Origin: Craspedostauros australis | Lineage: Eukaryota | DNA: 60,206 nucleotides | Assembly: GCA_030167865.1 (NCBI GenBank) | Contig: JALAGF010004357.1 | Coordinates: 1-60,206, forward strand | Reading direction: 5' to 3' | Shown here: one piece after another, positions 1 through 60,206 of the stretch | How the letters are laid out: the number at the start of each line of letters is the position of its first letter | Position numbering within the stretch: the stretch's first letter is position 1 | Program-made: the position numbers and the translations under genes | Notes under the pieces: generated by a model | What the model saw: only the letters and a program-made list of their open reading frames with translations | What the model was told of the DNA's origin: nothing | Databases searched by the model: none

Positions 1-2784
1 CGGCTCAAGTACGTCATGCGCAGGTTCCTGCAGCTACTATGCAGCTACTGCCCCGTCGTCATCGCCGTCGAAGATCTGCAATGGGCCGATCAAGCATCCC
101 TCAACATGATCCAATCATGGCTGCTGGACAGCGACAACACATCCCTCACCATCATCGGATCCTATCGCTGCAACATGCTCGATGAGAACCCGACCCTCAA
201 GGCAACGCTGGAGCTGCTCGAGAAATCCAAGCGAGAACGATCCATCCGCATCGTCGACCTTCCCGTCCGCGATCTGGATGAAGACCAGGTCGAAGAGTAC
301 TTGGCACGGGTGCTCACGGTGTCGTCCGTCTCCACCTCATCCACTCCCAACTTGGATGATGATGACGCTGCAGCCCATAGCATGCCGAAAGATCAGCTCC
401 GCCAGCTTGCCAAGTTGGTACATGCCAGAACGGGAGGCAACGTATTCTTCATGCAACAGTACCTCGAGTCGCTCGTGAAAAGCAACTTGATTCGGTACGG
501 ACGCAACAGCTCCTCGTCCTCACCACCACTGTGGACATGCGATCTCGAGAAGATCGGCGTCGATTCCGCGACAATCACCGCTGATGACATCTTCGCTCTC
601 ATGAGGAGCAAGTTTCAGGAAGCGACGACCGCACATCGATTCCTCTGCGTCGTGGCATGTCTGGGTGCGACATTCTCCTTTGGCAATGTCTGCACAGTGT
701 TGAAGGGACTAACCATCCATTCTGACCACTCGAGGTTCTTCCGCAGGGTCTTCGAAACCAAGACCTTCATGAGCGATCCTCAGATCCGCTCCATGCTCGA
801 CGAATGCTGCCGGGAGGGTCTGATCCAAAAGATCACGAATCAGCCATCGCAGTCTGAATCATCCTCCACTCACAAGGATCGTCGTAAGAGCCGGCGTGGG
901 TCCAAGACCTACGGTCCATCGCAGAAATTCGTCTTCACCCATGACAAGGTCCAGGAAGCAGCGCTTTCGATGGCACCGACACCAGAAGATCTCTCCGAGC
1001 TCAAGTACCGAGTCGGTGAGGTGCTGCTGTACGGACTCAACGACGATGAGCTGGAGACGAAGATCTACGTCGTGGTCAACCTTCTCAACACACGACCAGA
1101 TCTCATGCCGAACCATCACAAGATGGAACGCAGGATGAAGATCGCAATGCTCAACTACAGTGCTGGATTGAATGCGGTCAAGTCTTCCGCATTCCATCTG
1201 GCCTCTGTGTACTTTAGGGCAGCCATCGATCTGCTGCCACATGAGCACTGGAGCAACTCGTTGGATCAGAGCATCGAGCTGTACTCGTCCGCGGCTGAGA
1301 GTTGCTTCGTCACATCCGGCTTCGCGCAAGCACAGGCTTACTGCGAGGTCGTCATCAAGCAGAAGTGCCCGGTGATCAAGAAGGTGAAGGCCTACCACGT
1401 TCTTGCTGACATCTGCCTCGTCAACACCACAAACTTCAACGACGGGATGACTGCTGTTGACATCTACGTCAATCTGCTGTCCGAGCTTGGCTGCAACTTC
1501 CCCAAATCCAAGGCTGGACGTACATGGTACACCATCCGAGGCTTGATGGGAGCCAACAGAATGGTGAAGACACTCGAGACTCATATGAAAGACAAGCTGC
1601 CGCTCTCCGAGGATGAGCACAGCATGGCTGTGATGAAGACTTTGGATAAGCTTGGGGCCGCCTCGGTGTTGACGGAGCCAGACATTGTCGGGCTGATTGT
1701 GATCAAAACCCTCCGGCGTAGCATCAGCGGAGGTATCACGCCCAACACGGCCCCTGCGCTCGCCTTCCTCAGCATTATCGTCGGTTTTGCCACGGGAGAC
1801 TTTGACGGTGGCCAACGATGTGGTGAGATCGGAATGAGCATGCTCAACGCCACGGACAACCGAGATTTCGACAGCCGGACAATCTTCAACTTCTACGCCA
1901 ACACCTACCACTGGAAGAACCCGCTAGAGAACGCTATTGAGCCGATGATGGAGGCCTACCGGCTTGGTATGGCCTGCGGCGACATGGAAGCCGCCATGTG
2001 GGCATTGGGCTCATTCCTCAGCATCTCCTTCCAGACTGGAAAGCCCTTGGCCAAACTGGATTCCGAATTCATGGTTTACACCAACGTCATGCTCGACTTC
2101 CAGCTCAGCCTCCAGCACAAGATCACATGCATCATCTGGCAATGCGTCCTCAACCTCCGCGGCTCGTCACGCCACACGACCAAGCTGATCGGAGAGGCCT
2201 ACGACATCAACAAAGATGCGTATCCGGATGACCACGAGCTGGCTCCTCTCACCAACACCATACAGAGCGCGTACACCCTGTACGTTGCATCAATCTTCGG
2301 CGACCACGAGGTCGGCGCTTCGATTGCTGTTACATCCTGTTTGGGTTGGGTGAAGGAGATCACTGGCGGGTATTCTCTGCCCCAGTTCCTGTTCCACGCG
2401 GCGCTGTGCTGCTTCGCCATGGCACGCACCTCGAAGGACCGCAAGTACATCAGCACTGCAAGGAGCTGCGTGAAGCTGCTCAAGACATGGGCCAAGAAGG
2501 GATGTCCCAACTTCCCTCACAACATCCTGCTGCTCGAGGCCGAGGACAAGGACCTGAGGAAGCAGCGCACGAAGGCGGCATCATCGTACGAGAAGTCCAT
2601 CAAGGTGGCCAAGGATCTGAAGCGTCTCCAGGACGAAGCGATCGCGAATGAGAAGTATGCTGCGTTCCAGAGGCGTCGCGGCAACATGGATGCGGCGAAC
2701 GTGTATTTGGAGGAGTCGATCCGGCTGTACCGCCGCTGGGGCGCAAGCAAGAAGGTGGAGCAGCTGCTGTCGATGATGCAATGA
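1..2784 (+). CDS. COG3899/AAA_16-type STAND P-loop ATPase with helical TPR-like C-terminus (HstK-like ATPase module); 5' truncated
   Basis: Frame is open from base 1 (RLKYVM...). Walker B VIAVEDLQWAD, GxP-like RTGGNVFF, winged-helix motif FVFTHDKVQEAA, ACGDMEAA, and a family-typical end YRRWGASKKVEQL. Walker A lies upstream of the window. Confidence 0.8.
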   Translation, partial: RLKYVMRRFLQLLCSYCPVVIAVEDLQWADQASLNMIQSWLLDSDNTSLTIIGSYRCNMLDENPTLKATLELLEKSKRERSIRIVDLPVRDLDEDQVEEYLARVLTVSSVSTSSTPNLDDDDAAAHSMPKDQLRQLAKLVHARTGGNVFFMQQYLESLVKSNLIRYGRNSSSSSPPLWTCDLEKIGVDSATITADDIFALMRSKFQEATTAHRFLCVVACLGATFSFGNVCTVLKGLTIHSDHSRFFRRVFETKTFMSDPQIRSMLDECCREGLIQKITNQPSQSESSSTHKDRRKSRRGSKTYGPSQKFVFTHDKVQEAALSMAPTPEDLSELKYRVGEVLLYGLNDDELETKIYVVVNLLNTRPDLMPNHHKMERRMKIAMLNYSAGLNAVKSSAFHLASVYFRAAIDLLPHEHWSNSLDQSIELYSSAAESCFVTSGFAQAQAYCEVVIKQKCPVIKKVKAYHVLADICLVNTTNFNDGMTAVDIYVNLLSELGCNFPKSKAGRTWYTIRGLMGANRMVKTLETHMKDKLPLSEDEHSMAVMKTLDKLGAASVLTEPDIVGLIVIKTLRRSISGGITPNTAPALAFLSIIVGFATGDFDGGQRCGEIGMSMLNATDNRDFDSRTIFNFYANTYHWKNPLENAIEPMMEAYRLGMACGDMEAAMWALGSFLSISFQTGKPLAKLDSEFMVYTNVMLDFQLSLQHKITCIIWQCVLNLRGSSRHTTKLIGEAYDINKDAYPDDHELAPLTNTIQSAYTLYVASIFGDHEVGASIAVTSCLGWVKEITGGYSLPQFLFHAALCCFAMARTSKDRKYISTARSCVKLLKTWAKKGCPNFPHNILLLEAEDKDLRKQRTKAASSYEKSIKVAKDLKRLQDEAIANEKYAAFQRRRGNMDAANVYLEESIRLYRRWGASKKVEQLLSMMQ

Positions 2785-3250
2785 GAGGGGTAGAATGGGA
2801 TTAACACCAGATTCCTGATTGCATTGCATAGTTACTGTAAATACACGAAGCAACAAATATGAGTACGATGACTCGACTTGTACCGTACCATCGGATTTGT
2901 CGAGGCTTATACCCATGAATGAATCCACGTACTCGAGATTCGTTTGCCTGCAAAGATCTCGCGCGCTGCTCGAAACTGCTCAATCCGTGTAGCCTTCGCG
3001 CATGTTCTCGTGCTCCAGGCTGTGGCATAGTCGTACACATCATTGCTTCCTCGTTGGGTTCCACGCTCTCTGTTCTTCTTCTATTCTATGAGGATTGGCG
3101 GAACATGATGGAGTTTCATCGCCAAATCTACCATCATCGCGATTCGCGAAATGTCCAGTTCTCAACGAACTTGAAGGCATGAAATCGTCAGAGGGTCGCT
3201 GCAATGTCGGCGCCCGCTAAAATCGTCCATCGCATGACACTCCATTGCCC

Positions 3251-5072
3251 CTAAAGGAATTGGACCGCCAAACGATCTATGAAACTCACTGGAATATCGC
3301 TGGCCTCCTTTTCTTCGACGTGCGTTGTTGCCCAAGCCTCGTGATGTGCTTGGCGCCCATGCACGATTGTCAGGCTGGATTGGTCGCGTGCGGTCGGTGA
3401 TCCGATCCAGGCGTCCAAGATGCTCGCAACCGCCTTCGGCGCTTCATGATTCGGGCAATGGCCAGCGTTCTCAATCTCGATGTAACGATGCACCTTTCCA
3501 GGCAGACGCTTGTCCAAGGCCTCCATCATGGCCTTTGCGAAGGCTGGCTTGCACCATGGATCATCTTTGCCGAAGACAAGCATCACATCGCAGTTCACCG
3601 CTCGCAGGCAATCCTTGAAATCCGGCTTGCGCTTTTGGATTCCAGGTACCTGCAACGGTGGAGACCAGAGGATGGAGGCGAATGCAGCGTGTCCTCCATT
3701 GCCCAAGGTGCAACCTCGAATTTGGTTCATCTATTGATCCAGCCCACAGTGTGTGGTAAGCAAAAGTGTGGCGCATGAATAATCGTGAGTTGCGAAGTCA
3801 CGAGGGTATATTGTTATTGCTGGTGACAATTGATACGTGAATACGATGCGGATCGTTCAACTGCAGCATACCCAACGTGCGTACAGAATTTGTGTGGAAG
3901 AAATGTAGACCGATGACGCACAGGGGTATGTTGTGGGGGCTTGCGCTTCTCTGAAAACAAGAAAGCGGTGAAGCATCATCATCTTTGTCGGACTCGTATC
4001 GCAGCAGGAAATGAAGCAGCATCAACGACCTTGGCGGAAATCGAACTCACCAGCTCCGTATTGAACGCCTTCGTGTTTGAGTACGCAGCCTTGAGATACT
4101 GTTCGATGGTTCCCAAGTCACGAATGCGATCGAATAGGTACCGTCCGATGCGTCGCGGTATCGACGGCGGTGGCAAAACACCGGACCACCCTGGAAGGTT
4201 CAGACCCCACACCGGAGTCGGATTCAGCAGACAAATGCTTTCGACCAGGTCAGGTCTGCGCGCCGCCAAGTGCGCCGCAAGGTGTCCGCCGACCGAGTTG
4301 CCCACCAGGTGCACTTTCGTCGCAGTTCCTCCTTGCGCCTTGGCATTCTTCAACACGACCTGCTCAATGAAGGTCGTCAATTGATCAATCCAGCTAACAT
4401 GAATTGTGTGTGGCAATCGAGAGTGCGGTAGAACGCAGACATGTATTGTCCATATGTGCGTCAACACAATTTCGGTGAGCATTTGAAGTGATGTTGAATT
4501 GGGTGGAGTTGCGCATGGCAGCAGTCAGAGCTGTGTACTTCGTGGAGCATGCAATGAGAGCACCGAAGAAGATATTGCACAATTCATTTCCAGCAGCCCG
4601 CACAGGCCGCATCAACTCACGTTTCTGCAGAATAGATCAAGCCGCATTCGTTGGGAGAATTGCCATCGTCGCAATCCATGGGCCAACTCTTGCCTTGTCC
4701 CAGGTAGTCAATGCAGTAGACCAATCGATCGCGCTGGTCGGTGCCGTCCGTGAACCATTCCTCAATCAACCTGTGCTGATGGAACGATCCGACACCAAAT
4801 CCATTGAGGAGGATGATCGGTTCCTTCGAATAATCGACGAGAATCGGCGCCAAGTCTTCCAGAGCCTCGCCCTGCACCTCTTGCGCATTGCTTGGCTGTT
4901 GCAGTCCTTGCCCACTCTGTCCGCCAAGCTGCCGCCGCGACAGACCGCGGCTGATCTCGTAGGCGATGTCATGACCCTGGAACGACCATGATTTCGATTT
5001 GATGGAGAATGACTTGCATGCCTCCGCCAGCACCAGCACGCGGAGCAACGGCAGCAAGATCCGTATCCGCAT
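3251..5072 (-). CDS. Alpha/beta hydrolase, pheophytinase-like, probably plastid-targeted; 3 exons (5072-4621, 4393-4051, 3730-3251)
   Basis: LLNGFGVG oxyanion motif, IDYLGQGKS, GNSVGG nucleophile elbow, GKDDPW, AGHCPNHE. GT-AG introns 4620-4394 and 4050-3731 keep the frame (SAET-WIDQ, TEL-MNQ). N-terminal signal peptide ends at a CKS-F junction. Confidence 0.85.
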
Positions 5073-5864
5073 TGTGAATTCGATCCGGCAGAAAGCCCGA
5101 TTTCGCTCTTCGATCTCTCTGTGCGTCCCTGTTGTGGTGCTGTGGCTGCCTGGATGATTGTGCTCTCCAACCTCCTTGCTGTTCTATCACGTTAACTTCT
5201 GACGTATAATACTGTTATAGTCGTATGCATTAGTAGTCGTACAGTGCCATCCGCCGACAAGTTGCTGTGAGTAGTCGTGTGATGGAAAGATCTCCGACCC
5301 ATCAACTACGTTGATGTCATGTTGTGGCAGAGATGCGGAGATGGCGGTTGTGTCGGTTGGCGAGTTGAAGTTGTGATTCCAATCCCGTGTCGAGAAAAGA
5401 GGGTTCTCGTCCCAGTCGATTCACGGATATCCTGGATTATCGACCCATGCGAACACATTGGTTGTTTCGGAAGTTTCCGGATTTGGTTTGTGGAACAAAG
5501 ACAGACATACATACAGACAGACAGACCATACTCTGTTGAATGAACAAACAGACAGCGATCGTCGAAACACGCTGACTGCCAAAACACACGATGTGAAGGA
5601 AACCTCCTGCTGACGAGCGCAAAAAAACGCACGAGACTCGTATTCTGTTTTTCCCCGTTGCGTTTTGTTCGACAACTGATGTGAGAATGATCAAGGGACC
5701 TTCGTCACCCCGCGATAGTTGTTCACCAATGTGTCACAAGTGTGACCTGTTTGCTTTCCTACTTTTGCTTATACCTTCGCCTTCTCTCTGATGTGCTGGG
5801 ATGCGCGATGCGTGGCCACGGTTTTGGTGCCAAAGGCTCGGGCTGTTCGCTTCGCTCTTTGGTC

Positions 5865-8800
5865 TCACTGCCCCCCATCTTCAAGAACAACAGCAGTATC
5901 AGGATTATCATCACCCTCTTGTGCTTGTGGCGCCGGCGTGTTATCGGCCCCTTCTGGCGAGTTTGGTGCTTCAGGCTGCATGACCGCCACCGCCTTTTCC
6001 TCCAGGAGCATGTTCAGCTGGTTCCTGTAAAGCTCCTTCACATCTACAATGTCGGAATGGAGGCCTTGGATTTCCTGCGCCTGCTCCATGTTGTCCTGCT
6101 CCAGCTCCTGCACCCTGGCATCCATGCTGCTCAGCTTCTCCTTCGCACCTCGTTCCGTAACGAGCTCTTCCAGCAGCTGCTCTCTGGTCTTTTCAGATTC
6201 CCGAAGACTGGCGCGCAGGGCCTTGCACTCCACTTGCGCCACCTTCAGCTTCGATGTGAGCTGCTCGTGCGCCGCGAAGCTTGCAATTCCTGTTTGCTCG
6301 CCTGCCGATGACACTGTGTTCATTGCCGTGTCTTCATCATCGTCGTCGTCATCGTCATTATCGTCGTTGTATTCGTCGTTGCCGTCGTCCAATCCGACGA
6401 GGGCACCCGCCAGAATATCTGCCTGACCTTCTGCCTTGCGCAGCTTCTTCGGCTTGGCTTCGCGGATAGTCTTCACCGGTGCTGCCATCAAGGTGTTGGC
6501 GGCATTGTCCAGCAGCTGCTGGATCTGCTGCTCGAGCTGGCCCTTCTTTTCTCGCTCGGTCGTCAAGCTCGATTCCAACCGATCGATCTGGCTGCGGTAC
6601 CGTTCCTCGCTGTCCATCACGGTCTGAGTCATCTCGCTGCGAACCCGCGCAACGCCTTCATTGGCCAAGCGTTCCATCTCGAGGTAGTCCTTCTGTCGTC
6701 GTTCCGCCTCCTCCTCCATCACCTTCATCTTCTTTTGCAACGCGTGTGTCGTCTCCAAGTTTTCTTCGTACCTGATCCGCAAGGCGTTGTGGGCCTTGTC
6801 ACGTTCACCCGCCACTACCTCCAACCGATGCACCTGGCTCTTCAATTCACCCAACTCCTTGTTGGACGATTCGCTCTTGATAACAGCTTCGTCAAGCGCA
6901 GATCGCAAGCTGATCTCTGTTTCTTCCCACAGCTTTGCTCTGGCGCGTTGCTGACGTTCCTTGCTGTCCAGCTGGCGCAGCAACGGTGCTGTGCTTTGTT
7001 CGATATCCACGCTCAGCGCTGCGAGCATGGACAGAATATGGAGAAGAGTACCAGATGTATAATTGAGCACAACAATTGTCATGTGAGTGGAATGATGCCG
7101 CCATGACGTCGAGCCGTGCGAGGGTAAGCAACATGATCTTGCAGTGTGACACAGGAACGCAAACACATGACGCATTCGCAGACGAATTTGTGCGACAGAA
7201 CCTACCATCGTTTCGGCGCACGGCGTCCTCCCATCGTTTCCTCATCTCGCTGACTTCGTTCTGCAAGGCATCCTCGCTTGCCGCGGCGTCCTTCTCCTTG
7301 GCGCGGAGCTTTTGCTCCAAGTCGGCGATGATGTCATTATGCTCGCGACGCAGCTTTTTGGATTCCTTGGCGGCTTCGATGGCAGCCGATTTCTGCGACA
7401 TCTGCGCCGTCGTCTTCATGTCCTTCGTCTGCGCCTTGAGCTCCTTGATCTCCTGCTCCAACGTCAGGATCTGCGCGGCCTTCAGTTCGGCGTCGGATCG
7501 CGCCTCGAGCAGATCGTTCTCCAGTTTTCCCGCAGTCGATTCTCCCTTGCGCGCCGAAGTGAGCGCCTCCTTCGTCGCCTTCAGCTCCGCCGTGAGTTCC
7601 TCCACCTGCTCTTGCGCATTTTCGCGCTCGATGGTCTCATTTTCCAAGCTGATGCTCAATGTTCGCACCTCCGTCTTGGTTTGGCGCACGATTTTCTCCA
7701 TCTCCGACTGCTTGATGGCGAGCTTCTGACCTTCATCTCGCAGCTCGGCGATAATCTCAGCCTGTTTGTCGCTGCTCTCGGAGGATTGGTGCGCCTTCGC
7801 CGTCAACTTCGCCTCGGCAGCCTCGCAGCGTTCCTTGGCTCGCTGGATGCGCTTCTTGGCTTCGTCCTTTGTGTTCTGAATCTGCCTCTTGAGTTCGGCC
7901 TCGTCGGTCTCCCACATGGACTGAAGTTCCGTGAGCTGCTCCGCCTTGTTGCTGAGCTGATTTTCTCGCAAGTGGACCAGCGTTTTGAGTTCTTCGATCT
8001 GCTTCTTCAGAGCTGCATCACCCTCCGCGTTTGCGGTCGCACTGATGTCCGCCATGGCCGTGCTGGATGGGTCCGTGAATGTGGTTGTGGCACCGCCATT
8101 GGAAAATCCCGTGTCCGGCGTCATCGGTGGTGCGCTCTTTGACAGTGCCGCCGGCGCTTCGGCTCTTGATTTCTTGTCGATCGCTAATCCCGTGTCTGGT
8201 TGCGCTGCTTCTGCCGGCGATTTTCCGTTGCTCGTGGGAGCATCTTGGGTGGATGGCGTGGCTGCGTCCTTGCTGGTGGTGGCGTCATCCTTGCTATCAA
8301 TTTGATCGATGTCAGGATCGTCATCCCAACCGCCATCTCCATCGCCCACATCGAAATCATGATCGCTCGCTTCGGCCGTCTGCGGTAGCTGATCGGTGGG
8401 CGCATCGTCATTCTCCACCGCCTGCGTGATGAGCGCATCTGCCTTCTGCAGGAAGGAGGATCCCAAGGACGGCGCCGCCTTGGAGAAGGAGGAGAACATG
8501 CTGGAAGCAGAGCTGAGCGCGACTCCCGTGGATGACGTGGTCGGCTGTAGGTTGCGCACGCTGTCGCTCGGTTCCGGTTGGGATACCGATGCGGGTGTGC
8601 CAACCGCCTTGGTCACGCTGGAGAACAAGTTCGAGGCCACAGACAGAGTCGCCGCGGAAGAAGAGGATTTTGCCGGAGTTTCTGGGATCGGTTCTTTGTC
8701 AACGTCATCGGCTGGCAACTCCTCGGTTTGAACTGCTGGTGTGGAAGTGGCCTCTTTGGTCTGTGGTTGCTCGGTGGGAGCAACAATCGGGCTTTGAACT

Positions 8801-9651
8801 GCGTCATCTGCAACCTTTGCCTCTGACGGCGGTGCTTCTTCTTCTTGTGCTTCGGATGGCTTTGCTGCAGCCTCGGTTTCAGGCACAGCGGGAGCGGTAT
8901 CTTCTGTTGGCGTGGGTGGTGTTGGATCGACTGCTGGTTCTTTGGTTGATTCCGTCGGCACTTTCGCGGCCTCTTCTGAAGCCTTATTGTCAACGGACTT
9001 CGCTGCAGCAGCTGCGCCAGCATCATCTATTTCATTCGCATCCACGTCAACATCCACATCCACTTCAACATCGACGTCAATATCATCGTCTTCCGCAGAC
9101 CAACCATTTTCAGTGGGAGCGGCATCGGCATCATCCTTCTCAAGCGTGGCAAGCTTCGCCTTTGTAACTGACGCGACTCCGCCAACATCATTCGACGATG
9201 GTTTCACAGGGACATCTGCCATTTTCAACGGACCTGGCTGCTGCTGCTGCTTCATCGTTGGGGTTGCCACCGGAGCCGCTGCCGTTTTGGTTGCTGCTGG
9301 CAGAGCTAACTTGGAACCTTGCGACGTCGGCGGTGTCGCCACAGCCTTCGCTGGTGCTTTCTTTTCTGCTCCGAAATCATCTCCGAAATCGTCGTTGAAA
9401 TCATCCCATGCATTGTTCGGCGAGACGATCTTCTGCGCAGGCGCCGCTGCGCTGTTCACGGACGATGGCGCAGCATTGGAGCTGGTGCTGCTGACGCTGT
9501 GGTTGTATGCTGGGTTGGCATGGAAGGGCGTCGTCGCAGCAGCTTCGGCAGTTGCTGGTTTGCCATTATCATCCATGCCGACCGAGTCATTGATCTGCTT
9601 GTCGATGTTCGCCGCGAGCGACTTGGCCTTTTCGGCAAAGCTGTTCCACAT
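5865..9651 (-). CDS. TMF1: TATA element modulatory factor (TMF1/Sgm1)-like golgin; 2 exons (9651-7206, 7018-5865)
   Basis: N-terminus MWNSFAEKAKSLAANIDKQIN, long acidic disordered region, extended coiled coil, LRDEGQKLAIKQ, STAPLLRQLDS, C-terminal DIVDVKELYRNQL. GT-AG intron 7205-7019 joins RRND-ALSVDI in frame. Confidence 0.8.
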
Positions 9652-9900
9652 GATTGCGTTGCTCTTTCTCTGCTATGGCTTCCACAGTTATGCGTGCGTG
9701 TGTGCGTGTGTGCGGTGAAGTAAGCGTTGAGTAGAATATAGCAGAGTGTGGTGGAGTGTGGTGGAGTACTCCACAATAATCGTCGAGAATACTGTGTAGG
9801 TGGTTGCGCGCGAGTTGTTGGGATGAATGTCTCGGCCACGCCAATGACAGATGACCGTAGCTTTGCGGCCAGTTCCGAGATCGATGTGATGGATCCACTG

Positions 9901-9918
9901 TCTCTCTCTCTCTCTCTC
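9901..9918. repeat. (TC)9 microsatellite
   Basis: tctctctctctctctctc read directly upstream of the TMF-like gene. Confidence 0.9.
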
Positions 9919-10950
9919 CGCAACGGCACAGGTTGGTAACTCCGCTATCTCTGAAGAGACTCTTGTGTGCTGCCGTCTGCCTTTGCTGCTGCTGCCGTTT
10001 TGTACAACAGATCGTGTAGTACTTCTGTTCTCCTTCCTCTTGTGGATGCCCAGAATGATTCCAACCACCACAACCGTTGGGCCTCGGACACAGTCGATCT
10101 CGTGTCGGTCGCCTCTCTCTGTCTGCATGTTCCTGTGCTGATCTTCTCCCTCCACACCCACTCCCAGAATCGACCACAACTGCGCAAGATCTCCACGCGA
10201 CCCAACGCACAACGCGACTCTCCCATTGGCTGTGCAGCAATTCGCTGTGTTGTTTCGAAGCAATAATGCATTCCAATGGGTCGTCCATGTGATCGACTGC
10301 TGCGATTACTTCGAGGAGGGAAACTGTTGCCAGGAATCTAGAGGTCGCAAGCAAGCCAATCATTCTTCGTCAACTTCCATCCCCATCAATATCCTCGACC
10401 ATGGCGCAGTTGCGCTCAAGTCGCTCCTTCACAAGATTTGTGTTTGAAGATCCCCACCAAACAAACGACGATACCATCACTCTGTAGCCCGAATCGATCT
10501 TCTCGCGCATCTCGTATGCGCAGCTCGGATTCAAAGAAGCGAGTTCCACAGAAAAAGAAAAGCCCACCACGCCGATGTCCGGTTTGTTTGCGTGGCAGTC
10601 CCCTGCGCGTCCACCATTGTATCCATGCTTCGCGCCATGAACACGACCACAAATACTCTGCTCCACCTACGCTTTTCGTGTCTGCTTCTCATTGACATGC
10701 TCTCGGGTATTGCTGGGTCGAGCTAACCAACCAGGAGCGCACACAATTATGCTCGAATTGCATATTATACTATTCTAGAATACAACACGAACATGGCGCA
10801 CGGTGCACAATCGAGAAATGAAACTTCCTTGTGACATATTTGCATATTTGTCTGTATAATATATTGTTATATTATGTACTACTACCTACAATACTCCACT
10901 ACTCCAACGAGTGGCTCGTACGATCCGCTCTTGTCACAGCACCCCCTTGA

Positions 10951-12825
10951 TCATGAGGATGAGCCAATGTACGCGGGGTTGGTGGGATGACAGCGGAGCT
11001 CCCAGACGAATCCGAGTTGATTCAACCGCACGGCACGTTCCATGGTCATGTTCGACTTCATCCCAGAACGGAACAGCTTATACTGCCGACGTTGGCATTT
11101 CACCCACGTCGCCAGCTTCTGGTTGGGCGGGTAGTGGCTGGGGACGCTGCAATGTCCCTTCTGCTGGCGGAACTCTCGCAGCTCCTGGATGCGCTCCTCC
11201 CAAATGGCACCGTGCGAGTCCCAGACGAACATGATCCTGTTCAAAGCTTCGACGCGCTCCAGGGTCATCGTGGATGGCCTGCCCTCCTGCATCAGCTTGA
11301 ACTGGTACCGCTGGCGCTTGCACCAACGCGACAGCGACTCCTTCTCATTCTTGCGATGCGGGATCTGGCAATGACCGTGCACCTTCAGGAATGCGACCAG
11401 TTGCCTGTACCGCTCGTTCCACTGGTCTTCTTGGTATCCTCGAAAGCGAGGTTCCATGGTTCCCGCAGCGGCAGATGCTGCAGCTGGAGAACATGGAGAT
11501 GGTGGCCCCTGTTTGGGTTGCTGCAAATTGAAGTTGTCGGCTGCCTGTGCCAGGGATGCCCCGGCCGCGTTGTTTGGCTTGTTGCTGCCGTACTTGCTGG
11601 CTGCAGCGTTGAGCTCCAAGACCGGTGGATTCATCACCTGCTTGCCGTGGCAAGAAGCCTGCAACTTGGCATCCATCGCATCTGGCTGGCGCTTGGGTGT
11701 CGCAAGTTGTGGGTCGTGACGTGCCCGCTTGGGTGGACTGGGGACGAACTCGTCGTTTGCGATGGTGTGCTGCTGCGACGCAGACAAGGTTGCAGCAGTG
11801 CTGATGTGTGCTGATGACCTCTTCGCTCCATCGTTGTTGACCATGTCGGTATGGATGACGGGTCCATTTGGAGAAGTGGTCGAACGTGGTGGTTGATCGG
11901 CCGACATCCAAAGGGGGAAATTGTGCATGCCATCGCCTTCGTCGGCCCCGTTATTCGCCACCAGCATCATGAACTCGATGGGTCTGGGCTCGAAAAGGTC
12001 GCACAACGGATCGGTCATCGATCGTTGTGACTGCTCGTTGGATGTTGCGGCCGCCTTGACGGGCGTGATCTGTCTTGGTCGGCGATCAGTTCCCACTTTG
12101 TCAGAATGACAAGAACGAGAATGGTGCGAAGGTTCCGTAGCAGAAGGTGCGACAGAAGATGCGAATGCTTCAAAGGGTGAGGATGGCATAGTCGGTGTGA
12201 GAGGGTTGCCGTTGGTTCTGCTGCCGATGCTGGCCTGACCAATTTCGATGCCATCTCCGAAGATGTCATGGTCTATCTGGGATAGGATATTTTCGGTAAT
12301 AGCGCTGATGACGGCTGATGAGACGGGACTCTTGGTCTTTTCTCCCGGTGTCCAACCAGAGAACAACTCAATTGCATCTTGACTTCCTCCCTGGTTGAGA
12401 GGACGATTGCCGGTGTTGGTCTCGCGAGCGCTGGTGGTGGTTTCGCTCCTGGCTTGGTTGTTGTGATTGCTGCTGCAGGTGCTGTTGCTGTTGCTGCTGA
12501 GGCCTGGGGTGCTCATCTGTGTTGGAACGATGTGTGCTAATGCTCGCGGGGTATGAATGCCACCACTGACACGATCTGCAACCGCCGAGGCTTCAAGAGT
12601 GCTGAGCAAGAAGTTGATGTCGGTGAGAGATGTCAGGGCGCTTGCCGGTGAATCGAGATGCGGTTTGATGTTGCTGCCGTCCTTGCTCAGGGTTGGCAAT
12701 GTGGGTGCGGCGTTGCCCCAGTTGGTGATAACGTTGGCAGTGGTGACGATGGTAGGGTGCGGGGTGGCATGAGGAGCTGGCGCCGACGAGGTTGGAAACG
12801 AGAAAGGTGAAGGTGTCGACGTCAT
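10951..12825 (-). CDS. Helicase-associated (HA) domain protein with two C-terminal HA repeats; putative DNA-binding regulator
   Basis: QWNERYRQLVAFLKVHGHCQIP...LSRWCKRQR and WEERIQELREFRQQKGHCSVP...LATWVKCQRRQY...GFVWE. Long disordered N-terminus. Start uncertain: ATG 12825 preferred, ORF open to 13263. Confidence 0.85.
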   Translation of the reverse strand: MTSTPSPFSFPTSSAPAPHATPHPTIVTTANVITNWGNAAPTLPTLSKDGSNIKPHLDSPASALTSLTDINFLLSTLEASAVADRVSGGIHTPRALAHIVPTQMSTPGLSSNSNSTCSSNHNNQARSETTTSARETNTGNRPLNQGGSQDAIELFSGWTPGEKTKSPVSSAVISAITENILSQIDHDIFGDGIEIGQASIGSRTNGNPLTPTMPSSPFEAFASSVAPSATEPSHHSRSCHSDKVGTDRRPRQITPVKAAATSNEQSQRSMTDPLCDLFEPRPIEFMMLVANNGADEGDGMHNFPLWMSADQPPRSTTSPNGPVIHTDMVNNDGAKRSSAHISTAATLSASQQHTIANDEFVPSPPKRARHDPQLATPKRQPDAMDAKLQASCHGKQVMNPPVLELNAAASKYGSNKPNNAAGASLAQAADNFNLQQPKQGPPSPCSPAAASAAAGTMEPRFRGYQEDQWNERYRQLVAFLKVHGHCQIPHRKNEKESLSRWCKRQRYQFKLMQEGRPSTMTLERVEALNRIMFVWDSHGAIWEERIQELREFRQQKGHCSVPSHYPPNQKLATWVKCQRRQYKLFRSGMKSNMTMERAVRLNQLGFVWELRCHPTNPAYIGSSS

Positions 12826-15800
12826 GTTCGTGCAGCGGCAGATGATTTGTGACAACGAATCAGGATTGTTCGGTTTGTGGTTTATGGCCATTCCAGCACT
12901 GGCGCAAACTTGTGCAAAGCAAACCAAATGACTAGCTCCGCACACGCACAAGTTCTGTTGTTTCCTTCGAGTGATGGGCTTTGCCATCCAGGCAGCGCCG
13001 GATTCCTGCCGAAGTCTGGGCTGAAATGCATGTCGGCGGGGCTCCAGCAGCTGTAAATGTTCGATGTTGGTACCAGCATGTACATGCAAGTATGTACGAG
13101 CATCCTGTGTACGAGCCACATAGTGCTTGATCGGGATGAGCGCGGGCCGGCTGAAAGAGCACAGGTAGCTGCCCGTTTTGGGTGACGGCCGATGACTTTG
13201 CCACGCCCAGCCGCGAATGTCCCAGGCAACCAACCAAAGAGAAATCAGCTCGCCCGTTCTCATCGCGGCGATGTTCCGTCAAGAAAGACAAAACAACATG
13301 CGTCTTGTCTCAAACGCTCCACGTTCTCTGGTCATCGGAGAATCGGCCTGGTGTCGCTTGGTGCGGTCGCGCTAACAGATTGTGCGTGACGTCATTGTCG
13401 CTAAAAACGCATTTTTCAACTCTAGCGCTATACTGCTCTCTGTACTAATAGTAGTAGAGTACGAGCATCTACGAGCTCTACCAATACAGAAAGTATCATA
13501 CCGGCACCACCGTGCGACCATATATAACTCACACCAACCAACCAACGCGGTAGGTATTTGTCCGCAGACTCCGGGGCTGTCCTCGCTACTGGTCCCCCAA
13601 GAGAGAGAGAGATTACGAGCAGACTGGTGGAGTATTTCTTGTTGCGATCTACGCATGTGTTATCCCCCTTCGTTCACAATGCATCTGGACGCTTCGTTGC
13701 GTGCAACATGTTCATCTGTATTCCCGTTTTGCCCGAAGTTGGTGGGGGCAACAACATGTCGAGAACAACCACTTGCAACAAGCGGACATCGTGCCACAAA
13801 TGATCCGGCTGACGCTGTGACGAGTCTGCCATGTACCAGCTAGATATCTGCGGTCTGTGGCTTGTACAGTTCCTTTTTCTCTTCTTGGCGTGAGGCGAAA
13901 CCCACAAGCCATCAACATCTCTTGTTTCGTTAACACAAAGCGCAATTGCCAGGGATACATGAATCTGAATGATGATGTGACAACATTTAAGTTAAGACTT
14001 GTTTTTGCTGTTCTTCTTTCTCTTTGCTTGGTGCGTCGAGGCAGAAGGCTCCACAGAATGAGAAATGTGGGACAGTCGGGGCTCCTTGATACTCCAGCCG
14101 TGAAGTATGGCGCTCTTACCATGCTTCACATTGCTAGAAATGCAAGTGCCGGCCCGCCTTAGGGAAGGTCTTCTGCTAGCGGCATCTCCCACGCGGTGGA
14201 CAGGATTTAGTCATCGCTGCTGGTTGGACGAGTTTCGCGTTCGTCTTCCATCGGTCATTGGTGAGCGCCCAGCTTCAACTTGGCACCTCGTCCCGAAACT
14301 ACAAGGTACGACTATTCGCGAAATGAACTGCTCTGCCTCGGTGAGCACCGTCTTTCGGTGCCATGCACTTGCACAGCGAACTGTGGACTACGAGACGGTA
14401 TTCTTCTCGCGATGTCCCTCTTGTGTGGATATCCCAAGTCCATCGCATTCCAAAACAAGACAAATCCATGGCGAAAAGGTGTCGTGTTGGATTTGACGTG
14501 GACATGGTGCTGTTTTACAGAGGACCTGCAATTCGATACGATTAGAAGTAGAAGTACTCTACAGGTCTCTACGTAGGTCGTAGAGATAGGAAGTCCATAG
14601 CGTGCAGAGACCATGAGGAGACAGGATGTTGGAAAGGTCCATTCGGGTCCTGAAGTGGACATTCCGCTGTCCCCCGGTGGCGGCTGCGTGCACACACGCA
14701 CTCGTATACACCAGCGCGATACAATACGATCTACGCGTCGTGCGTTGAGTGCTCGTTGACAAGAGCGATACTTGGACGGCGCAGACCTTCATCAAGTCAC
14801 CGAAGATATGAAGCTGTTTGAAGTATGAAATTATATTTGCAAGTGAGAGATCGAGCGGAGACAGTCTGCGCCCAGAGGCGTCTTGGCACTTTCTTGTTTC
14901 CGCAGTGCCGAAAGCTTGATTTGGTTGATAGTCATGTAGCTTTCTCTCTCTCTAGAAAGAGAGAGAGACAGACAGTGCAAGCGATGATCACCATTAAGGT
15001 CCCGTGGCGCGCAGGTATTGGCACAGGACCGGTCCCACACGCCTCTGCAATTTCCATGCTTCCCGCGTGTGGTGGCTTGCACGAGTACCTGTGCGCATGA
15101 TGCTTACGAGCAAGGTGACAAGGGGCAGAAGCAAACAGAGTTCGCCTCCACAAACCGGAACAACAATTCGCGCGTTGTCCCACATGGGCCCTTCGCAGCT
15201 GCCACTGACGCAAGTCCTCTGCCTGTATCCATGCTGATCCGTAGCTCCTCCACTCGACTCTTGGTCGGGAATGTGTACGTCCTGCTCCGCGCGAGCAGGT
15301 CCATGATTTGGAGAGCGGCCATAGAGGCAGGAGGATGCGTCTTTTCATTCCTTGTGGGTACCACTGCGCCACGCATCACGTGGAATGTCATGTGATTCAT
15401 CAGGGTGGAAAAAGGAGTAAAGATGCACGGCATACGTCGGCATCATTGTGCTGATAGTACAATACTTCCATTGGAATACCCGCAGAATGGTCGTACTTTA
15501 TATCTAGGCCGCGGTTACGCGAGTCTGTAGGTATCCGAGTGGCGGCTGCCTGTGCACGCACTGCGGAGCTTCGACGCCCTTTCACCAGCGTAATTGTTGC
15601 GATCGTGAACGTACCCTTTGAGCATATCCTCATGCAATATACATGCTCCATTACACGTGCGCGTATATGTGCAAAATGCGAATAAAGAGCACGAGCCAAG
15701 AGGCGGAGCGGGCCCCAGAAGCAGAGGAACGACGGGGCAGTCCAGTGCCGTCAAGGTTGTCTCCATATCACGAGTACCCTGCGGAGTATTAGTACATATC

Positions 15801-17304
15801 GCAGCAGCGTATATATGGTGTAATTGCTCCTAAGGCGCCAGCGACGCATCACCTGTGCGAAATGCGTGTTTCGCTCATGCTAACCATGACTCTGTGCAAG
15901 GATGGGGATGATCGATCCGCCCCCACAAAGCTCACGCTGGTCCACAAGTCTACGCGCTGGCCTTGAAGTGTTCGTAATAGAGCAAGGGTAAAGTTGTAAC
16001 TGGAGATGACGATTCTCCTTCTGTGTGCTTTCAGGTGCCACCGCATCATCTGTCGAACAAGATTCCCACACTCAGGGAGTATATTCGCCGACAGCGGTAC
16101 TCGCGGGGCGGAAGCGTCGAAGGACTGGAACCGTAGAACAGGCCGCAAAGGGCTTGGCGCTCCGCATGAGAAGTCGGTATCAGCGACAGAGCGACCGCGA
16201 CGCATCGAAGCGTGGCGTGGCAAGAGGCTTCTCTGGCGCAGGCGCGCAGTCTCCGTTCTTCTTTGGTGGCGTAACCTGGTCACGTCGCAGTCCAGAAAGA
16301 TGGCAGAGACTTCTCCAACACTTGCCGTCTCATCATCCGGGATCGTAACGGCGCCGACCCTTTCGCCAATCAGACTCTGTTAGTCTTGGAAATAGGATCA
16401 CACTTCGCTCCATGATCTCTGACTTCTGGACCCTCTTCGGTGACGCTTCACCCTTTTTGATCGGGATGGCCGGACCCAGCATCTCAGTGGTCCCCAATAA
16501 GCCAGGCACCGGCGAAGTCGGACATTCTGATCGTCCCAGATCATTGTGCTGCGAATGTCGACAAGTTATCTGACGGTAACACGTGGCGATTGGGGCGACT
16601 GGGGCGTCTGCGGCAGCAGAGAACGGAGGTCCGAGGTCTCCAGTGTTCTCACGTCAGGGGTGGATTGTTTGTGGTTCCGTCCGCATGTCTGGTGTCTTGC
16701 GTGTTGGCTGATCGTCACTTGTGTGTCCGAAACATCACACATCAACAATGACATTTTCTCGAAGTGTGTTGTGGTCGATTGAATCCTTGATCTTTGATTT
16801 TGGTCCTCTGAGTCGTACACATGACTCGTTGGTGATCCAAGACTCGAGACACAAACTCGAACACGAAACAACACAAACACAGCAGAAGATCTCGCTCGTC
16901 GCTCGTCGCTCGTGCCTCTGCCCTGTCTCCATCACTCTGCTGCATTGTGCGGGCACTTCGCAGACAACATCCAAACTCATCCCCCTCCAAGGATCAGGTT
17001 GACCCCGAGGCCGTGCAGATACTCCCAAATTGTCGACGTTCTATTGGTGCTGTTTGGAACCAACCCATAGACTCATCCAAGTGCTCCGAAGTGGCAGTCG
17101 TCGGGGTGCTGAATTCGAGAAGAATACTCTACGAACACGTACTCTGAGCCCCATTCTGCGACTCCGTCTTGTTGGACAGAGTTGCCAATCAACGGAAGCG
17201 ATCCTTCAAAAGCAGACAAAGGCGCAACCCAGCAGCAGCGAAGTGACGAAGAACGAGACCACTCTCCTCTTTTCTACGTGTATCACGGCACTGTGTTGAG
17301 CAAC

Positions 17305-17607
17305 ATGTTCACGAAATGGATGAAAGCAAGGCGGTCGATGTACCGGGCATCGTACAGGAGGGTTGCTCTGACGGACGATGATGCCGAAGAGGAGGCCTTC
17401 CTGGACGAAATCACGGGAGGTTTGGCAATTCACAGACCGTCCCGTCACAGCAGAAGAACAAGAACGAAAGAGGCGTCCAATGCATGCTGTTACGCACTTG
17501 TGGCGCTGGCTGTGGTAGCAGTGGCACTGTTCGTCATGTCGAAGAAGTTGCATTGGTTCGAAGAGTCAGATTCACAGAATCGGATGCTGCGGTCCCTGTC
17601 AATATAG
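17305..17607 (+). CDS. Small single-pass membrane protein (about 100 aa), unknown function
   Basis: caacATG context. Basic then acidic N-terminus (YRRVALTDDDAEEEAFL), hydrophobic segment CCYALVALAVVAVALFVM, ending NRMLRSLSI. Confidence 0.5.
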   Translation: MFTKWMKARRSMYRASYRRVALTDDDAEEEAFLDEITGGLAIHRPSRHSRRTRTKEASNACCYALVALAVVAVALFVMSKKLHWFEESDSQNRMLRSLSI

Positions 17608-18275
17608 CAGCATTGCGCACTTGTGCGGGTACGAGCAACATGATCATTCGAGAGATGGCGAATGTGGATTCAGAGCAGCCTAGAATCCAGTGATGGAAGT
17701 TGACCCATGTCATGAGACGACTATATTCCATGGACAAGAGAGGGGCAATAAGGTTGGCAATAGAAGCAGAAGAGGATTGGTGCGTGGGATAGGATGGGAT
17801 GGCATCTGCGAACGTCGTTTTGCTCGTCGGTCGGTTGGTTGGTTGGTTAGTTAGTTCCGCGGTCTATTGCAATTGAGGTGATACTGTTGCAGTCCCCTAG
17901 TTCGGATGGTCTACGTTGATATTGATGGACATCACGGCGCAGGTCTGGCACTACCTCTTCGAGAGACTTGGCTTTGCGGGGCACGAACGAATCAGCTGAT
18001 GCACCTTGGAGAAGACCAATCCAAGACGCAAGCCACGCGGCGAGCCCATTGAATCCACTGCATGACGCACATTGCCCAACAATTCCGACAACTTGTGCCA
18101 AACAACGCTTCAACCAACCGCAGGCATCAGACTCTGCCTCACCTCTTCCTGGCACAAAAGCGGATGAAGTTCTATTAAATCATGAAATATTTTTCAAAAG
18201 CAACACAGTTGAATGGGGTGTGCCTGTCATATTCCTACCATATGCAAGTTCTACCAGATGAGACCATGCTCGACT

Positions 18276-21200
18276 CTAATAGTAATCGTGCTCATCCTTC
18301 TTCTTGCGCCGTCGCATTCCGAACAAACCAGTCTTCTTGACAGTACCCTTGACAGCGCCTTTCGTTGCTCTCGCGGCGCCTGCCACAGCACCGGCAGAGA
18401 CTCTCGTCGCGCCCTTGACAGTCTTTGAAGTGATCTTCGCCGCGCCCTTCACCGTGCCTGTCGTGACCTTTGTGGCGCCCTTGACTGTGTTGGTGGACAA
18501 ACGCGTCACACCCTTGACAGTACCCACGCTGGCACCCACAACGACGCCGGCACCGCCGACGACCACGCCAGCACCTGCTTTGACACCCATCCTCGCGTGC
18601 TGGGCGATCTTCTTCATTCCCTTCTTCTTTTTCTTCTTCTCGCGTCGGTTCGTCGTGGGATCGTACCAGTACGAATTGGTCGAGCTGTCACTGTAGTGCG
18701 ATTCGGAATCATAATCCGCGTCTCGAGCGTCGTTGCGGGGCGGCGGCGATGCGTACACTCTGGCGTACTCTGGTTCCGGCGGCCAGTCGTAGAATCGATT
18801 GTACTTGAGCTGCGAGTACGGCACCACGACCTGCTTCACCAGCGTGGGATCGATGCGCTTGAAGAAGAGCAACCGATTGCCGGGCGCTTCGCTGGAAAAG
18901 TACGGCATCTCCTCCTGCTTCAGCTCTTTCTTGGGCTTCTTGCGTTTCACGATCTTGTCAAAGTCCGGCGGTTTGTATCCCGGCGTGCGTTCTCGGATGA
19001 GACGGAAGATCCAATTCTGCGGTCCCACCATGAAAACGCCCATGACGCCAAAGATGGCGCGGTAAGGCGCGAAATGCATGATGAGGATAAAGATGGGTGC
19101 CAGGAAGGCGATCCAGAAAGATAGCACGGGGTCCTGCCATGTGAAGATGTTGAATGTCGCGCGTGTGAGACACAGGAATTCCTGTGCGATCTCCACGATG
19201 GGTTGCACGATGACGGCCACGCGATTGATCCATGGATTGGGGTGGGAGTATTTGTATATCTGCAGCATCTTGTCGTATTCATCCTTCTTGGCATCGAACG
19301 GGGTCATGTTCTTGCGGTCCTTCTTTTTCTTCTTTTCGTTCTTGTGGTTGCCCGAAAACAGACGACCGCGGCGATTGTTGGTCTTGGCTTTGTTGTTGGG
19401 GTCAGCCTCGTCCTCCTGCAATGTGGTTGGGAAGATGCGGTCATCGATCTTGTAGACGCGATCATTGAAAAGATGCAGCAACATGCCGTGGATTTTGTGA
19501 CGCGTATCCTGCAGGGACTTGTGGAAGGGCTTGTCACCACCACCGCCTTTGACGGCCAGATCCTGTTGCGGTGGCTTTTTGAGGATCTTCTCCTCGATGA
19601 TGACACCTTTCTTGCGTCCCTTCGTTTCCTTGATATCGTGAACGTCTTCGTCACTATCGTTGGCGTACTTATCGTGCACGTGCGCGTTGCGCTGCTCCTC
19701 CAGAAGCTCGTCCAAAGTCGGCGTGGTGCTGTTCTTGGCCAGAACGTCGAGGATTTCGTCGGGATCGCCGACCATTTGCGTTTTGGTGAAGAAATTGGAG
19801 CCGCTGGCCCGCTTGCTGCCCTCCGCGACGCGCGAGATTGCACCGCCGGCGACGTTGGCGGCCTTCTCTCCGATGCGTTCCACCGCGTTCATGCTGCCGA
19901 TGACGCTGCGCCGGAAGGTCTGTCCCGGTTGTCGCTGATGCTCGATCATCTCTTGGTCGTCGTCCGCGATGGAATGATTCATCATCGTCGGCGCCACGCC
20001 GAACTGCGCGCAGTCCGTGATATCCTGCTCCAATTCCTGTTGCTTGATTATGCGCCGAGCCTCCGCCGATCGGATCACCAGCGATTGCTTGACGGTGAAT
20101 CGGGGATGATCCACGCCCGTGCTGAATGGAAATTCCATGTGCTCGCGTGCTTCCTGGAAGTTGTCTGTACTGGGGGCGATGCCGAGCAGCTGCAGAACGC
20201 GCTTATCTTTGGGCTGATGCCCGCGGATGAGGTACTTTTTGGTGTCATACTCCAGGAAATGGTAAAAGAAACTCGCGTCTTCGAAATCATGCTTACGCGC
20301 GACGTGCTCAAAGAGCTTGGTCTCGTTGGCCAGCTTGCGTCCCAATGCGACGGCCTCGTCACGGGAATATGCAAATCCAAAGTTGATGAGGAAGTCGACG
20401 GCCTCGGACCCCAAGAAGCAATTTTTGTAGGTGCGCAGACGATAGGTGTGATTTTGGAGGCGCAGTGATTTGCGCAGGGATTCTGCGATTTCATGCAGCG
20501 ACACCTTGGTGCCCTCGTTGGCCTCGTTGTAGTCGTCGTGCGCCTCCATGTGCTCCAGCGGGTTGACGGCGTTGCTTTCGTCCATCTCCATGGTGAGGGG
20601 ACGCAGGAATCGTCTGCGGCGCGTGCCCTGGATGACGGCATGCCACATCTCCTCGAAGGTGGGTGATTGGAATCCGTTCATGATGGGCGAATCCATGGCG
20701 TAGAATGCGTAGTTCTTCCATAGATGCAGGAGGAGGAAGGTGCAGAAATGTCCCGGCACGTAGGCGACCGTGTTGGCGTAGACGCAGTGCATCCAGGCGC
20801 AGAAGACGAAGGCTGAGATGAAGGGATACTGCCAGTGGACGAGGTAATGCATCTCCCGCTTGCGCATGTAGCGCAGGATGTGGATGCGCGTGAAGTTGAT
20901 CTCTCGGATGGTGGCCTTGAGCAGCGTCATGCTGAACTTTCCCGGCATGTGCGTGCCGTGCACCACCTGCGAGACGTTGCGGAAGGATCGATCATCGAGG
21001 CAGTTGACCGTGACACCCTCGTTTGGCTTGAACCGGACCTTCTGCTTTGGGATGTAGGACATGACGGCCGCGCGCTCGGATTGCCAGATGAGATGAAATC
21101 TAACGCGGATGGAACCGCGCTGCTCTCTGGAGAAGACGTGCGCCGATCGTCGCAGCGGAAGGGTGATGTCGTAGGTGCAGCCAGGTCGCAGGCGCGCGAC

Positions 21201-22253
21201 GTCGATGACGATGCGTCCCGCAAAATCATTCATGCTGCCTTCGAGTGAATTGTCAAAGACGCCGACGAATAACCTGGCGTAGGCATGGTGGACAGGCAGC
21301 AGACAGGCGCGCCGCATTTTGCATAACCACATGGGGTTGGCGACGGGCGGCATGACGTCTGTTTTGAAGGCGTGCGAACCGCACACAGCGATGCAGTAGG
21401 CCTGCGTTTCCCGAATGAGGGAGGTTGTGGGGATTCCGAAGCATTGCAAAATTTCTAGGCGTATCTGTCCGATCTCCTGTCCCCTTGTGGAGTTCAACCT
21501 GAGATCGTGGAAGTATGCCGATTTCTTGTTCATCTCCATGCGCAGCTCCTCCCTGTTGAATAAGGTGTTTGGGTAGGCGTCGTCGGGCATGACCTTGAAT
21601 TTCTCATCGCGCGGGTTGGCGCCCTTCTTCTGCGCGAGCTTTTCAATGTCCGAGACGGCCGCCAGAGTCTGCGAGTAGACGCGAGATGTGAGAGAGGAGC
21701 GCCTGCGGCTGTTTGACTTTTTGGATTTGGCCTTGGTTGGGGATCGCGGATTAGGTTCGGAACTGACGCTGCTGCCGGATGATTTGTTCTTCTTGCCTTT
21801 GCGGCCTTTCCTGCCCTTGCCGTACCTTCTGGTGCTGTCGCCATCATCGTATCCACCATGGTAGCCATCATCATCATCGTCGTCGTCGTCGTGATGATGA
21901 TGATCCGCGCTGTCGTAGCCGTGGCGCTCGTCGTGCCGATCCACGGAGGCCGCGTCGATCGTGTCGGGAGTCGGCGAATGGCGGCCTTGGTTGTGCGCGG
22001 AGTCCGCCGTGCGATTGCCTCGGCCGCTGGTGTTGCCATTTCCAAAGCGCTCCGCCAGCTTGCCCACGAATCCCGTGCGCTGGCCGAAGGAGCGATGGGA
22101 GGATGCGTTCGATAGCTGCGACATGTTGTCCCACTGCTCCTGGCGTTCGTGGTTGTTCTGCGAGACGGGGGGTCCTTTGCGATGGGAGGTTCCGTTTGTG
22201 TGGCCGTTCGTGTGGCCGTTCGATCTCATGTTATGATGTTCGCCTCGTTGCAT
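18276..22253 (-). CDS. C2 + DEP domain multi-pass membrane protein (MCTP-like C-terminal region)
   Basis: C2: IGQIRLEILQCFG...FKTDVMPPVANPMW...LFVGVFD...FAGRIVID. DEP: HTYRLRTYKNCFLGSEAVDFL...SRDEAVALGRKL...FEHVARKHDFED...FYHF. MCTP-like NIFTWQDPVLSFW followed by TM helices. First ATG 22253; the 22547 start is GTG. Confidence 0.8.
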   Translation of the reverse strand: MQRGEHHNMRSNGHTNGHTNGTSHRKGPPVSQNNHERQEQWDNMSQLSNASSHRSFGQRTGFVGKLAERFGNGNTSGRGNRTADSAHNQGRHSPTPDTIDAASVDRHDERHGYDSADHHHHDDDDDDDDGYHGGYDDGDSTRRYGKGRKGRKGKKNKSSGSSVSSEPNPRSPTKAKSKKSNSRRRSSLTSRVYSQTLAAVSDIEKLAQKKGANPRDEKFKVMPDDAYPNTLFNREELRMEMNKKSAYFHDLRLNSTRGQEIGQIRLEILQCFGIPTTSLIRETQAYCIAVCGSHAFKTDVMPPVANPMWLCKMRRACLLPVHHAYARLFVGVFDNSLEGSMNDFAGRIVIDVARLRPGCTYDITLPLRRSAHVFSREQRGSIRVRFHLIWQSERAAVMSYIPKQKVRFKPNEGVTVNCLDDRSFRNVSQVVHGTHMPGKFSMTLLKATIREINFTRIHILRYMRKREMHYLVHWQYPFISAFVFCAWMHCVYANTVAYVPGHFCTFLLLHLWKNYAFYAMDSPIMNGFQSPTFEEMWHAVIQGTRRRRFLRPLTMEMDESNAVNPLEHMEAHDDYNEANEGTKVSLHEIAESLRKSLRLQNHTYRLRTYKNCFLGSEAVDFLINFGFAYSRDEAVALGRKLANETKLFEHVARKHDFEDASFFYHFLEYDTKKYLIRGHQPKDKRVLQLLGIAPSTDNFQEAREHMEFPFSTGVDHPRFTVKQSLVIRSAEARRIIKQQELEQDITDCAQFGVAPTMMNHSIADDDQEMIEHQRQPGQTFRRSVIGSMNAVERIGEKAANVAGGAISRVAEGSKRASGSNFFTKTQMVGDPDEILDVLAKNSTTPTLDELLEEQRNAHVHDKYANDSDEDVHDIKETKGRKKGVIIEEKILKKPPQQDLAVKGGGGDKPFHKSLQDTRHKIHGMLLHLFNDRVYKIDDRIFPTTLQEDEADPNNKAKTNNRRGRLFSGNHKNEKKKKKDRKNMTPFDAKKDEYDKMLQIYKYSHPNPWINRVAVIVQPIVEIAQEFLCLTRATFNIFTWQDPVLSFWIAFLAPIFILIMHFAPYRAIFGVMGVFMVGPQNWIFRLIRERTPGYKPPDFDKIVKRKKPKKELKQEEMPYFSSEAPGNRLLFFKRIDPTLVKQVVVPYSQLKYNRFYDWPPEPEYARVYASPPPRNDARDADYDSESHYSDSSTNSYWYDPTTNRREKKKKKKGMKKIAQHARMGVKAGAGVVVGGAGVVVGASVGTVKGVTRLSTNTVKGATKVTTGTVKGAAKITSKTVKGATRVSAGAVAGAARATKGAVKGTVKKTGLFGMRRRKKKDEHDYY

Positions 22254-23438
22254 GTCCGCAGTCGCAGTAGTTGGTTGGCTGATTGGTGTTCCTGGCTGAT
22301 TGGTGTTTGGTGGTGGAAGTAAAGGCAGTTGTGTCTGCGTCGACCTCTGCGATTGCGTTCTCCGAAGGGATTCCCGCTTCCGAGTTTGCGTTTCTGTGTT
22401 CGCAGTTGTGGAGATGGCGAAGTTCTGCGCTTGGTTGCGATCAAATCGGACGGACTGCCTTTCTTGCTGTCGATGCTGCTGCTCTCTGCAAGACACAGAA
22501 GCCAAGGAAGGCACGGATGATGTCCGGCGAGAGAGGCGAAGGAACACCTCCCTCCGACGCTCCTCTCAACGGCCTGATGCTTCTTGCTCTCCTTCGCCTC
22601 TCACTTGATGCGGTGTCTTGTGTGTCTACCTCCTATTTGTACTTGTACGATCTATTATATTGTATAACACGTGTACTTGCTAGATTGTCGTCTACTCTGC
22701 TACTCTCTGCACCGCTCTTGCCTTTTATTGCTTATCGTTGCCTCCTCGTATCGTATTCTATGATTGTTGCTTTTGGTTGGTTGATTGATTGACTGGTCAA
22801 CTGACTGACTCTTTGATGTCTCTCTGTGTCTCTTGGTTGGTCTTTTTTGCGTTCGCACCGTGTCGAGTGATGTAATCACAACCGCAACCGCGAATCAGCC
22901 ACGAAACACACCAGACAAGAAAACAGAAACAGGAGCGTCTTGGAGCGGAGAACTCAACGAATGCACGACGGGCACCATGATGTTGTATGGTAGTCATGTG
23001 GTGAACAGCACGAACACACACAAAGCGAAGCTGGAGAAACCAAATTTCTCGCGTAACGGCGCCATCGTGAATGACCGTTGCTCCTGATCCACGTGTGTTG
23101 TGTTGCGATTTCAACTCCGATTCTTCTTCGTGTTTGATTGCAGATTCGATCGAGTCATCAATTAACGGTCGGATTTTCTTTCCGAGCGTTCCCTTGCATT
23201 CCATCGAGTCCACTCGCTCGCCCACTACAGAGATGTGAGAGGTACTAACAACCAAATCTTGCACATCTTCTCATCATGTGGCGGCGCTGATGGAATGTTG
23301 CGATCCGAGCACTCTATTCTGTTCCACTCGCTTTCTATCGTAGTATATGATATGTGCATGTGTATGGATGTGTATGCATAGTACATGTAGCAATGTATTT
23401 GGTGGTGCTCTGCTGCGACAGTTGATTCAATCGGTCCT

Positions 23439-24236
23439 TCAAAAGCCAAAATTGCGCGCGCCAAGCATCTCCATTATCCGCTTTGTCTCCTCCTCGGGGA
23501 TGCAAATGTAGGCGGATGTCCATTCCCAATCGATTTCTCTCATTCTTCGGCCATTCAGTCCATCATTCCACTTCACGCTGTTGCTCTTGCCCATCGTTGC
23601 CGTCTGTTCTATTTCAAACCATCGCCATTGATTCCGTCTCCGTCTTTCCTGTTCATCAAACCACGAAGTGAACAAGATCTCTCGACCTCCCTTGCCATGT
23701 GACAGAACTTCTTCCAATCCCTCGTCGATCACGTACGCCGAGCTGCCCATTCGCAGATGATCATCGCCCCATCGCAATTCAGACTGCTCGCCATCGTTGA
23801 AACTGCCGTCGGGATAAAACACAGCACGGTCGCGAGGCCAAACGTACGACCATCGCGTCCCCAGCGGCCACACCGACACGATCGGTCCCCATTCGCCAGC
23901 TTCCTGCCGATCCGACGTCGCGATGTGCCCCGTGGACGGCAGTGCCAGGCATCGCTTCTCCAAATCCTTCTGCAATCCTTCAAAGTACCGCAATGCGCCA
24001 TCGTCGTCGTATGTGCCAGGCACCAGCAAATCCGGTTCGGGATGATCCACGTATGGTCCATTGCCTCGCGTCGCATCGCCACCACGATACAAGCACCGCC
24101 CCGTACGTCGCACGGCTCTGCGCAACTCCAGCGGTGTGCTCGTGCAGATGACGTCGGCCCAATGCGGAAGCGCGTCATCCGCAGCGATCCATGCGGTGGA
24201 CAGCAGCACGGCGCGGCGGGAGATGTGCGGCAGCAT
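23439..24236 (-). CDS. Hypothetical protein with possible ADP-ribosyltransferase-like fold
   Basis: 266-codon ORF from ATG 24236. Motifs in order: CLYRG, HIATSDRQEAGEWG, VSVWPLG..WSYVW, REILF. N-terminus SRRAVLL. Confidence 0.55.
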   Translation of the reverse strand: MLPHISRRAVLLSTAWIAADDALPHWADVICTSTPLELRRAVRRTGRCLYRGGDATRGNGPYVDHPEPDLLVPGTYDDDGALRYFEGLQKDLEKRCLALPSTGHIATSDRQEAGEWGPIVSVWPLGTRWSYVWPRDRAVFYPDGSFNDGEQSELRWGDDHLRMGSSAYVIDEGLEEVLSHGKGGREILFTSWFDEQERRRRNQWRWFEIEQTATMGKSNSVKWNDGLNGRRMREIDWEWTSAYICIPEEETKRIMEMLGARNFGF

Positions 24237-24637
24237 GCGTTGGTCTTGAATGGAGTAGAGCAGGTGGATTGAGTGAATGGATGGCTGTGCTGGGAGGCGT
24301 TTGTCGGAGTTGTGATCGGAAGTGGATTGATGTGACGAGGATTTCTTGTCTGCGGAACAAATCGACAACGCAGTTGTGAGCCTGTTCTTGTCCGCGGCCT
24401 GTGTCGTTGCGTTTGTGTCCAAGTTTGTGGTTGTCGTGGATGGGTGAGTGGTCTGTGGAGTCAAACGGCGTTGAGGAATCGTGGATACGACTACTCGCGG
24501 ACCGCAACACACAAAACACCCCCTCCACACCTCCCCAACACAGACCATCGTCTCGGTGAGGGAATGGAGATCAAGACAGCCAGACCACCATTGGAAAGAT
24601 CACAGCGATGTACTGATGCACGTACAAGAACAACAGG

Positions 24638-26038
24638 ATGATCCTTCGTGGGGGTAGGCGAGGCGCCGGTTCTGGCTCTGGCCATGGCAGAAGCAACAGC
24701 AGCAGCAGCCTTCGTTGGCTGATGCTGCTTGTCTCCATCTGCATCGCCATGCTGATGTTCGGCAACCTGCGATCCATGATCCCTCTCACCTCGGGACATT
24801 TGGGCTGCCCAATAGGTCAGCAACAGCAAGCATCATCCATGCTGTCCTCTGAGAATCATCATCCACCTCTGCATCTACATCACCAACATGACGAACAGCC
24901 GCAAGAATTCGATGCCACGCTGATACATCATGACGGACGCCTCGTCATCGCCATTGATCAGCAGGGATCGTGTCCCGACAAGTGCGTCTTCCTCCACAAG
25001 TACCTGCCATCCTGGGTCGCATTGCGGTACGTCTCGTTCGCAACACCCCAGCACGCGGGACAACTCATGGATCAGTACGCCAACCACACCCACTTCCTCT
25101 TCGTTTCGCGCGGTTGGAAGAAATCGTTGGGACCGCTGGCGGCAGAAGTGCAAAAGCGCCGACACCAGTATCCCGCAACAAGCTTTGGCGTGTTCCACAT
25201 GAGCGATGAATTCTTTCAGCACACGACGAAGAACTATCCGAGGTTCGACTACGTTCTAAGGCATTACCTCACCACGAGGGATAAGCATGAAAAGTTCTTG
25301 AGCAATCGCATCCCCGTGCGAGCAATGGGGAACATCTCCTGTGGTAAGGATCGATACGGTCCGTTGCCACTACGATCCAACGATGATGCTGCCAGTGAGA
25401 AGAACTCCTACGAACCGAAGTGGGGAGTCCACTGGATGTTCCTGAATGAAGATACACCAATACTATCGACACGTTCCACCACAGCGCCATGGCCCATACA
25501 TTTGCGGCCGACACCATGCTCATTCGCAGGCCGAGCGACGCCGGCGCGCCAGATCATGGCGGATGCATTTGGGACACATCAACAAGAGGTGCAAGGTCAA
25601 CACAAAGATCAATCCTTCATTCCTTGCTCCATCGATTTCACAGATGGGTTCCGCCAAGGCAAATCTACGTGGCAGTACATCACGGAGGACATATCCATGT
25701 CAAAGATAGGCTTGCATCCTGCTGGAAACAACGAGGAGTGCTATCGCATGTTTGAACTGCTCACAGTGGGCACCGTCCCGGCCATGCTGGAAGACACCCC
25801 GTTCCGAACAGCGACCTTCGAGCCGATACCTGCGATTGTTGGGAAGACATGGAGAGATGTGTCTGTTGAGATACAACGGCTGCTGCAGCCGAATGCTGCG
25901 ACTGAGCTACAAGCGTTGTCCACGAAGGGTGTCCAGTTCTATGAGAAGCTACGACGTTGCACAGCAATGGACATGGAGTTCATTCTGAAGGGTGCTTTCG
26001 GCCGCAAGTCAAGGGGTGTGGAAAAACAGAACAAGTAG
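24638..26038 (+). CDS. Type II membrane glycosyltransferase, exostosin/GT47-related (RXYLT1/TMEM5-like)
   Basis: N-terminal TM (WLMLLVSICIAMLMFG), VFHMSDE, FDYVLRHY, CSFAGR, and HPAGNNEECYRMFELLTVGTVP resembling the C-P-x-G...R-x-Y/F-E...G-x-I-P motif of this family. Confidence 0.75.
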   Translation: MILRGGRRGAGSGSGHGRSNSSSSLRWLMLLVSICIAMLMFGNLRSMIPLTSGHLGCPIGQQQQASSMLSSENHHPPLHLHHQHDEQPQEFDATLIHHDGRLVIAIDQQGSCPDKCVFLHKYLPSWVALRYVSFATPQHAGQLMDQYANHTHFLFVSRGWKKSLGPLAAEVQKRRHQYPATSFGVFHMSDEFFQHTTKNYPRFDYVLRHYLTTRDKHEKFLSNRIPVRAMGNISCGKDRYGPLPLRSNDDAASEKNSYEPKWGVHWMFLNEDTPILSTRSTTAPWPIHLRPTPCSFAGRATPARQIMADAFGTHQQEVQGQHKDQSFIPCSIDFTDGFRQGKSTWQYITEDISMSKIGLHPAGNNEECYRMFELLTVGTVPAMLEDTPFRTATFEPIPAIVGKTWRDVSVEIQRLLQPNAATELQALSTKGVQFYEKLRRCTAMDMEFILKGAFGRKSRGVEKQNK

Positions 26039-28393
26039 TCACGGACGGTTGGCGCAGTATCCACAACATGCAGAAGTGCAATAAACTTAACTGCAGTGCA
26101 TGCTTTTTAATAGAGGAGGTGGATGGCGCGGAGAGTATGGTCGTCATGGAAACATGAACATGAAGTAGCACAACACATAATGTATGGAAAAAGATCCACA
26201 ATCCTCGCGAGCACGGACGCGGACACGCATGCTTGAAAAGTAGATAGCTGCGTCGCAGATGGTGAAGAAAGAAGTAGAGAAGGCGGAGGGTCTGTCAGTT
26301 CATCGTCCATTTGTCCTATGACGTTTACGAAATTGAAACAGGATCAAGCAAGCAGAGCAAATGAACGAAGAGAGCAGGATGATCGCCACCATACCATCCA
26401 CCATAAAGATGATGAAAGCGAAGATGTCACCAACTACGTAAAGATTATCTCTGTGACATTGGAACAGTGGTTCCGCAGAGATTATCTCGAAAAGAAGGCC
26501 AGATGGATGTGATACAAAAGCATCACATCACCTGTTGGAATGATGTTGCAAACGAATTTGTGAAATCAGTCCATGAAGACCTCTCGGTCTCGGACCTGAT
26601 CCGGGTTGCACTGTTTGCGTGTGTTGGCTATGGCTTGTGATGGCATGTTGTGGTATATGACAGTGCTGGCGTAAAGCACGCTTGTGATCACGACACTGAT
26701 TAGAGGCATTGTTACGTACCTTCGACGTGGAAGCGAGCAAGCTCATGGAATATAACATTGTCGGCGTTGTTCTATGCGTGCCTCGAATACAACGACACAG
26801 AGTGTTCCACATCGGGAAGCTGCGACAAACGAGTCGTCCTACGTACTCTACGATCATACGTACTCCACGATCATGCAATTCGCAAAGAGCAAAGCAAAAG
26901 CAGAAAAGAACGGAAGGGGTTAGTGGGGATGTTCATGGAGGAGCAGCAGCATGAGCAGAAACCAACCCCATCTAGTTTATTTAAAATGCCATTGTTGCTG
27001 TCAGCGTGCAAAAGAGCTATTCCCACTTGATCTGGGAGGTCCCGATTAAACTGACGTTGGGCGTTGACGATCGGGACATGATCATCATTGCGATCCGTTG
27101 GGAATCGATCTCGGTGATCAAACACCAATAGAGTAGCACCAGGAACGAAACACGCTTTCCCGTTGCAACTCGGCCAAGAACATGAAGATCGCCCCATACG
27201 TACCTCGATCAGAGCAGATGCGCTTTTACTCGCCGATCTTCATCGTCATCTGCTCTCCTCCGCTTCACGTATCATGTCCGCAACAGGGCCCAACCCGCAT
27301 CGCGGACCCGCATCCAAATAAGACACTTGTTGCTGTCCTCGTTCTTGTTGTTGTGGCCTTGCAGATTCGTGGACTTGCAGACTTGTGAACTCTCGCGCAC
27401 TTGTGGATCTGTGGAGATCCATGAAGAGTCGGTGTGATGGGTGGTGGGTGGCGGGTGGACATTGCCACCTTTCCTTGTTTGTTTCGTGACGTGCAGATTT
27501 GTTGGTGTCAACTGACGACGATATCTCGGATGGACGTGCGGACGTATTTTAGTGATTGTAAAGGTGACGGAGAGGCACTACATTTGATCTTTATTTACAG
27601 GCCGTTTGAAAATGAGAGCCTCATGGTTCCGGCACTTTGCAAGTTCTGCTTTAGTCGTGTTTGAAACAATGATGTGTGAGCGTTCCAGACTGAAAATACA
27701 ACGAACGAAGCAGGCAACAACACGGATTGGCCCAACGCTCGTTGTTCTGCCATTGTCACTCCATTCAAGACACAAAATGTCGTTCCGAGGCATCATCTGC
27801 ATCGGGACTTATTTCTTACGAAAGGCTGTGCGAAATCGTATAAAACGGTAGTTTTGGTGCTGCGATTCCAGCGCGTTCGAATGCGTGTTGTGGAACGATC
27901 GTCCCTTATTTCTGTCAAATAGCTGTTTGTTAATTAAGGCGGAACTCCATGATTCCTAACATGTCTTGTTCTCTCGATTGCTGCGTTGGGATCGTTCCAG
28001 ACGCGCATGTTGTGTGTTAAATGGCGAGTCTTGATGAGAGTTGTTGCTAACCCCAGACACAAATCCATTCGACTCCATGGAGTCATGAAACACGACCCAA
28101 TGTTGTTTGTCCACAAACCACGCGCACTTCGTCCACTGACAATCAAGTACTGTCGGTGTGTCTTTCTATTGTGTGCATAGCCGTACCGTACCTACACAAT
28201 CATAGTCACAACACAACTCCAGAACAGCTGAGGATCTTGTCACGCTCTCACAAAATTCGGGAGCGTTTCTTGATTTCTGAAAAAGCATGGGCGAAACAAA
28301 CGCACGCAACGATGAGATAACGATAAGCTGTGGGAAGACCGGAGAGATGGGAGGTGCAACCGACCGTGAGTGTCAGGTGGACCACATGGATGT

Positions 28394-28458
28394 GTGCTTG
28401 AGATCTGTGCTTGAGTTGTGTGCTTGAGATGCGTGCTTGAGATGCGTGCTTGAGATGT
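28394..28458. repeat. 13-bp tandem repeat x5 (GTGCTTGAGWTSY)
   Basis: Units gtgcttgagatct, gtgcttgagttgt, gtgcttgagatgc, gtgcttgagatgc, gtgcttgagatgt; about 215 bp upstream of the DUF6824 ATG. Confidence 0.9.
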
Positions 28459-28673
28459 GATGCAGTTGACTGTTGACAGCGACCTCGGATGAGTGTTGTC
28501 GCAATGTTTGATACCCTGCGACTGGGAAGCATGAGTACATAATACGACCTCTTGAATTCTGCTTGCTGCGCCACGTGATTCTCGTGCAACATGACCCCGC
28601 TGATTTTGCATCTTCGACTTTCAACGTGTTTGCTACTTCCAACACCACAGTCGATGATTCGACCTTCGCGCAG

Positions 28674-29630
28674 ATGCTCAACTACTATCTGGCCGACGTC
28701 CAGCAGAGTGCCACCTCCACCAGCGAGTCCAGCAAAGTAACCACTGCTCCTGCCACCCAAGCGACCTCGATGCGTCGCGAGCAGCAGCAGCAGCAACAAC
28801 GCCAGCTGCATCGACAACAAGATGTGACGATGCCCATGGAAGATCCAGACCCACAGTGGGCGGTGAAGGTGGCAGTGGAGACATCGCCGCAGCAACTAAC
28901 CTTGCCACCTCCCAACGACCCGTCATGCTATGCAGACAACAACTTGCTCCAACCACAAGAGGCAACAAGGACTATGGCGAATTTCTTCTCTTCCATCTTC
29001 GAAGTTTCGGATGATTCATCATGTGAGAGCTCATTCGAGACGCCTCCGCGCAGTCGTTCCAGCTCCGTTTCTTGTATCGGTGAGGCTGGAGGAGTGTGTG
29101 ACGACTTGCAGGGGGCCCGACAATGCAACATGGTTCACCTCGGATCGATGCCGTTCGACGGCGCCACTCGCGAGCAGATGGGGCTAGCCAACCCACCGCT
29201 CTCGTCGAAAAGAAAGATCAACAATGCCAAATCCAACAATGCCAAATCCAAGAAGGCCACAAAGCGCAAGACAACGCAAGGTAAACACGGCCCACCATGC
29301 GATCTCGTCGAAAACATCACAGATCTCGACATCATCTTCGGACGAGGCGGACAGTCCAACAAGCACAGCGGCAATGCGTGGTACCGCGACGTGATCGAAA
29401 AGAACAAGCGCAAACATGCAAAGCTCGACAAGGTCGGCAAGACAGCACTTTCCAAAGACATCGTATGCAGCGTCTACGCGCGAGGAGGAAGGTTCCTGAA
29501 GGTGGACAAGGCGACTGGGCAATGGTACCAGGCATCTTTCAACGACGCTCGCGACAAGGTCGCCAAGGCGCTCCGATCTGACAACAGCCCGAGCAGCCGC
29601 GCTGCTCGTCGTGCCAAGTACGGCCACTGA
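28674..29630 (+). CDS. DUF6824 domain protein (diatom-expanded family)
   Basis: DIIFGRGGQSNKHSGNAWYRDVI...GGRFLK...GQWY...ARDKVAKALR is the family signature. Poly-Q and basic NLS-like segment upstream. First in-frame ATG is 28674. Confidence 0.85.
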   Translation: MLNYYLADVQQSATSTSESSKVTTAPATQATSMRREQQQQQQRQLHRQQDVTMPMEDPDPQWAVKVAVETSPQQLTLPPPNDPSCYADNNLLQPQEATRTMANFFSSIFEVSDDSSCESSFETPPRSRSSSVSCIGEAGGVCDDLQGARQCNMVHLGSMPFDGATREQMGLANPPLSSKRKINNAKSNNAKSKKATKRKTTQGKHGPPCDLVENITDLDIIFGRGGQSNKHSGNAWYRDVIEKNKRKHAKLDKVGKTALSKDIVCSVYARGGRFLKVDKATGQWYQASFNDARDKVAKALRSDNSPSSRAARRAKYGH

Positions 29631-30384
29631 CATGAGGCTGCGGGTCTGCAGATCCGCGCAAATACACATCTCCACGCACACACACGAAGATGCATACGCA
29701 TACGCACATATCTACGCAGATGCATGTCGACTTTCATTTGCACATTGGAGCGAATCCACCAGACTGCGTATCATCATCTTGGGACAACACCATGGCACGC
29801 ACCTTGTTGGTGTGCTTCCTGACATCGGCGACATCGCTGCCGTGTCCTCTGCTCTGTCCACGTTACGCACTGTACTACTCTACTCGAATCAGTACGCTCC
29901 GATCACACACGTCTGAGTTGGGAACTGTCATCGACAACCGATGTCGTGGTCGTTCTCATTCCATCCACGCACCGAATCACGTCTCTCTCTCTCTCCCTTC
30001 CATGTTCCGCCTCTTCTCTCACTCGAGAATGACGGCCCCAAGTTCATTGCGCTCCATTTACTCGTAAATACAATATAATAGTGATCCTGCTCATGCTGTA
30101 CGATATGTTACAAGATGGGCACCTCACTCTACTGTGCTCGCCCACGGCTGTCGTCAAGGACGCAAACTACGAGCGTAGGTACGTGTGTAGGGTATTTCAT
30201 TGTGTATAATACTTATTAAAGTATCTCCTTAAATCAAACCCTTTGGGCTGTGCTGTTTCTACTTCATTCTTCGGCGTCTGGTGTCGGAAGTATGCCAACA
30301 TCACCGGGCCGGTCCTCCTCGCGATGCCGCCTCCCTCTGTGCCCACGACATCAACGCAATCCACAAAGAGCGTACCCGTGTGCC

Positions 30385-30434
30385 CAAAAGAGGACCTCGA
30401 CCTGGCCGCTTGAACTCAAAAGAGGACCTCGACC
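30385..30434. repeat. 18-bp perfect direct repeat with 14-bp spacer
   Basis: caaaagaggacctcgacc at 30385-30402 and 30417-30434. Confidence 0.85.
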
Positions 30435-31131
30435 ACCCTCTCCCCGAAGGTTGTTCCCTCTGCCGTGTTCATTTCTGCCATGGCACACTTTGTGGAGAGA
30501 GTTTTGTGTTCTTCAGACACGGAGAGCATTTTTGCGAACTCTCCGAACAGAAAATCTTGTTGGTCCCACACATTCGCAACATTTCTTCTTTTCGTGAATC
30601 GATCCATCTTGACACGGAGTTCTCGTTATTCCGAAACAGAACGCACACGCAGAGCCAGCAAAGATGCCACGACAACATCAACGACATCAACGACATCAAC
30701 CAGACCGCAACAACCAACCAAACAGAGCTGCGACGTCGTCGTCTCTGTTCATTCCTCTCGAACTTCATGATGTTCGTGCTTCGACTGGCGCGAGAGACAC
30801 TTCGTCTTGACGCTTCACGCTTCACGCGATCCAGGCTTCTCTTCCTCACGCGAACGTGTTCCTTTGCGTGTTTGTTGGCTTCTCTCTTGAACACTTTGTG
30901 GCATCGAAATGAGAATCAGCCCGATTTGGGCGCCCAAAGCAGCGATGTCTTGCAACCTGGTCGCACCGAAGCGTTGCCAGAGGTCCAGGGCCGCATTGCC
31001 TCTCCGCTCAGCGTTCCCACGGACATAAACAACAAGAGCACAAACAAGAGATCAACATTTACGAACACAACAAAGGACGAACACGAACATCGCAACCCTC
31101 GCAAAGAACAAGAGCATCAGCAAGCACCACC

Positions 31132-31710
31132 ATGAGCTCGGCAACGATCAGCCAGATGAAAAGCGCAGCCAGGCGTGCCCGAGGCATTGACCTTGCCAGA
31201 CTTGCGTCAACTTACACGATGTCACTCCCAGCGTCAGCAGCAATCAAAGCCACAGCAGGACCTCAAAGAATGACAATGATGTCGACAACCTTGACGACCA
31301 TGAGAAACTCTGCCGCTGTACAGAATTCGTGTTGTTATCAGTCTCGCCGCAGCTATCATTTCTTCTTGGGCCGCAGAGATCCAACGGGAATCCTCAAGGA
31401 ACAGAGTTCGAGGTTCACAAGCGGCGACGAGTTCATTATGGACCTCACCGCGTGGTTCTGCGGAACAGCTCTTGCCATCACTCCGCTGATGCTGGAACGC
31501 AGATCCGATGAGATCGAGCATACAGAAGACACGAGACCACATCACAACGAGTCATCCAGAAAACGAAGAAATCGGAATGCAACCGATAACAGCCAGCACA
31601 GCCAACCAAGGCAACAGCTTTCACCTGCAGCATCGAATTCAAACTCGAATCATAGCGTGGATAGGCATCATGGCGCATCGCATGATGACTCTCACAGCCG
31701 AAGCGCATGA
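31132..31710 (+). CDS. Hypothetical small protein, probably mitochondrial, with one hydrophobic segment
   Basis: caccATG context. R/S/T/A-rich presequence-like N-terminus ending RRSYHFF, hydrophobic LTAWFCGTALAITPLML, polar tail. Confidence 0.55.
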   Translation: MSSATISQMKSAARRARGIDLARLASTYTMSLPASAAIKATAGPQRMTMMSTTLTTMRNSAAVQNSCCYQSRRSYHFFLGRRDPTGILKEQSSRFTSGDEFIMDLTAWFCGTALAITPLMLERRSDEIEHTEDTRPHHNESSRKRRNRNATDNSQHSQPRQQLSPAASNSNSNHSVDRHHGASHDDSHSRSA

Positions 31711-32403
31711 TCTGTTGTGCGACGGTTCTGGAGTTTTCCCCAGATGCGCGAAGAGGAATATGCTGTCTGTTCGATGATTCCATCATGAGGAACTTGTTTC
31801 TCTGCGTTTCTGCACTACGTTTCTGCACTCCAAAGCAACAGAGAGGAAGGAGAAACAAAACCCCAACAAGCCTGCTCTGTGCCATGCTTCATCGGCATTC
31901 ATTTGAAGCAGTGCAAGACTGACGCACACGCGATTTTGATAAACCGCACATTGAGGGAATGTCCACCAAGACCTCCGACGATACATCTCAACAATGGCAG
32001 TGGCGTGTGCCATGTAAACAGTTGCATTTGCTGCTGGTGCACTACTGGTGTGGGGAGGGACTCTGCCATCACATTTGAAGCATGATTTTGATCGAGCACA
32101 AGAGACAAGGCTCTCGATGACGTTAATGGCGATCTTTGACGACCAATAAGTGCAAATGCATCCAACAGTGGCTTGCTTTACATCCTCGCACTACGTACGA
32201 GCACGTATGCATGGTAGCATAGTATGAGGAATGGTGATGTGGTAGTCTCGATTTGTACTGTATAACATCATATTATATTATAATACTTTTGTTTCTCACA
32301 TTGTTGAGGCAGAGTGATGGAACAGTCGTCTTCATGGCCGTGGCCGCGCTCATGCTCTCGCGGCCAGACTTGTGTGTTGTCCAATGACGAGGAACGGGTG
32401 ACG

Positions 32404-33449
32404 TTACAACTTCGGGATGCCCTTGATCACGTCTTCCTTGTGAGAAGGGCTCGCGCAGTCATTGCCATAGTAGACATCACACATGGCCTCTGTGAATACG
32501 CGAGATTTGATGGAGCCGACGCCACCCAAGGCATTTTTGTAGAGCAAAGAATCGCCACGGATCGTCATCTCAATCTCTGCTCCTTCCACCAAGTCGACTT
32601 TGGGATTCAACTTCTTGAACTCTTCCAACCTGGTCAAGTCCAGTCAGAAAATATTATAAGGTGACGCGGGCAAGTTGTGAGCGCTTGTCGAGTGACTTTC
32701 GAGTGGCTTTCGAGGAGGCTCAACTGTCCTGTGGCGCGCATGCTTCGTCTCTGCTCATGTGTCAGCAGAATACGAGTTAGTTGCCCACAAACAAACCTCC
32801 ACAATGGCAATCTCACATGAGCTACACGACATACACACAACCGCATGTACGAATGCACGGCACGGCACAGTACAGTACAGCGCAGTACAAGCACTTACTT
32901 CTCCAGATCCTGTCCTTTCATCCGCGGCTCCAATGACTCAACGATGGCGGCCGTGTACTTGTCAATGGCAAGACCTCGATTCATGACGATGCGGATAGTT
33001 CGGGGATATGTGGGGTCGAGCAGGGCCTTTTGGATGATATCCGGCCCGCCCTTCTTGACAGCCATCATGGCGATGGGATCCATATAGGTTCCCACCGCGT
33101 ACACCTTGACGAAGACGTACTTGATGCGCACGCCCGTGCCCACCAAGGACATGGCATTGCACAGCGGCGGAAAGAGAATCCCAGTGGCCTTCTCCTTGGT
33201 GGGAGATCCCATCGTCAACACATCGCCGGACGTGGGGATGCGGGCCGCGCAGAATGAGGTGATCTTGGAATCGCTGACATGGTACACAACGCCGCACGCT
33301 GCAAGGGTCGCCATCGTCGCCATCCCAGCCCGGGAGGATGCGGAGGCAGTTCCGCATGCGCTTCGCGTTGTCGACGAAAACAATCGTCTTGCAGGTGACC
33401 GCAGCAAATTGGATCGATTCAACGCCTGGCGAGATACGGAGAGGAGCAT
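32404..33449 (-). CDS. Chalcone-isomerase-fold protein (FAP/Aim18-like), mitochondrial; 2 exons (33449-32899, 32629-32404)
   Basis: EKATGILFP, LVGTGVRIKYVFVKVYAVGTY, IKSRVFTEAMCDVYYG...SPSHK. Presequence ARRLFSS. GT-AG intron 32898-32630 joins DLEK-LEEF in frame. Confidence 0.85.
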
Positions 33450-33466
33450 GATGGGCGTCGATGGTG

Positions 33467-33509
33467 TTGAGAGGCTTGAGAGGCTTGAGAGGCTTGAGAG
33501 GCTTGAGAG
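33467..33509. repeat. 9-bp tandem repeat (TTGAGAGGC) x about 4.8 in the 5' leader of the CHI-fold gene
   Basis: ttgagaggc repeated four times plus ttgagag. Confidence 0.9.
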
Positions 33510-34141
33510 ATAGATGAAGCACGGAAGCGATGAGTTGATTGGATTGTGCGTTTGAGAAGATGATTTGCGTCTCTTTGTTCACTTGTTTGCTGGCTCTGGT
33601 TCTGGTTCCGGTTGTTGCTCCTTTTCGCTCAGGAACGTTGCTGATGTCAATCTTCGAAGGAAATGGTGTCTGTGATGGCATCGCGTCACGACACCAGCGA
33701 ACACGAAAGAGAAGGAGCCTCTGTGCGCAGTATCTTTGATTGATTGTTGACATCTGACTGAAGTTGGGCTCTGGAATCTATCTCCGGGATTGATTTTCTA
33801 CGTCACGATTGCTTTGTCGTTTGTGTCATAATGTGGTAAATCATTCCATTTCACCGTAACTCCATCCCGATCCGCAAAACTCCTTGTCCTGATCCCGAAA
33901 AATCACATCTGTCGCCTTTCATCACTCACTCTCTCTCTCTCGTTGCTTTCTCCAACTCTGCTTCCATTCTCATCAAAGCTCCCATGCTGATACAAAAACA
34001 CTTCCCACAGTGTGACTCTTTCTGATGACTATATGCAATATGCAATATTCCATAAACTATCGCCATACTAATACACTACTTGACTACTGTACATTCTACT
34101 TTGAGCATCACGCTCGCCCCTGCAACCACGAAATGGCGGCG

Positions 34142-35542
34142 CTATCTGAACCGCCGCGTCGACGTTGTGGGTGAAGACGGTGTGAGGCAGTCATTCTTGA
34201 TCAACGTGGCCTCGATGTCGTACAGATCCGGAGCCACGAAGATATCTCCCGTGTCGATCTGCCCCGTCTTCGTCACCGGCATCAGCTTGATCTGCCCCGT
34301 CATTCCCAGAAAGTCGTCGGTGCCCCCGGTGACCGCCATCGTCCCACCGAAGGCGTCGAAGATCTCACCAGCAACGTTCCACGTCCTGCTTTGCACGCCA
34401 TCGAAGAAGGTGTACGTAAACACGCAGTATCCGCCTCCGCTGACGAAGTTGCCATCCGCCATCACAGTCCGCTTTTGGGTGCGGGTGCAATGGCCAGTGG
34501 CAAAGGAGTTCGTGAACTCTTCCATGGTGGGGTTCCGCAGCAATCCATCGTTGTAAATGTACTCCGTTCCGAATTCCTGATCGTCGGGGATTGCGGGATT
34601 CACGTACACTGGGTTGGTGTCCGAGCGGCGAGCGCGAGATGCGAATTGGAAGAAGTCCAGCGTCGATGTCACAAAGCAGTCTTCTGGGTTGGGCGCCATC
34701 ATGTCAGGACCGCTATCTCCGCTGTCGCTGCTCGTCTTGTCTCTGGATCCCACCTTTGACCGACTGCCTGGTCCCGGATTCGGAGTGCCTTTTCCCACTG
34801 GCGCTGCTGTAGGTGCAGGCCCTCCCCCTCCTGTCGGTGCTCGTGTCGGCGGGTGAACCGGGGCTCCTTTTCCTGTTGGGGGTTTCGTGCTGCCCTTTCC
34901 GAGGAAGCCTTTTCCGTTGCTGCGGCTGCGGCTGCTGCTGCGACTAGAGCTGCTCTTGGAACTCTTCGAGCTTTTAGAACTCTTTGTGAGACGTCGAACT
35001 CCCTCACCTCGAAGGCCGCGGGATTGGGCGCTCTGATAGTCATCGCTATCATCGTACCTCTCATGGCTGGAATCATTGGTATCACCATTTTCTTCCTTGT
35101 TGTTGTCAATGCCGTTGATGTCTTCTCCTTGAAAACTGCTATCGTAGTCTTTGCCGTCCTCGTCTTCGTATCGTCGTCTGACCTTGCTGAACTTGTGGTT
35201 GTCCGATGGCCTATCGCCGGGCTGATACTCCTGCCGCTGCTCCTGTTGCTGATAGTACTGACGGTGCCGCTTGGACGGTTTCTTGGAAACTGATCGAGGC
35301 ATACTCTTGTGCTCAAATCGAAATGTCCTTCCATTTGCCATCGAGGGCTCGGCTTCGATCTCAACTTCAGCTGTTTCCAGCATCGAAGCAATCTGAGGAA
35401 CCTCCTGCCGACGCCCACCCCGAGGATGGATTGCATATACAGCACCTCCATTCTGCTGCGTCGATCCCGATTGGATGCACAAACAGATCAGACTGAGGAG
35501 GAGCGCCCTCGAACACCGGCTTCCGCCAGCCTTCATCGTCAT
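34142..35542 (-). CDS. Secreted RXL/KXXK silaffin-like protein with C-terminal dirigent/AOC-like barrel (array paralog 1, intronless)
   Basis: Signal peptide RALLLSLICLCIQSGS. RGL and RRL followed by TKSSKSSKSSKSSSSRSSSRSRS and GKG repeats, then a P/T linker. Domain FGTEYIY...GHCTRT...GGGYCVFTYTF...AVTGGTDDFLGMTGQI. Start 35542 or 35536 preferred (alternative 35644). Confidence 0.75.
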   Translation of the reverse strand: MTMKAGGSRCSRALLLSLICLCIQSGSTQQNGGAVYAIHPRGGRRQEVPQIASMLETAEVEIEAEPSMANGRTFRFEHKSMPRSVSKKPSKRHRQYYQQQEQRQEYQPGDRPSDNHKFSKVRRRYEDEDGKDYDSSFQGEDINGIDNNKEENGDTNDSSHERYDDSDDYQSAQSRGLRGEGVRRLTKSSKSSKSSKSSSSRSSSRSRSNGKGFLGKGSTKPPTGKGAPVHPPTRAPTGGGGPAPTAAPVGKGTPNPGPGSRSKVGSRDKTSSDSGDSGPDMMAPNPEDCFVTSTLDFFQFASRARRSDTNPVYVNPAIPDDQEFGTEYIYNDGLLRNPTMEEFTNSFATGHCTRTQKRTVMADGNFVSGGGYCVFTYTFFDGVQSRTWNVAGEIFDAFGGTMAVTGGTDDFLGMTGQIKLMPVTKTGQIDTGDIFVAPDLYDIEATLIKNDCLTPSSPTTSTRRFR

Positions 35543-36442
35543 GATCGCCGCCGTTTGCAGTCTCGATGTTTCCGAAGCTTGTCTCATCGTCGTGGCCATT
35601 CCATCAACTGTTTCTATCACGCTCTGCGGCACCATTCTGAACATCAACGAACTTTCGTTTTCATTTTCAATGAATCGCGATGAAGCAGTTGCTCACACAG
35701 ATGCTCCCGTCACAGCATCGCGCAGTCTCTTGTTGTCAACCCAAACCCATTTTTCTCACTCCGCTTCACCGGATCAATTTGTGGCGACAAAAAATGCCGA
35801 ATCGTTTTGCGTCAACAGAGAAAACGCTTTTATAACCGTCGCCGCCATTTCGACCCGCTCGACTGCATTATCACGAGCGTTGGAGTCATTTTTGAGTGCT
35901 CACTTTTCCTTGCTCCAGACACGCCGAAACGGGTACACATGGGCAGAGTGACACCATCATGTTCCGACTTGGGGGCATGAGGTCGCGAGCGCCATGGGCA
36001 TCCGCGTGATGGCTCAAGTCTCCAGCAATGCTGCCATGCGGTTGCCGTACTTCTGCGAGGAGGAAGACGCCAACGCTTGGGGAGACAACAGTGGCAACGT
36101 GGACATTCCGGAGACAATTCGTTTACTCCTCCATCGTAGGCCACAGTTCTACACTCGAGGGTGACAATGGCGTCTTGAGTGCTCGCAACTGCAATTCTAC
36201 CCGATTTAATCTTTCTTTCTCTCCAGCGATACGCACTCGATTCAATTCATTGGCGGAAACTCAAGAGATTATTGCTATTTCTAGAGAGTATGGTACCATT
36301 GTGATTCTAATGTACAACGCCTTTTTCACATGTGTTGACTGTGGGGTTCAATCGAGTCGATCTTTGCTGATCCAAGATCGCATCATATCATATTGCATCG
36401 CTTCCCCAATACCTCATCCGCGATGGGCGCACTGTCCGAGCC

Positions 36443-38408
36443 TTAGCGTTCGGTGCTTGCTTCGTCATCATCATCGTCACCAAAAAAGAGGATTTGATAT
36501 CTTGGATCCAGCAGCAGCTCAAAGTCCATCATGTACCCGTCAGTGCCCTCGAGGAAATCGATGGAAGTATCTTCAGTGGTCTCCACCTCAGGGTTGCCGG
36601 AATCGCCACCGTAGTCGCCTGGAGTGACCAGGATTTGTCCAGTGACTCCGAACAGCACACTCTGCCCACCCGTGATGCTCAGAGCGTTCTTGCCATTCTC
36701 GACTGGTCCTTCTGCGGTGAAGGACAAGGCGACGAAACCATCTTCGTCCAGGAGTTCAACGACAACCTCGCAGTAGGCCTTGCCGAAGCAATCAGTTCTC
36801 TTGCAGGCTCCCTGCACCAGTCCCATCAAGGGACCGAACATGAGCATCTGAATATTCTCCAGGGGCGCGTCCAGGAAGACGAAGGTCGTGCCCGGTTCGC
36901 TGTTCTCTCCACTGAGCCGTCTTTTGCCCATGTCGACCGTCTCTTCGATCGTCAGCGCACCTGACGAGGACGATGCGCCAGAAGTAGCAGAAGCTCCACT
37001 CTCGGATGGGACGGCGCTTGGAGCTGCGCTGGGTACAACGCTTGGGGCCATGGTTGTGGCTGCAGATGGCACGTTGGTTGCGTCGGCGCCGGTGGCCTCA
37101 GTCGGCACAGCAGATGGCGCAGCAGATGGCGCAGTCGATGGAGTTTCACTAAGTGCGGTGGGTGATGGTGTGACTCCCACAACTGGTATTATAGTTGGTG
37201 AGGGAGTTTGGGTTGGCACCATGGACGGGAATGGTGGAAACGTCTCGGTCGGAGTGAGCGTGATGTTTGGTGGAGCTGTGCGTGGTCCGGATCCGTCGAC
37301 ACACTGTTCCAAGTTTCCGGGTGCGTTGAGAACGGTGGTCGCAGACATGGTCTTGTGGAAGAATCCCGAAAACACAAGACGAGACAGCAGAGTACTGTAA
37401 ATGTACATGTCAGAGGGGGTACGAGAGTGAGTAGGAAAGAAGGCGAATTTGGAGGAGGCATGTTGGTGGAGATGAGTGGGCATAGTTAGTGATTTGAACG
37501 CAGTGTGAAGCATGTAGCAAAAAGGCACCTATTGTGTGCAAGACAGAATAGAAGAACTGTCGGCCACAAGGCAACGTGAACATGACTTACTCATCGTCGT
37601 CCTCATCATCCTCGTCGCCGTCCTCATCTCCGTCTTCGCCATCATCTTCGTCGCTTTCTTCATCACTTCCAGTCTCTGTTGGAGTCAGGGTGTCGGCGTT
37701 GCTTGGGGATGGAGTTGGAACAGCGCTCTCGGCTCCATCCATCTGGCCAGGTTGATCGTTACCGGAGGATCCGTCGGCTCGGTTGTCTGAATCGTCGTCG
37801 ACAGTATCATCCGTGATAATCTCCACAACGGTGTCGTCGCCCGGCACGGTGTCGTCGTCATCCCAGTAGTCCGACTGCTCCCCGTTGAGGCTGTATGTTC
37901 CGACTTCGACGTAGGTCTTGTCGTTGTTATCTCTGTTGTCGCTGTTGTTGGAATTGTAACTGCGACCATAATTGTCGTAGTTGCCGTCGTTGCCGTCGTT
38001 GTTGACGTTGGCATTGTTGTGGTTGCGGTTCGAGTTTCCACCATGATTACGGTTCCCGTTGTGTCCACCACCCTGCTGCTGTTGGTGATGCTGGTTCTGC
38101 TGTGGATTGTGGCGGCCATTGTTGTTGTTGTTGTACTTGTAATCTGGTTCGGGGTATCTATCTCTTTCATCCACATACTTGACATGATGATGGTGATGCG
38201 TGGCAAGTCGTCGTTGCGCATTGATGTCGTTGGTGCTTGGCAAGATGCCCGTCTTCTTCAAGAAGTCGATCGTTGCATCCTCATAGATACGATCGACTGG
38301 ATTTGTTCGGATGAGCTGATCAAGATCAGCATGCTCGTCTGGTGTGCATGATGCAAGCTGTGCTGTTGCCACGATCAGCGTCGCGGCCAGGAACAGTTCT
38401 GCCTTCAT
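36443..38408 (-). CDS. Secreted His/Asn-rich and acidic protein with dirigent/AOC-like barrel (paralog 2); 2 exons (38408-37591, 37394-36443)
   Basis: Signal MKAELFLAATLIVATAQLASC; RRL-ATHHHHH; N/Q-rich then D/E-rich region. Intron 37590-37395 (GTAAGT...TTTACAG, phase 2) joins in frame to TLLSRLVFSGFF. Domain PGTTFVF...QGACKRT...GKAYC...AEGPV...ITGGQSVLFGVTGQI. Confidence 0.75.
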
Positions 38409-39549
38409 TGTCGTATGCTGTTCACTGTCTTGGAGGAATGTACCAGGATGCGTTGCCTTTATGGAATGGCTGACGGTGTGGACAGGATGAGGCCAAACAA
38501 TGTCTCGGTGTGTCGTATTCTGGATGCAATGGAGTGTGCGTGCGTGTGTGTGTATGTTGTAAGTGCGAGAGCGATCGAGACTGTGAACACCGATCGTATT
38601 GTGTGCTGGCTGATGATGGCGAGATAATGGAAGAGCAGGAGCGCCTGCTGTCAATGCCAGTCCATACTCTGCGCGCGGCAGGAGTATTGGCTGCAAGATG
38701 GATGTCAGAGATTTTGTCGCTGCTCGATGCGATGGTGGATGACTGCTTCGTGTGACAGGGACAGGGACACGGATGCAGGAGCACGAGTCGGAGCGTCAGC
38801 TGCCAAAATGTGAGGCCGTTGATGACCAAAAATTTGATCGCGCACCCCGATTACCGCAGGCTGTCCACGCCAAAGTTGCGATCGTTGGGCTCATGGCGCA
38901 GCTCGGAACATGTGCTTCGGATGCGTGGAAGGCGTGACGCAAGCCTGCCGACGACAATGCGCACCCGAATAGTGACGACCAATAACAACAAACAATAACC
39001 GTATGTATCGCACACAGAACTGCACACAGAGATATGCGGACTCTCAGACCACGGAGATGCAATCGGTGTTGGCGACAAAGCGCACATCGGAAAAAGAGAT
39101 GCCAACGCCCGATTTTGTGACCAGAACATGTTCGGAAGTTGGTCGTGGACGTTGGTTGACGGATTTCGACAACTGTGAGTCGAATGAGTCAGATCGACCG
39201 CCGCGATGACTTCTTTCGCGCCAAATCTGCCGTCCTTCGAACCGGTGCAGGCGAACGCTCCATGGTGGCCTGGTTGGTTGTGCGCGGCAGCTCGTATGAC
39301 CAATGATTGGTAGTATGTGCGTCCTGCAACACTGCCCATCAGACAAGTATATCATGCTAGATTCTGGAGAGAGGACTAAGGTTGTGTGGTTCGATGAGCG
39401 CAGGAGCTGTATTCGATGTGGGGCGGTCATACGATAATCACCAAAAGCAAGAGACGTATAAAGCGTGTTTCTTTATTGTTGTAATACGACAGGTTGTAGT
39501 AGTATGATATTACACGACGCAACCGTGCTGCCTCTCTGTTCCTCTATGA

Positions 39550-40830
39550 TTAGCTCATCATCTCTCCCTCGAGATCGAATCGTGGCATAACGGCAACCTC
39601 AATGCGAAGTTCGAATCCATCATCGTTGGGAAGGTCGAGAAAGTCGCGATCGGCGTCGCTGAGACCGCCATCGTCCACCGCGGATGGAATCACGATCACA
39701 TCACCCGTGACGCCAAACAGTCCGCCAGATCCAGAGGTCACCACCAGCTTGGAGCTGTCGTCGTTGCTGACTGGTCCTTCCGCGGACAACGTGGCGATGA
39801 TCTCCGGAGGATCCGACATGGCTTCGTAGAATTCCAACGTCCACTGGCAATACCCACGCCCTTCGTAGTTGTCCGCGTCGCTGGGTGGGTTGGCATCCGT
39901 GCGGATGCATTGTCCTTGGAGACGGCCTTCCTGTCCCAGAACTTCGCCGTCAAAGACGTTGAACAAGCGTTCGTTGGCGAACACATATGTGGTGCCAGGA
40001 AGGAAGGCGTCGCCCGCCTCCGGGTCTGGTGAAACAGGAGAATGCAACATGCTGGTGTCCACGTATCCGTTGAACATCATGAAGATTGGGACCTCTGGCG
40101 TCGTCGGGTCTGAGCTATCGCCGCTGCCGCTTCCACTGCTTCCAGATTTTGATGTCTTGGAGGACTTGCTTGTCTTCGGGGACTTGGTGCTTCTTGAATA
40201 CACCATGTCTTCATCCTCGCTGTTTGTGTGAATGTTTATGTCGTACGAGTATTGACGGCAACAGTTTCATGGAGTGCGCAGTGCATGGTGTGACGAAGGA
40301 GCCAAAAAGGGTGAGCACGTGAATAAGAACAAGAACATGCGCCGTGTGCTGGACGATGTCTTGGCATGACGTTATGCTCTTCAAATGATGTTAATGAAAC
40401 GGAAACGACTCTATGCAGCAACGAAACAGCAGGTACTTGTGTGTGAGTGTGTACACTTCGACGATTCTCACCTGTTGTCTCTGGTTGTGTCTTCATCGGA
40501 GTCTTCATCGCTGTCATCGGATCCAGCGGATGGTGTTTGTTGGTCGGATTCAGCAGCTTCTGTGGTGGAATCCTTGGTACCCTCCTTCAGCGTGGAGCTC
40601 TCACTGTCTTCTTTGTTTGACTTGGATAGCTTCCGTGTTCGCTGCCTCTGCTTCTTCTCTCCTTTCACGATCATGGTGTTGTTGTCGATGAGCTTTCGCA
40701 GCTTTCTCGTGGTCGTCTCGGGGGATTCCACATCTGCGGCTCTCTCGTCTGGGTTCATCAGAATCGCTGCGTTGGCAACGCATGCCAAGTGGCATACCAA
40801 CGATGTAGTCAATAGCAAGGATGGCTTCAT
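39550..40830 (-). CDS. Secreted RXL/KXXK protein with dirigent/AOC-like barrel (paralog 3); 2 exons (40830-40472, 40219-39550)
   Basis: Signal MKPSLLLTTSLVCHLACVANA; RKLRKL and RTRKL. Phase-2 intron 40471-40220 (GTGAGA...AAACAG) gives DNS-EDEDMVY. TKSPKTSKSSKTSKS, then PGTTYVF...QGQCIRT...GRGYC...AEGPV...VTSGSGGLFGVTGDV. Confidence 0.78.
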
Positions 40831-41672
40831 GGTCGTTTGTCTGCTTTGTGCTTTTGTCGATCGTTTTGGTATTCGGGTGTTTGGATGGGATTGCTTCCGC
40901 TGCTACGAGATGCGCTTTTGTCTTGTTATGACGGCAGCGATGATGATGTTGCTGATGTCGACAGCTGATCCCGTTCCACTCGGCCCTCTGTTCGCAATGC
41001 TCGTAGCGCACGGCGTTGTGACAGCACTCGGCGATCGGTAACGATGGTCGACAAGGAAGGCCACGAGGACCACATCTGCCAAAAAATTGGGATGAACGGC
41101 ACCATTCGGAAAATTTTGTGAGTGGGCCGCAAGGAGCAGCTCTCCGTGCGCCATGTTGGCGGCCCGCTCGCGAAAGTGGTCGTGGTCCCATCCACGACTA
41201 GATAGCAAGTTGTAGTCGACTGAGTCATCATCATGAGTCCGAGCGTGATGGATCTGGACCACGACAATGATGATCGAGCATCCGACGAGCGGCCTCAGCC
41301 TGCTCTGGGACCATCGCCAGTCCTGTCGAATGGATGGAGTACCCGCAGAGTACCCGTAGAGTGATGGTGTGCTCCTTCCTTGGGCATCCATGGATTGTGC
41401 CGTTCGTCCAGCTGTCTACCGACGGACAAGTTCTTCCACATACCCTGACGACTTCATTCAACGACTTCTTTGCTGTGAGAAACGAGGTCGAAGACGCTGC
41501 TTATCAGAGATGTATCATCCGGCACACATTGGCCCTGTGGAGATTGTGCCGATTGCTCTCTAGAGATTGACTCTCTATTGCTAGTTTACATTGCGTCGTC
41601 TTCTATGGCAGGGTATGATAATGTTACATGGGTACAGGTAGAATGATCGAGTCAAATTTGAGCTTCGTGCAC

Positions 41673-42974
41673 TCATCGGCGTGCTTCCATGGCCGTCCCG
41701 AAGAAGCTATCCAGAATGAGGAAAATTCCATGCACGTATCCCATGGGTTCCGTGAGGATGTCGCCCTCTGCCTCCACGACTCTCGGCGGATCAAAGTCCA
41801 AGTCGAGATCCGCAGGGTTGATGAATACCTGCCCAGTTACGCCTTCGAACAGATCGGTTCCACCCTTCACCGACAATGTGGCGCTCTCTGCCTCCGAAGA
41901 GTCTCCGCTGTCCTCGCCGTTGAGCGCGGAGATGATATCGCCACCACCTGGTCGCAACTTCAGGAAACCGGATGCCACGAACGATCCGATCTCTGCTTCC
42001 GTCTCTGGATCGGCCACTGTGTAAGTGAATCGGCACAGGCCCGAACTCTCGCCATCCTCGAGACGTTGACAGTATCCATCAACACGCGTCCAGACCAAGA
42101 GCGCAGCCTCGAGATCAACGAAGGCGGTGCTCTCGAAATTGCTGACGTTGGTTGCATTTCTTGTGAAGTTAGTGTAGAGGAAGAGAGTGCCCGCATCAAG
42201 GTCGCTGCCATCAGGAGTGGGTGGCACGACAGATGGGTCGTTTGGCTGGAATGCGATGATAGTCACATTGGATCCCAGCGGTGGCAGCTCCTCCGTTGAA
42301 TTCCCTTCCATGGTTGGCGCTGCCGTTGGAACATCGACATCGCCGGACTCATCCGATGAGGTTGGCGCTTTGGTAGATTTGGATGCCTTGCTGCCCTTGC
42401 CTTTTCCTCCGCTTGGTCCAGATGGACCGGAGTACTTGGATCGCTTGTGCACTACTTCTCCACTATCACCATCCTCATCGTTGTCATAACTCCTGTTTGT
42501 GTGCAAATGTTGGCGGTTGTTCCATTCGAAGCCAGCAATGAATATGAGCGCCGTACAAAAGATGCGGTTCAGTGTCATGTGAGTTGGCATTTACACTAGA
42601 CAGCAGAGAAACACTTTGCGTTCGCCAAAGTCGACAAGAGGTCATGCGCTCCATCAATGTATTTGCTCATCCAACCATCCATCTATCCAACTATTCATCC
42701 ATCCATCCGGCCGTCCACTCGCTGGAGACGTTCCGCGTTTCACTTGTAGTTGTACTCACCCTGATCTCGCGTTGCTATCACCTGAAGTTTCGTCATCGTT
42801 CGAAGAGTAATCACTCCACAGAAACCTCTGCATTCGCGTTGGCTTGATTGCGTTAGCACGAGCCCTTCTCAATCTCTGCGAAGTGACTGTCTGCGCCACC
42901 ATGAGAGCAAGCATCATGCACACGACCAGAGTCATTTTTGACAGCGGTCTCGTCGATGTTGCGTGAGAAGTCAT
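41673..42974 (-). CDS. Secreted RXL/KXXK protein with dirigent/AOC-like barrel (paralog 4); 2 exons (42974-42760, 42492-41673)
   Basis: Signal MTLVVCMMLALMVAQTVTS (ATG 42974 or 42935); QRLRR and QRFL. Phase-2 intron 42759-42493 (GTGAGT...AAACAG) gives RSG-SYDND. GKGKGSKASKSTKAP, then AGTLFLY...DGYCQR...SGLCRFTYTV...VKGGTDLFEGVTGQV. Confidence 0.75.
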
Positions 42975-43444
42975 GCTTGTCGTCCTCTTTTGTTTGTTCA
43001 GTGTTGTGGGTGTTCGAGTGCGATGCTGCTTCTGCTGTGTCTGTTGATATCGCTGCTGCTGCTGTTGTGAATATGTCCGACGATGGTGTTGTGGGTTGAT
43101 GTCCGGTGTTGATGTTTGTCTCGCGTCCGTCTCAAAGTATGCTCGAGTGTTGCGGTTCTGGTCTTTCGTTTCAGTATTCGGGATCACAGTATGCACTTGT
43201 GTGATTGTGCGGTCCATCGTTTCTGTGCTCTGAGTCGCACTCTCATGATGCGGCTTACTGTTGGCAACAAATCATCGAGTAGGAACGCCGCCACGATACA
43301 CTACCCTACCCAACTCTACACTACCCTCCTCCGCTCCACTTCCGATGTGTGATGATCACCGTCGGGTGTTGGCCGTGTGACTCCCTGCCTGCGCAATCAA
43401 AGTCGCAAACCTGAGAGGTGCACGGCCAAAAAATTGCATGGCGC

Positions 43445-43578
43445 ACCCGTTGGAACAAATTCAATCTCGACAGGCGTGCGGTGTTCCCTACGACGCCTCA
43501 GTGACATCACAGCGACAAAATTCAAATTCGATGCAAAACCAAGCAAACCACGCGGTCCTCATCACACAAATTCAAATT
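43445..43578. promoter_or_regulatory. Candidate G2/M promoter elements (MSA-like and CHR-like) in the divergent region between the array and separase
   Basis: ACCCGTTGGA 43445-43454 (reverse TCCAACGGGT, AACGG core); CAAATTCAA 43456-43464; AAATTCAAATT at 43518-43528 and 43568-43578 (reverse contains TTTGAA). Confidence 0.35.
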
Positions 43579-43870
43579 TGGTTCTTCGGTACGCATGGAA
43601 TCTCAGCAAAGGATGGAACAGGTGCTTTCCTTTCATCGTATCCACAGAGCCACAACCGTGGAGCATAGAGCGCAGAGCACAGAGTACTCCACTCGAACTC
43701 ACAGTGATGGATCTGCTGCTTGGCATCTGCATCCATACCACATCATCGCCCCCCGCCGTCATCATCACCACCGCCGCTACCGTCACGACTACCCATTGAT
43801 CTCGATCCATTGTCGCATGCTTCAGTCAAGCAACCGTCTCAAGCACACGCCAACAACATCAATTGGCAAC

Positions 43871-46800
43871 ATGTCGACATCGACATTGAGAGCACCTCCG
43901 AGACGACGGAGGAAACGAGTTGTTGCGGAAGAGAACGCTCACCGAGATGACAATGATGAGAACAAGCACCCGCAATTCATGAACATGCACTCGCGGACAT
44001 CCAGCATCGCCGATGATGAGCACGATGGCTTCCTCAGCAAAGAGATGGAAGAAGAAGGAATTCCTGGAAAGGCATCGAGATATATACCACCACCACCGCC
44101 ACCATCACACGTGAAGAGCCGGTTCCTGCGATCAATGTCGATCAGCCCGTTGTGCGAGAAGCTGATCAAGAAGTACCCATCGCTTACCGATAACATCCTC
44201 CGCATATCATGCTCCCAGCAAGCTGCATCGTCGCGAACTATGAGCCATAGCATTCCTTCAGTCCTTCGTGAGAATGTCTCCAAGATCATCTCCATCAGCA
44301 GAAACATCATCAAGGACGCATCCCAATCGAAATCGAGAACAGCCACGATAATCGACGCCTACTACATTGTGACACACTTGCTGCGTGCAGTGGTTGGTGC
44401 CACTCCGAAAGGATCCTCCAAGTCGGAAGCCGTCATCAAGCTGCTCTACCATTGCATAACGAAAGTGTCGGAATTGGGTTGCTCCAAGGAAACCGAGCGA
44501 AGCGCGGATGACGCAAATAGCACCAATGAGATGATGCTCGTCATTTGCTTCGTGTCGTGGGACACCTTGTGCACAGCACTTGAGTCGTACCGAGTGCCCA
44601 TGGGAGGTGATGGGATGGTTTCATTCCGACGAGACGCATTCGATGCAGCCATCCCCTACATAACGGCAAGCAACAAGGACGCTGACGCGAATGCTATCCA
44701 GGCCACCATGAACTTTCGACAATCAATCACACTTGTCATAAAGTCAACGATCGCCATGACGCTTTGCTTGAAACGAGCAATCATTGTCAACACTGAATGG
44801 CCAGCTCAAGAGATCTCCGACTTCGGCTTGTCAACATCGAAGCTTGGCTCCTGTACAGATTTCATGATTCAGATTTTCCACAGAACCATCGAACCTACGA
44901 TATCGTTCGTTATCCAGCACCGAAATTTGGACAGCAGTGAGGCGATCTGCGATGTCAAGTCACACAGCAAGTTATCCTTCTGCACACTGTGGGATCTGTC
45001 GTCGAAGCTGAAAAATCGCGCGGATGTATCTCCAGAAACGCTCCTGCGGATAAGGCGGTGCTCACTCCTGATGAATCTTCCTGAATGTAAAGATGACAAT
45101 ACTTCGAGCGAGGTCTTCGGCACAAAGTTCATCGCTTCCATCTGCACGTATGCACGCAAAGCAGCAGCATCTTACCTCCAACATCAAGAGCATGCTGCAC
45201 GTCCTTCACAGATTTCACGGAAGGGGTCACCACTGTGGAGCTTCTACGAGAGTCTGACTGAGCGATTCGTCTGTTTGGAACGATTCGAAGCTGCCATCCC
45301 AATCGAGTACATGGAATTCGCAGTGACCAGATCTGTCCACACGAGGTCGTGGCTGGACGTCGGAGAACACGATGAGGACATGACCGACACGTCAAGAGCA
45401 GCTCTTACCTTTTGCAAGTATGCCTTGGCCATACGATTCGCGCTGGAATCCGATGAGCCTGTGTCAGATACATCAATGCTGCAGTTTTGTAACGATGTGA
45501 TGCAGATGTTCCAAGGTGTAATAACACAGCGAGAGTTGCGGGCTGAGGAACTGGAGCAATACATGAGGCTATTCAATTCGATCCAACTCTCACGCGCAGT
45601 CGGAATCTTCACGAAGCAATCTGCACCAGCAGACGATCTGAAGGTCCCCATGGAACTACAGATTGCCTCTGCGTTGTTGACCAACTGCCTTTGCCCTTTC
45701 ATCGTGGAACAAATCGTTCCCATGTATTCCGATGACAACGACGTTCAGGATGCCACCACAACTACCACCGCCACCGCTACCGACAACAGCAACAGCCGCG
45801 AAAGCGAAGAACATGGCAGGTTGAAGCAAAAGGAGGAGCACCATGCAATCTTGGTGGATTGCTACGCCAAATCGATTTTCGCCCTGGACTGTCTGGCAGC
45901 CAAACTCAATGACTCTCGTTATGAAGCGATGGCGGATCAAACGGCGCTCAATCTGGTCGAGTCTCTCAGCGACGACATGTCGCGTCCACTTTTGGAAAGA
46001 GCTGCGAAGACAATCGCGATCATCGCGCGCCAACGGACGGAACGATCAAGCTTCAGTGGAGCAGCCTCGGCGCATCTCATCGCCTTACGTCAATTTCATG
46101 ACATTCAGGTTGCTTCGGATGGATTTGTCACCTCGGACTTGCAGCTCGTCAACAGATGGGCGCATCTGAGCTCCGTCTACCAGTCGGCACAGAGGCTGGA
46201 CGAAGCGATGCTGTCTCTCTCGGTGACACTGCGACTGTCCATCGAAGAAGCTGCTGATGGCGCACAACTTGATCAAGCGCGAGATGCGATTCCACTCAAT
46301 GTTTTTAAGGTGTTGCTATCAAAGACGGTGCCATTCGTTCCATCCGAGGATATTGCCGACGGCCGGACAGTTTCCACACAGCTCTCGCTGAGCAAGCGAT
46401 TTGTGAAGCTCGGGGTCAAGCGCATCCTTGGAGGATGCCTCGAAATATCATCCAACATCACATCGAACAACAACAATGCCATAGATCACGACAAGGTCAT
46501 CGAGATGCTCTACGAGAGTCAGGACTCTGACTTTGAGATGGTGTGGACGGAGAATGCCCACGGGTCATTGTCCATCGAATCACTCTTCGGTGCCATCGTG
46601 ATGACAGACACATGCACTTTGTCCACAGCATACGACCAGGTAGTCATGCTGACGGAGATGCTGTCGACGCTTTCGATGATGCTGCAGTATCAAATTGAGC
46701 ATGACGACAGCAAGATCCTCGAGACGCTCTTGTCGTCCTTCTTGGAGCTGGTCGTGATGGCAGCCGAGCGCATTCACTTTCTGATTGGGGAATTCTGTGA

Positions 46801-49800
46801 TGGCTTTTCGAGAGCCCACATTGTGGCTCTCTACGCAATGGCCAGCACTGTCCTGATCAGGGTTGGCCGTTTCCATGACAGCACCAGCATCAACCAAATG
46901 AAGTTAAGTCTCCAGGATCGGCTCCAGATGAACGATGTCGATGCGGCTATTCAACAGCTGAATGGCGGTACCCAACGATCACTTTTGTGCGCCTCCATGG
47001 CATACGCCCGATACAGCAACGCACAAATGGACTCTTCAACAGAAGACCCGATCGCAGATGTGGAAGCGTCCCAGATCATCGCATTGTGCAGAGATGTCCT
47101 TGATTCTGCTGTTGCCGCGACAGGTCCCGCAACTTCCATGGGCAACAGTGAGGACGGTGATGGCACGGAGACCGCCATCAAGCTATCGATTTGGACACTG
47201 ACGAAGTTGCACAGCATCCTTCCAGACCACCACGGCTTCCTCGGGCAACGATTGCAATCCGCATCTATGCTCGTTGAATTTGCGGGCCGCCTGGATGATT
47301 CAGATCTTGCTGATTGGCACAAGTGGATTGCCCTCACATCTTGCTTGAATGAAGACATCGCGTTGTCACCTTCCAAATCTGTCACGGGGAACGCGACTTG
47401 TCTCGAAGAACTCATCCAAACCCTGTCCCCTTTTCACACAGATACACTCGTCATTTCGCCTGCGATCGGTGCAATCATGAGCCAAGTTGCGTGGATGCTC
47501 AGGAGCAGCGCATCTTCGCACGACATGCAAGAGCTCAACCACATTCTCTCTGCACTTGACTCCACGCTGATGGATGTCACAAACTCCAGCGTAGATTCAA
47601 CATCGCCGATGATGACTGTTCTCACCATGTGGACACGGAGTTCAGTCCTGCTCGTTCGAGCCACTGCGGCATTGCGAGGGTGGAATCCCAGACACGCCGT
47701 GCAGCTGGTGGAAGAATCAAGGCGGCTTAGCCAATCCACGAGGTCAGTGATGAGACAGGCCGTCTCTGCGAACTCATCGCAAGCACCATTCTGGCTGCAA
47801 TGCTTCGCAGAGGTGCTGCCCCGACTTCTGAAGCGACACCAAATGGTCTGCTATCACATCGTATCAGGGCTGTGGTGCTTTGCAGGAGACTATCGGATGT
47901 CGCAGAGCTACGCAAAGGGTGTTATGGCAATACTGGAGCAACAGCGAGCAACGACAGTGTCAGCGTCAGCGTCAGCGTTGCCGAATGAAGCCGCTGATGC
48001 GTCATTGGACACAGGAGCGTCTTTTGTGCAGCAGGGTGCGATCGAAAATTCGATCTTGCTCATCCAATCTACGTCAAAGAACCTCGATGGGCTGATCGCT
48101 GACGCTGCTACTGTAGAAGAGAAGCAATGCAGCCTCCCGAGCCCGGGTGATCCACACGCATCGATCAATCACGTCTTGCAGTGCGACTATGTGATGAAGA
48201 TGGGAGATATGCTATACGGCGAATCGTCAGCTCCCAAGAGCTCTCCGTTTGGCACATTCTACAGCAAAGCACATACATTGTTGAACTCCATCTCCGACAC
48301 GGATGTGCAGCACGACTTCTTGGCAAAGTACGATGTGGACAGGATCACGATGCACCTGCAGTTGAGGAGGATTCGATATCTGTCGTTGAACCCGGATGCG
48401 AAATCGAAATCTGAGTCTGACCAGCAGATTGTTGAACTATGCGATACGGTGGTCGAGGCTCCATCGGCTTCCATCGGTGATGTGGCCTGGGCATGGTACT
48501 ACCGTGGACTTTACCATTTGCGTGAAGCCAGATCGGGCAATCAGTTGCAGCATTTCTGGCACAGCAGAGACGCAATGAGCAAGAACGACACAAACGACAC
48601 AGATCGCACCCCGTTCACACAACAATCGTCATGCATCGCACGAGCCCGTTCGTGTTTCGACAACGCTCTGCAGAGAGCATCGAGTTCATCTGATATTTTG
48701 ACGCGCAAAATACTCCGGTGCTTGGCTCTATGCACAGGTCCAGAGAGAGGCGATATGGCCGATTCCGATTCCGATCCAGATTCGGCCTCGTACTTGATCC
48801 TTTGCTCCATCGGACGGCTGCTTCGAGATCAGATGAGGGCCGCATTGGACGACTGCAGCAACAACCACGCGGAAGTGTTTCGCGCCTTTGACGATTCGTT
48901 CTTCGAAGCAAAGAATCGACGCAAGCGCTTCGATGCGTTCCTGGATATGCTGGCGAAGCACGTGCCACCGAACTGGAGGTTTGTCGGAATTGCCTTGTGC
49001 CCGACGGGTGAAACATTGATGACGCGCATTCGCAAGGAACGATCCGCAGGAACAGGGAGGTGGCGAATGGTCTGCAAGTCTCACTGCATTTTCCCAGAGA
49101 AGGAGGCTGTCATGGACGAGCGCGGCGGGGCGTATTCGTACAACAAGATCGTGCGGCCGGTCGACGAGCTGATTGACGAGAGCGAGCAGCACCTGCAACA
49201 AATGGCAACTTCCAGCGCAGCCGATCGGTTGAAGCAAGACTCGGGCAAACGAGCCTGGTGGTCCGAACGTACGGAACTGGATGAGAAGATGCAGTCGTTG
49301 ATGTCGGACATCGATACGTATCTGTTCCAACAGCTGGATCTGGCGTCAGATGAAGATGCATCGATGGATGATTTGGCCGATCAATTCAGCACGACCCTGA
49401 ATCTGTCGGACAGCGAAGACAAGCGCATCGAGCTGATGAAATTGACCGTGCCGAAGCTGAAAGAGCGATTGGCCGCATTGGATGTCCCGGCATCGAAGTA
49501 CCGCAGGCTGAGGAAGAAGGAGATCATCGACATGGTGGTGGAAGCGGAAGGTGACGCAGCAGTTGACTCATCTGTCGGAAGCAGAAAGGATGGCATGAAG
49601 CCAGTGTTCCTGCTGGTTCTGGACGAGAACCTGCAGCGCGTCCCCTTCGAAGGCACCCCGACGCTGCTGGGCAAATCCGTGTGCCGCATTCCATCGTTGC
49701 CGCATGCGCTGATGACGCTGATGGAACGCAAATCACGCGAGATCGATCCTCTGAACGCCAAGTACATTCTGGATCCTGAAGCCAACCTCCTGAGCACCCG

Positions 49801-50404
49801 GCGACGCTTGGAGCCCGTGATCGACGGCCTCGTCGATAGATCCAGCTGGGATTGGAGCGGCGCCATTGGCAGCAAGCCATCCCCTGAGTTCGTGGAAGAT
49901 GGGCTGCGACGCGACGATGGATTGATGCTGTACATCGGACACGGCGGTGGCGAGGCGTGCTTCACCAAGCGGCAAGTCGAGGCGTTGATTCGCGATGGCA
50001 ACGATGCGACGACGCAGACCACCAACAGCGGACGGGCATGCCACGCCACCGTGATCCTGATGGGCTGCAGCAGCGGACGGCTGACCTCCATCAATCGCAG
50101 ACACGCCCGAGTGTTCGACGAGCTTCCCCTGTACTACGATCCGGAAGGCGTCGCCCTGTCCTACCTCCTCGCTGGAGCGCCCTGCGTCGTTGGCAACCTG
50201 TGGGACGTCACCGATCATGACATCGACCGGTACACCATCAAGCTCTTGGGTGACTTTCTCGGTGACAACCAGCAGCGCAGGTCGCTCGCCCAATGCGTCG
50301 CAGAGGCACGCACGGCATGTAAGATGCAGTACGTGGTTGGCTGCGCGCCAGTTTGCTACGGCATCCCAGTGATACCACGATTCACGAGTAACGAGTCACG
50401 CTAA
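43871..50404 (+). CDS. ESP1: Separase (peptidase C50)
   Basis: ORF of more than 2100 aa with a long helical N-terminus. WWSERTELD, LVLDENLQRVPFE, YILDPEANL, catalytic LYIGHGGG and LMGCSSG, VVGNLWDVTDHDID, GCAPVCYGIP. Start uncertain (43595, 43817 or 43871). Confidence 0.93.
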   Translation: MSTSTLRAPPRRRRKRVVAEENAHRDDNDENKHPQFMNMHSRTSSIADDEHDGFLSKEMEEEGIPGKASRYIPPPPPPSHVKSRFLRSMSISPLCEKLIKKYPSLTDNILRISCSQQAASSRTMSHSIPSVLRENVSKIISISRNIIKDASQSKSRTATIIDAYYIVTHLLRAVVGATPKGSSKSEAVIKLLYHCITKVSELGCSKETERSADDANSTNEMMLVICFVSWDTLCTALESYRVPMGGDGMVSFRRDAFDAAIPYITASNKDADANAIQATMNFRQSITLVIKSTIAMTLCLKRAIIVNTEWPAQEISDFGLSTSKLGSCTDFMIQIFHRTIEPTISFVIQHRNLDSSEAICDVKSHSKLSFCTLWDLSSKLKNRADVSPETLLRIRRCSLLMNLPECKDDNTSSEVFGTKFIASICTYARKAAASYLQHQEHAARPSQISRKGSPLWSFYESLTERFVCLERFEAAIPIEYMEFAVTRSVHTRSWLDVGEHDEDMTDTSRAALTFCKYALAIRFALESDEPVSDTSMLQFCNDVMQMFQGVITQRELRAEELEQYMRLFNSIQLSRAVGIFTKQSAPADDLKVPMELQIASALLTNCLCPFIVEQIVPMYSDDNDVQDATTTTTATATDNSNSRESEEHGRLKQKEEHHAILVDCYAKSIFALDCLAAKLNDSRYEAMADQTALNLVESLSDDMSRPLLERAAKTIAIIARQRTERSSFSGAASAHLIALRQFHDIQVASDGFVTSDLQLVNRWAHLSSVYQSAQRLDEAMLSLSVTLRLSIEEAADGAQLDQARDAIPLNVFKVLLSKTVPFVPSEDIADGRTVSTQLSLSKRFVKLGVKRILGGCLEISSNITSNNNNAIDHDKVIEMLYESQDSDFEMVWTENAHGSLSIESLFGAIVMTDTCTLSTAYDQVVMLTEMLSTLSMMLQYQIEHDDSKILETLLSSFLELVVMAAERIHFLIGEFCDGFSRAHIVALYAMASTVLIRVGRFHDSTSINQMKLSLQDRLQMNDVDAAIQQLNGGTQRSLLCASMAYARYSNAQMDSSTEDPIADVEASQIIALCRDVLDSAVAATGPATSMGNSEDGDGTETAIKLSIWTLTKLHSILPDHHGFLGQRLQSASMLVEFAGRLDDSDLADWHKWIALTSCLNEDIALSPSKSVTGNATCLEELIQTLSPFHTDTLVISPAIGAIMSQVAWMLRSSASSHDMQELNHILSALDSTLMDVTNSSVDSTSPMMTVLTMWTRSSVLLVRATAALRGWNPRHAVQLVEESRRLSQSTRSVMRQAVSANSSQAPFWLQCFAEVLPRLLKRHQMVCYHIVSGLWCFAGDYRMSQSYAKGVMAILEQQRATTVSASASALPNEAADASLDTGASFVQQGAIENSILLIQSTSKNLDGLIADAATVEEKQCSLPSPGDPHASINHVLQCDYVMKMGDMLYGESSAPKSSPFGTFYSKAHTLLNSISDTDVQHDFLAKYDVDRITMHLQLRRIRYLSLNPDAKSKSESDQQIVELCDTVVEAPSASIGDVAWAWYYRGLYHLREARSGNQLQHFWHSRDAMSKNDTNDTDRTPFTQQSSCIARARSCFDNALQRASSSSDILTRKILRCLALCTGPERGDMADSDSDPDSASYLILCSIGRLLRDQMRAALDDCSNNHAEVFRAFDDSFFEAKNRRKRFDAFLDMLAKHVPPNWRFVGIALCPTGETLMTRIRKERSAGTGRWRMVCKSHCIFPEKEAVMDERGGAYSYNKIVRPVDELIDESEQHLQQMATSSAADRLKQDSGKRAWWSERTELDEKMQSLMSDIDTYLFQQLDLASDEDASMDDLADQFSTTLNLSDSEDKRIELMKLTVPKLKERLAALDVPASKYRRLRKKEIIDMVVEAEGDAAVDSSVGSRKDGMKPVFLLVLDENLQRVPFEGTPTLLGKSVCRIPSLPHALMTLMERKSREIDPLNAKYILDPEANLLSTRRRLEPVIDGLVDRSSWDWSGAIGSKPSPEFVEDGLRRDDGLMLYIGHGGGEACFTKRQVEALIRDGNDATTQTTNSGRACHATVILMGCSSGRLTSINRRHARVFDELPLYYDPEGVALSYLLAGAPCVVGNLWDVTDHDIDRYTIKLLGDFLGDNQQRRSLAQCVAEARTACKMQYVVGCAPVCYGIPVIPRFTSNESR

Positions 50405-50592
50405 ATTAGACCTCACGTTTCGTTCTGTCCGTGAGTCGTGCAGTCCAAACGATGTTAATCGCACGACCACAAGAGGCACACGCACAGAGAGGGCGCCCCC
50501 ACAAAATGCAGACGCTGTGCTGTCCATGGTGCCCAACTCTCGCTCTGCATAAAAATATTGTATTGTGGAAGCAAGACAAGAATCAAGACAGG

Positions 50593-53500
50593 ATGGAGGA
50601 CATCCAGCTGCAGGATGACCTGCTTGGATCAGGCTTCGGCAGCGGCATGTGTCCGTGTCCCGTGGGTGTGAATGATGTTGGCGGCAGCGTGGCGGGGTCC
50701 GTTCGCGCGCTGCAAAGTACCAGCGATGACAGCACCAGCGGAGAGACGTGGGAGGTGGTGTACAGCGTGATTGTGCTGGTGTACATGACCGTGGCATTGC
50801 TGTCCGATCGCATCGGCGCGGACTCCGTCATGCTGTCCGCAGTCACCGCCTTCCTGGCCGCCGGCATCATCTCCATCGAGGAGGGCGTGGACGGCTTCTC
50901 CAACGAAGGCCTGCTCACCGTCCTCATCCTCTTCGTCGTGGCCGAGGGCATCTCCAGAACGGGGGCCCTAGATTGGTACATGCAGAAGCTGCTGGGCCGT
51001 CCCAAGACCACGGCCAGCGCGCAGCTCCGCCTCATGCTGCCCATCGCCATCGTGTCGGCCTTCCTCAACAACACGCCCGTCGTGGCGGTCATGATACCCA
51101 TCGTGCAGCGCTGGGGGCAGAACATACGCATCAGCCCCCAGCAGCTCCTCATCCCGCTCTCGTTCGCCAGCATCCTGGGCGGGACCTGCACGCTCATCGG
51201 GACGTCGACCAACCTCGTGGTCGTCGGTCTGCTGGACGACAGGTACAAGGACGATCCCAACACCGATGTCACGATCGGCCTCTTCGATTTGGGCTTGTAC
51301 GGTGTGCCGATCGCCATGGCCGGCATCTGCTACATCCTGCTCACCAGCCCCTACTTGATCCCAGGTGGTCGCGCAGGCAGCAACGGCCAGCGGGGTTCCA
51401 TCCAGCTCAACGGCCAGGAGGACGTCCTCCTCGGGGCGCGTCTCTGCGCGTGGTCTCCGGCCGCCGGTCGTTCCGTCAAGCGTTCCGGGTTGCGTGACAC
51501 GGGCGGAATCTACCTCGTCAGCGTGCATCGTTCCGCGACGGGTAACGTGCATCGTGCGGTCGGTCAGGAGTTCGTCCTGCAGGTCGGCGACATCCTCTAC
51601 TTCACGGGATTGGTCGAAGGTTTCGGCCTGTTCTGCGAGGAGCATGGGTTGGAGGTCGTCACAAACGAATCGGTTCCATCCGGTAAAGCTGCCGAGACCG
51701 CGACCGCGTCATCCACGCAGGAAGGGCCAGCCAAGGGTACAACAGGAGAGGATGCATCCAATGGTGACATGTCGCCTGGCTCATCACCGCAGCAAGCTGC
51801 GAACGGGGTGTCAGCAGGTGCAGGCGTGACATTTGCTACCAACACCGATGGTCCTTTTGGCCAACACCAAATGCCCAGCAAAAGCCCCTTCCTCGGTTCC
51901 AACCTGGACTTGCCGGTGGTCGTGGAGGAGGGGGAATTCAAGACGGAAGACATGAGCGAAGTTCCAATCGAGGTCGGTGTCACCAAGGAATCCCTCATCC
52001 AGGCAGACGAAGCCGAACGTTCCAGATCCATCACCAGAATGATCGATCTCATCCGTGGGCAGGCACGTGACGAACCGGCCGAAGAGGCGCTCACCATGAT
52101 GACGTCGGCACCGTCATCCACAAAGAAGGGACGCCAACGTATTCCCCGCGTCGCGGAGGGAACAGGTGGAGCGGCGGCCACGGATCCGCCAAAGATCGTC
52201 GTGAACAGCGATCAAGGCTCTGTCGTCGTGGGTGTCAACAGCATCGACCGTCCAGGTCTGCTGCTCGACATCTCCAAGGGTCTCCTCAGCCTCAACCTCA
52301 CATTGCGTCACACGGAAGCAGCGGTCGTGGGGATGCGCTCCATCTCCATCTGGCGTTGCGAGTTGCTGGATTCCGAACTGCCGGACCTCGAAGAGATTTG
52401 GAGCGTCCTCAACGCACTCCTAGAAAGCGAGAACGGCATCCAGGCCGTCAAAACACGTGGCCTGCGTGTCATTCGCGCCGCGATCACCAAAACATCCACC
52501 CTGATCGGACAGACCGCATCCGAAATCAACTTCCGTCGTCGATTCAAGGCGGCCATCGTGGCGGTTCAGAAGGGCGGGCGCAACGTGCCGCTTGCTGGAT
52601 TCCAGTTTGGTCCCGGTGACGTCATGGTGCTGCAGGCCAGCGAAGATTCGCCCCTGCTCAAGCCACCGCCGGAGGACTTTTACAAGCGGCATGCTGGCGA
52701 CAACAAGACGCACCAGAACAGCGACGGGGGCAGCGTCTCGCGATCTGGTTCAGTCGCATCCTTCGTCAATATCTTCCGATCCAAGAGCGGGGCCAATCTG
52801 GACAAAAGCAGCAAGAGACGCATGACGAACGATGGCAAGCACGCCACTCCAACCAAACTGTCAGCAGCAGCAGATCAAGACGAGCACAAGCATGGTGATG
52901 GAGACGATGCGGCAAAGACTCCTGCTGCTGCAGAGGCTCTGCGTACGCCAAGGCATTCTAACGTGGATGACGACGAGCAGGACTTGGAAGCAAATCGATC
53001 CCGCAAACCGGGGGAACATGAAAGTGGCGACGATGACATGGACGGCTACTTCATCAGCGACGACGAAGACGACGACGATGATGATGATGCCACTCCTGGA
53101 GTCCAGCGATCGGTGGTGGAACTTTCGGGACTGGAGAGTGTGGATCAAACCATCCTGGAGGAAGCTGCGTGGAAGGACATTCAAGTATACTTGCCGGCGG
53201 GAGCGGATGGCGATGGAGAAGGGGCGGGTGCCACACGCGAATTCCTCACAGCCATGGAAATCGCTGAGAATTCGAAGCTCGCGGGTCGCACCGTGGCAGA
53301 AATTGGCCTGGACAAGCTTCCTGGCGTCTTCCTTGTCAGCATCGATCGACCCACTCACCCGTCCGAGCGCCATCATCAGCCAGGCCTCCATCATCAGCAA
53401 AGGAAAAAACCAAGGCTCACCGTGATCACGAATCCATCCGATGCCAGCGCGGAGGGTCAAGACAACGAAACCGCGTCCGTTGCGAACATGGAGGCGACGT

Positions 53501-55038
53501 TCATCACCATCGCGCCCGAAACTGCTCTGAAAGAAGGCGACGTGCTATGGTTCGCGGGTTCTGCTTCTGCTGTCGGCGATCTGCGCAAAATCCCTGGTCT
53601 CATGTCCTATGAAAGTGAAGAAGTTGCAAAGATCAACGAAAAGGTGTACGATCGTCGATTGGTGGAAGCTGTCGTGGCAAGGCGTGGACCGTTGGTTGGC
53701 AAGACAGTTAAAGAGATGCGATTCCGAACACGGTACGGTGCCGCCGTTATTGCCGTTCATCGCGATGGTCGACGTGTCCATGAGCATCCCGGCCGAGTCA
53801 AGCTGCAAGCCGGTGACGTCCTCTTGCTGGAGGCTGGCCCAACTTTCATCAAACGAAGCGTGGACAATGATCGATCCTTCGCCTTGCTTGCCGAAGTCGA
53901 AGACTCGGCACCACCTCGGTTGCGATTCCTCATCCCGGCCTTGCTCATCACGGCTACCATGCTGGCCGTCTTCACGGCGAACGTAGCATCCCTGCTCATC
54001 TGCGCGCTTGTCGCATCCACTCTCATGATCATGCTCGGGATTCTATCAGAGCAAGAGGCCAGAGATGCTGTGAACTGGGAAGTGTACATCACCATCGCCA
54101 GCGCGTTCGGAATCGGAACCGGATTGGTGAACTCTGGTGTTGCGGGGGGTATTGCCAGTTTCCTGGTGGATGTTGGAGAAGCAGTCGGAATTGGAGGTGA
54201 GAACAATTGGACTCAAAGCATGAAAATTGGATGTTGCCACTGACATGCATTTACCTTTGCATATGTGGTACGCGATGGCGTATGTTGGAATGTGTTGGGA
54301 TGGTTGTTCTTCCTCGACTCAGCCTCTCACCAACTCACATCTCCTTCATCTTTCTTTTATTCCTTGCTTGTGGAATGGGTCCAATGTTGTTGTTATTGTT
54401 GATGTTGCATAGATGCTGGTTTATTGGGAGCCGTCTACCTTGCGACCTTCCTGATCAGTAACATCGTGACAAACAACGCAGCTGCCGCCCTCATCTTCCC
54501 AATCGCGATGGATGCGGCCGAACAGACCGGCGTGGACCGAAAGATCATGAGCTACTGCTTGATGCTTGGTGCATCCGCAAGTTTCATGTCACCGTTCGGA
54601 TACACGACGAATCTTTTGATTTATGGACCCGGAGGATACAAGGTAAGGTCATCATTGCGGTTACAGCCAATGCCTGTTGTGTTTGCGATCCTTCTGACTT
54701 GAAGTAAGTATGCTCCTTGCTGCCGCCTGTGGTCACTCCTGTCCATCATCTCACCCTTCGTCTTGATGGGTTACGTCCATTTGCATATTTCACACTGTTA
54801 CCAACCACACCATGTGATTCCATTGAACAAACAGTACTCTGATTTCCTGAAAGTGGGAACACCGATGCAGGTCGTGCTTTGGCTCCTGTCCATCTTGTTC
54901 TTGTCGATGGATAGCAGCCAATGGTGGCTGAGCTGGATCATAACGTCCATCGCGCTGATCATGATCATCATGTCCAGCGTGTTTGGCATGTCTTTGTCCT
55001 CCTTCACGTCGTCATCCAAGCAGGCGCCCTCCTCGTAA
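50593..55038 (+). CDS. SLC13/CitMHS-family sodium:sulfate cotransporter (SLT-like) with RCK_C (TrkA-C) and ACT domains; 3 exons (50593-54196, 54413-54642, 54835-55038)
   Basis: GFSNEGLLTV, SAFLNNTPVVA, GGTCTLIGTSTNLVV, several TrkA-C repeats (LVGKTVKEMRFRTRYGAAVIAVHR), TNNAAA, SPFGYTTNLLIYGPGGYK. GT-AG introns 54197-54412 and 54643-54834 are in frame. Confidence 0.9.
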
Positions 55039-55425
55039 GCGGTTTGGCCTCCATGCATGCGTGGACTGCACGTCAGCTCTGCATGGTATCAACGCTGTGC
55101 AGCTGTCAGAGGCGCGGTAGATACGATAAAGGACACATACCTACAACCAAGCGACGATTAACACATATAAATACCATAAACAATAGATGCGAAACGCTAT
55201 GGTGCGATACCTACATCTACCGCAATTGCAAATGTGAGGGTTGTCACACCTTCGTTTCTATTGGCTTTGCATAGCCTCACGATTTGGTCGTGTTCGTTTG
55301 TTTGATCGATCTATCCGATGTATTCGCTGAGTTATCTTGAATCTCATCATTTCCATGGATCCATCATCGTTGTCAAGCCTGTTCACGTATTGGACTGCAA
55401 GGCAGATGATCACCGCATTTGCTCT

Positions 55426-57163
55426 TTACGATTCGATCGGCGTTCTCGTCCTTTCCAGCAACATATCAAAGTCGATGTACGGCTCGTAATGTTCGACGGC
55501 CACCCCCACCCGATTGGAATCATTAATGTTCAATTTGGGCGTGAATCGGTTGATGGCGGTCATGACCTGCTGGGTCGACTTCTCGATGACCATCATGGGC
55601 GCCTCCGGGATGCCCTCCATCATGTTCTTCATTTCGGAGGACAGCTGGTACTTGCCCTTCCGTCCGCAAATGAGCAACGCCGCTTCCAGATCGTCCTCAT
55701 TGTCGTTGCGCTTGCGTCGTTGGCATTCCCCGAGGAAGCCGAGGATGAGATCATCACGCGTGACATGGCATATGTAGAGTGTGCGGCTTGGCTTTTTTCG
55801 CAGGTTCACCAAGAATCGCGTGAGAGATGTGGTGACGATGTTCGTGTCTTCCGCGGTGTAATGTCGCAATCGGAATTTATGGCCGGAGATGAGCTCCGAT
55901 TCGAAGAGCTTCTCGAGATCCACGAGTGCGGGGCAGCCAAGGAATGGGCTAGCATCGTGCCATGCGAATGGAAGGAGGAGTGTATGGCATGGTAAGTAGG
56001 GTCCGATTGGTTGGGATGTTGGTATGGGAATGTTTCGGTACGTGGAGTTGTGAGTTGGTTGGTTCGTGTCAATACTCTGCTTACTCTGCGTACTCTGCTC
56101 GCATGGTACGCCAAACACTGCAGTATCGCTACCCGTACGATGTTGTAAGTCACATCCAGGCGTAATAGACAAGAGCCTCATTCTACCATTCAGCAGCGTA
56201 GTTGTAGCCGTATCAGCACCACATGCCAAGAGCATACCAAGAGCATACAACATGCAGCATACAACACACAATACGCAATGCACATAACGCAACTCACCGA
56301 TCCGGAATGCACCCCAAAAGTGGGACGCCCCACCGATCTTCAATGGCCTTGCTCATGTAATGCTTGGTCTGATCGTACTTCTCCGGCAGAACCTTGTTGA
56401 TGATGACGCCTGCGATGCTGACGTTGTTGTGCTCGCACAGCACCCGATTCAACTCGAGCTCGTCAAAGGCCGAACCCAAGCCGCCGTTGGCGATGAGGAT
56501 CATTTCGGCACCCATGAGGTTGGCGACGCGCGCGTTGTTGACGCCGACGATGCTTCCGACGGCGCAATGTCCTGTGCCTTCGCAGAGCACAATGTCGCTG
56601 GCCTCGGTGACGTGATCCATGGCCGCGAGGACGCGGTCGAGCTGGTCGTCGTGCGATATCTCTCCGTCGATGTACTGTTTGGTGTAGCCGCGCGGGATGA
56701 TGACGGGGCTCATGTCCTTGTAGTCCACGTGCTTCAGTCCGAAGCGCTCGAGCACCAGGCAGCAATCCTTGTCGACCTGGATGGTCTTCTGCAGGTCCTC
56801 GGAGTACACCGGAACGTGCTGCTGTCCGACCGGCTTGAGGAAGCCGACCTTGTCGAATCGCTTCTTGAGGCCGCTCATGATGGCGAGCGAGACCGTGGTC
56901 TTGCCCACGTGCTGGCGCGTCGCGGCGACGAAGATGGGGTGCTGGTGGAAGCTCTCGCCCGTGGATTCATCCTTCAGCGTCTTCCAGTAGCGGGGGGTCT
57001 TGCCGTCGTCGCCCGTGGCTGTCGCTGTGGTTGTCGCTGTGGATGCCGACAGCGATCTCAGCAGCACCTTCGCGCGTTGGCATTCGCTGAGGTTGGTGCC
57101 GTTCCGACTGAAGCCAACGATGGCGTTGGCAGGCCGTGCCAGTCTCGACATGCATCGCATCAT
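55426..57163 (-). CDS. BioD-like/AAA_26 P-loop protein (Pta N-terminal/DRTGG-like), probably mitochondrial; 2 exons (57163-56298, 55948-55426)
   Basis: IFVAATRQHVGKTTVS, GFLKPVGQ, LCEGTGH, NGGLGSAFDEL, GVIINKV, HVTRDDLILG. Intron 56297-55949 gives IPDR-PFLG. Presequence MMRCMSRLAR...RSLS. Confidence 0.85.
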
Positions 57164-57493
57164 GGTGAACTCTTGCGGTTGTGTGGGATACCTGCACGCG
57201 TAGATCGCGGAGTGGCACTTTGATAGAGCAAAGGAAGAGAGTTGTGTCCAATCAATCAACCAACGAGAGCTCCTCGTGGTCGGCACTATGCGCGGATCTT
57301 TCTCTCTTGTGTTTATCCAGTCCAACAGCGACCTCTTTGGCACCTTTCCTTCACAATTCACACGTGGTTCGGTTGGTCGCAGGTGCGATGCATCTTGTGG
57401 CGCGAGAAAGAACTTGGGTGATCGTTCGCTTCGTGTTTGTCACAGATGACGTTTGCATCTATCCAAGTACCTTTCCAAGATACAATTTATTTT

Positions 57494-59122
57494 CTAGCTT
57501 CGTTCAGTAAACTCCGTCCGAAACTTGGTTGCCGCAACTCGCTTCGTGAAGTTGGCGGCCTCACGATTTGCGGGCGTCCAGATGGATCCCTGCTGCGTCT
57601 TTGGGACAAGGATGTGGTCCAGCTCACCCTGCATTGGACGCAGAAAGAGGAGACCGGGTGAGACCTCGTCGATGCCTTCATGCTCCAGATGCGCTTTCCA
57701 CGTTGCGAATTCCTGCGCGTCATCGGCACGCCGTTGAGAGTACGTATCCGCGTCGATGGGGTGTTCGTTGGTGAAAAGGATTCCACCGCAGGGTGTTGGG
57801 GAATGACGGCTCCACCACGTCTTGAGCTTGTCCAGCAGAATCGGACCAGGATTCATGAATTCCGAAACGATCCCCACCGCGCCATCGCGCTTCAAACACT
57901 GGCCAGCGAGTTGGACGATGGCCTCCAACACGACTTCGCCGGATCCACCGCCCGACGAGAATAATCCATACCGCTGGTCGATGGCGCCGTCCGCCTGTTG
58001 CGGAACCGGCAGAAAGGGTGGATTTGCCAAGAGGAGATCGACGGTGTTGGGCTGCAGCAGTTCGTCCCATTTCTCTCGATCCTTCCGCACGTCGCCTAGC
58101 ACACATCGCGGAAGATGGGGCATGTTGTTGAGTTGGAAGTTGCATCGTGCGAATGCCAAGGCGCGCGGGTTGATGTCGACGCACGTGATATGCTGCTGTT
58201 GTTCCTGTTTGGAAGTTTCACCATCACTCTGCCACGCCGCCATCAATGCCTGAACGCCACTGCCCGTGCCGATATCGACGATGTTGGTGTACCGTTGCGT
58301 TTGGAACGAGAGAACGGCATCGCCATGCTGTTGCAACGCCACCGAATCCGGACCCACGTACATGACGGCACCGTGGTTTTGCGTGCCCACCGTCGTCATC
58401 GACAAGCACCGCGGATGCAAATCCGTCAGGACGTATCGCTCGTGTGGCATGGGCGTGATGTGCAGGTAGGGCACGATCCAGTCCTCATCGACGAATGCAA
58501 CACCGAGTCGTTGCAGACAGCGCAATTCGCCAACGGTAAAGTGCCGAAGGAATATGGATTGCGGGACGCACAGCGCCATGCAGAACATCTCGATGAGGCA
58601 GTGCAACCCGCTCGATATGGCGCGAACAGGTGGACAGCGGGATCCCGCCGCCAATGGTTGCAGATATAGCGGCGGTGGATACTGATTGTCGTTGTCGTTG
58701 TCGTCAGCAATGTGCAGTCTGCGTCGTACTTCCTCCTCGCTTCCCAACACCATGTGCGCTATCTGTTTGGCCGTGTACCGATGCTGCAGCAGAAGATTCT
58801 GCAATTGTCGAACATCTTGCCGCACATCGGAGTCCAGCTTGTCAGCAACTGCTTCGATGACATCCTGCCGATGCTTCGTATCTTGCGATGCCGCTATACG
58901 CAGCGCGGCCGTGCGGTCCATGGGCTCACTGGAATCATCCTGTTGCGTCCGCAGCTTCTGATACAAAGGTTGCGCAGCTTCATGGCCTTGCGTTGTGCGG
59001 ACGCATCGTGCCTGCTGGTATGCCTCCTGAACTGCGATGGCAGACGCCAAGTGGAGGCAGCAGCAGTAGCAGCAGTACGAGAGAAAGGTGAGGATCCAAC
59101 AAAGCCGTCGTTGCTGCAACAT
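57494..59122 (-). CDS. Class I SAM-dependent methyltransferase (HemK/MTS-like, NPPF) with N-terminal signal peptide
   Basis: VMYVGPDS, VDIGTGSGVQAL, VDINPRALAFARCN, LLANPPFLPVP, FSSGGGSGE. Hydrophobic N-terminus ending LASA-I. Confidence 0.85.
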   Translation of the reverse strand: MLQQRRLCWILTFLSYCCYCCCLHLASAIAVQEAYQQARCVRTTQGHEAAQPLYQKLRTQQDDSSEPMDRTAALRIAASQDTKHRQDVIEAVADKLDSDVRQDVRQLQNLLLQHRYTAKQIAHMVLGSEEEVRRRLHIADDNDNDNQYPPPLYLQPLAAGSRCPPVRAISSGLHCLIEMFCMALCVPQSIFLRHFTVGELRCLQRLGVAFVDEDWIVPYLHITPMPHERYVLTDLHPRCLSMTTVGTQNHGAVMYVGPDSVALQQHGDAVLSFQTQRYTNIVDIGTGSGVQALMAAWQSDGETSKQEQQQHITCVDINPRALAFARCNFQLNNMPHLPRCVLGDVRKDREKWDELLQPNTVDLLLANPPFLPVPQQADGAIDQRYGLFSSGGGSGEVVLEAIVQLAGQCLKRDGAVGIVSEFMNPGPILLDKLKTWWSRHSPTPCGGILFTNEHPIDADTYSQRRADDAQEFATWKAHLEHEGIDEVSPGLLFLRPMQGELDHILVPKTQQGSIWTPANREAANFTKRVAATKFRTEFTERS

Positions 59123-59873
59123 TATGGAAGAGATGATCGCCGTTCGTCTGCTTTCGGTCTTATCTGCGCATCACGATCCGTCGATGCCATTCTTCGTTAC
59201 TATGGAGTGAACTGATGGATTGGTATACGTGGATATGCACGTGCATGTGGCTGTGCATGCGGATGCAGTGGAGGGATGCTCTTCTTCTCTTTCCTGCGTC
59301 GATTGTCTCGTTGGTTGATTGGTTGGTTGATTGGTTGGTTGAGTTTCACACGGTGAACAAACACGACGAAACCAAAGATCTTCCATGGCAAAATGTGCAT
59401 CCGACACGATTCCACACACAAAAATGCGCCACGGTCCGTCCTTCGACGGTACATGACACTTCTTCGCATCCACGCCAGCGTGACGTTTTTTCAAACATCA
59501 TTAGAGAAGTTCTGCATTCCACTCAGAGGCCCCCAGACGAGGTGTCACACCGACATTGACTCTCGAGTGACGGAAACTGCACAGGACTGGTGCGTGACAG
59601 AATACTGCTTGGATTACGTGGAGTCAATAACCGTTCGCGCCATCTCTAGGGTATCTAATTTAGACATGTTCGCTTTCACTTCTCCCGAAGAGCGTCACAT
59701 TTTGGCCAAGAGTGTGACAACACATCATCGGTTCCTTTTTTGTTGTTGCATGATGTGTTCCCTCCATGCTATATGTCATGCTATACTCGCTGCTCCTTCA
59801 ATTCGTCTGTGTTCATCGCACCTTCGCACACACAGCTCCTCTGCGCGTTCGATCACTACATACCATCGTTGTC

Positions 59874-60206
59874 ATGGTCAATCGTAATTGGAGTACTGTT
59901 CCCGAGCGGCAGGCATTGGAAGAAGCCAGCGCTCGATTCGAGGCTGCCATCGCTCAGCTTGCAGACATCGACGTCCAACGTCTGGATTATGCAGGAGTCG
60001 TCATTTTGGTTCAGCACTATAGCAACATTGTTGCATTGGGCCGTCATGTGCTACAAATGCAGCAACTCTACCTCACTCCATTGGGACCTCCTCCCATGTT
60101 CACCAACAGGAACATTGCCATTGCGGAACTGGACGAACGCGAAAGTGTTCGTCACTTTCGTTTCCGTGTGCGTGATCTTCAACGTCTGGCTGACCGTCTC
60201 TGGCCC
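59874..60206 (+). mobile_element. Probable N-terminus of a PIF/Harbinger-type (DDE_Tnp_4) transposase ORF, running off the window
   Basis: Frame not in the ORF track, open from ATG 59874 to the window end (111 codons), ending NIAIAELDERESVRHFRFRVRDLQRLADRLWP. This resembles the L-x-D...FRF...L-x-x-L motif that precedes the HTH of Harbinger transposases. The catalytic DDE is not visible. Confidence 0.5.

Follow-up and report, generated by a model that had tools for sequence, protein, structure and literature searches.

Four co-oriented minus-strand genes in the 60,206-nucleotide window (the whole stretch of Craspedostauros australis DNA that was analysed, contig JALAGF010004357.1) encode members of a protein family in which RXL-bearing low-complexity regions are joined to a C-terminal domain of the dirigent/allene oxide cyclase (AOC) fold. 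The family is widespread and undescribed in the literature. In our best reading, to which we give a probability of about one half, these are RXL-processed proteins of the cell wall or silica deposition vesicle (SDV) whose barrel would gather lysine tails into trimers and bind a ligand, and the family would be a lineage-specific wall component, not core silica machinery. It may offer a rare alignable handle on how diatoms build their walls.

Gene models and protein architecture

As the initial annotation had proposed, seven open reading frames reduce to four genes, A-D (34142..42974), all on the minus strand, once introns are joined. Gene A (34142-35542, 466 aa) has one exon; an alternative ATG lies at 35536 and further in-frame ATGs are found up to 35644. 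Genes B (38408-37591 + 37394-36443; 589 aa), C (40830-40472 + 40219-39550; 342 aa) and D (42935-42760 + 42492-41673; 331 aa as putatively spliced) are each interrupted by one predicted intron, in phase 2 in all three cases. A tandem acceptor 3 nt away in gene D would give 330 aa, the form used in the paralogue shuffle test below.

34142..35542 (-), gene A: leader, RGL/RRL, KSSKSSKSSK block, P/T/G linker and barrel (ORF, motif scan)
34160..34681 (-), gene A barrel: eight strands, invariant Cys65/Cys86 (AlphaFold, structure match, trimer model)
34955..34984 (-), gene A lysine block: RRL is followed at once by four K at i+3, which falls short of a strict pentalysine cluster
36443..37394 (-), gene B exon 2: β1, P/T-rich insertion, β2-β8 (AlphaFold)
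36914-36922 (-), RRL closing the P/T-rich insertion of gene B
37355-37384 (-), gene B β1: AlphaFold strand, exon 2 residues 4-13
37395..37590 (-), gene B predicted intron: 196 nt, GTAAGT..TTTACAG, phase 2; orthologue P0009 is collinear across the junction
37591..38408 (-), gene B exon 1: after the leader and RRL, a region rich in His/Asn/Gln gives way to one rich in Asp/Glu; K..K absent; aligns with the P0009 N-terminus
38826..38836 (-), CAAWTTTTTGG, 428 nt upstream of gene B
39550..40219 (-), gene C exon 2: pentalysine cluster (match to the published regular expression) and barrel
40147-40185 (-), gene C pentalysine cluster, residues 132-144, matching K..K..K.{1,2}K..K
40220..40471 (-), gene C predicted intron: 252 nt, phase 2; same join in database model P0002
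40472..40830 (-), gene C exon 1: leader, three RKL sites, acidic Ser/Thr region (clade propeptide profile)
41079..41089 (-), CAAWTTTTTGG, 259 nt upstream of gene C
41673..42492 (-), gene D exon 2: K..K block, P/T linker, D-subfamily barrel
42493..42759 (-), gene D putative intron: 267 nt, phase 2, tandem acceptor; the least certain join
42760..42935 (-), gene D putative exon 1: leader and RFL; a further in-frame ATG lies at 42974
43426..43436 (-), CAAWTTTTTGG, 501 nt upstream of gene D, between it and a divergent separase gene

The joins in B, C and D were judged by homology alone. An open frame by itself proves no join because many in-frame GT-AG pairs are possible in each gene (7 in B, 13 in C and 25 in D). 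In gene B the orthologue P0009 (560 aa, from another source) aligns over residues 1-577 (41%) and spans the junction. Exon 1 of gene C scored above 300 of 300 shuffles against a profile of eight N-termini from its own clade. The database protein P0002 is identical to spliced gene C; it is probably an annotation of the same genome and is therefore not independent support. The GT-AG joins claimed at the outset are supported by homology in B and C, whereas that in D is weakly supported and its spliced form unconfirmed: 20 of 300 shuffles equalled or beat the score of exon 1 with the N-terminal profile, and 97 of 300 did so for the unspliced alternative start. Database entry P0003 corresponds to the unspliced ORF of gene D, and its N-terminus is likewise hydrophobic.

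RXL sites were found by motif scan in all four genes, as expected from the initial annotation. Signal peptides were recognised as hydrophobic N-termini by eye and by hydropathy; the hydropathy rule for a leader is satisfied by 45 of 55 long M-starting relatives. The common architecture attributed to the array holds for the RXL sites and the homologous C-terminal domain and breaks down in gene B, which has no K..K and carries its P/T region inside the barrel. Repeated K..K is present in A, C and D. The KSSK motif is confined to A and C, while D carries KGSK/KASK/KSTK and B has no KXXK. Only gene C contains a strict pentalysine cluster (1/4); a weaker two-K..K rule is satisfied by A, D and a fifth paralogue on another contig. 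Alignment of the four C-terminal domains reveals G-T, G-x-C-x-R, the second Cys and G...TG in common. The proposed G-x-x-(Y/L)-C motif fails in gene D, which reads S-S-G-L-C instead.

The P/T region of gene B was considered as a linker preceding the barrel and rejected, since AlphaFold places β1 at the first residues of exon 2. This stretch of ∼140 aa ends in RRL, sits within the β1-β2 loop and has pLDDT values mostly below 50. Residues 1-296 of the gene B model superpose on the whole PsPTS2 barrel (Z 13.0, rmsd 3.0, 134 aligned). A profile test of the upstream β1 was not significant (418 and 287 of 500 shuffles were as good), and the assignment is based on orthologue conservation and the AlphaFold model, for which P0009 and 13 relatives largely without β1 were supplied.

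A silica regulon read from the CAAWTTTTTGG motif was also rejected. Of 49 other sites in the genome, 27 lie within four repeat families, and the ORFs beside the remaining 22 are miscellaneous by eye. A longer upstream pattern has five other sites, with no silaffin-like ORF at any of them.

Fold, modelled oligomeric state and distribution of the barrel

The initial annotation had recognised a dirigent/AOC-like pattern, and structure prediction bears this out. AlphaFold models the gene A domain as an eight-stranded antiparallel barrel with dirigent topology (pLDDT 94.3) that matches PsPTS2 (Z 14.0), PodA (Z 13.5) and AOC (Z 12.9). A homotrimer model of this barrel scored 0.87 (best of three controls 0.00), with at least 69% of contacts agreeing between runs and a partner pLDDT of at least 73; in calibration the score mark was reached by 21/30 solved microbial homo-pairs, 17/29 eukaryotic pairs and 0/23 monomers. 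The model is consistent with the trimer suggested earlier, although the score may be a memory effect because trimers of dirigents, AOC and PodA have been solved. The invariant glycines 63, 105, 120 and 129 lie within the modelled interface.

The four C-terminal domains are homologous, as had been claimed, and genes A-D are paralogues: all six domain pairs score above 500 of 500 shuffles. The genes divide among three old subfamilies, and a recent tandem expansion was rejected. The family comprises 224 clusters, and every named member comes from a pennate diatom; named orthologues are FRACYDRAFT_259257 of Fragilariopsis cylindrus and Psemu1 289301 of Pseudo-nitzschia multiseries. Domain conservation in the D clade is strong (54-99% identity, 46 matches) and would fit an enzyme equally well. 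All 144 barrels are net acidic (median -15). A C-terminal membrane anchor is present in 0/149 relatives and a Cys-rich C-terminal module in 12/152; P0143 adds EGF repeats and P0040 is a two-barrel protein. A search with alignment A4 for longer or fused forms gave none among 8000 scored candidates, which is weak evidence. Synteny in other diatoms is limited to one 1.7-kb metagenome contig. No bacterial or viral relative was confirmed in our searches; bacterial and giant-virus Atlas rows at 0.91 serve only as leads, and a VapG match (E 0.63) was treated as chance.

The supplement of PMC10328945 contains an InterPro table of diatoms in which the domain is already counted, without comment there, and filed under secondary metabolism. 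At the superfamily level, which may not correspond to this family, the table gives 18 AOC/dirigent entries for F. cylindrus, 3 for P. multiseries and 3 for T. oceanica, and none for T. pseudonana, P. tricornutum or 8/8 silicified Parmales. With zero InterPro counts in T. pseudonana and P. tricornutum, the domain does not belong to the core silica machinery. The initial annotation did not recognise the family as characterised. In keeping with this, the titles and abstract openings of the diatom dirigent / AOC literature yielded no publication on the fusion, the gene ids 289301 and 259257 yielded none either, and the supplements of PMC3832940, PMC7335047 and PMC9732472 held no match to the family.

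Tail motifs, proposed role and alternatives

Motif statistics were calculated for 51 full-length relatives of 147 considered, with local shuffles as the control; the repeat protein P0144 and the same-locus entries P0002 and P0003 were dropped before the family counts. Lysine pairs at spacing 3 numbered 208 compared with 101±9 in shuffles (maximum 132), those at spacing 6 numbered 150 (96 in shuffles), and there were 71 RXL sites (29.5±5). The silaffin-like motifs claimed from the array are thus statistically real at the family level. RXL is not specific to silica, and the propeptides of many other secreted diatom proteins carry it too, which counts against the silica reading. Of the 36 proteins that have both motifs, 34 place their final RXL ahead of the final K block. 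A strict pentalysine cluster is found in 8/51 relatives (0.9 in shuffles) and absent from 43/51, variants enriched in the silica proteome such as SKS.K in 18/51 (7.4), and the two-K..K rule is satisfied by 28/51; 10/51 contain no K..K at all. The strict cluster is reported in 29% of silica proteins and 1.5% of background proteomes (bioRxiv 10.1101/2021.09.18.460806), but these statistics come from centric diatoms and all named members of the present family are pennate. The combination of signal peptide, RXL, KXXK and PT repeats has been described as a signature of Si-responsive silaffin-like proteins (PMC5501833).

We suggest that the precursors of this pennate-diatom family would be sent through the ER to the SDV or cell wall. 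The leader, judged by hydropathy, would give access to the secretory path, and secretory entry is supported by the invariant Cys pair on adjacent strands, which is typical of a disulfide. By analogy with silaffin and Sin1 processing, a protease would cut after the observed R-x-L motif and remove the propeptide; given the observed layout, the lysine block would stay joined to the barrel. If the barrel trimerises via its Gly-rich β6-β7 face, as modelled, each mature particle would have an acidic folded core from which three silaffin-like tails extend. These tails, probably modified with polyamines or methyl groups, would address or anchor the particle in silica. Strand alternation suggests a pocket lined by the Cys pair, the conserved Arg and aromatics. 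In what is the weakest step, this pocket might bind a small ligand, e.g. a glycan or aromatic radical, and organise or cross-link the organic matrix. Gene B could be an acidic lysine-free variant with a cleavable mucin-like loop on its barrel, and may reach the wall in mixed complexes. Against this reading, the main text of the silica-proteome study (bioRxiv 10.1101/2021.09.18.460806) mentions no barrel. A more elaborate proposal, which we regard as improbable, is that a dirigent-like barrel of bacterial type became, in pennates, a trimeric scaffold of interchangeable parts for silica morphogenesis. In this view, co-regulated paralogues of three old subfamilies would assemble as homo- or heterotrimers and set out their tails, whether polycationic, acidic or mucin-like, in a fixed three-fold geometry, with the pocket guiding cross-linking of the insoluble wall matrix.

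It is also conceivable, though improbable, that the proteins are wall-tethered or secreted enzymes, with the barrel acting as a cyclase- or dirigent-type catalyst (on oxylipins, in phenolic radical coupling, or, like PodA, in detoxifying a redox metabolite of bacteria); the low-complexity part would then be no more than a tether or propeptide. The top fold matches are all catalysts or reaction guides, strong conservation is seen in the domain but not in the tails, and PMC10328945 places the domain under secondary metabolism, at least in its supplementary table. Cys65 and Cys86, on β3 and β4, are present in 100% of 144 aligned domains from all three clades, Asp146 is kept at 91%, and position 67, two residues after the first Cys, is Arg in 86% and Lys in 7%. 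However, 20% of the B/C clade lack Arg67, and the family alignment contains no family-wide acidic residue on β1 and no Arg on β7. Within the B/C clade 95% of members retain a β1 Asp, but only 38% do overall, with Gln at 58% at another β1 site. Most of the invariant positions are the Cys pair or glycines of the modelled interface; the GGTG-type motif at the end of β6 reads G119 99%, G120 100%, T 66% and G 64%. No biosynthetic genes flank the array, and the periodic lysines would need a separate explanation.

We think it doubtful that the family acts in the extracellular matrix or in adhesion outside silica, as trimeric lectin-like barrels with mucin-like P/T regions that cross-link mucilage, diatotepum or adhesive pads. 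The pentalysine clusters point to silica, and the eight described C. australis trail proteins carry other domains, with no barrel, dirigent or cyclase named in the main text of the study that describes them. Such a role would nevertheless accommodate the lack of lysine tags in gene B, the EGF repeats or Cys-rich modules of some relatives and the P/T-rich regions, which are typical of diatom adhesive proteins; the OsJAC1 dirigent domain is reported to bind galactose-containing sugars (PMC9405769). Still less probable is action within secretory compartments (ER, vacuole) or in a structure formed at one life stage, e.g. the auxospore, with tails that reflect general low-complexity evolution. The tails do vary widely (Gly/Tyr-rich, Asp-rich, Lys/Gly-rich), but the i+3 spacing of lysines and the placement of RXL ahead of K both depart strongly from chance, and many members occur on transcript-sized contigs from ordinary cultures and field samples.

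Work on silica proteins has been carried out almost entirely in centric species, and the family offers targets for knock-out, tagging and structure determination in pennates. If the scaffold reading is true, it would constitute a folded silaffin class traceable across species and the first structural role in biomineralisation for this enzyme fold. Should the proteins be enzymes instead, they would represent an unassigned secreted dirigent-type activity in a globally abundant algal group.

Comparison with known systems

The nearest described group is the bacterial dirigent-like proteins (DIRLs; PMC9344732). DIRLs and PodA (5k21; Z 13.5, rmsd 2.4, 120 aligned) share the eight-stranded barrel, and DIRLs also have a GGTG-type β6-β7 motif, a signal peptide and two Cys on the consecutive strands β3 and β4 (42/49 DIRLs, compared with 100% of diatom domains). 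In contrast, the diatom family is eukaryotic and intron-bearing, has a 100-400-residue RXL/KXXK/PT region and conserves an Arg two residues past the first Cys. Our searches recovered no relative from bacteria, so a bacterial transfer can be taken only as a lead.

Plant dirigents (PF03018; PsPTS2, AtDIR6, DRR206, OsJAC1-DIR) resemble the diatom barrel in fold (Z 14.0 and 13.2) and are secreted and trimeric, as is predicted for the diatom proteins, but hold a Tyr on β3 where the diatom barrel has Cys (PMC9344732). Identity to the diatom barrel is 14-19%. PF03018 scores gene A at 14.5-17 bits against a cut-off of 29.1 and does not match B, C or D, whereas P0040 passes (29.5). The plant Asp40/Arg141 pair is not conserved across the family, and there is no conserved Arg at 128-132; these positions and that of the AOC Glu were placed on the diatom barrel by an assumed register rather than by residue-level superposition. 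AOC is a plastid enzyme with a catalytic Glu on β1. Among PDB entries AOC (PF06351) gives the best sequence-profile match (E 2e-7 to 3e-8; Z 12.9), and its β3 Cys aligns with the first diatom Cys. However, diatom β1 has Gln/Ser/Met, with no Glu among the common residues at positions 10-14, the second diatom Cys replaces the AOC β4 aromatic, and the diatom leaders appear ER-type.

Silicanin-1/SiMat7-like and SAP proteins also combine a leader and RXL with a conserved Cys-containing luminal domain, but have a C-terminal membrane anchor and eight Cys, compared with no anchor (0/149) and two Cys here. With silaffins, cingulins and silaffin-like proteins the family shares RXL, PT repeats, a putative leader and, in part of its members, K..K repeats, to which gene C adds the pentalysine cluster. 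The present proteins are not silaffins in the strict sense; their lysine blocks are short and absent from gene B. Diatom silica proteins are mostly disordered, and alignment cannot find their orthologues (bioRxiv 10.1101/2021.09.18.460806). Silaffins and cingulins are likewise largely disordered and unalignable between species, whereas the proteins described here have a conserved folded domain, so that their orthologues can be traced across species.

Array, splicing and genomic setting

The four-gene array is real. Seven minus-strand ORFs had been collapsed into four genes (A to D) by the initial annotation, and their C-terminal domains are indeed homologous, with pairwise identities of 20-36% and all six pairs scoring above 500 of 500 shuffles. 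The predicted join in gene B is backed by its database orthologue P0009, in which collinearity extends over residues 1-577 and a conserved island begins directly past the junction; for the one predicted in gene C, support comes from a propeptide profile specific to its clade, against which 0 of 300 shuffles did as well. For the putative join in D, 20 of 300 shuffles were as good in the propeptide-profile test and the database entry is the unspliced ORF. The intron ends of C (40220-40230) and, putatively, D (42493-42503) share an identical 11 bases, and the introns of B, C and D are all phase 2 and lie in the acidic region 5' of the lysine block or β1. Shared ends and phase together suggest one ancestral intron.

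The window (contig C4357; assembly size 65.9 Mb) is eukaryotic DNA of ∼ 53% GC. A chalcone-isomerase-like ORF with a weak match (Pfam, E 0.05) flanks the array on one side and a divergent separase gene on the other. Searches of the 65.9-Mb assembly found a fifth paralogue and no further clear one, so that the copy number is a lower bound.

43595-50404, plus strand: separase gene (Peptidase_C50, E 3e-51)
24638-26038, plus strand: ORF with membrane-anchor-like start and RXYLT1 C-terminal domain (E 2e-6), possibly a xylosyltransferase by prediction
50452-54243, plus strand: CitMHS/TrkA-C transporter, ordinary neighbour
56294-57163, minus strand: AAA_26 protein, ordinary neighbour
57494-59122, minus strand: methyltransferase, ordinary neighbour
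10951-13263, minus strand: helicase-associated-domain protein, ordinary neighbour
18276-22253, minus strand: DEP-domain protein, ordinary neighbour
L002:1471-2910 (contig C840), minus strand: fifth paralogue (E 6e-21), single exon, laid out as in the array
38826-38836, 41079-41089 and 43426-43436, minus strand: upstream motif CAAWTTTTTGG, 5' of B, C and D in the same orientation, preceded by GGTGC

The C840 paralogue carries RQL/RAL/REL sites and K..K blocks; an Ala/Thr/Pro-rich ORF, open at the locus end, lies 3' of it. Separase and gene D stand head-to-head, ∼ 600 nt apart, with one copy of the motif inside the gap; a tie of the array to cell-division timing through this neighbour is speculation. 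CAAWTTTTTGG occurs three times in the window (0.04 expected), and three of the eight genome matches to GGTGC plus motif are the array sites. Looser T-tract variants occur at A and the C840 paralogue. The motif was picked post hoc; among sets of four upstream regions, one as good is shared in 6 of 300 that were shuffled and in 31 of 1000 drawn at random. CAAWTTTTTGG hints that the array may be co-regulated. A silica regulon was rejected as an interpretation: the 49 other genome sites (loci L019-L067 of the L001-L075 set) include 27 that fall into four families of dispersed repeats, with 12, 10, 3 and 2 copies.

Barrel fold and subfamilies

A profile search returned 224 clusters at E ≤ 0.001 and 142 at 1e-10, the best 150 of the 224 supplying the family counts. 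All named relatives are from pennate diatoms (Gedaniella, Pseudo-nitzschia multiseries, taxon 186038, Fragilariopsis kerguelensis, P. australis, F. cylindrus and Nitzschia sp.). The sole Pfam signal for the domain in the array is a sub-threshold Dirigent match in gene A; the 122 aligned members give matches at E up to 0.1 to Dirigent (38), AOC_like (26) and Allene_ox_cyc (19). The proposed dirigent/AOC-type fold is borne out by AlphaFold, whose model of the gene A domain (pLDDT 94.3) is a barrel of eight strands. It matches PsPTS2 (Z 14.0, rmsd 3.0, 138 aligned), PodA (Z 13.5), AtDIR6 (13.2) and AOC (12.9), with unrelated barrels well below.

The idea that all four genes follow one design, with a P/T linker ahead of the barrel, is wrong in detail. 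Gene B exon 2, folded with an alignment picked so that relatives add little β1 signal, forms one strand (residues 4-13), next a P/T stretch, disordered and reaching ∼ 165 with RRL at its end, and then β2-β8, placing that stretch inside the domain. The model covers the entire PsPTS2 barrel from model residue 1, with a mean pLDDT of only 65.7 (β1, 78); a sequence-profile test of the upstream β1 was not significant. Since P0009 keeps the RxL site of the insertion, cleavage at this site would nick the β1-β2 loop of gene B, a possible lid in dirigents according to PMC4340379.

The suggestion of a trimeric barrel stands as a model: three copies score 0.87 (best of three controls, 0.00), runs share at least 69% of contacts and partner pLDDT is at least 73. 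In calibration the mark was reached by 21 of 30 microbial pairs and 0 of 23 monomers, and by 17 of 29 eukaryotic pairs, only 1 of 7 where there was no solved relative. Because trimeric structures have been solved for dirigents, AOC and PodA, the score reflects likeness, not binding.

A midpoint-rooted FastTree tree of 144 of 152 domains (short ones left out) has three clades: one of 69 tips joins A to the C840 paralogue (support 0.91), one of 46 tips unites B and C (0.80), and one of 29 tips contains D and the Pseudo-nitzschia orthologues (1.0; domain identity 54-99% over 46 clusters). The array thus brings together three subfamilies predating these species. Two-barrel fusions (P0040, P0222, P0224) combine a B/C-type barrel with a D-type barrel bearing a lysine-rich C-terminus, which fits subfamilies acting jointly or once adjoining. 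The fusion proteins also include P0143, a relative with EGF repeats.

Tails, function and comparison with known systems

The silaffin-like signature at family level proves stronger than the initial annotation could show. Of 147 relatives considered, 51 are full-length (Met start, hydrophobic N-terminus, ≥ 90 residues ahead of the domain). In these, lysine pairs at i+3 number 208 against 101 ± 9 in 200 local shuffles, pairs at i+1 and i+2 are depleted, and RXL is enriched (71 against 29.5 ± 5). A strict pentalysine pattern occurs in 8 of the 51 (shuffles 0.9, maximum 4); bioRxiv 10.1101/2021.09.18.460806 puts its frequency at 29% among silica proteins against 1.5% in the background for three centric diatoms, the named array relatives being pennate. 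Of the 36 proteins with both an RXL and a lysine block, 34 have their final RXL ahead of the final block, and cleavage would therefore keep the tail on the barrel. PMC5501833, PMC9405769 and a trail-protein preprint served solely as comparison material. Twelve relatives (P0019, P0055, P0057, P0064, P0081, P0086, P0087, P0099, P0109, P0113, P0116 and P0132) carry a C-terminal Cys-rich module containing C-D-C-x-D-C, without a Pfam match in the five tested.

We favour a wall or silica deposition vesicle scaffold, at roughly even odds (∼ 0.5). That the barrels are enzymes seems unlikely. PMC10328945 assigns the superfamily domain to secondary metabolism and leaves it out of its main-text discussion. 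Its Supplementary Data 2 counts 18 domains in F. cylindrus, three each in P. multiseries and T. oceanica, and none in T. pseudonana, P. tricornutum or eight Parmales. A non-silica matrix or adhesive role is about equally improbable, and some other function still more so. No description of the barrel-tail family was found in the literature covered; subscription papers and bioRxiv supplements lie beyond it and may mention one.

G63, C65, C86, G105, G120 and G129 are invariant, and R67 is conserved at 86% and D146 at 91%; all 144 barrels are net acidic and none of 149 relatives has a C-terminal anchor. From strand alternation and the modelled interface list, C65, R67, C86, F88 and Y90 would face the pocket. 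AOC has a Glu on β1; unlike AOC, the diatom barrels do not conserve it family-wide. Unlike plant dirigents, they also lack family-wide conservation of the Asp40/Arg141 pair described in PMC4340379. A β1 Asp is nonetheless retained by 95% of the B/C clade. Like the bacterial dirigent-like proteins, for which PMC9344732 gives a Cys pair on β3/β4 and a GGTG motif as marks, the diatom barrels carry both.
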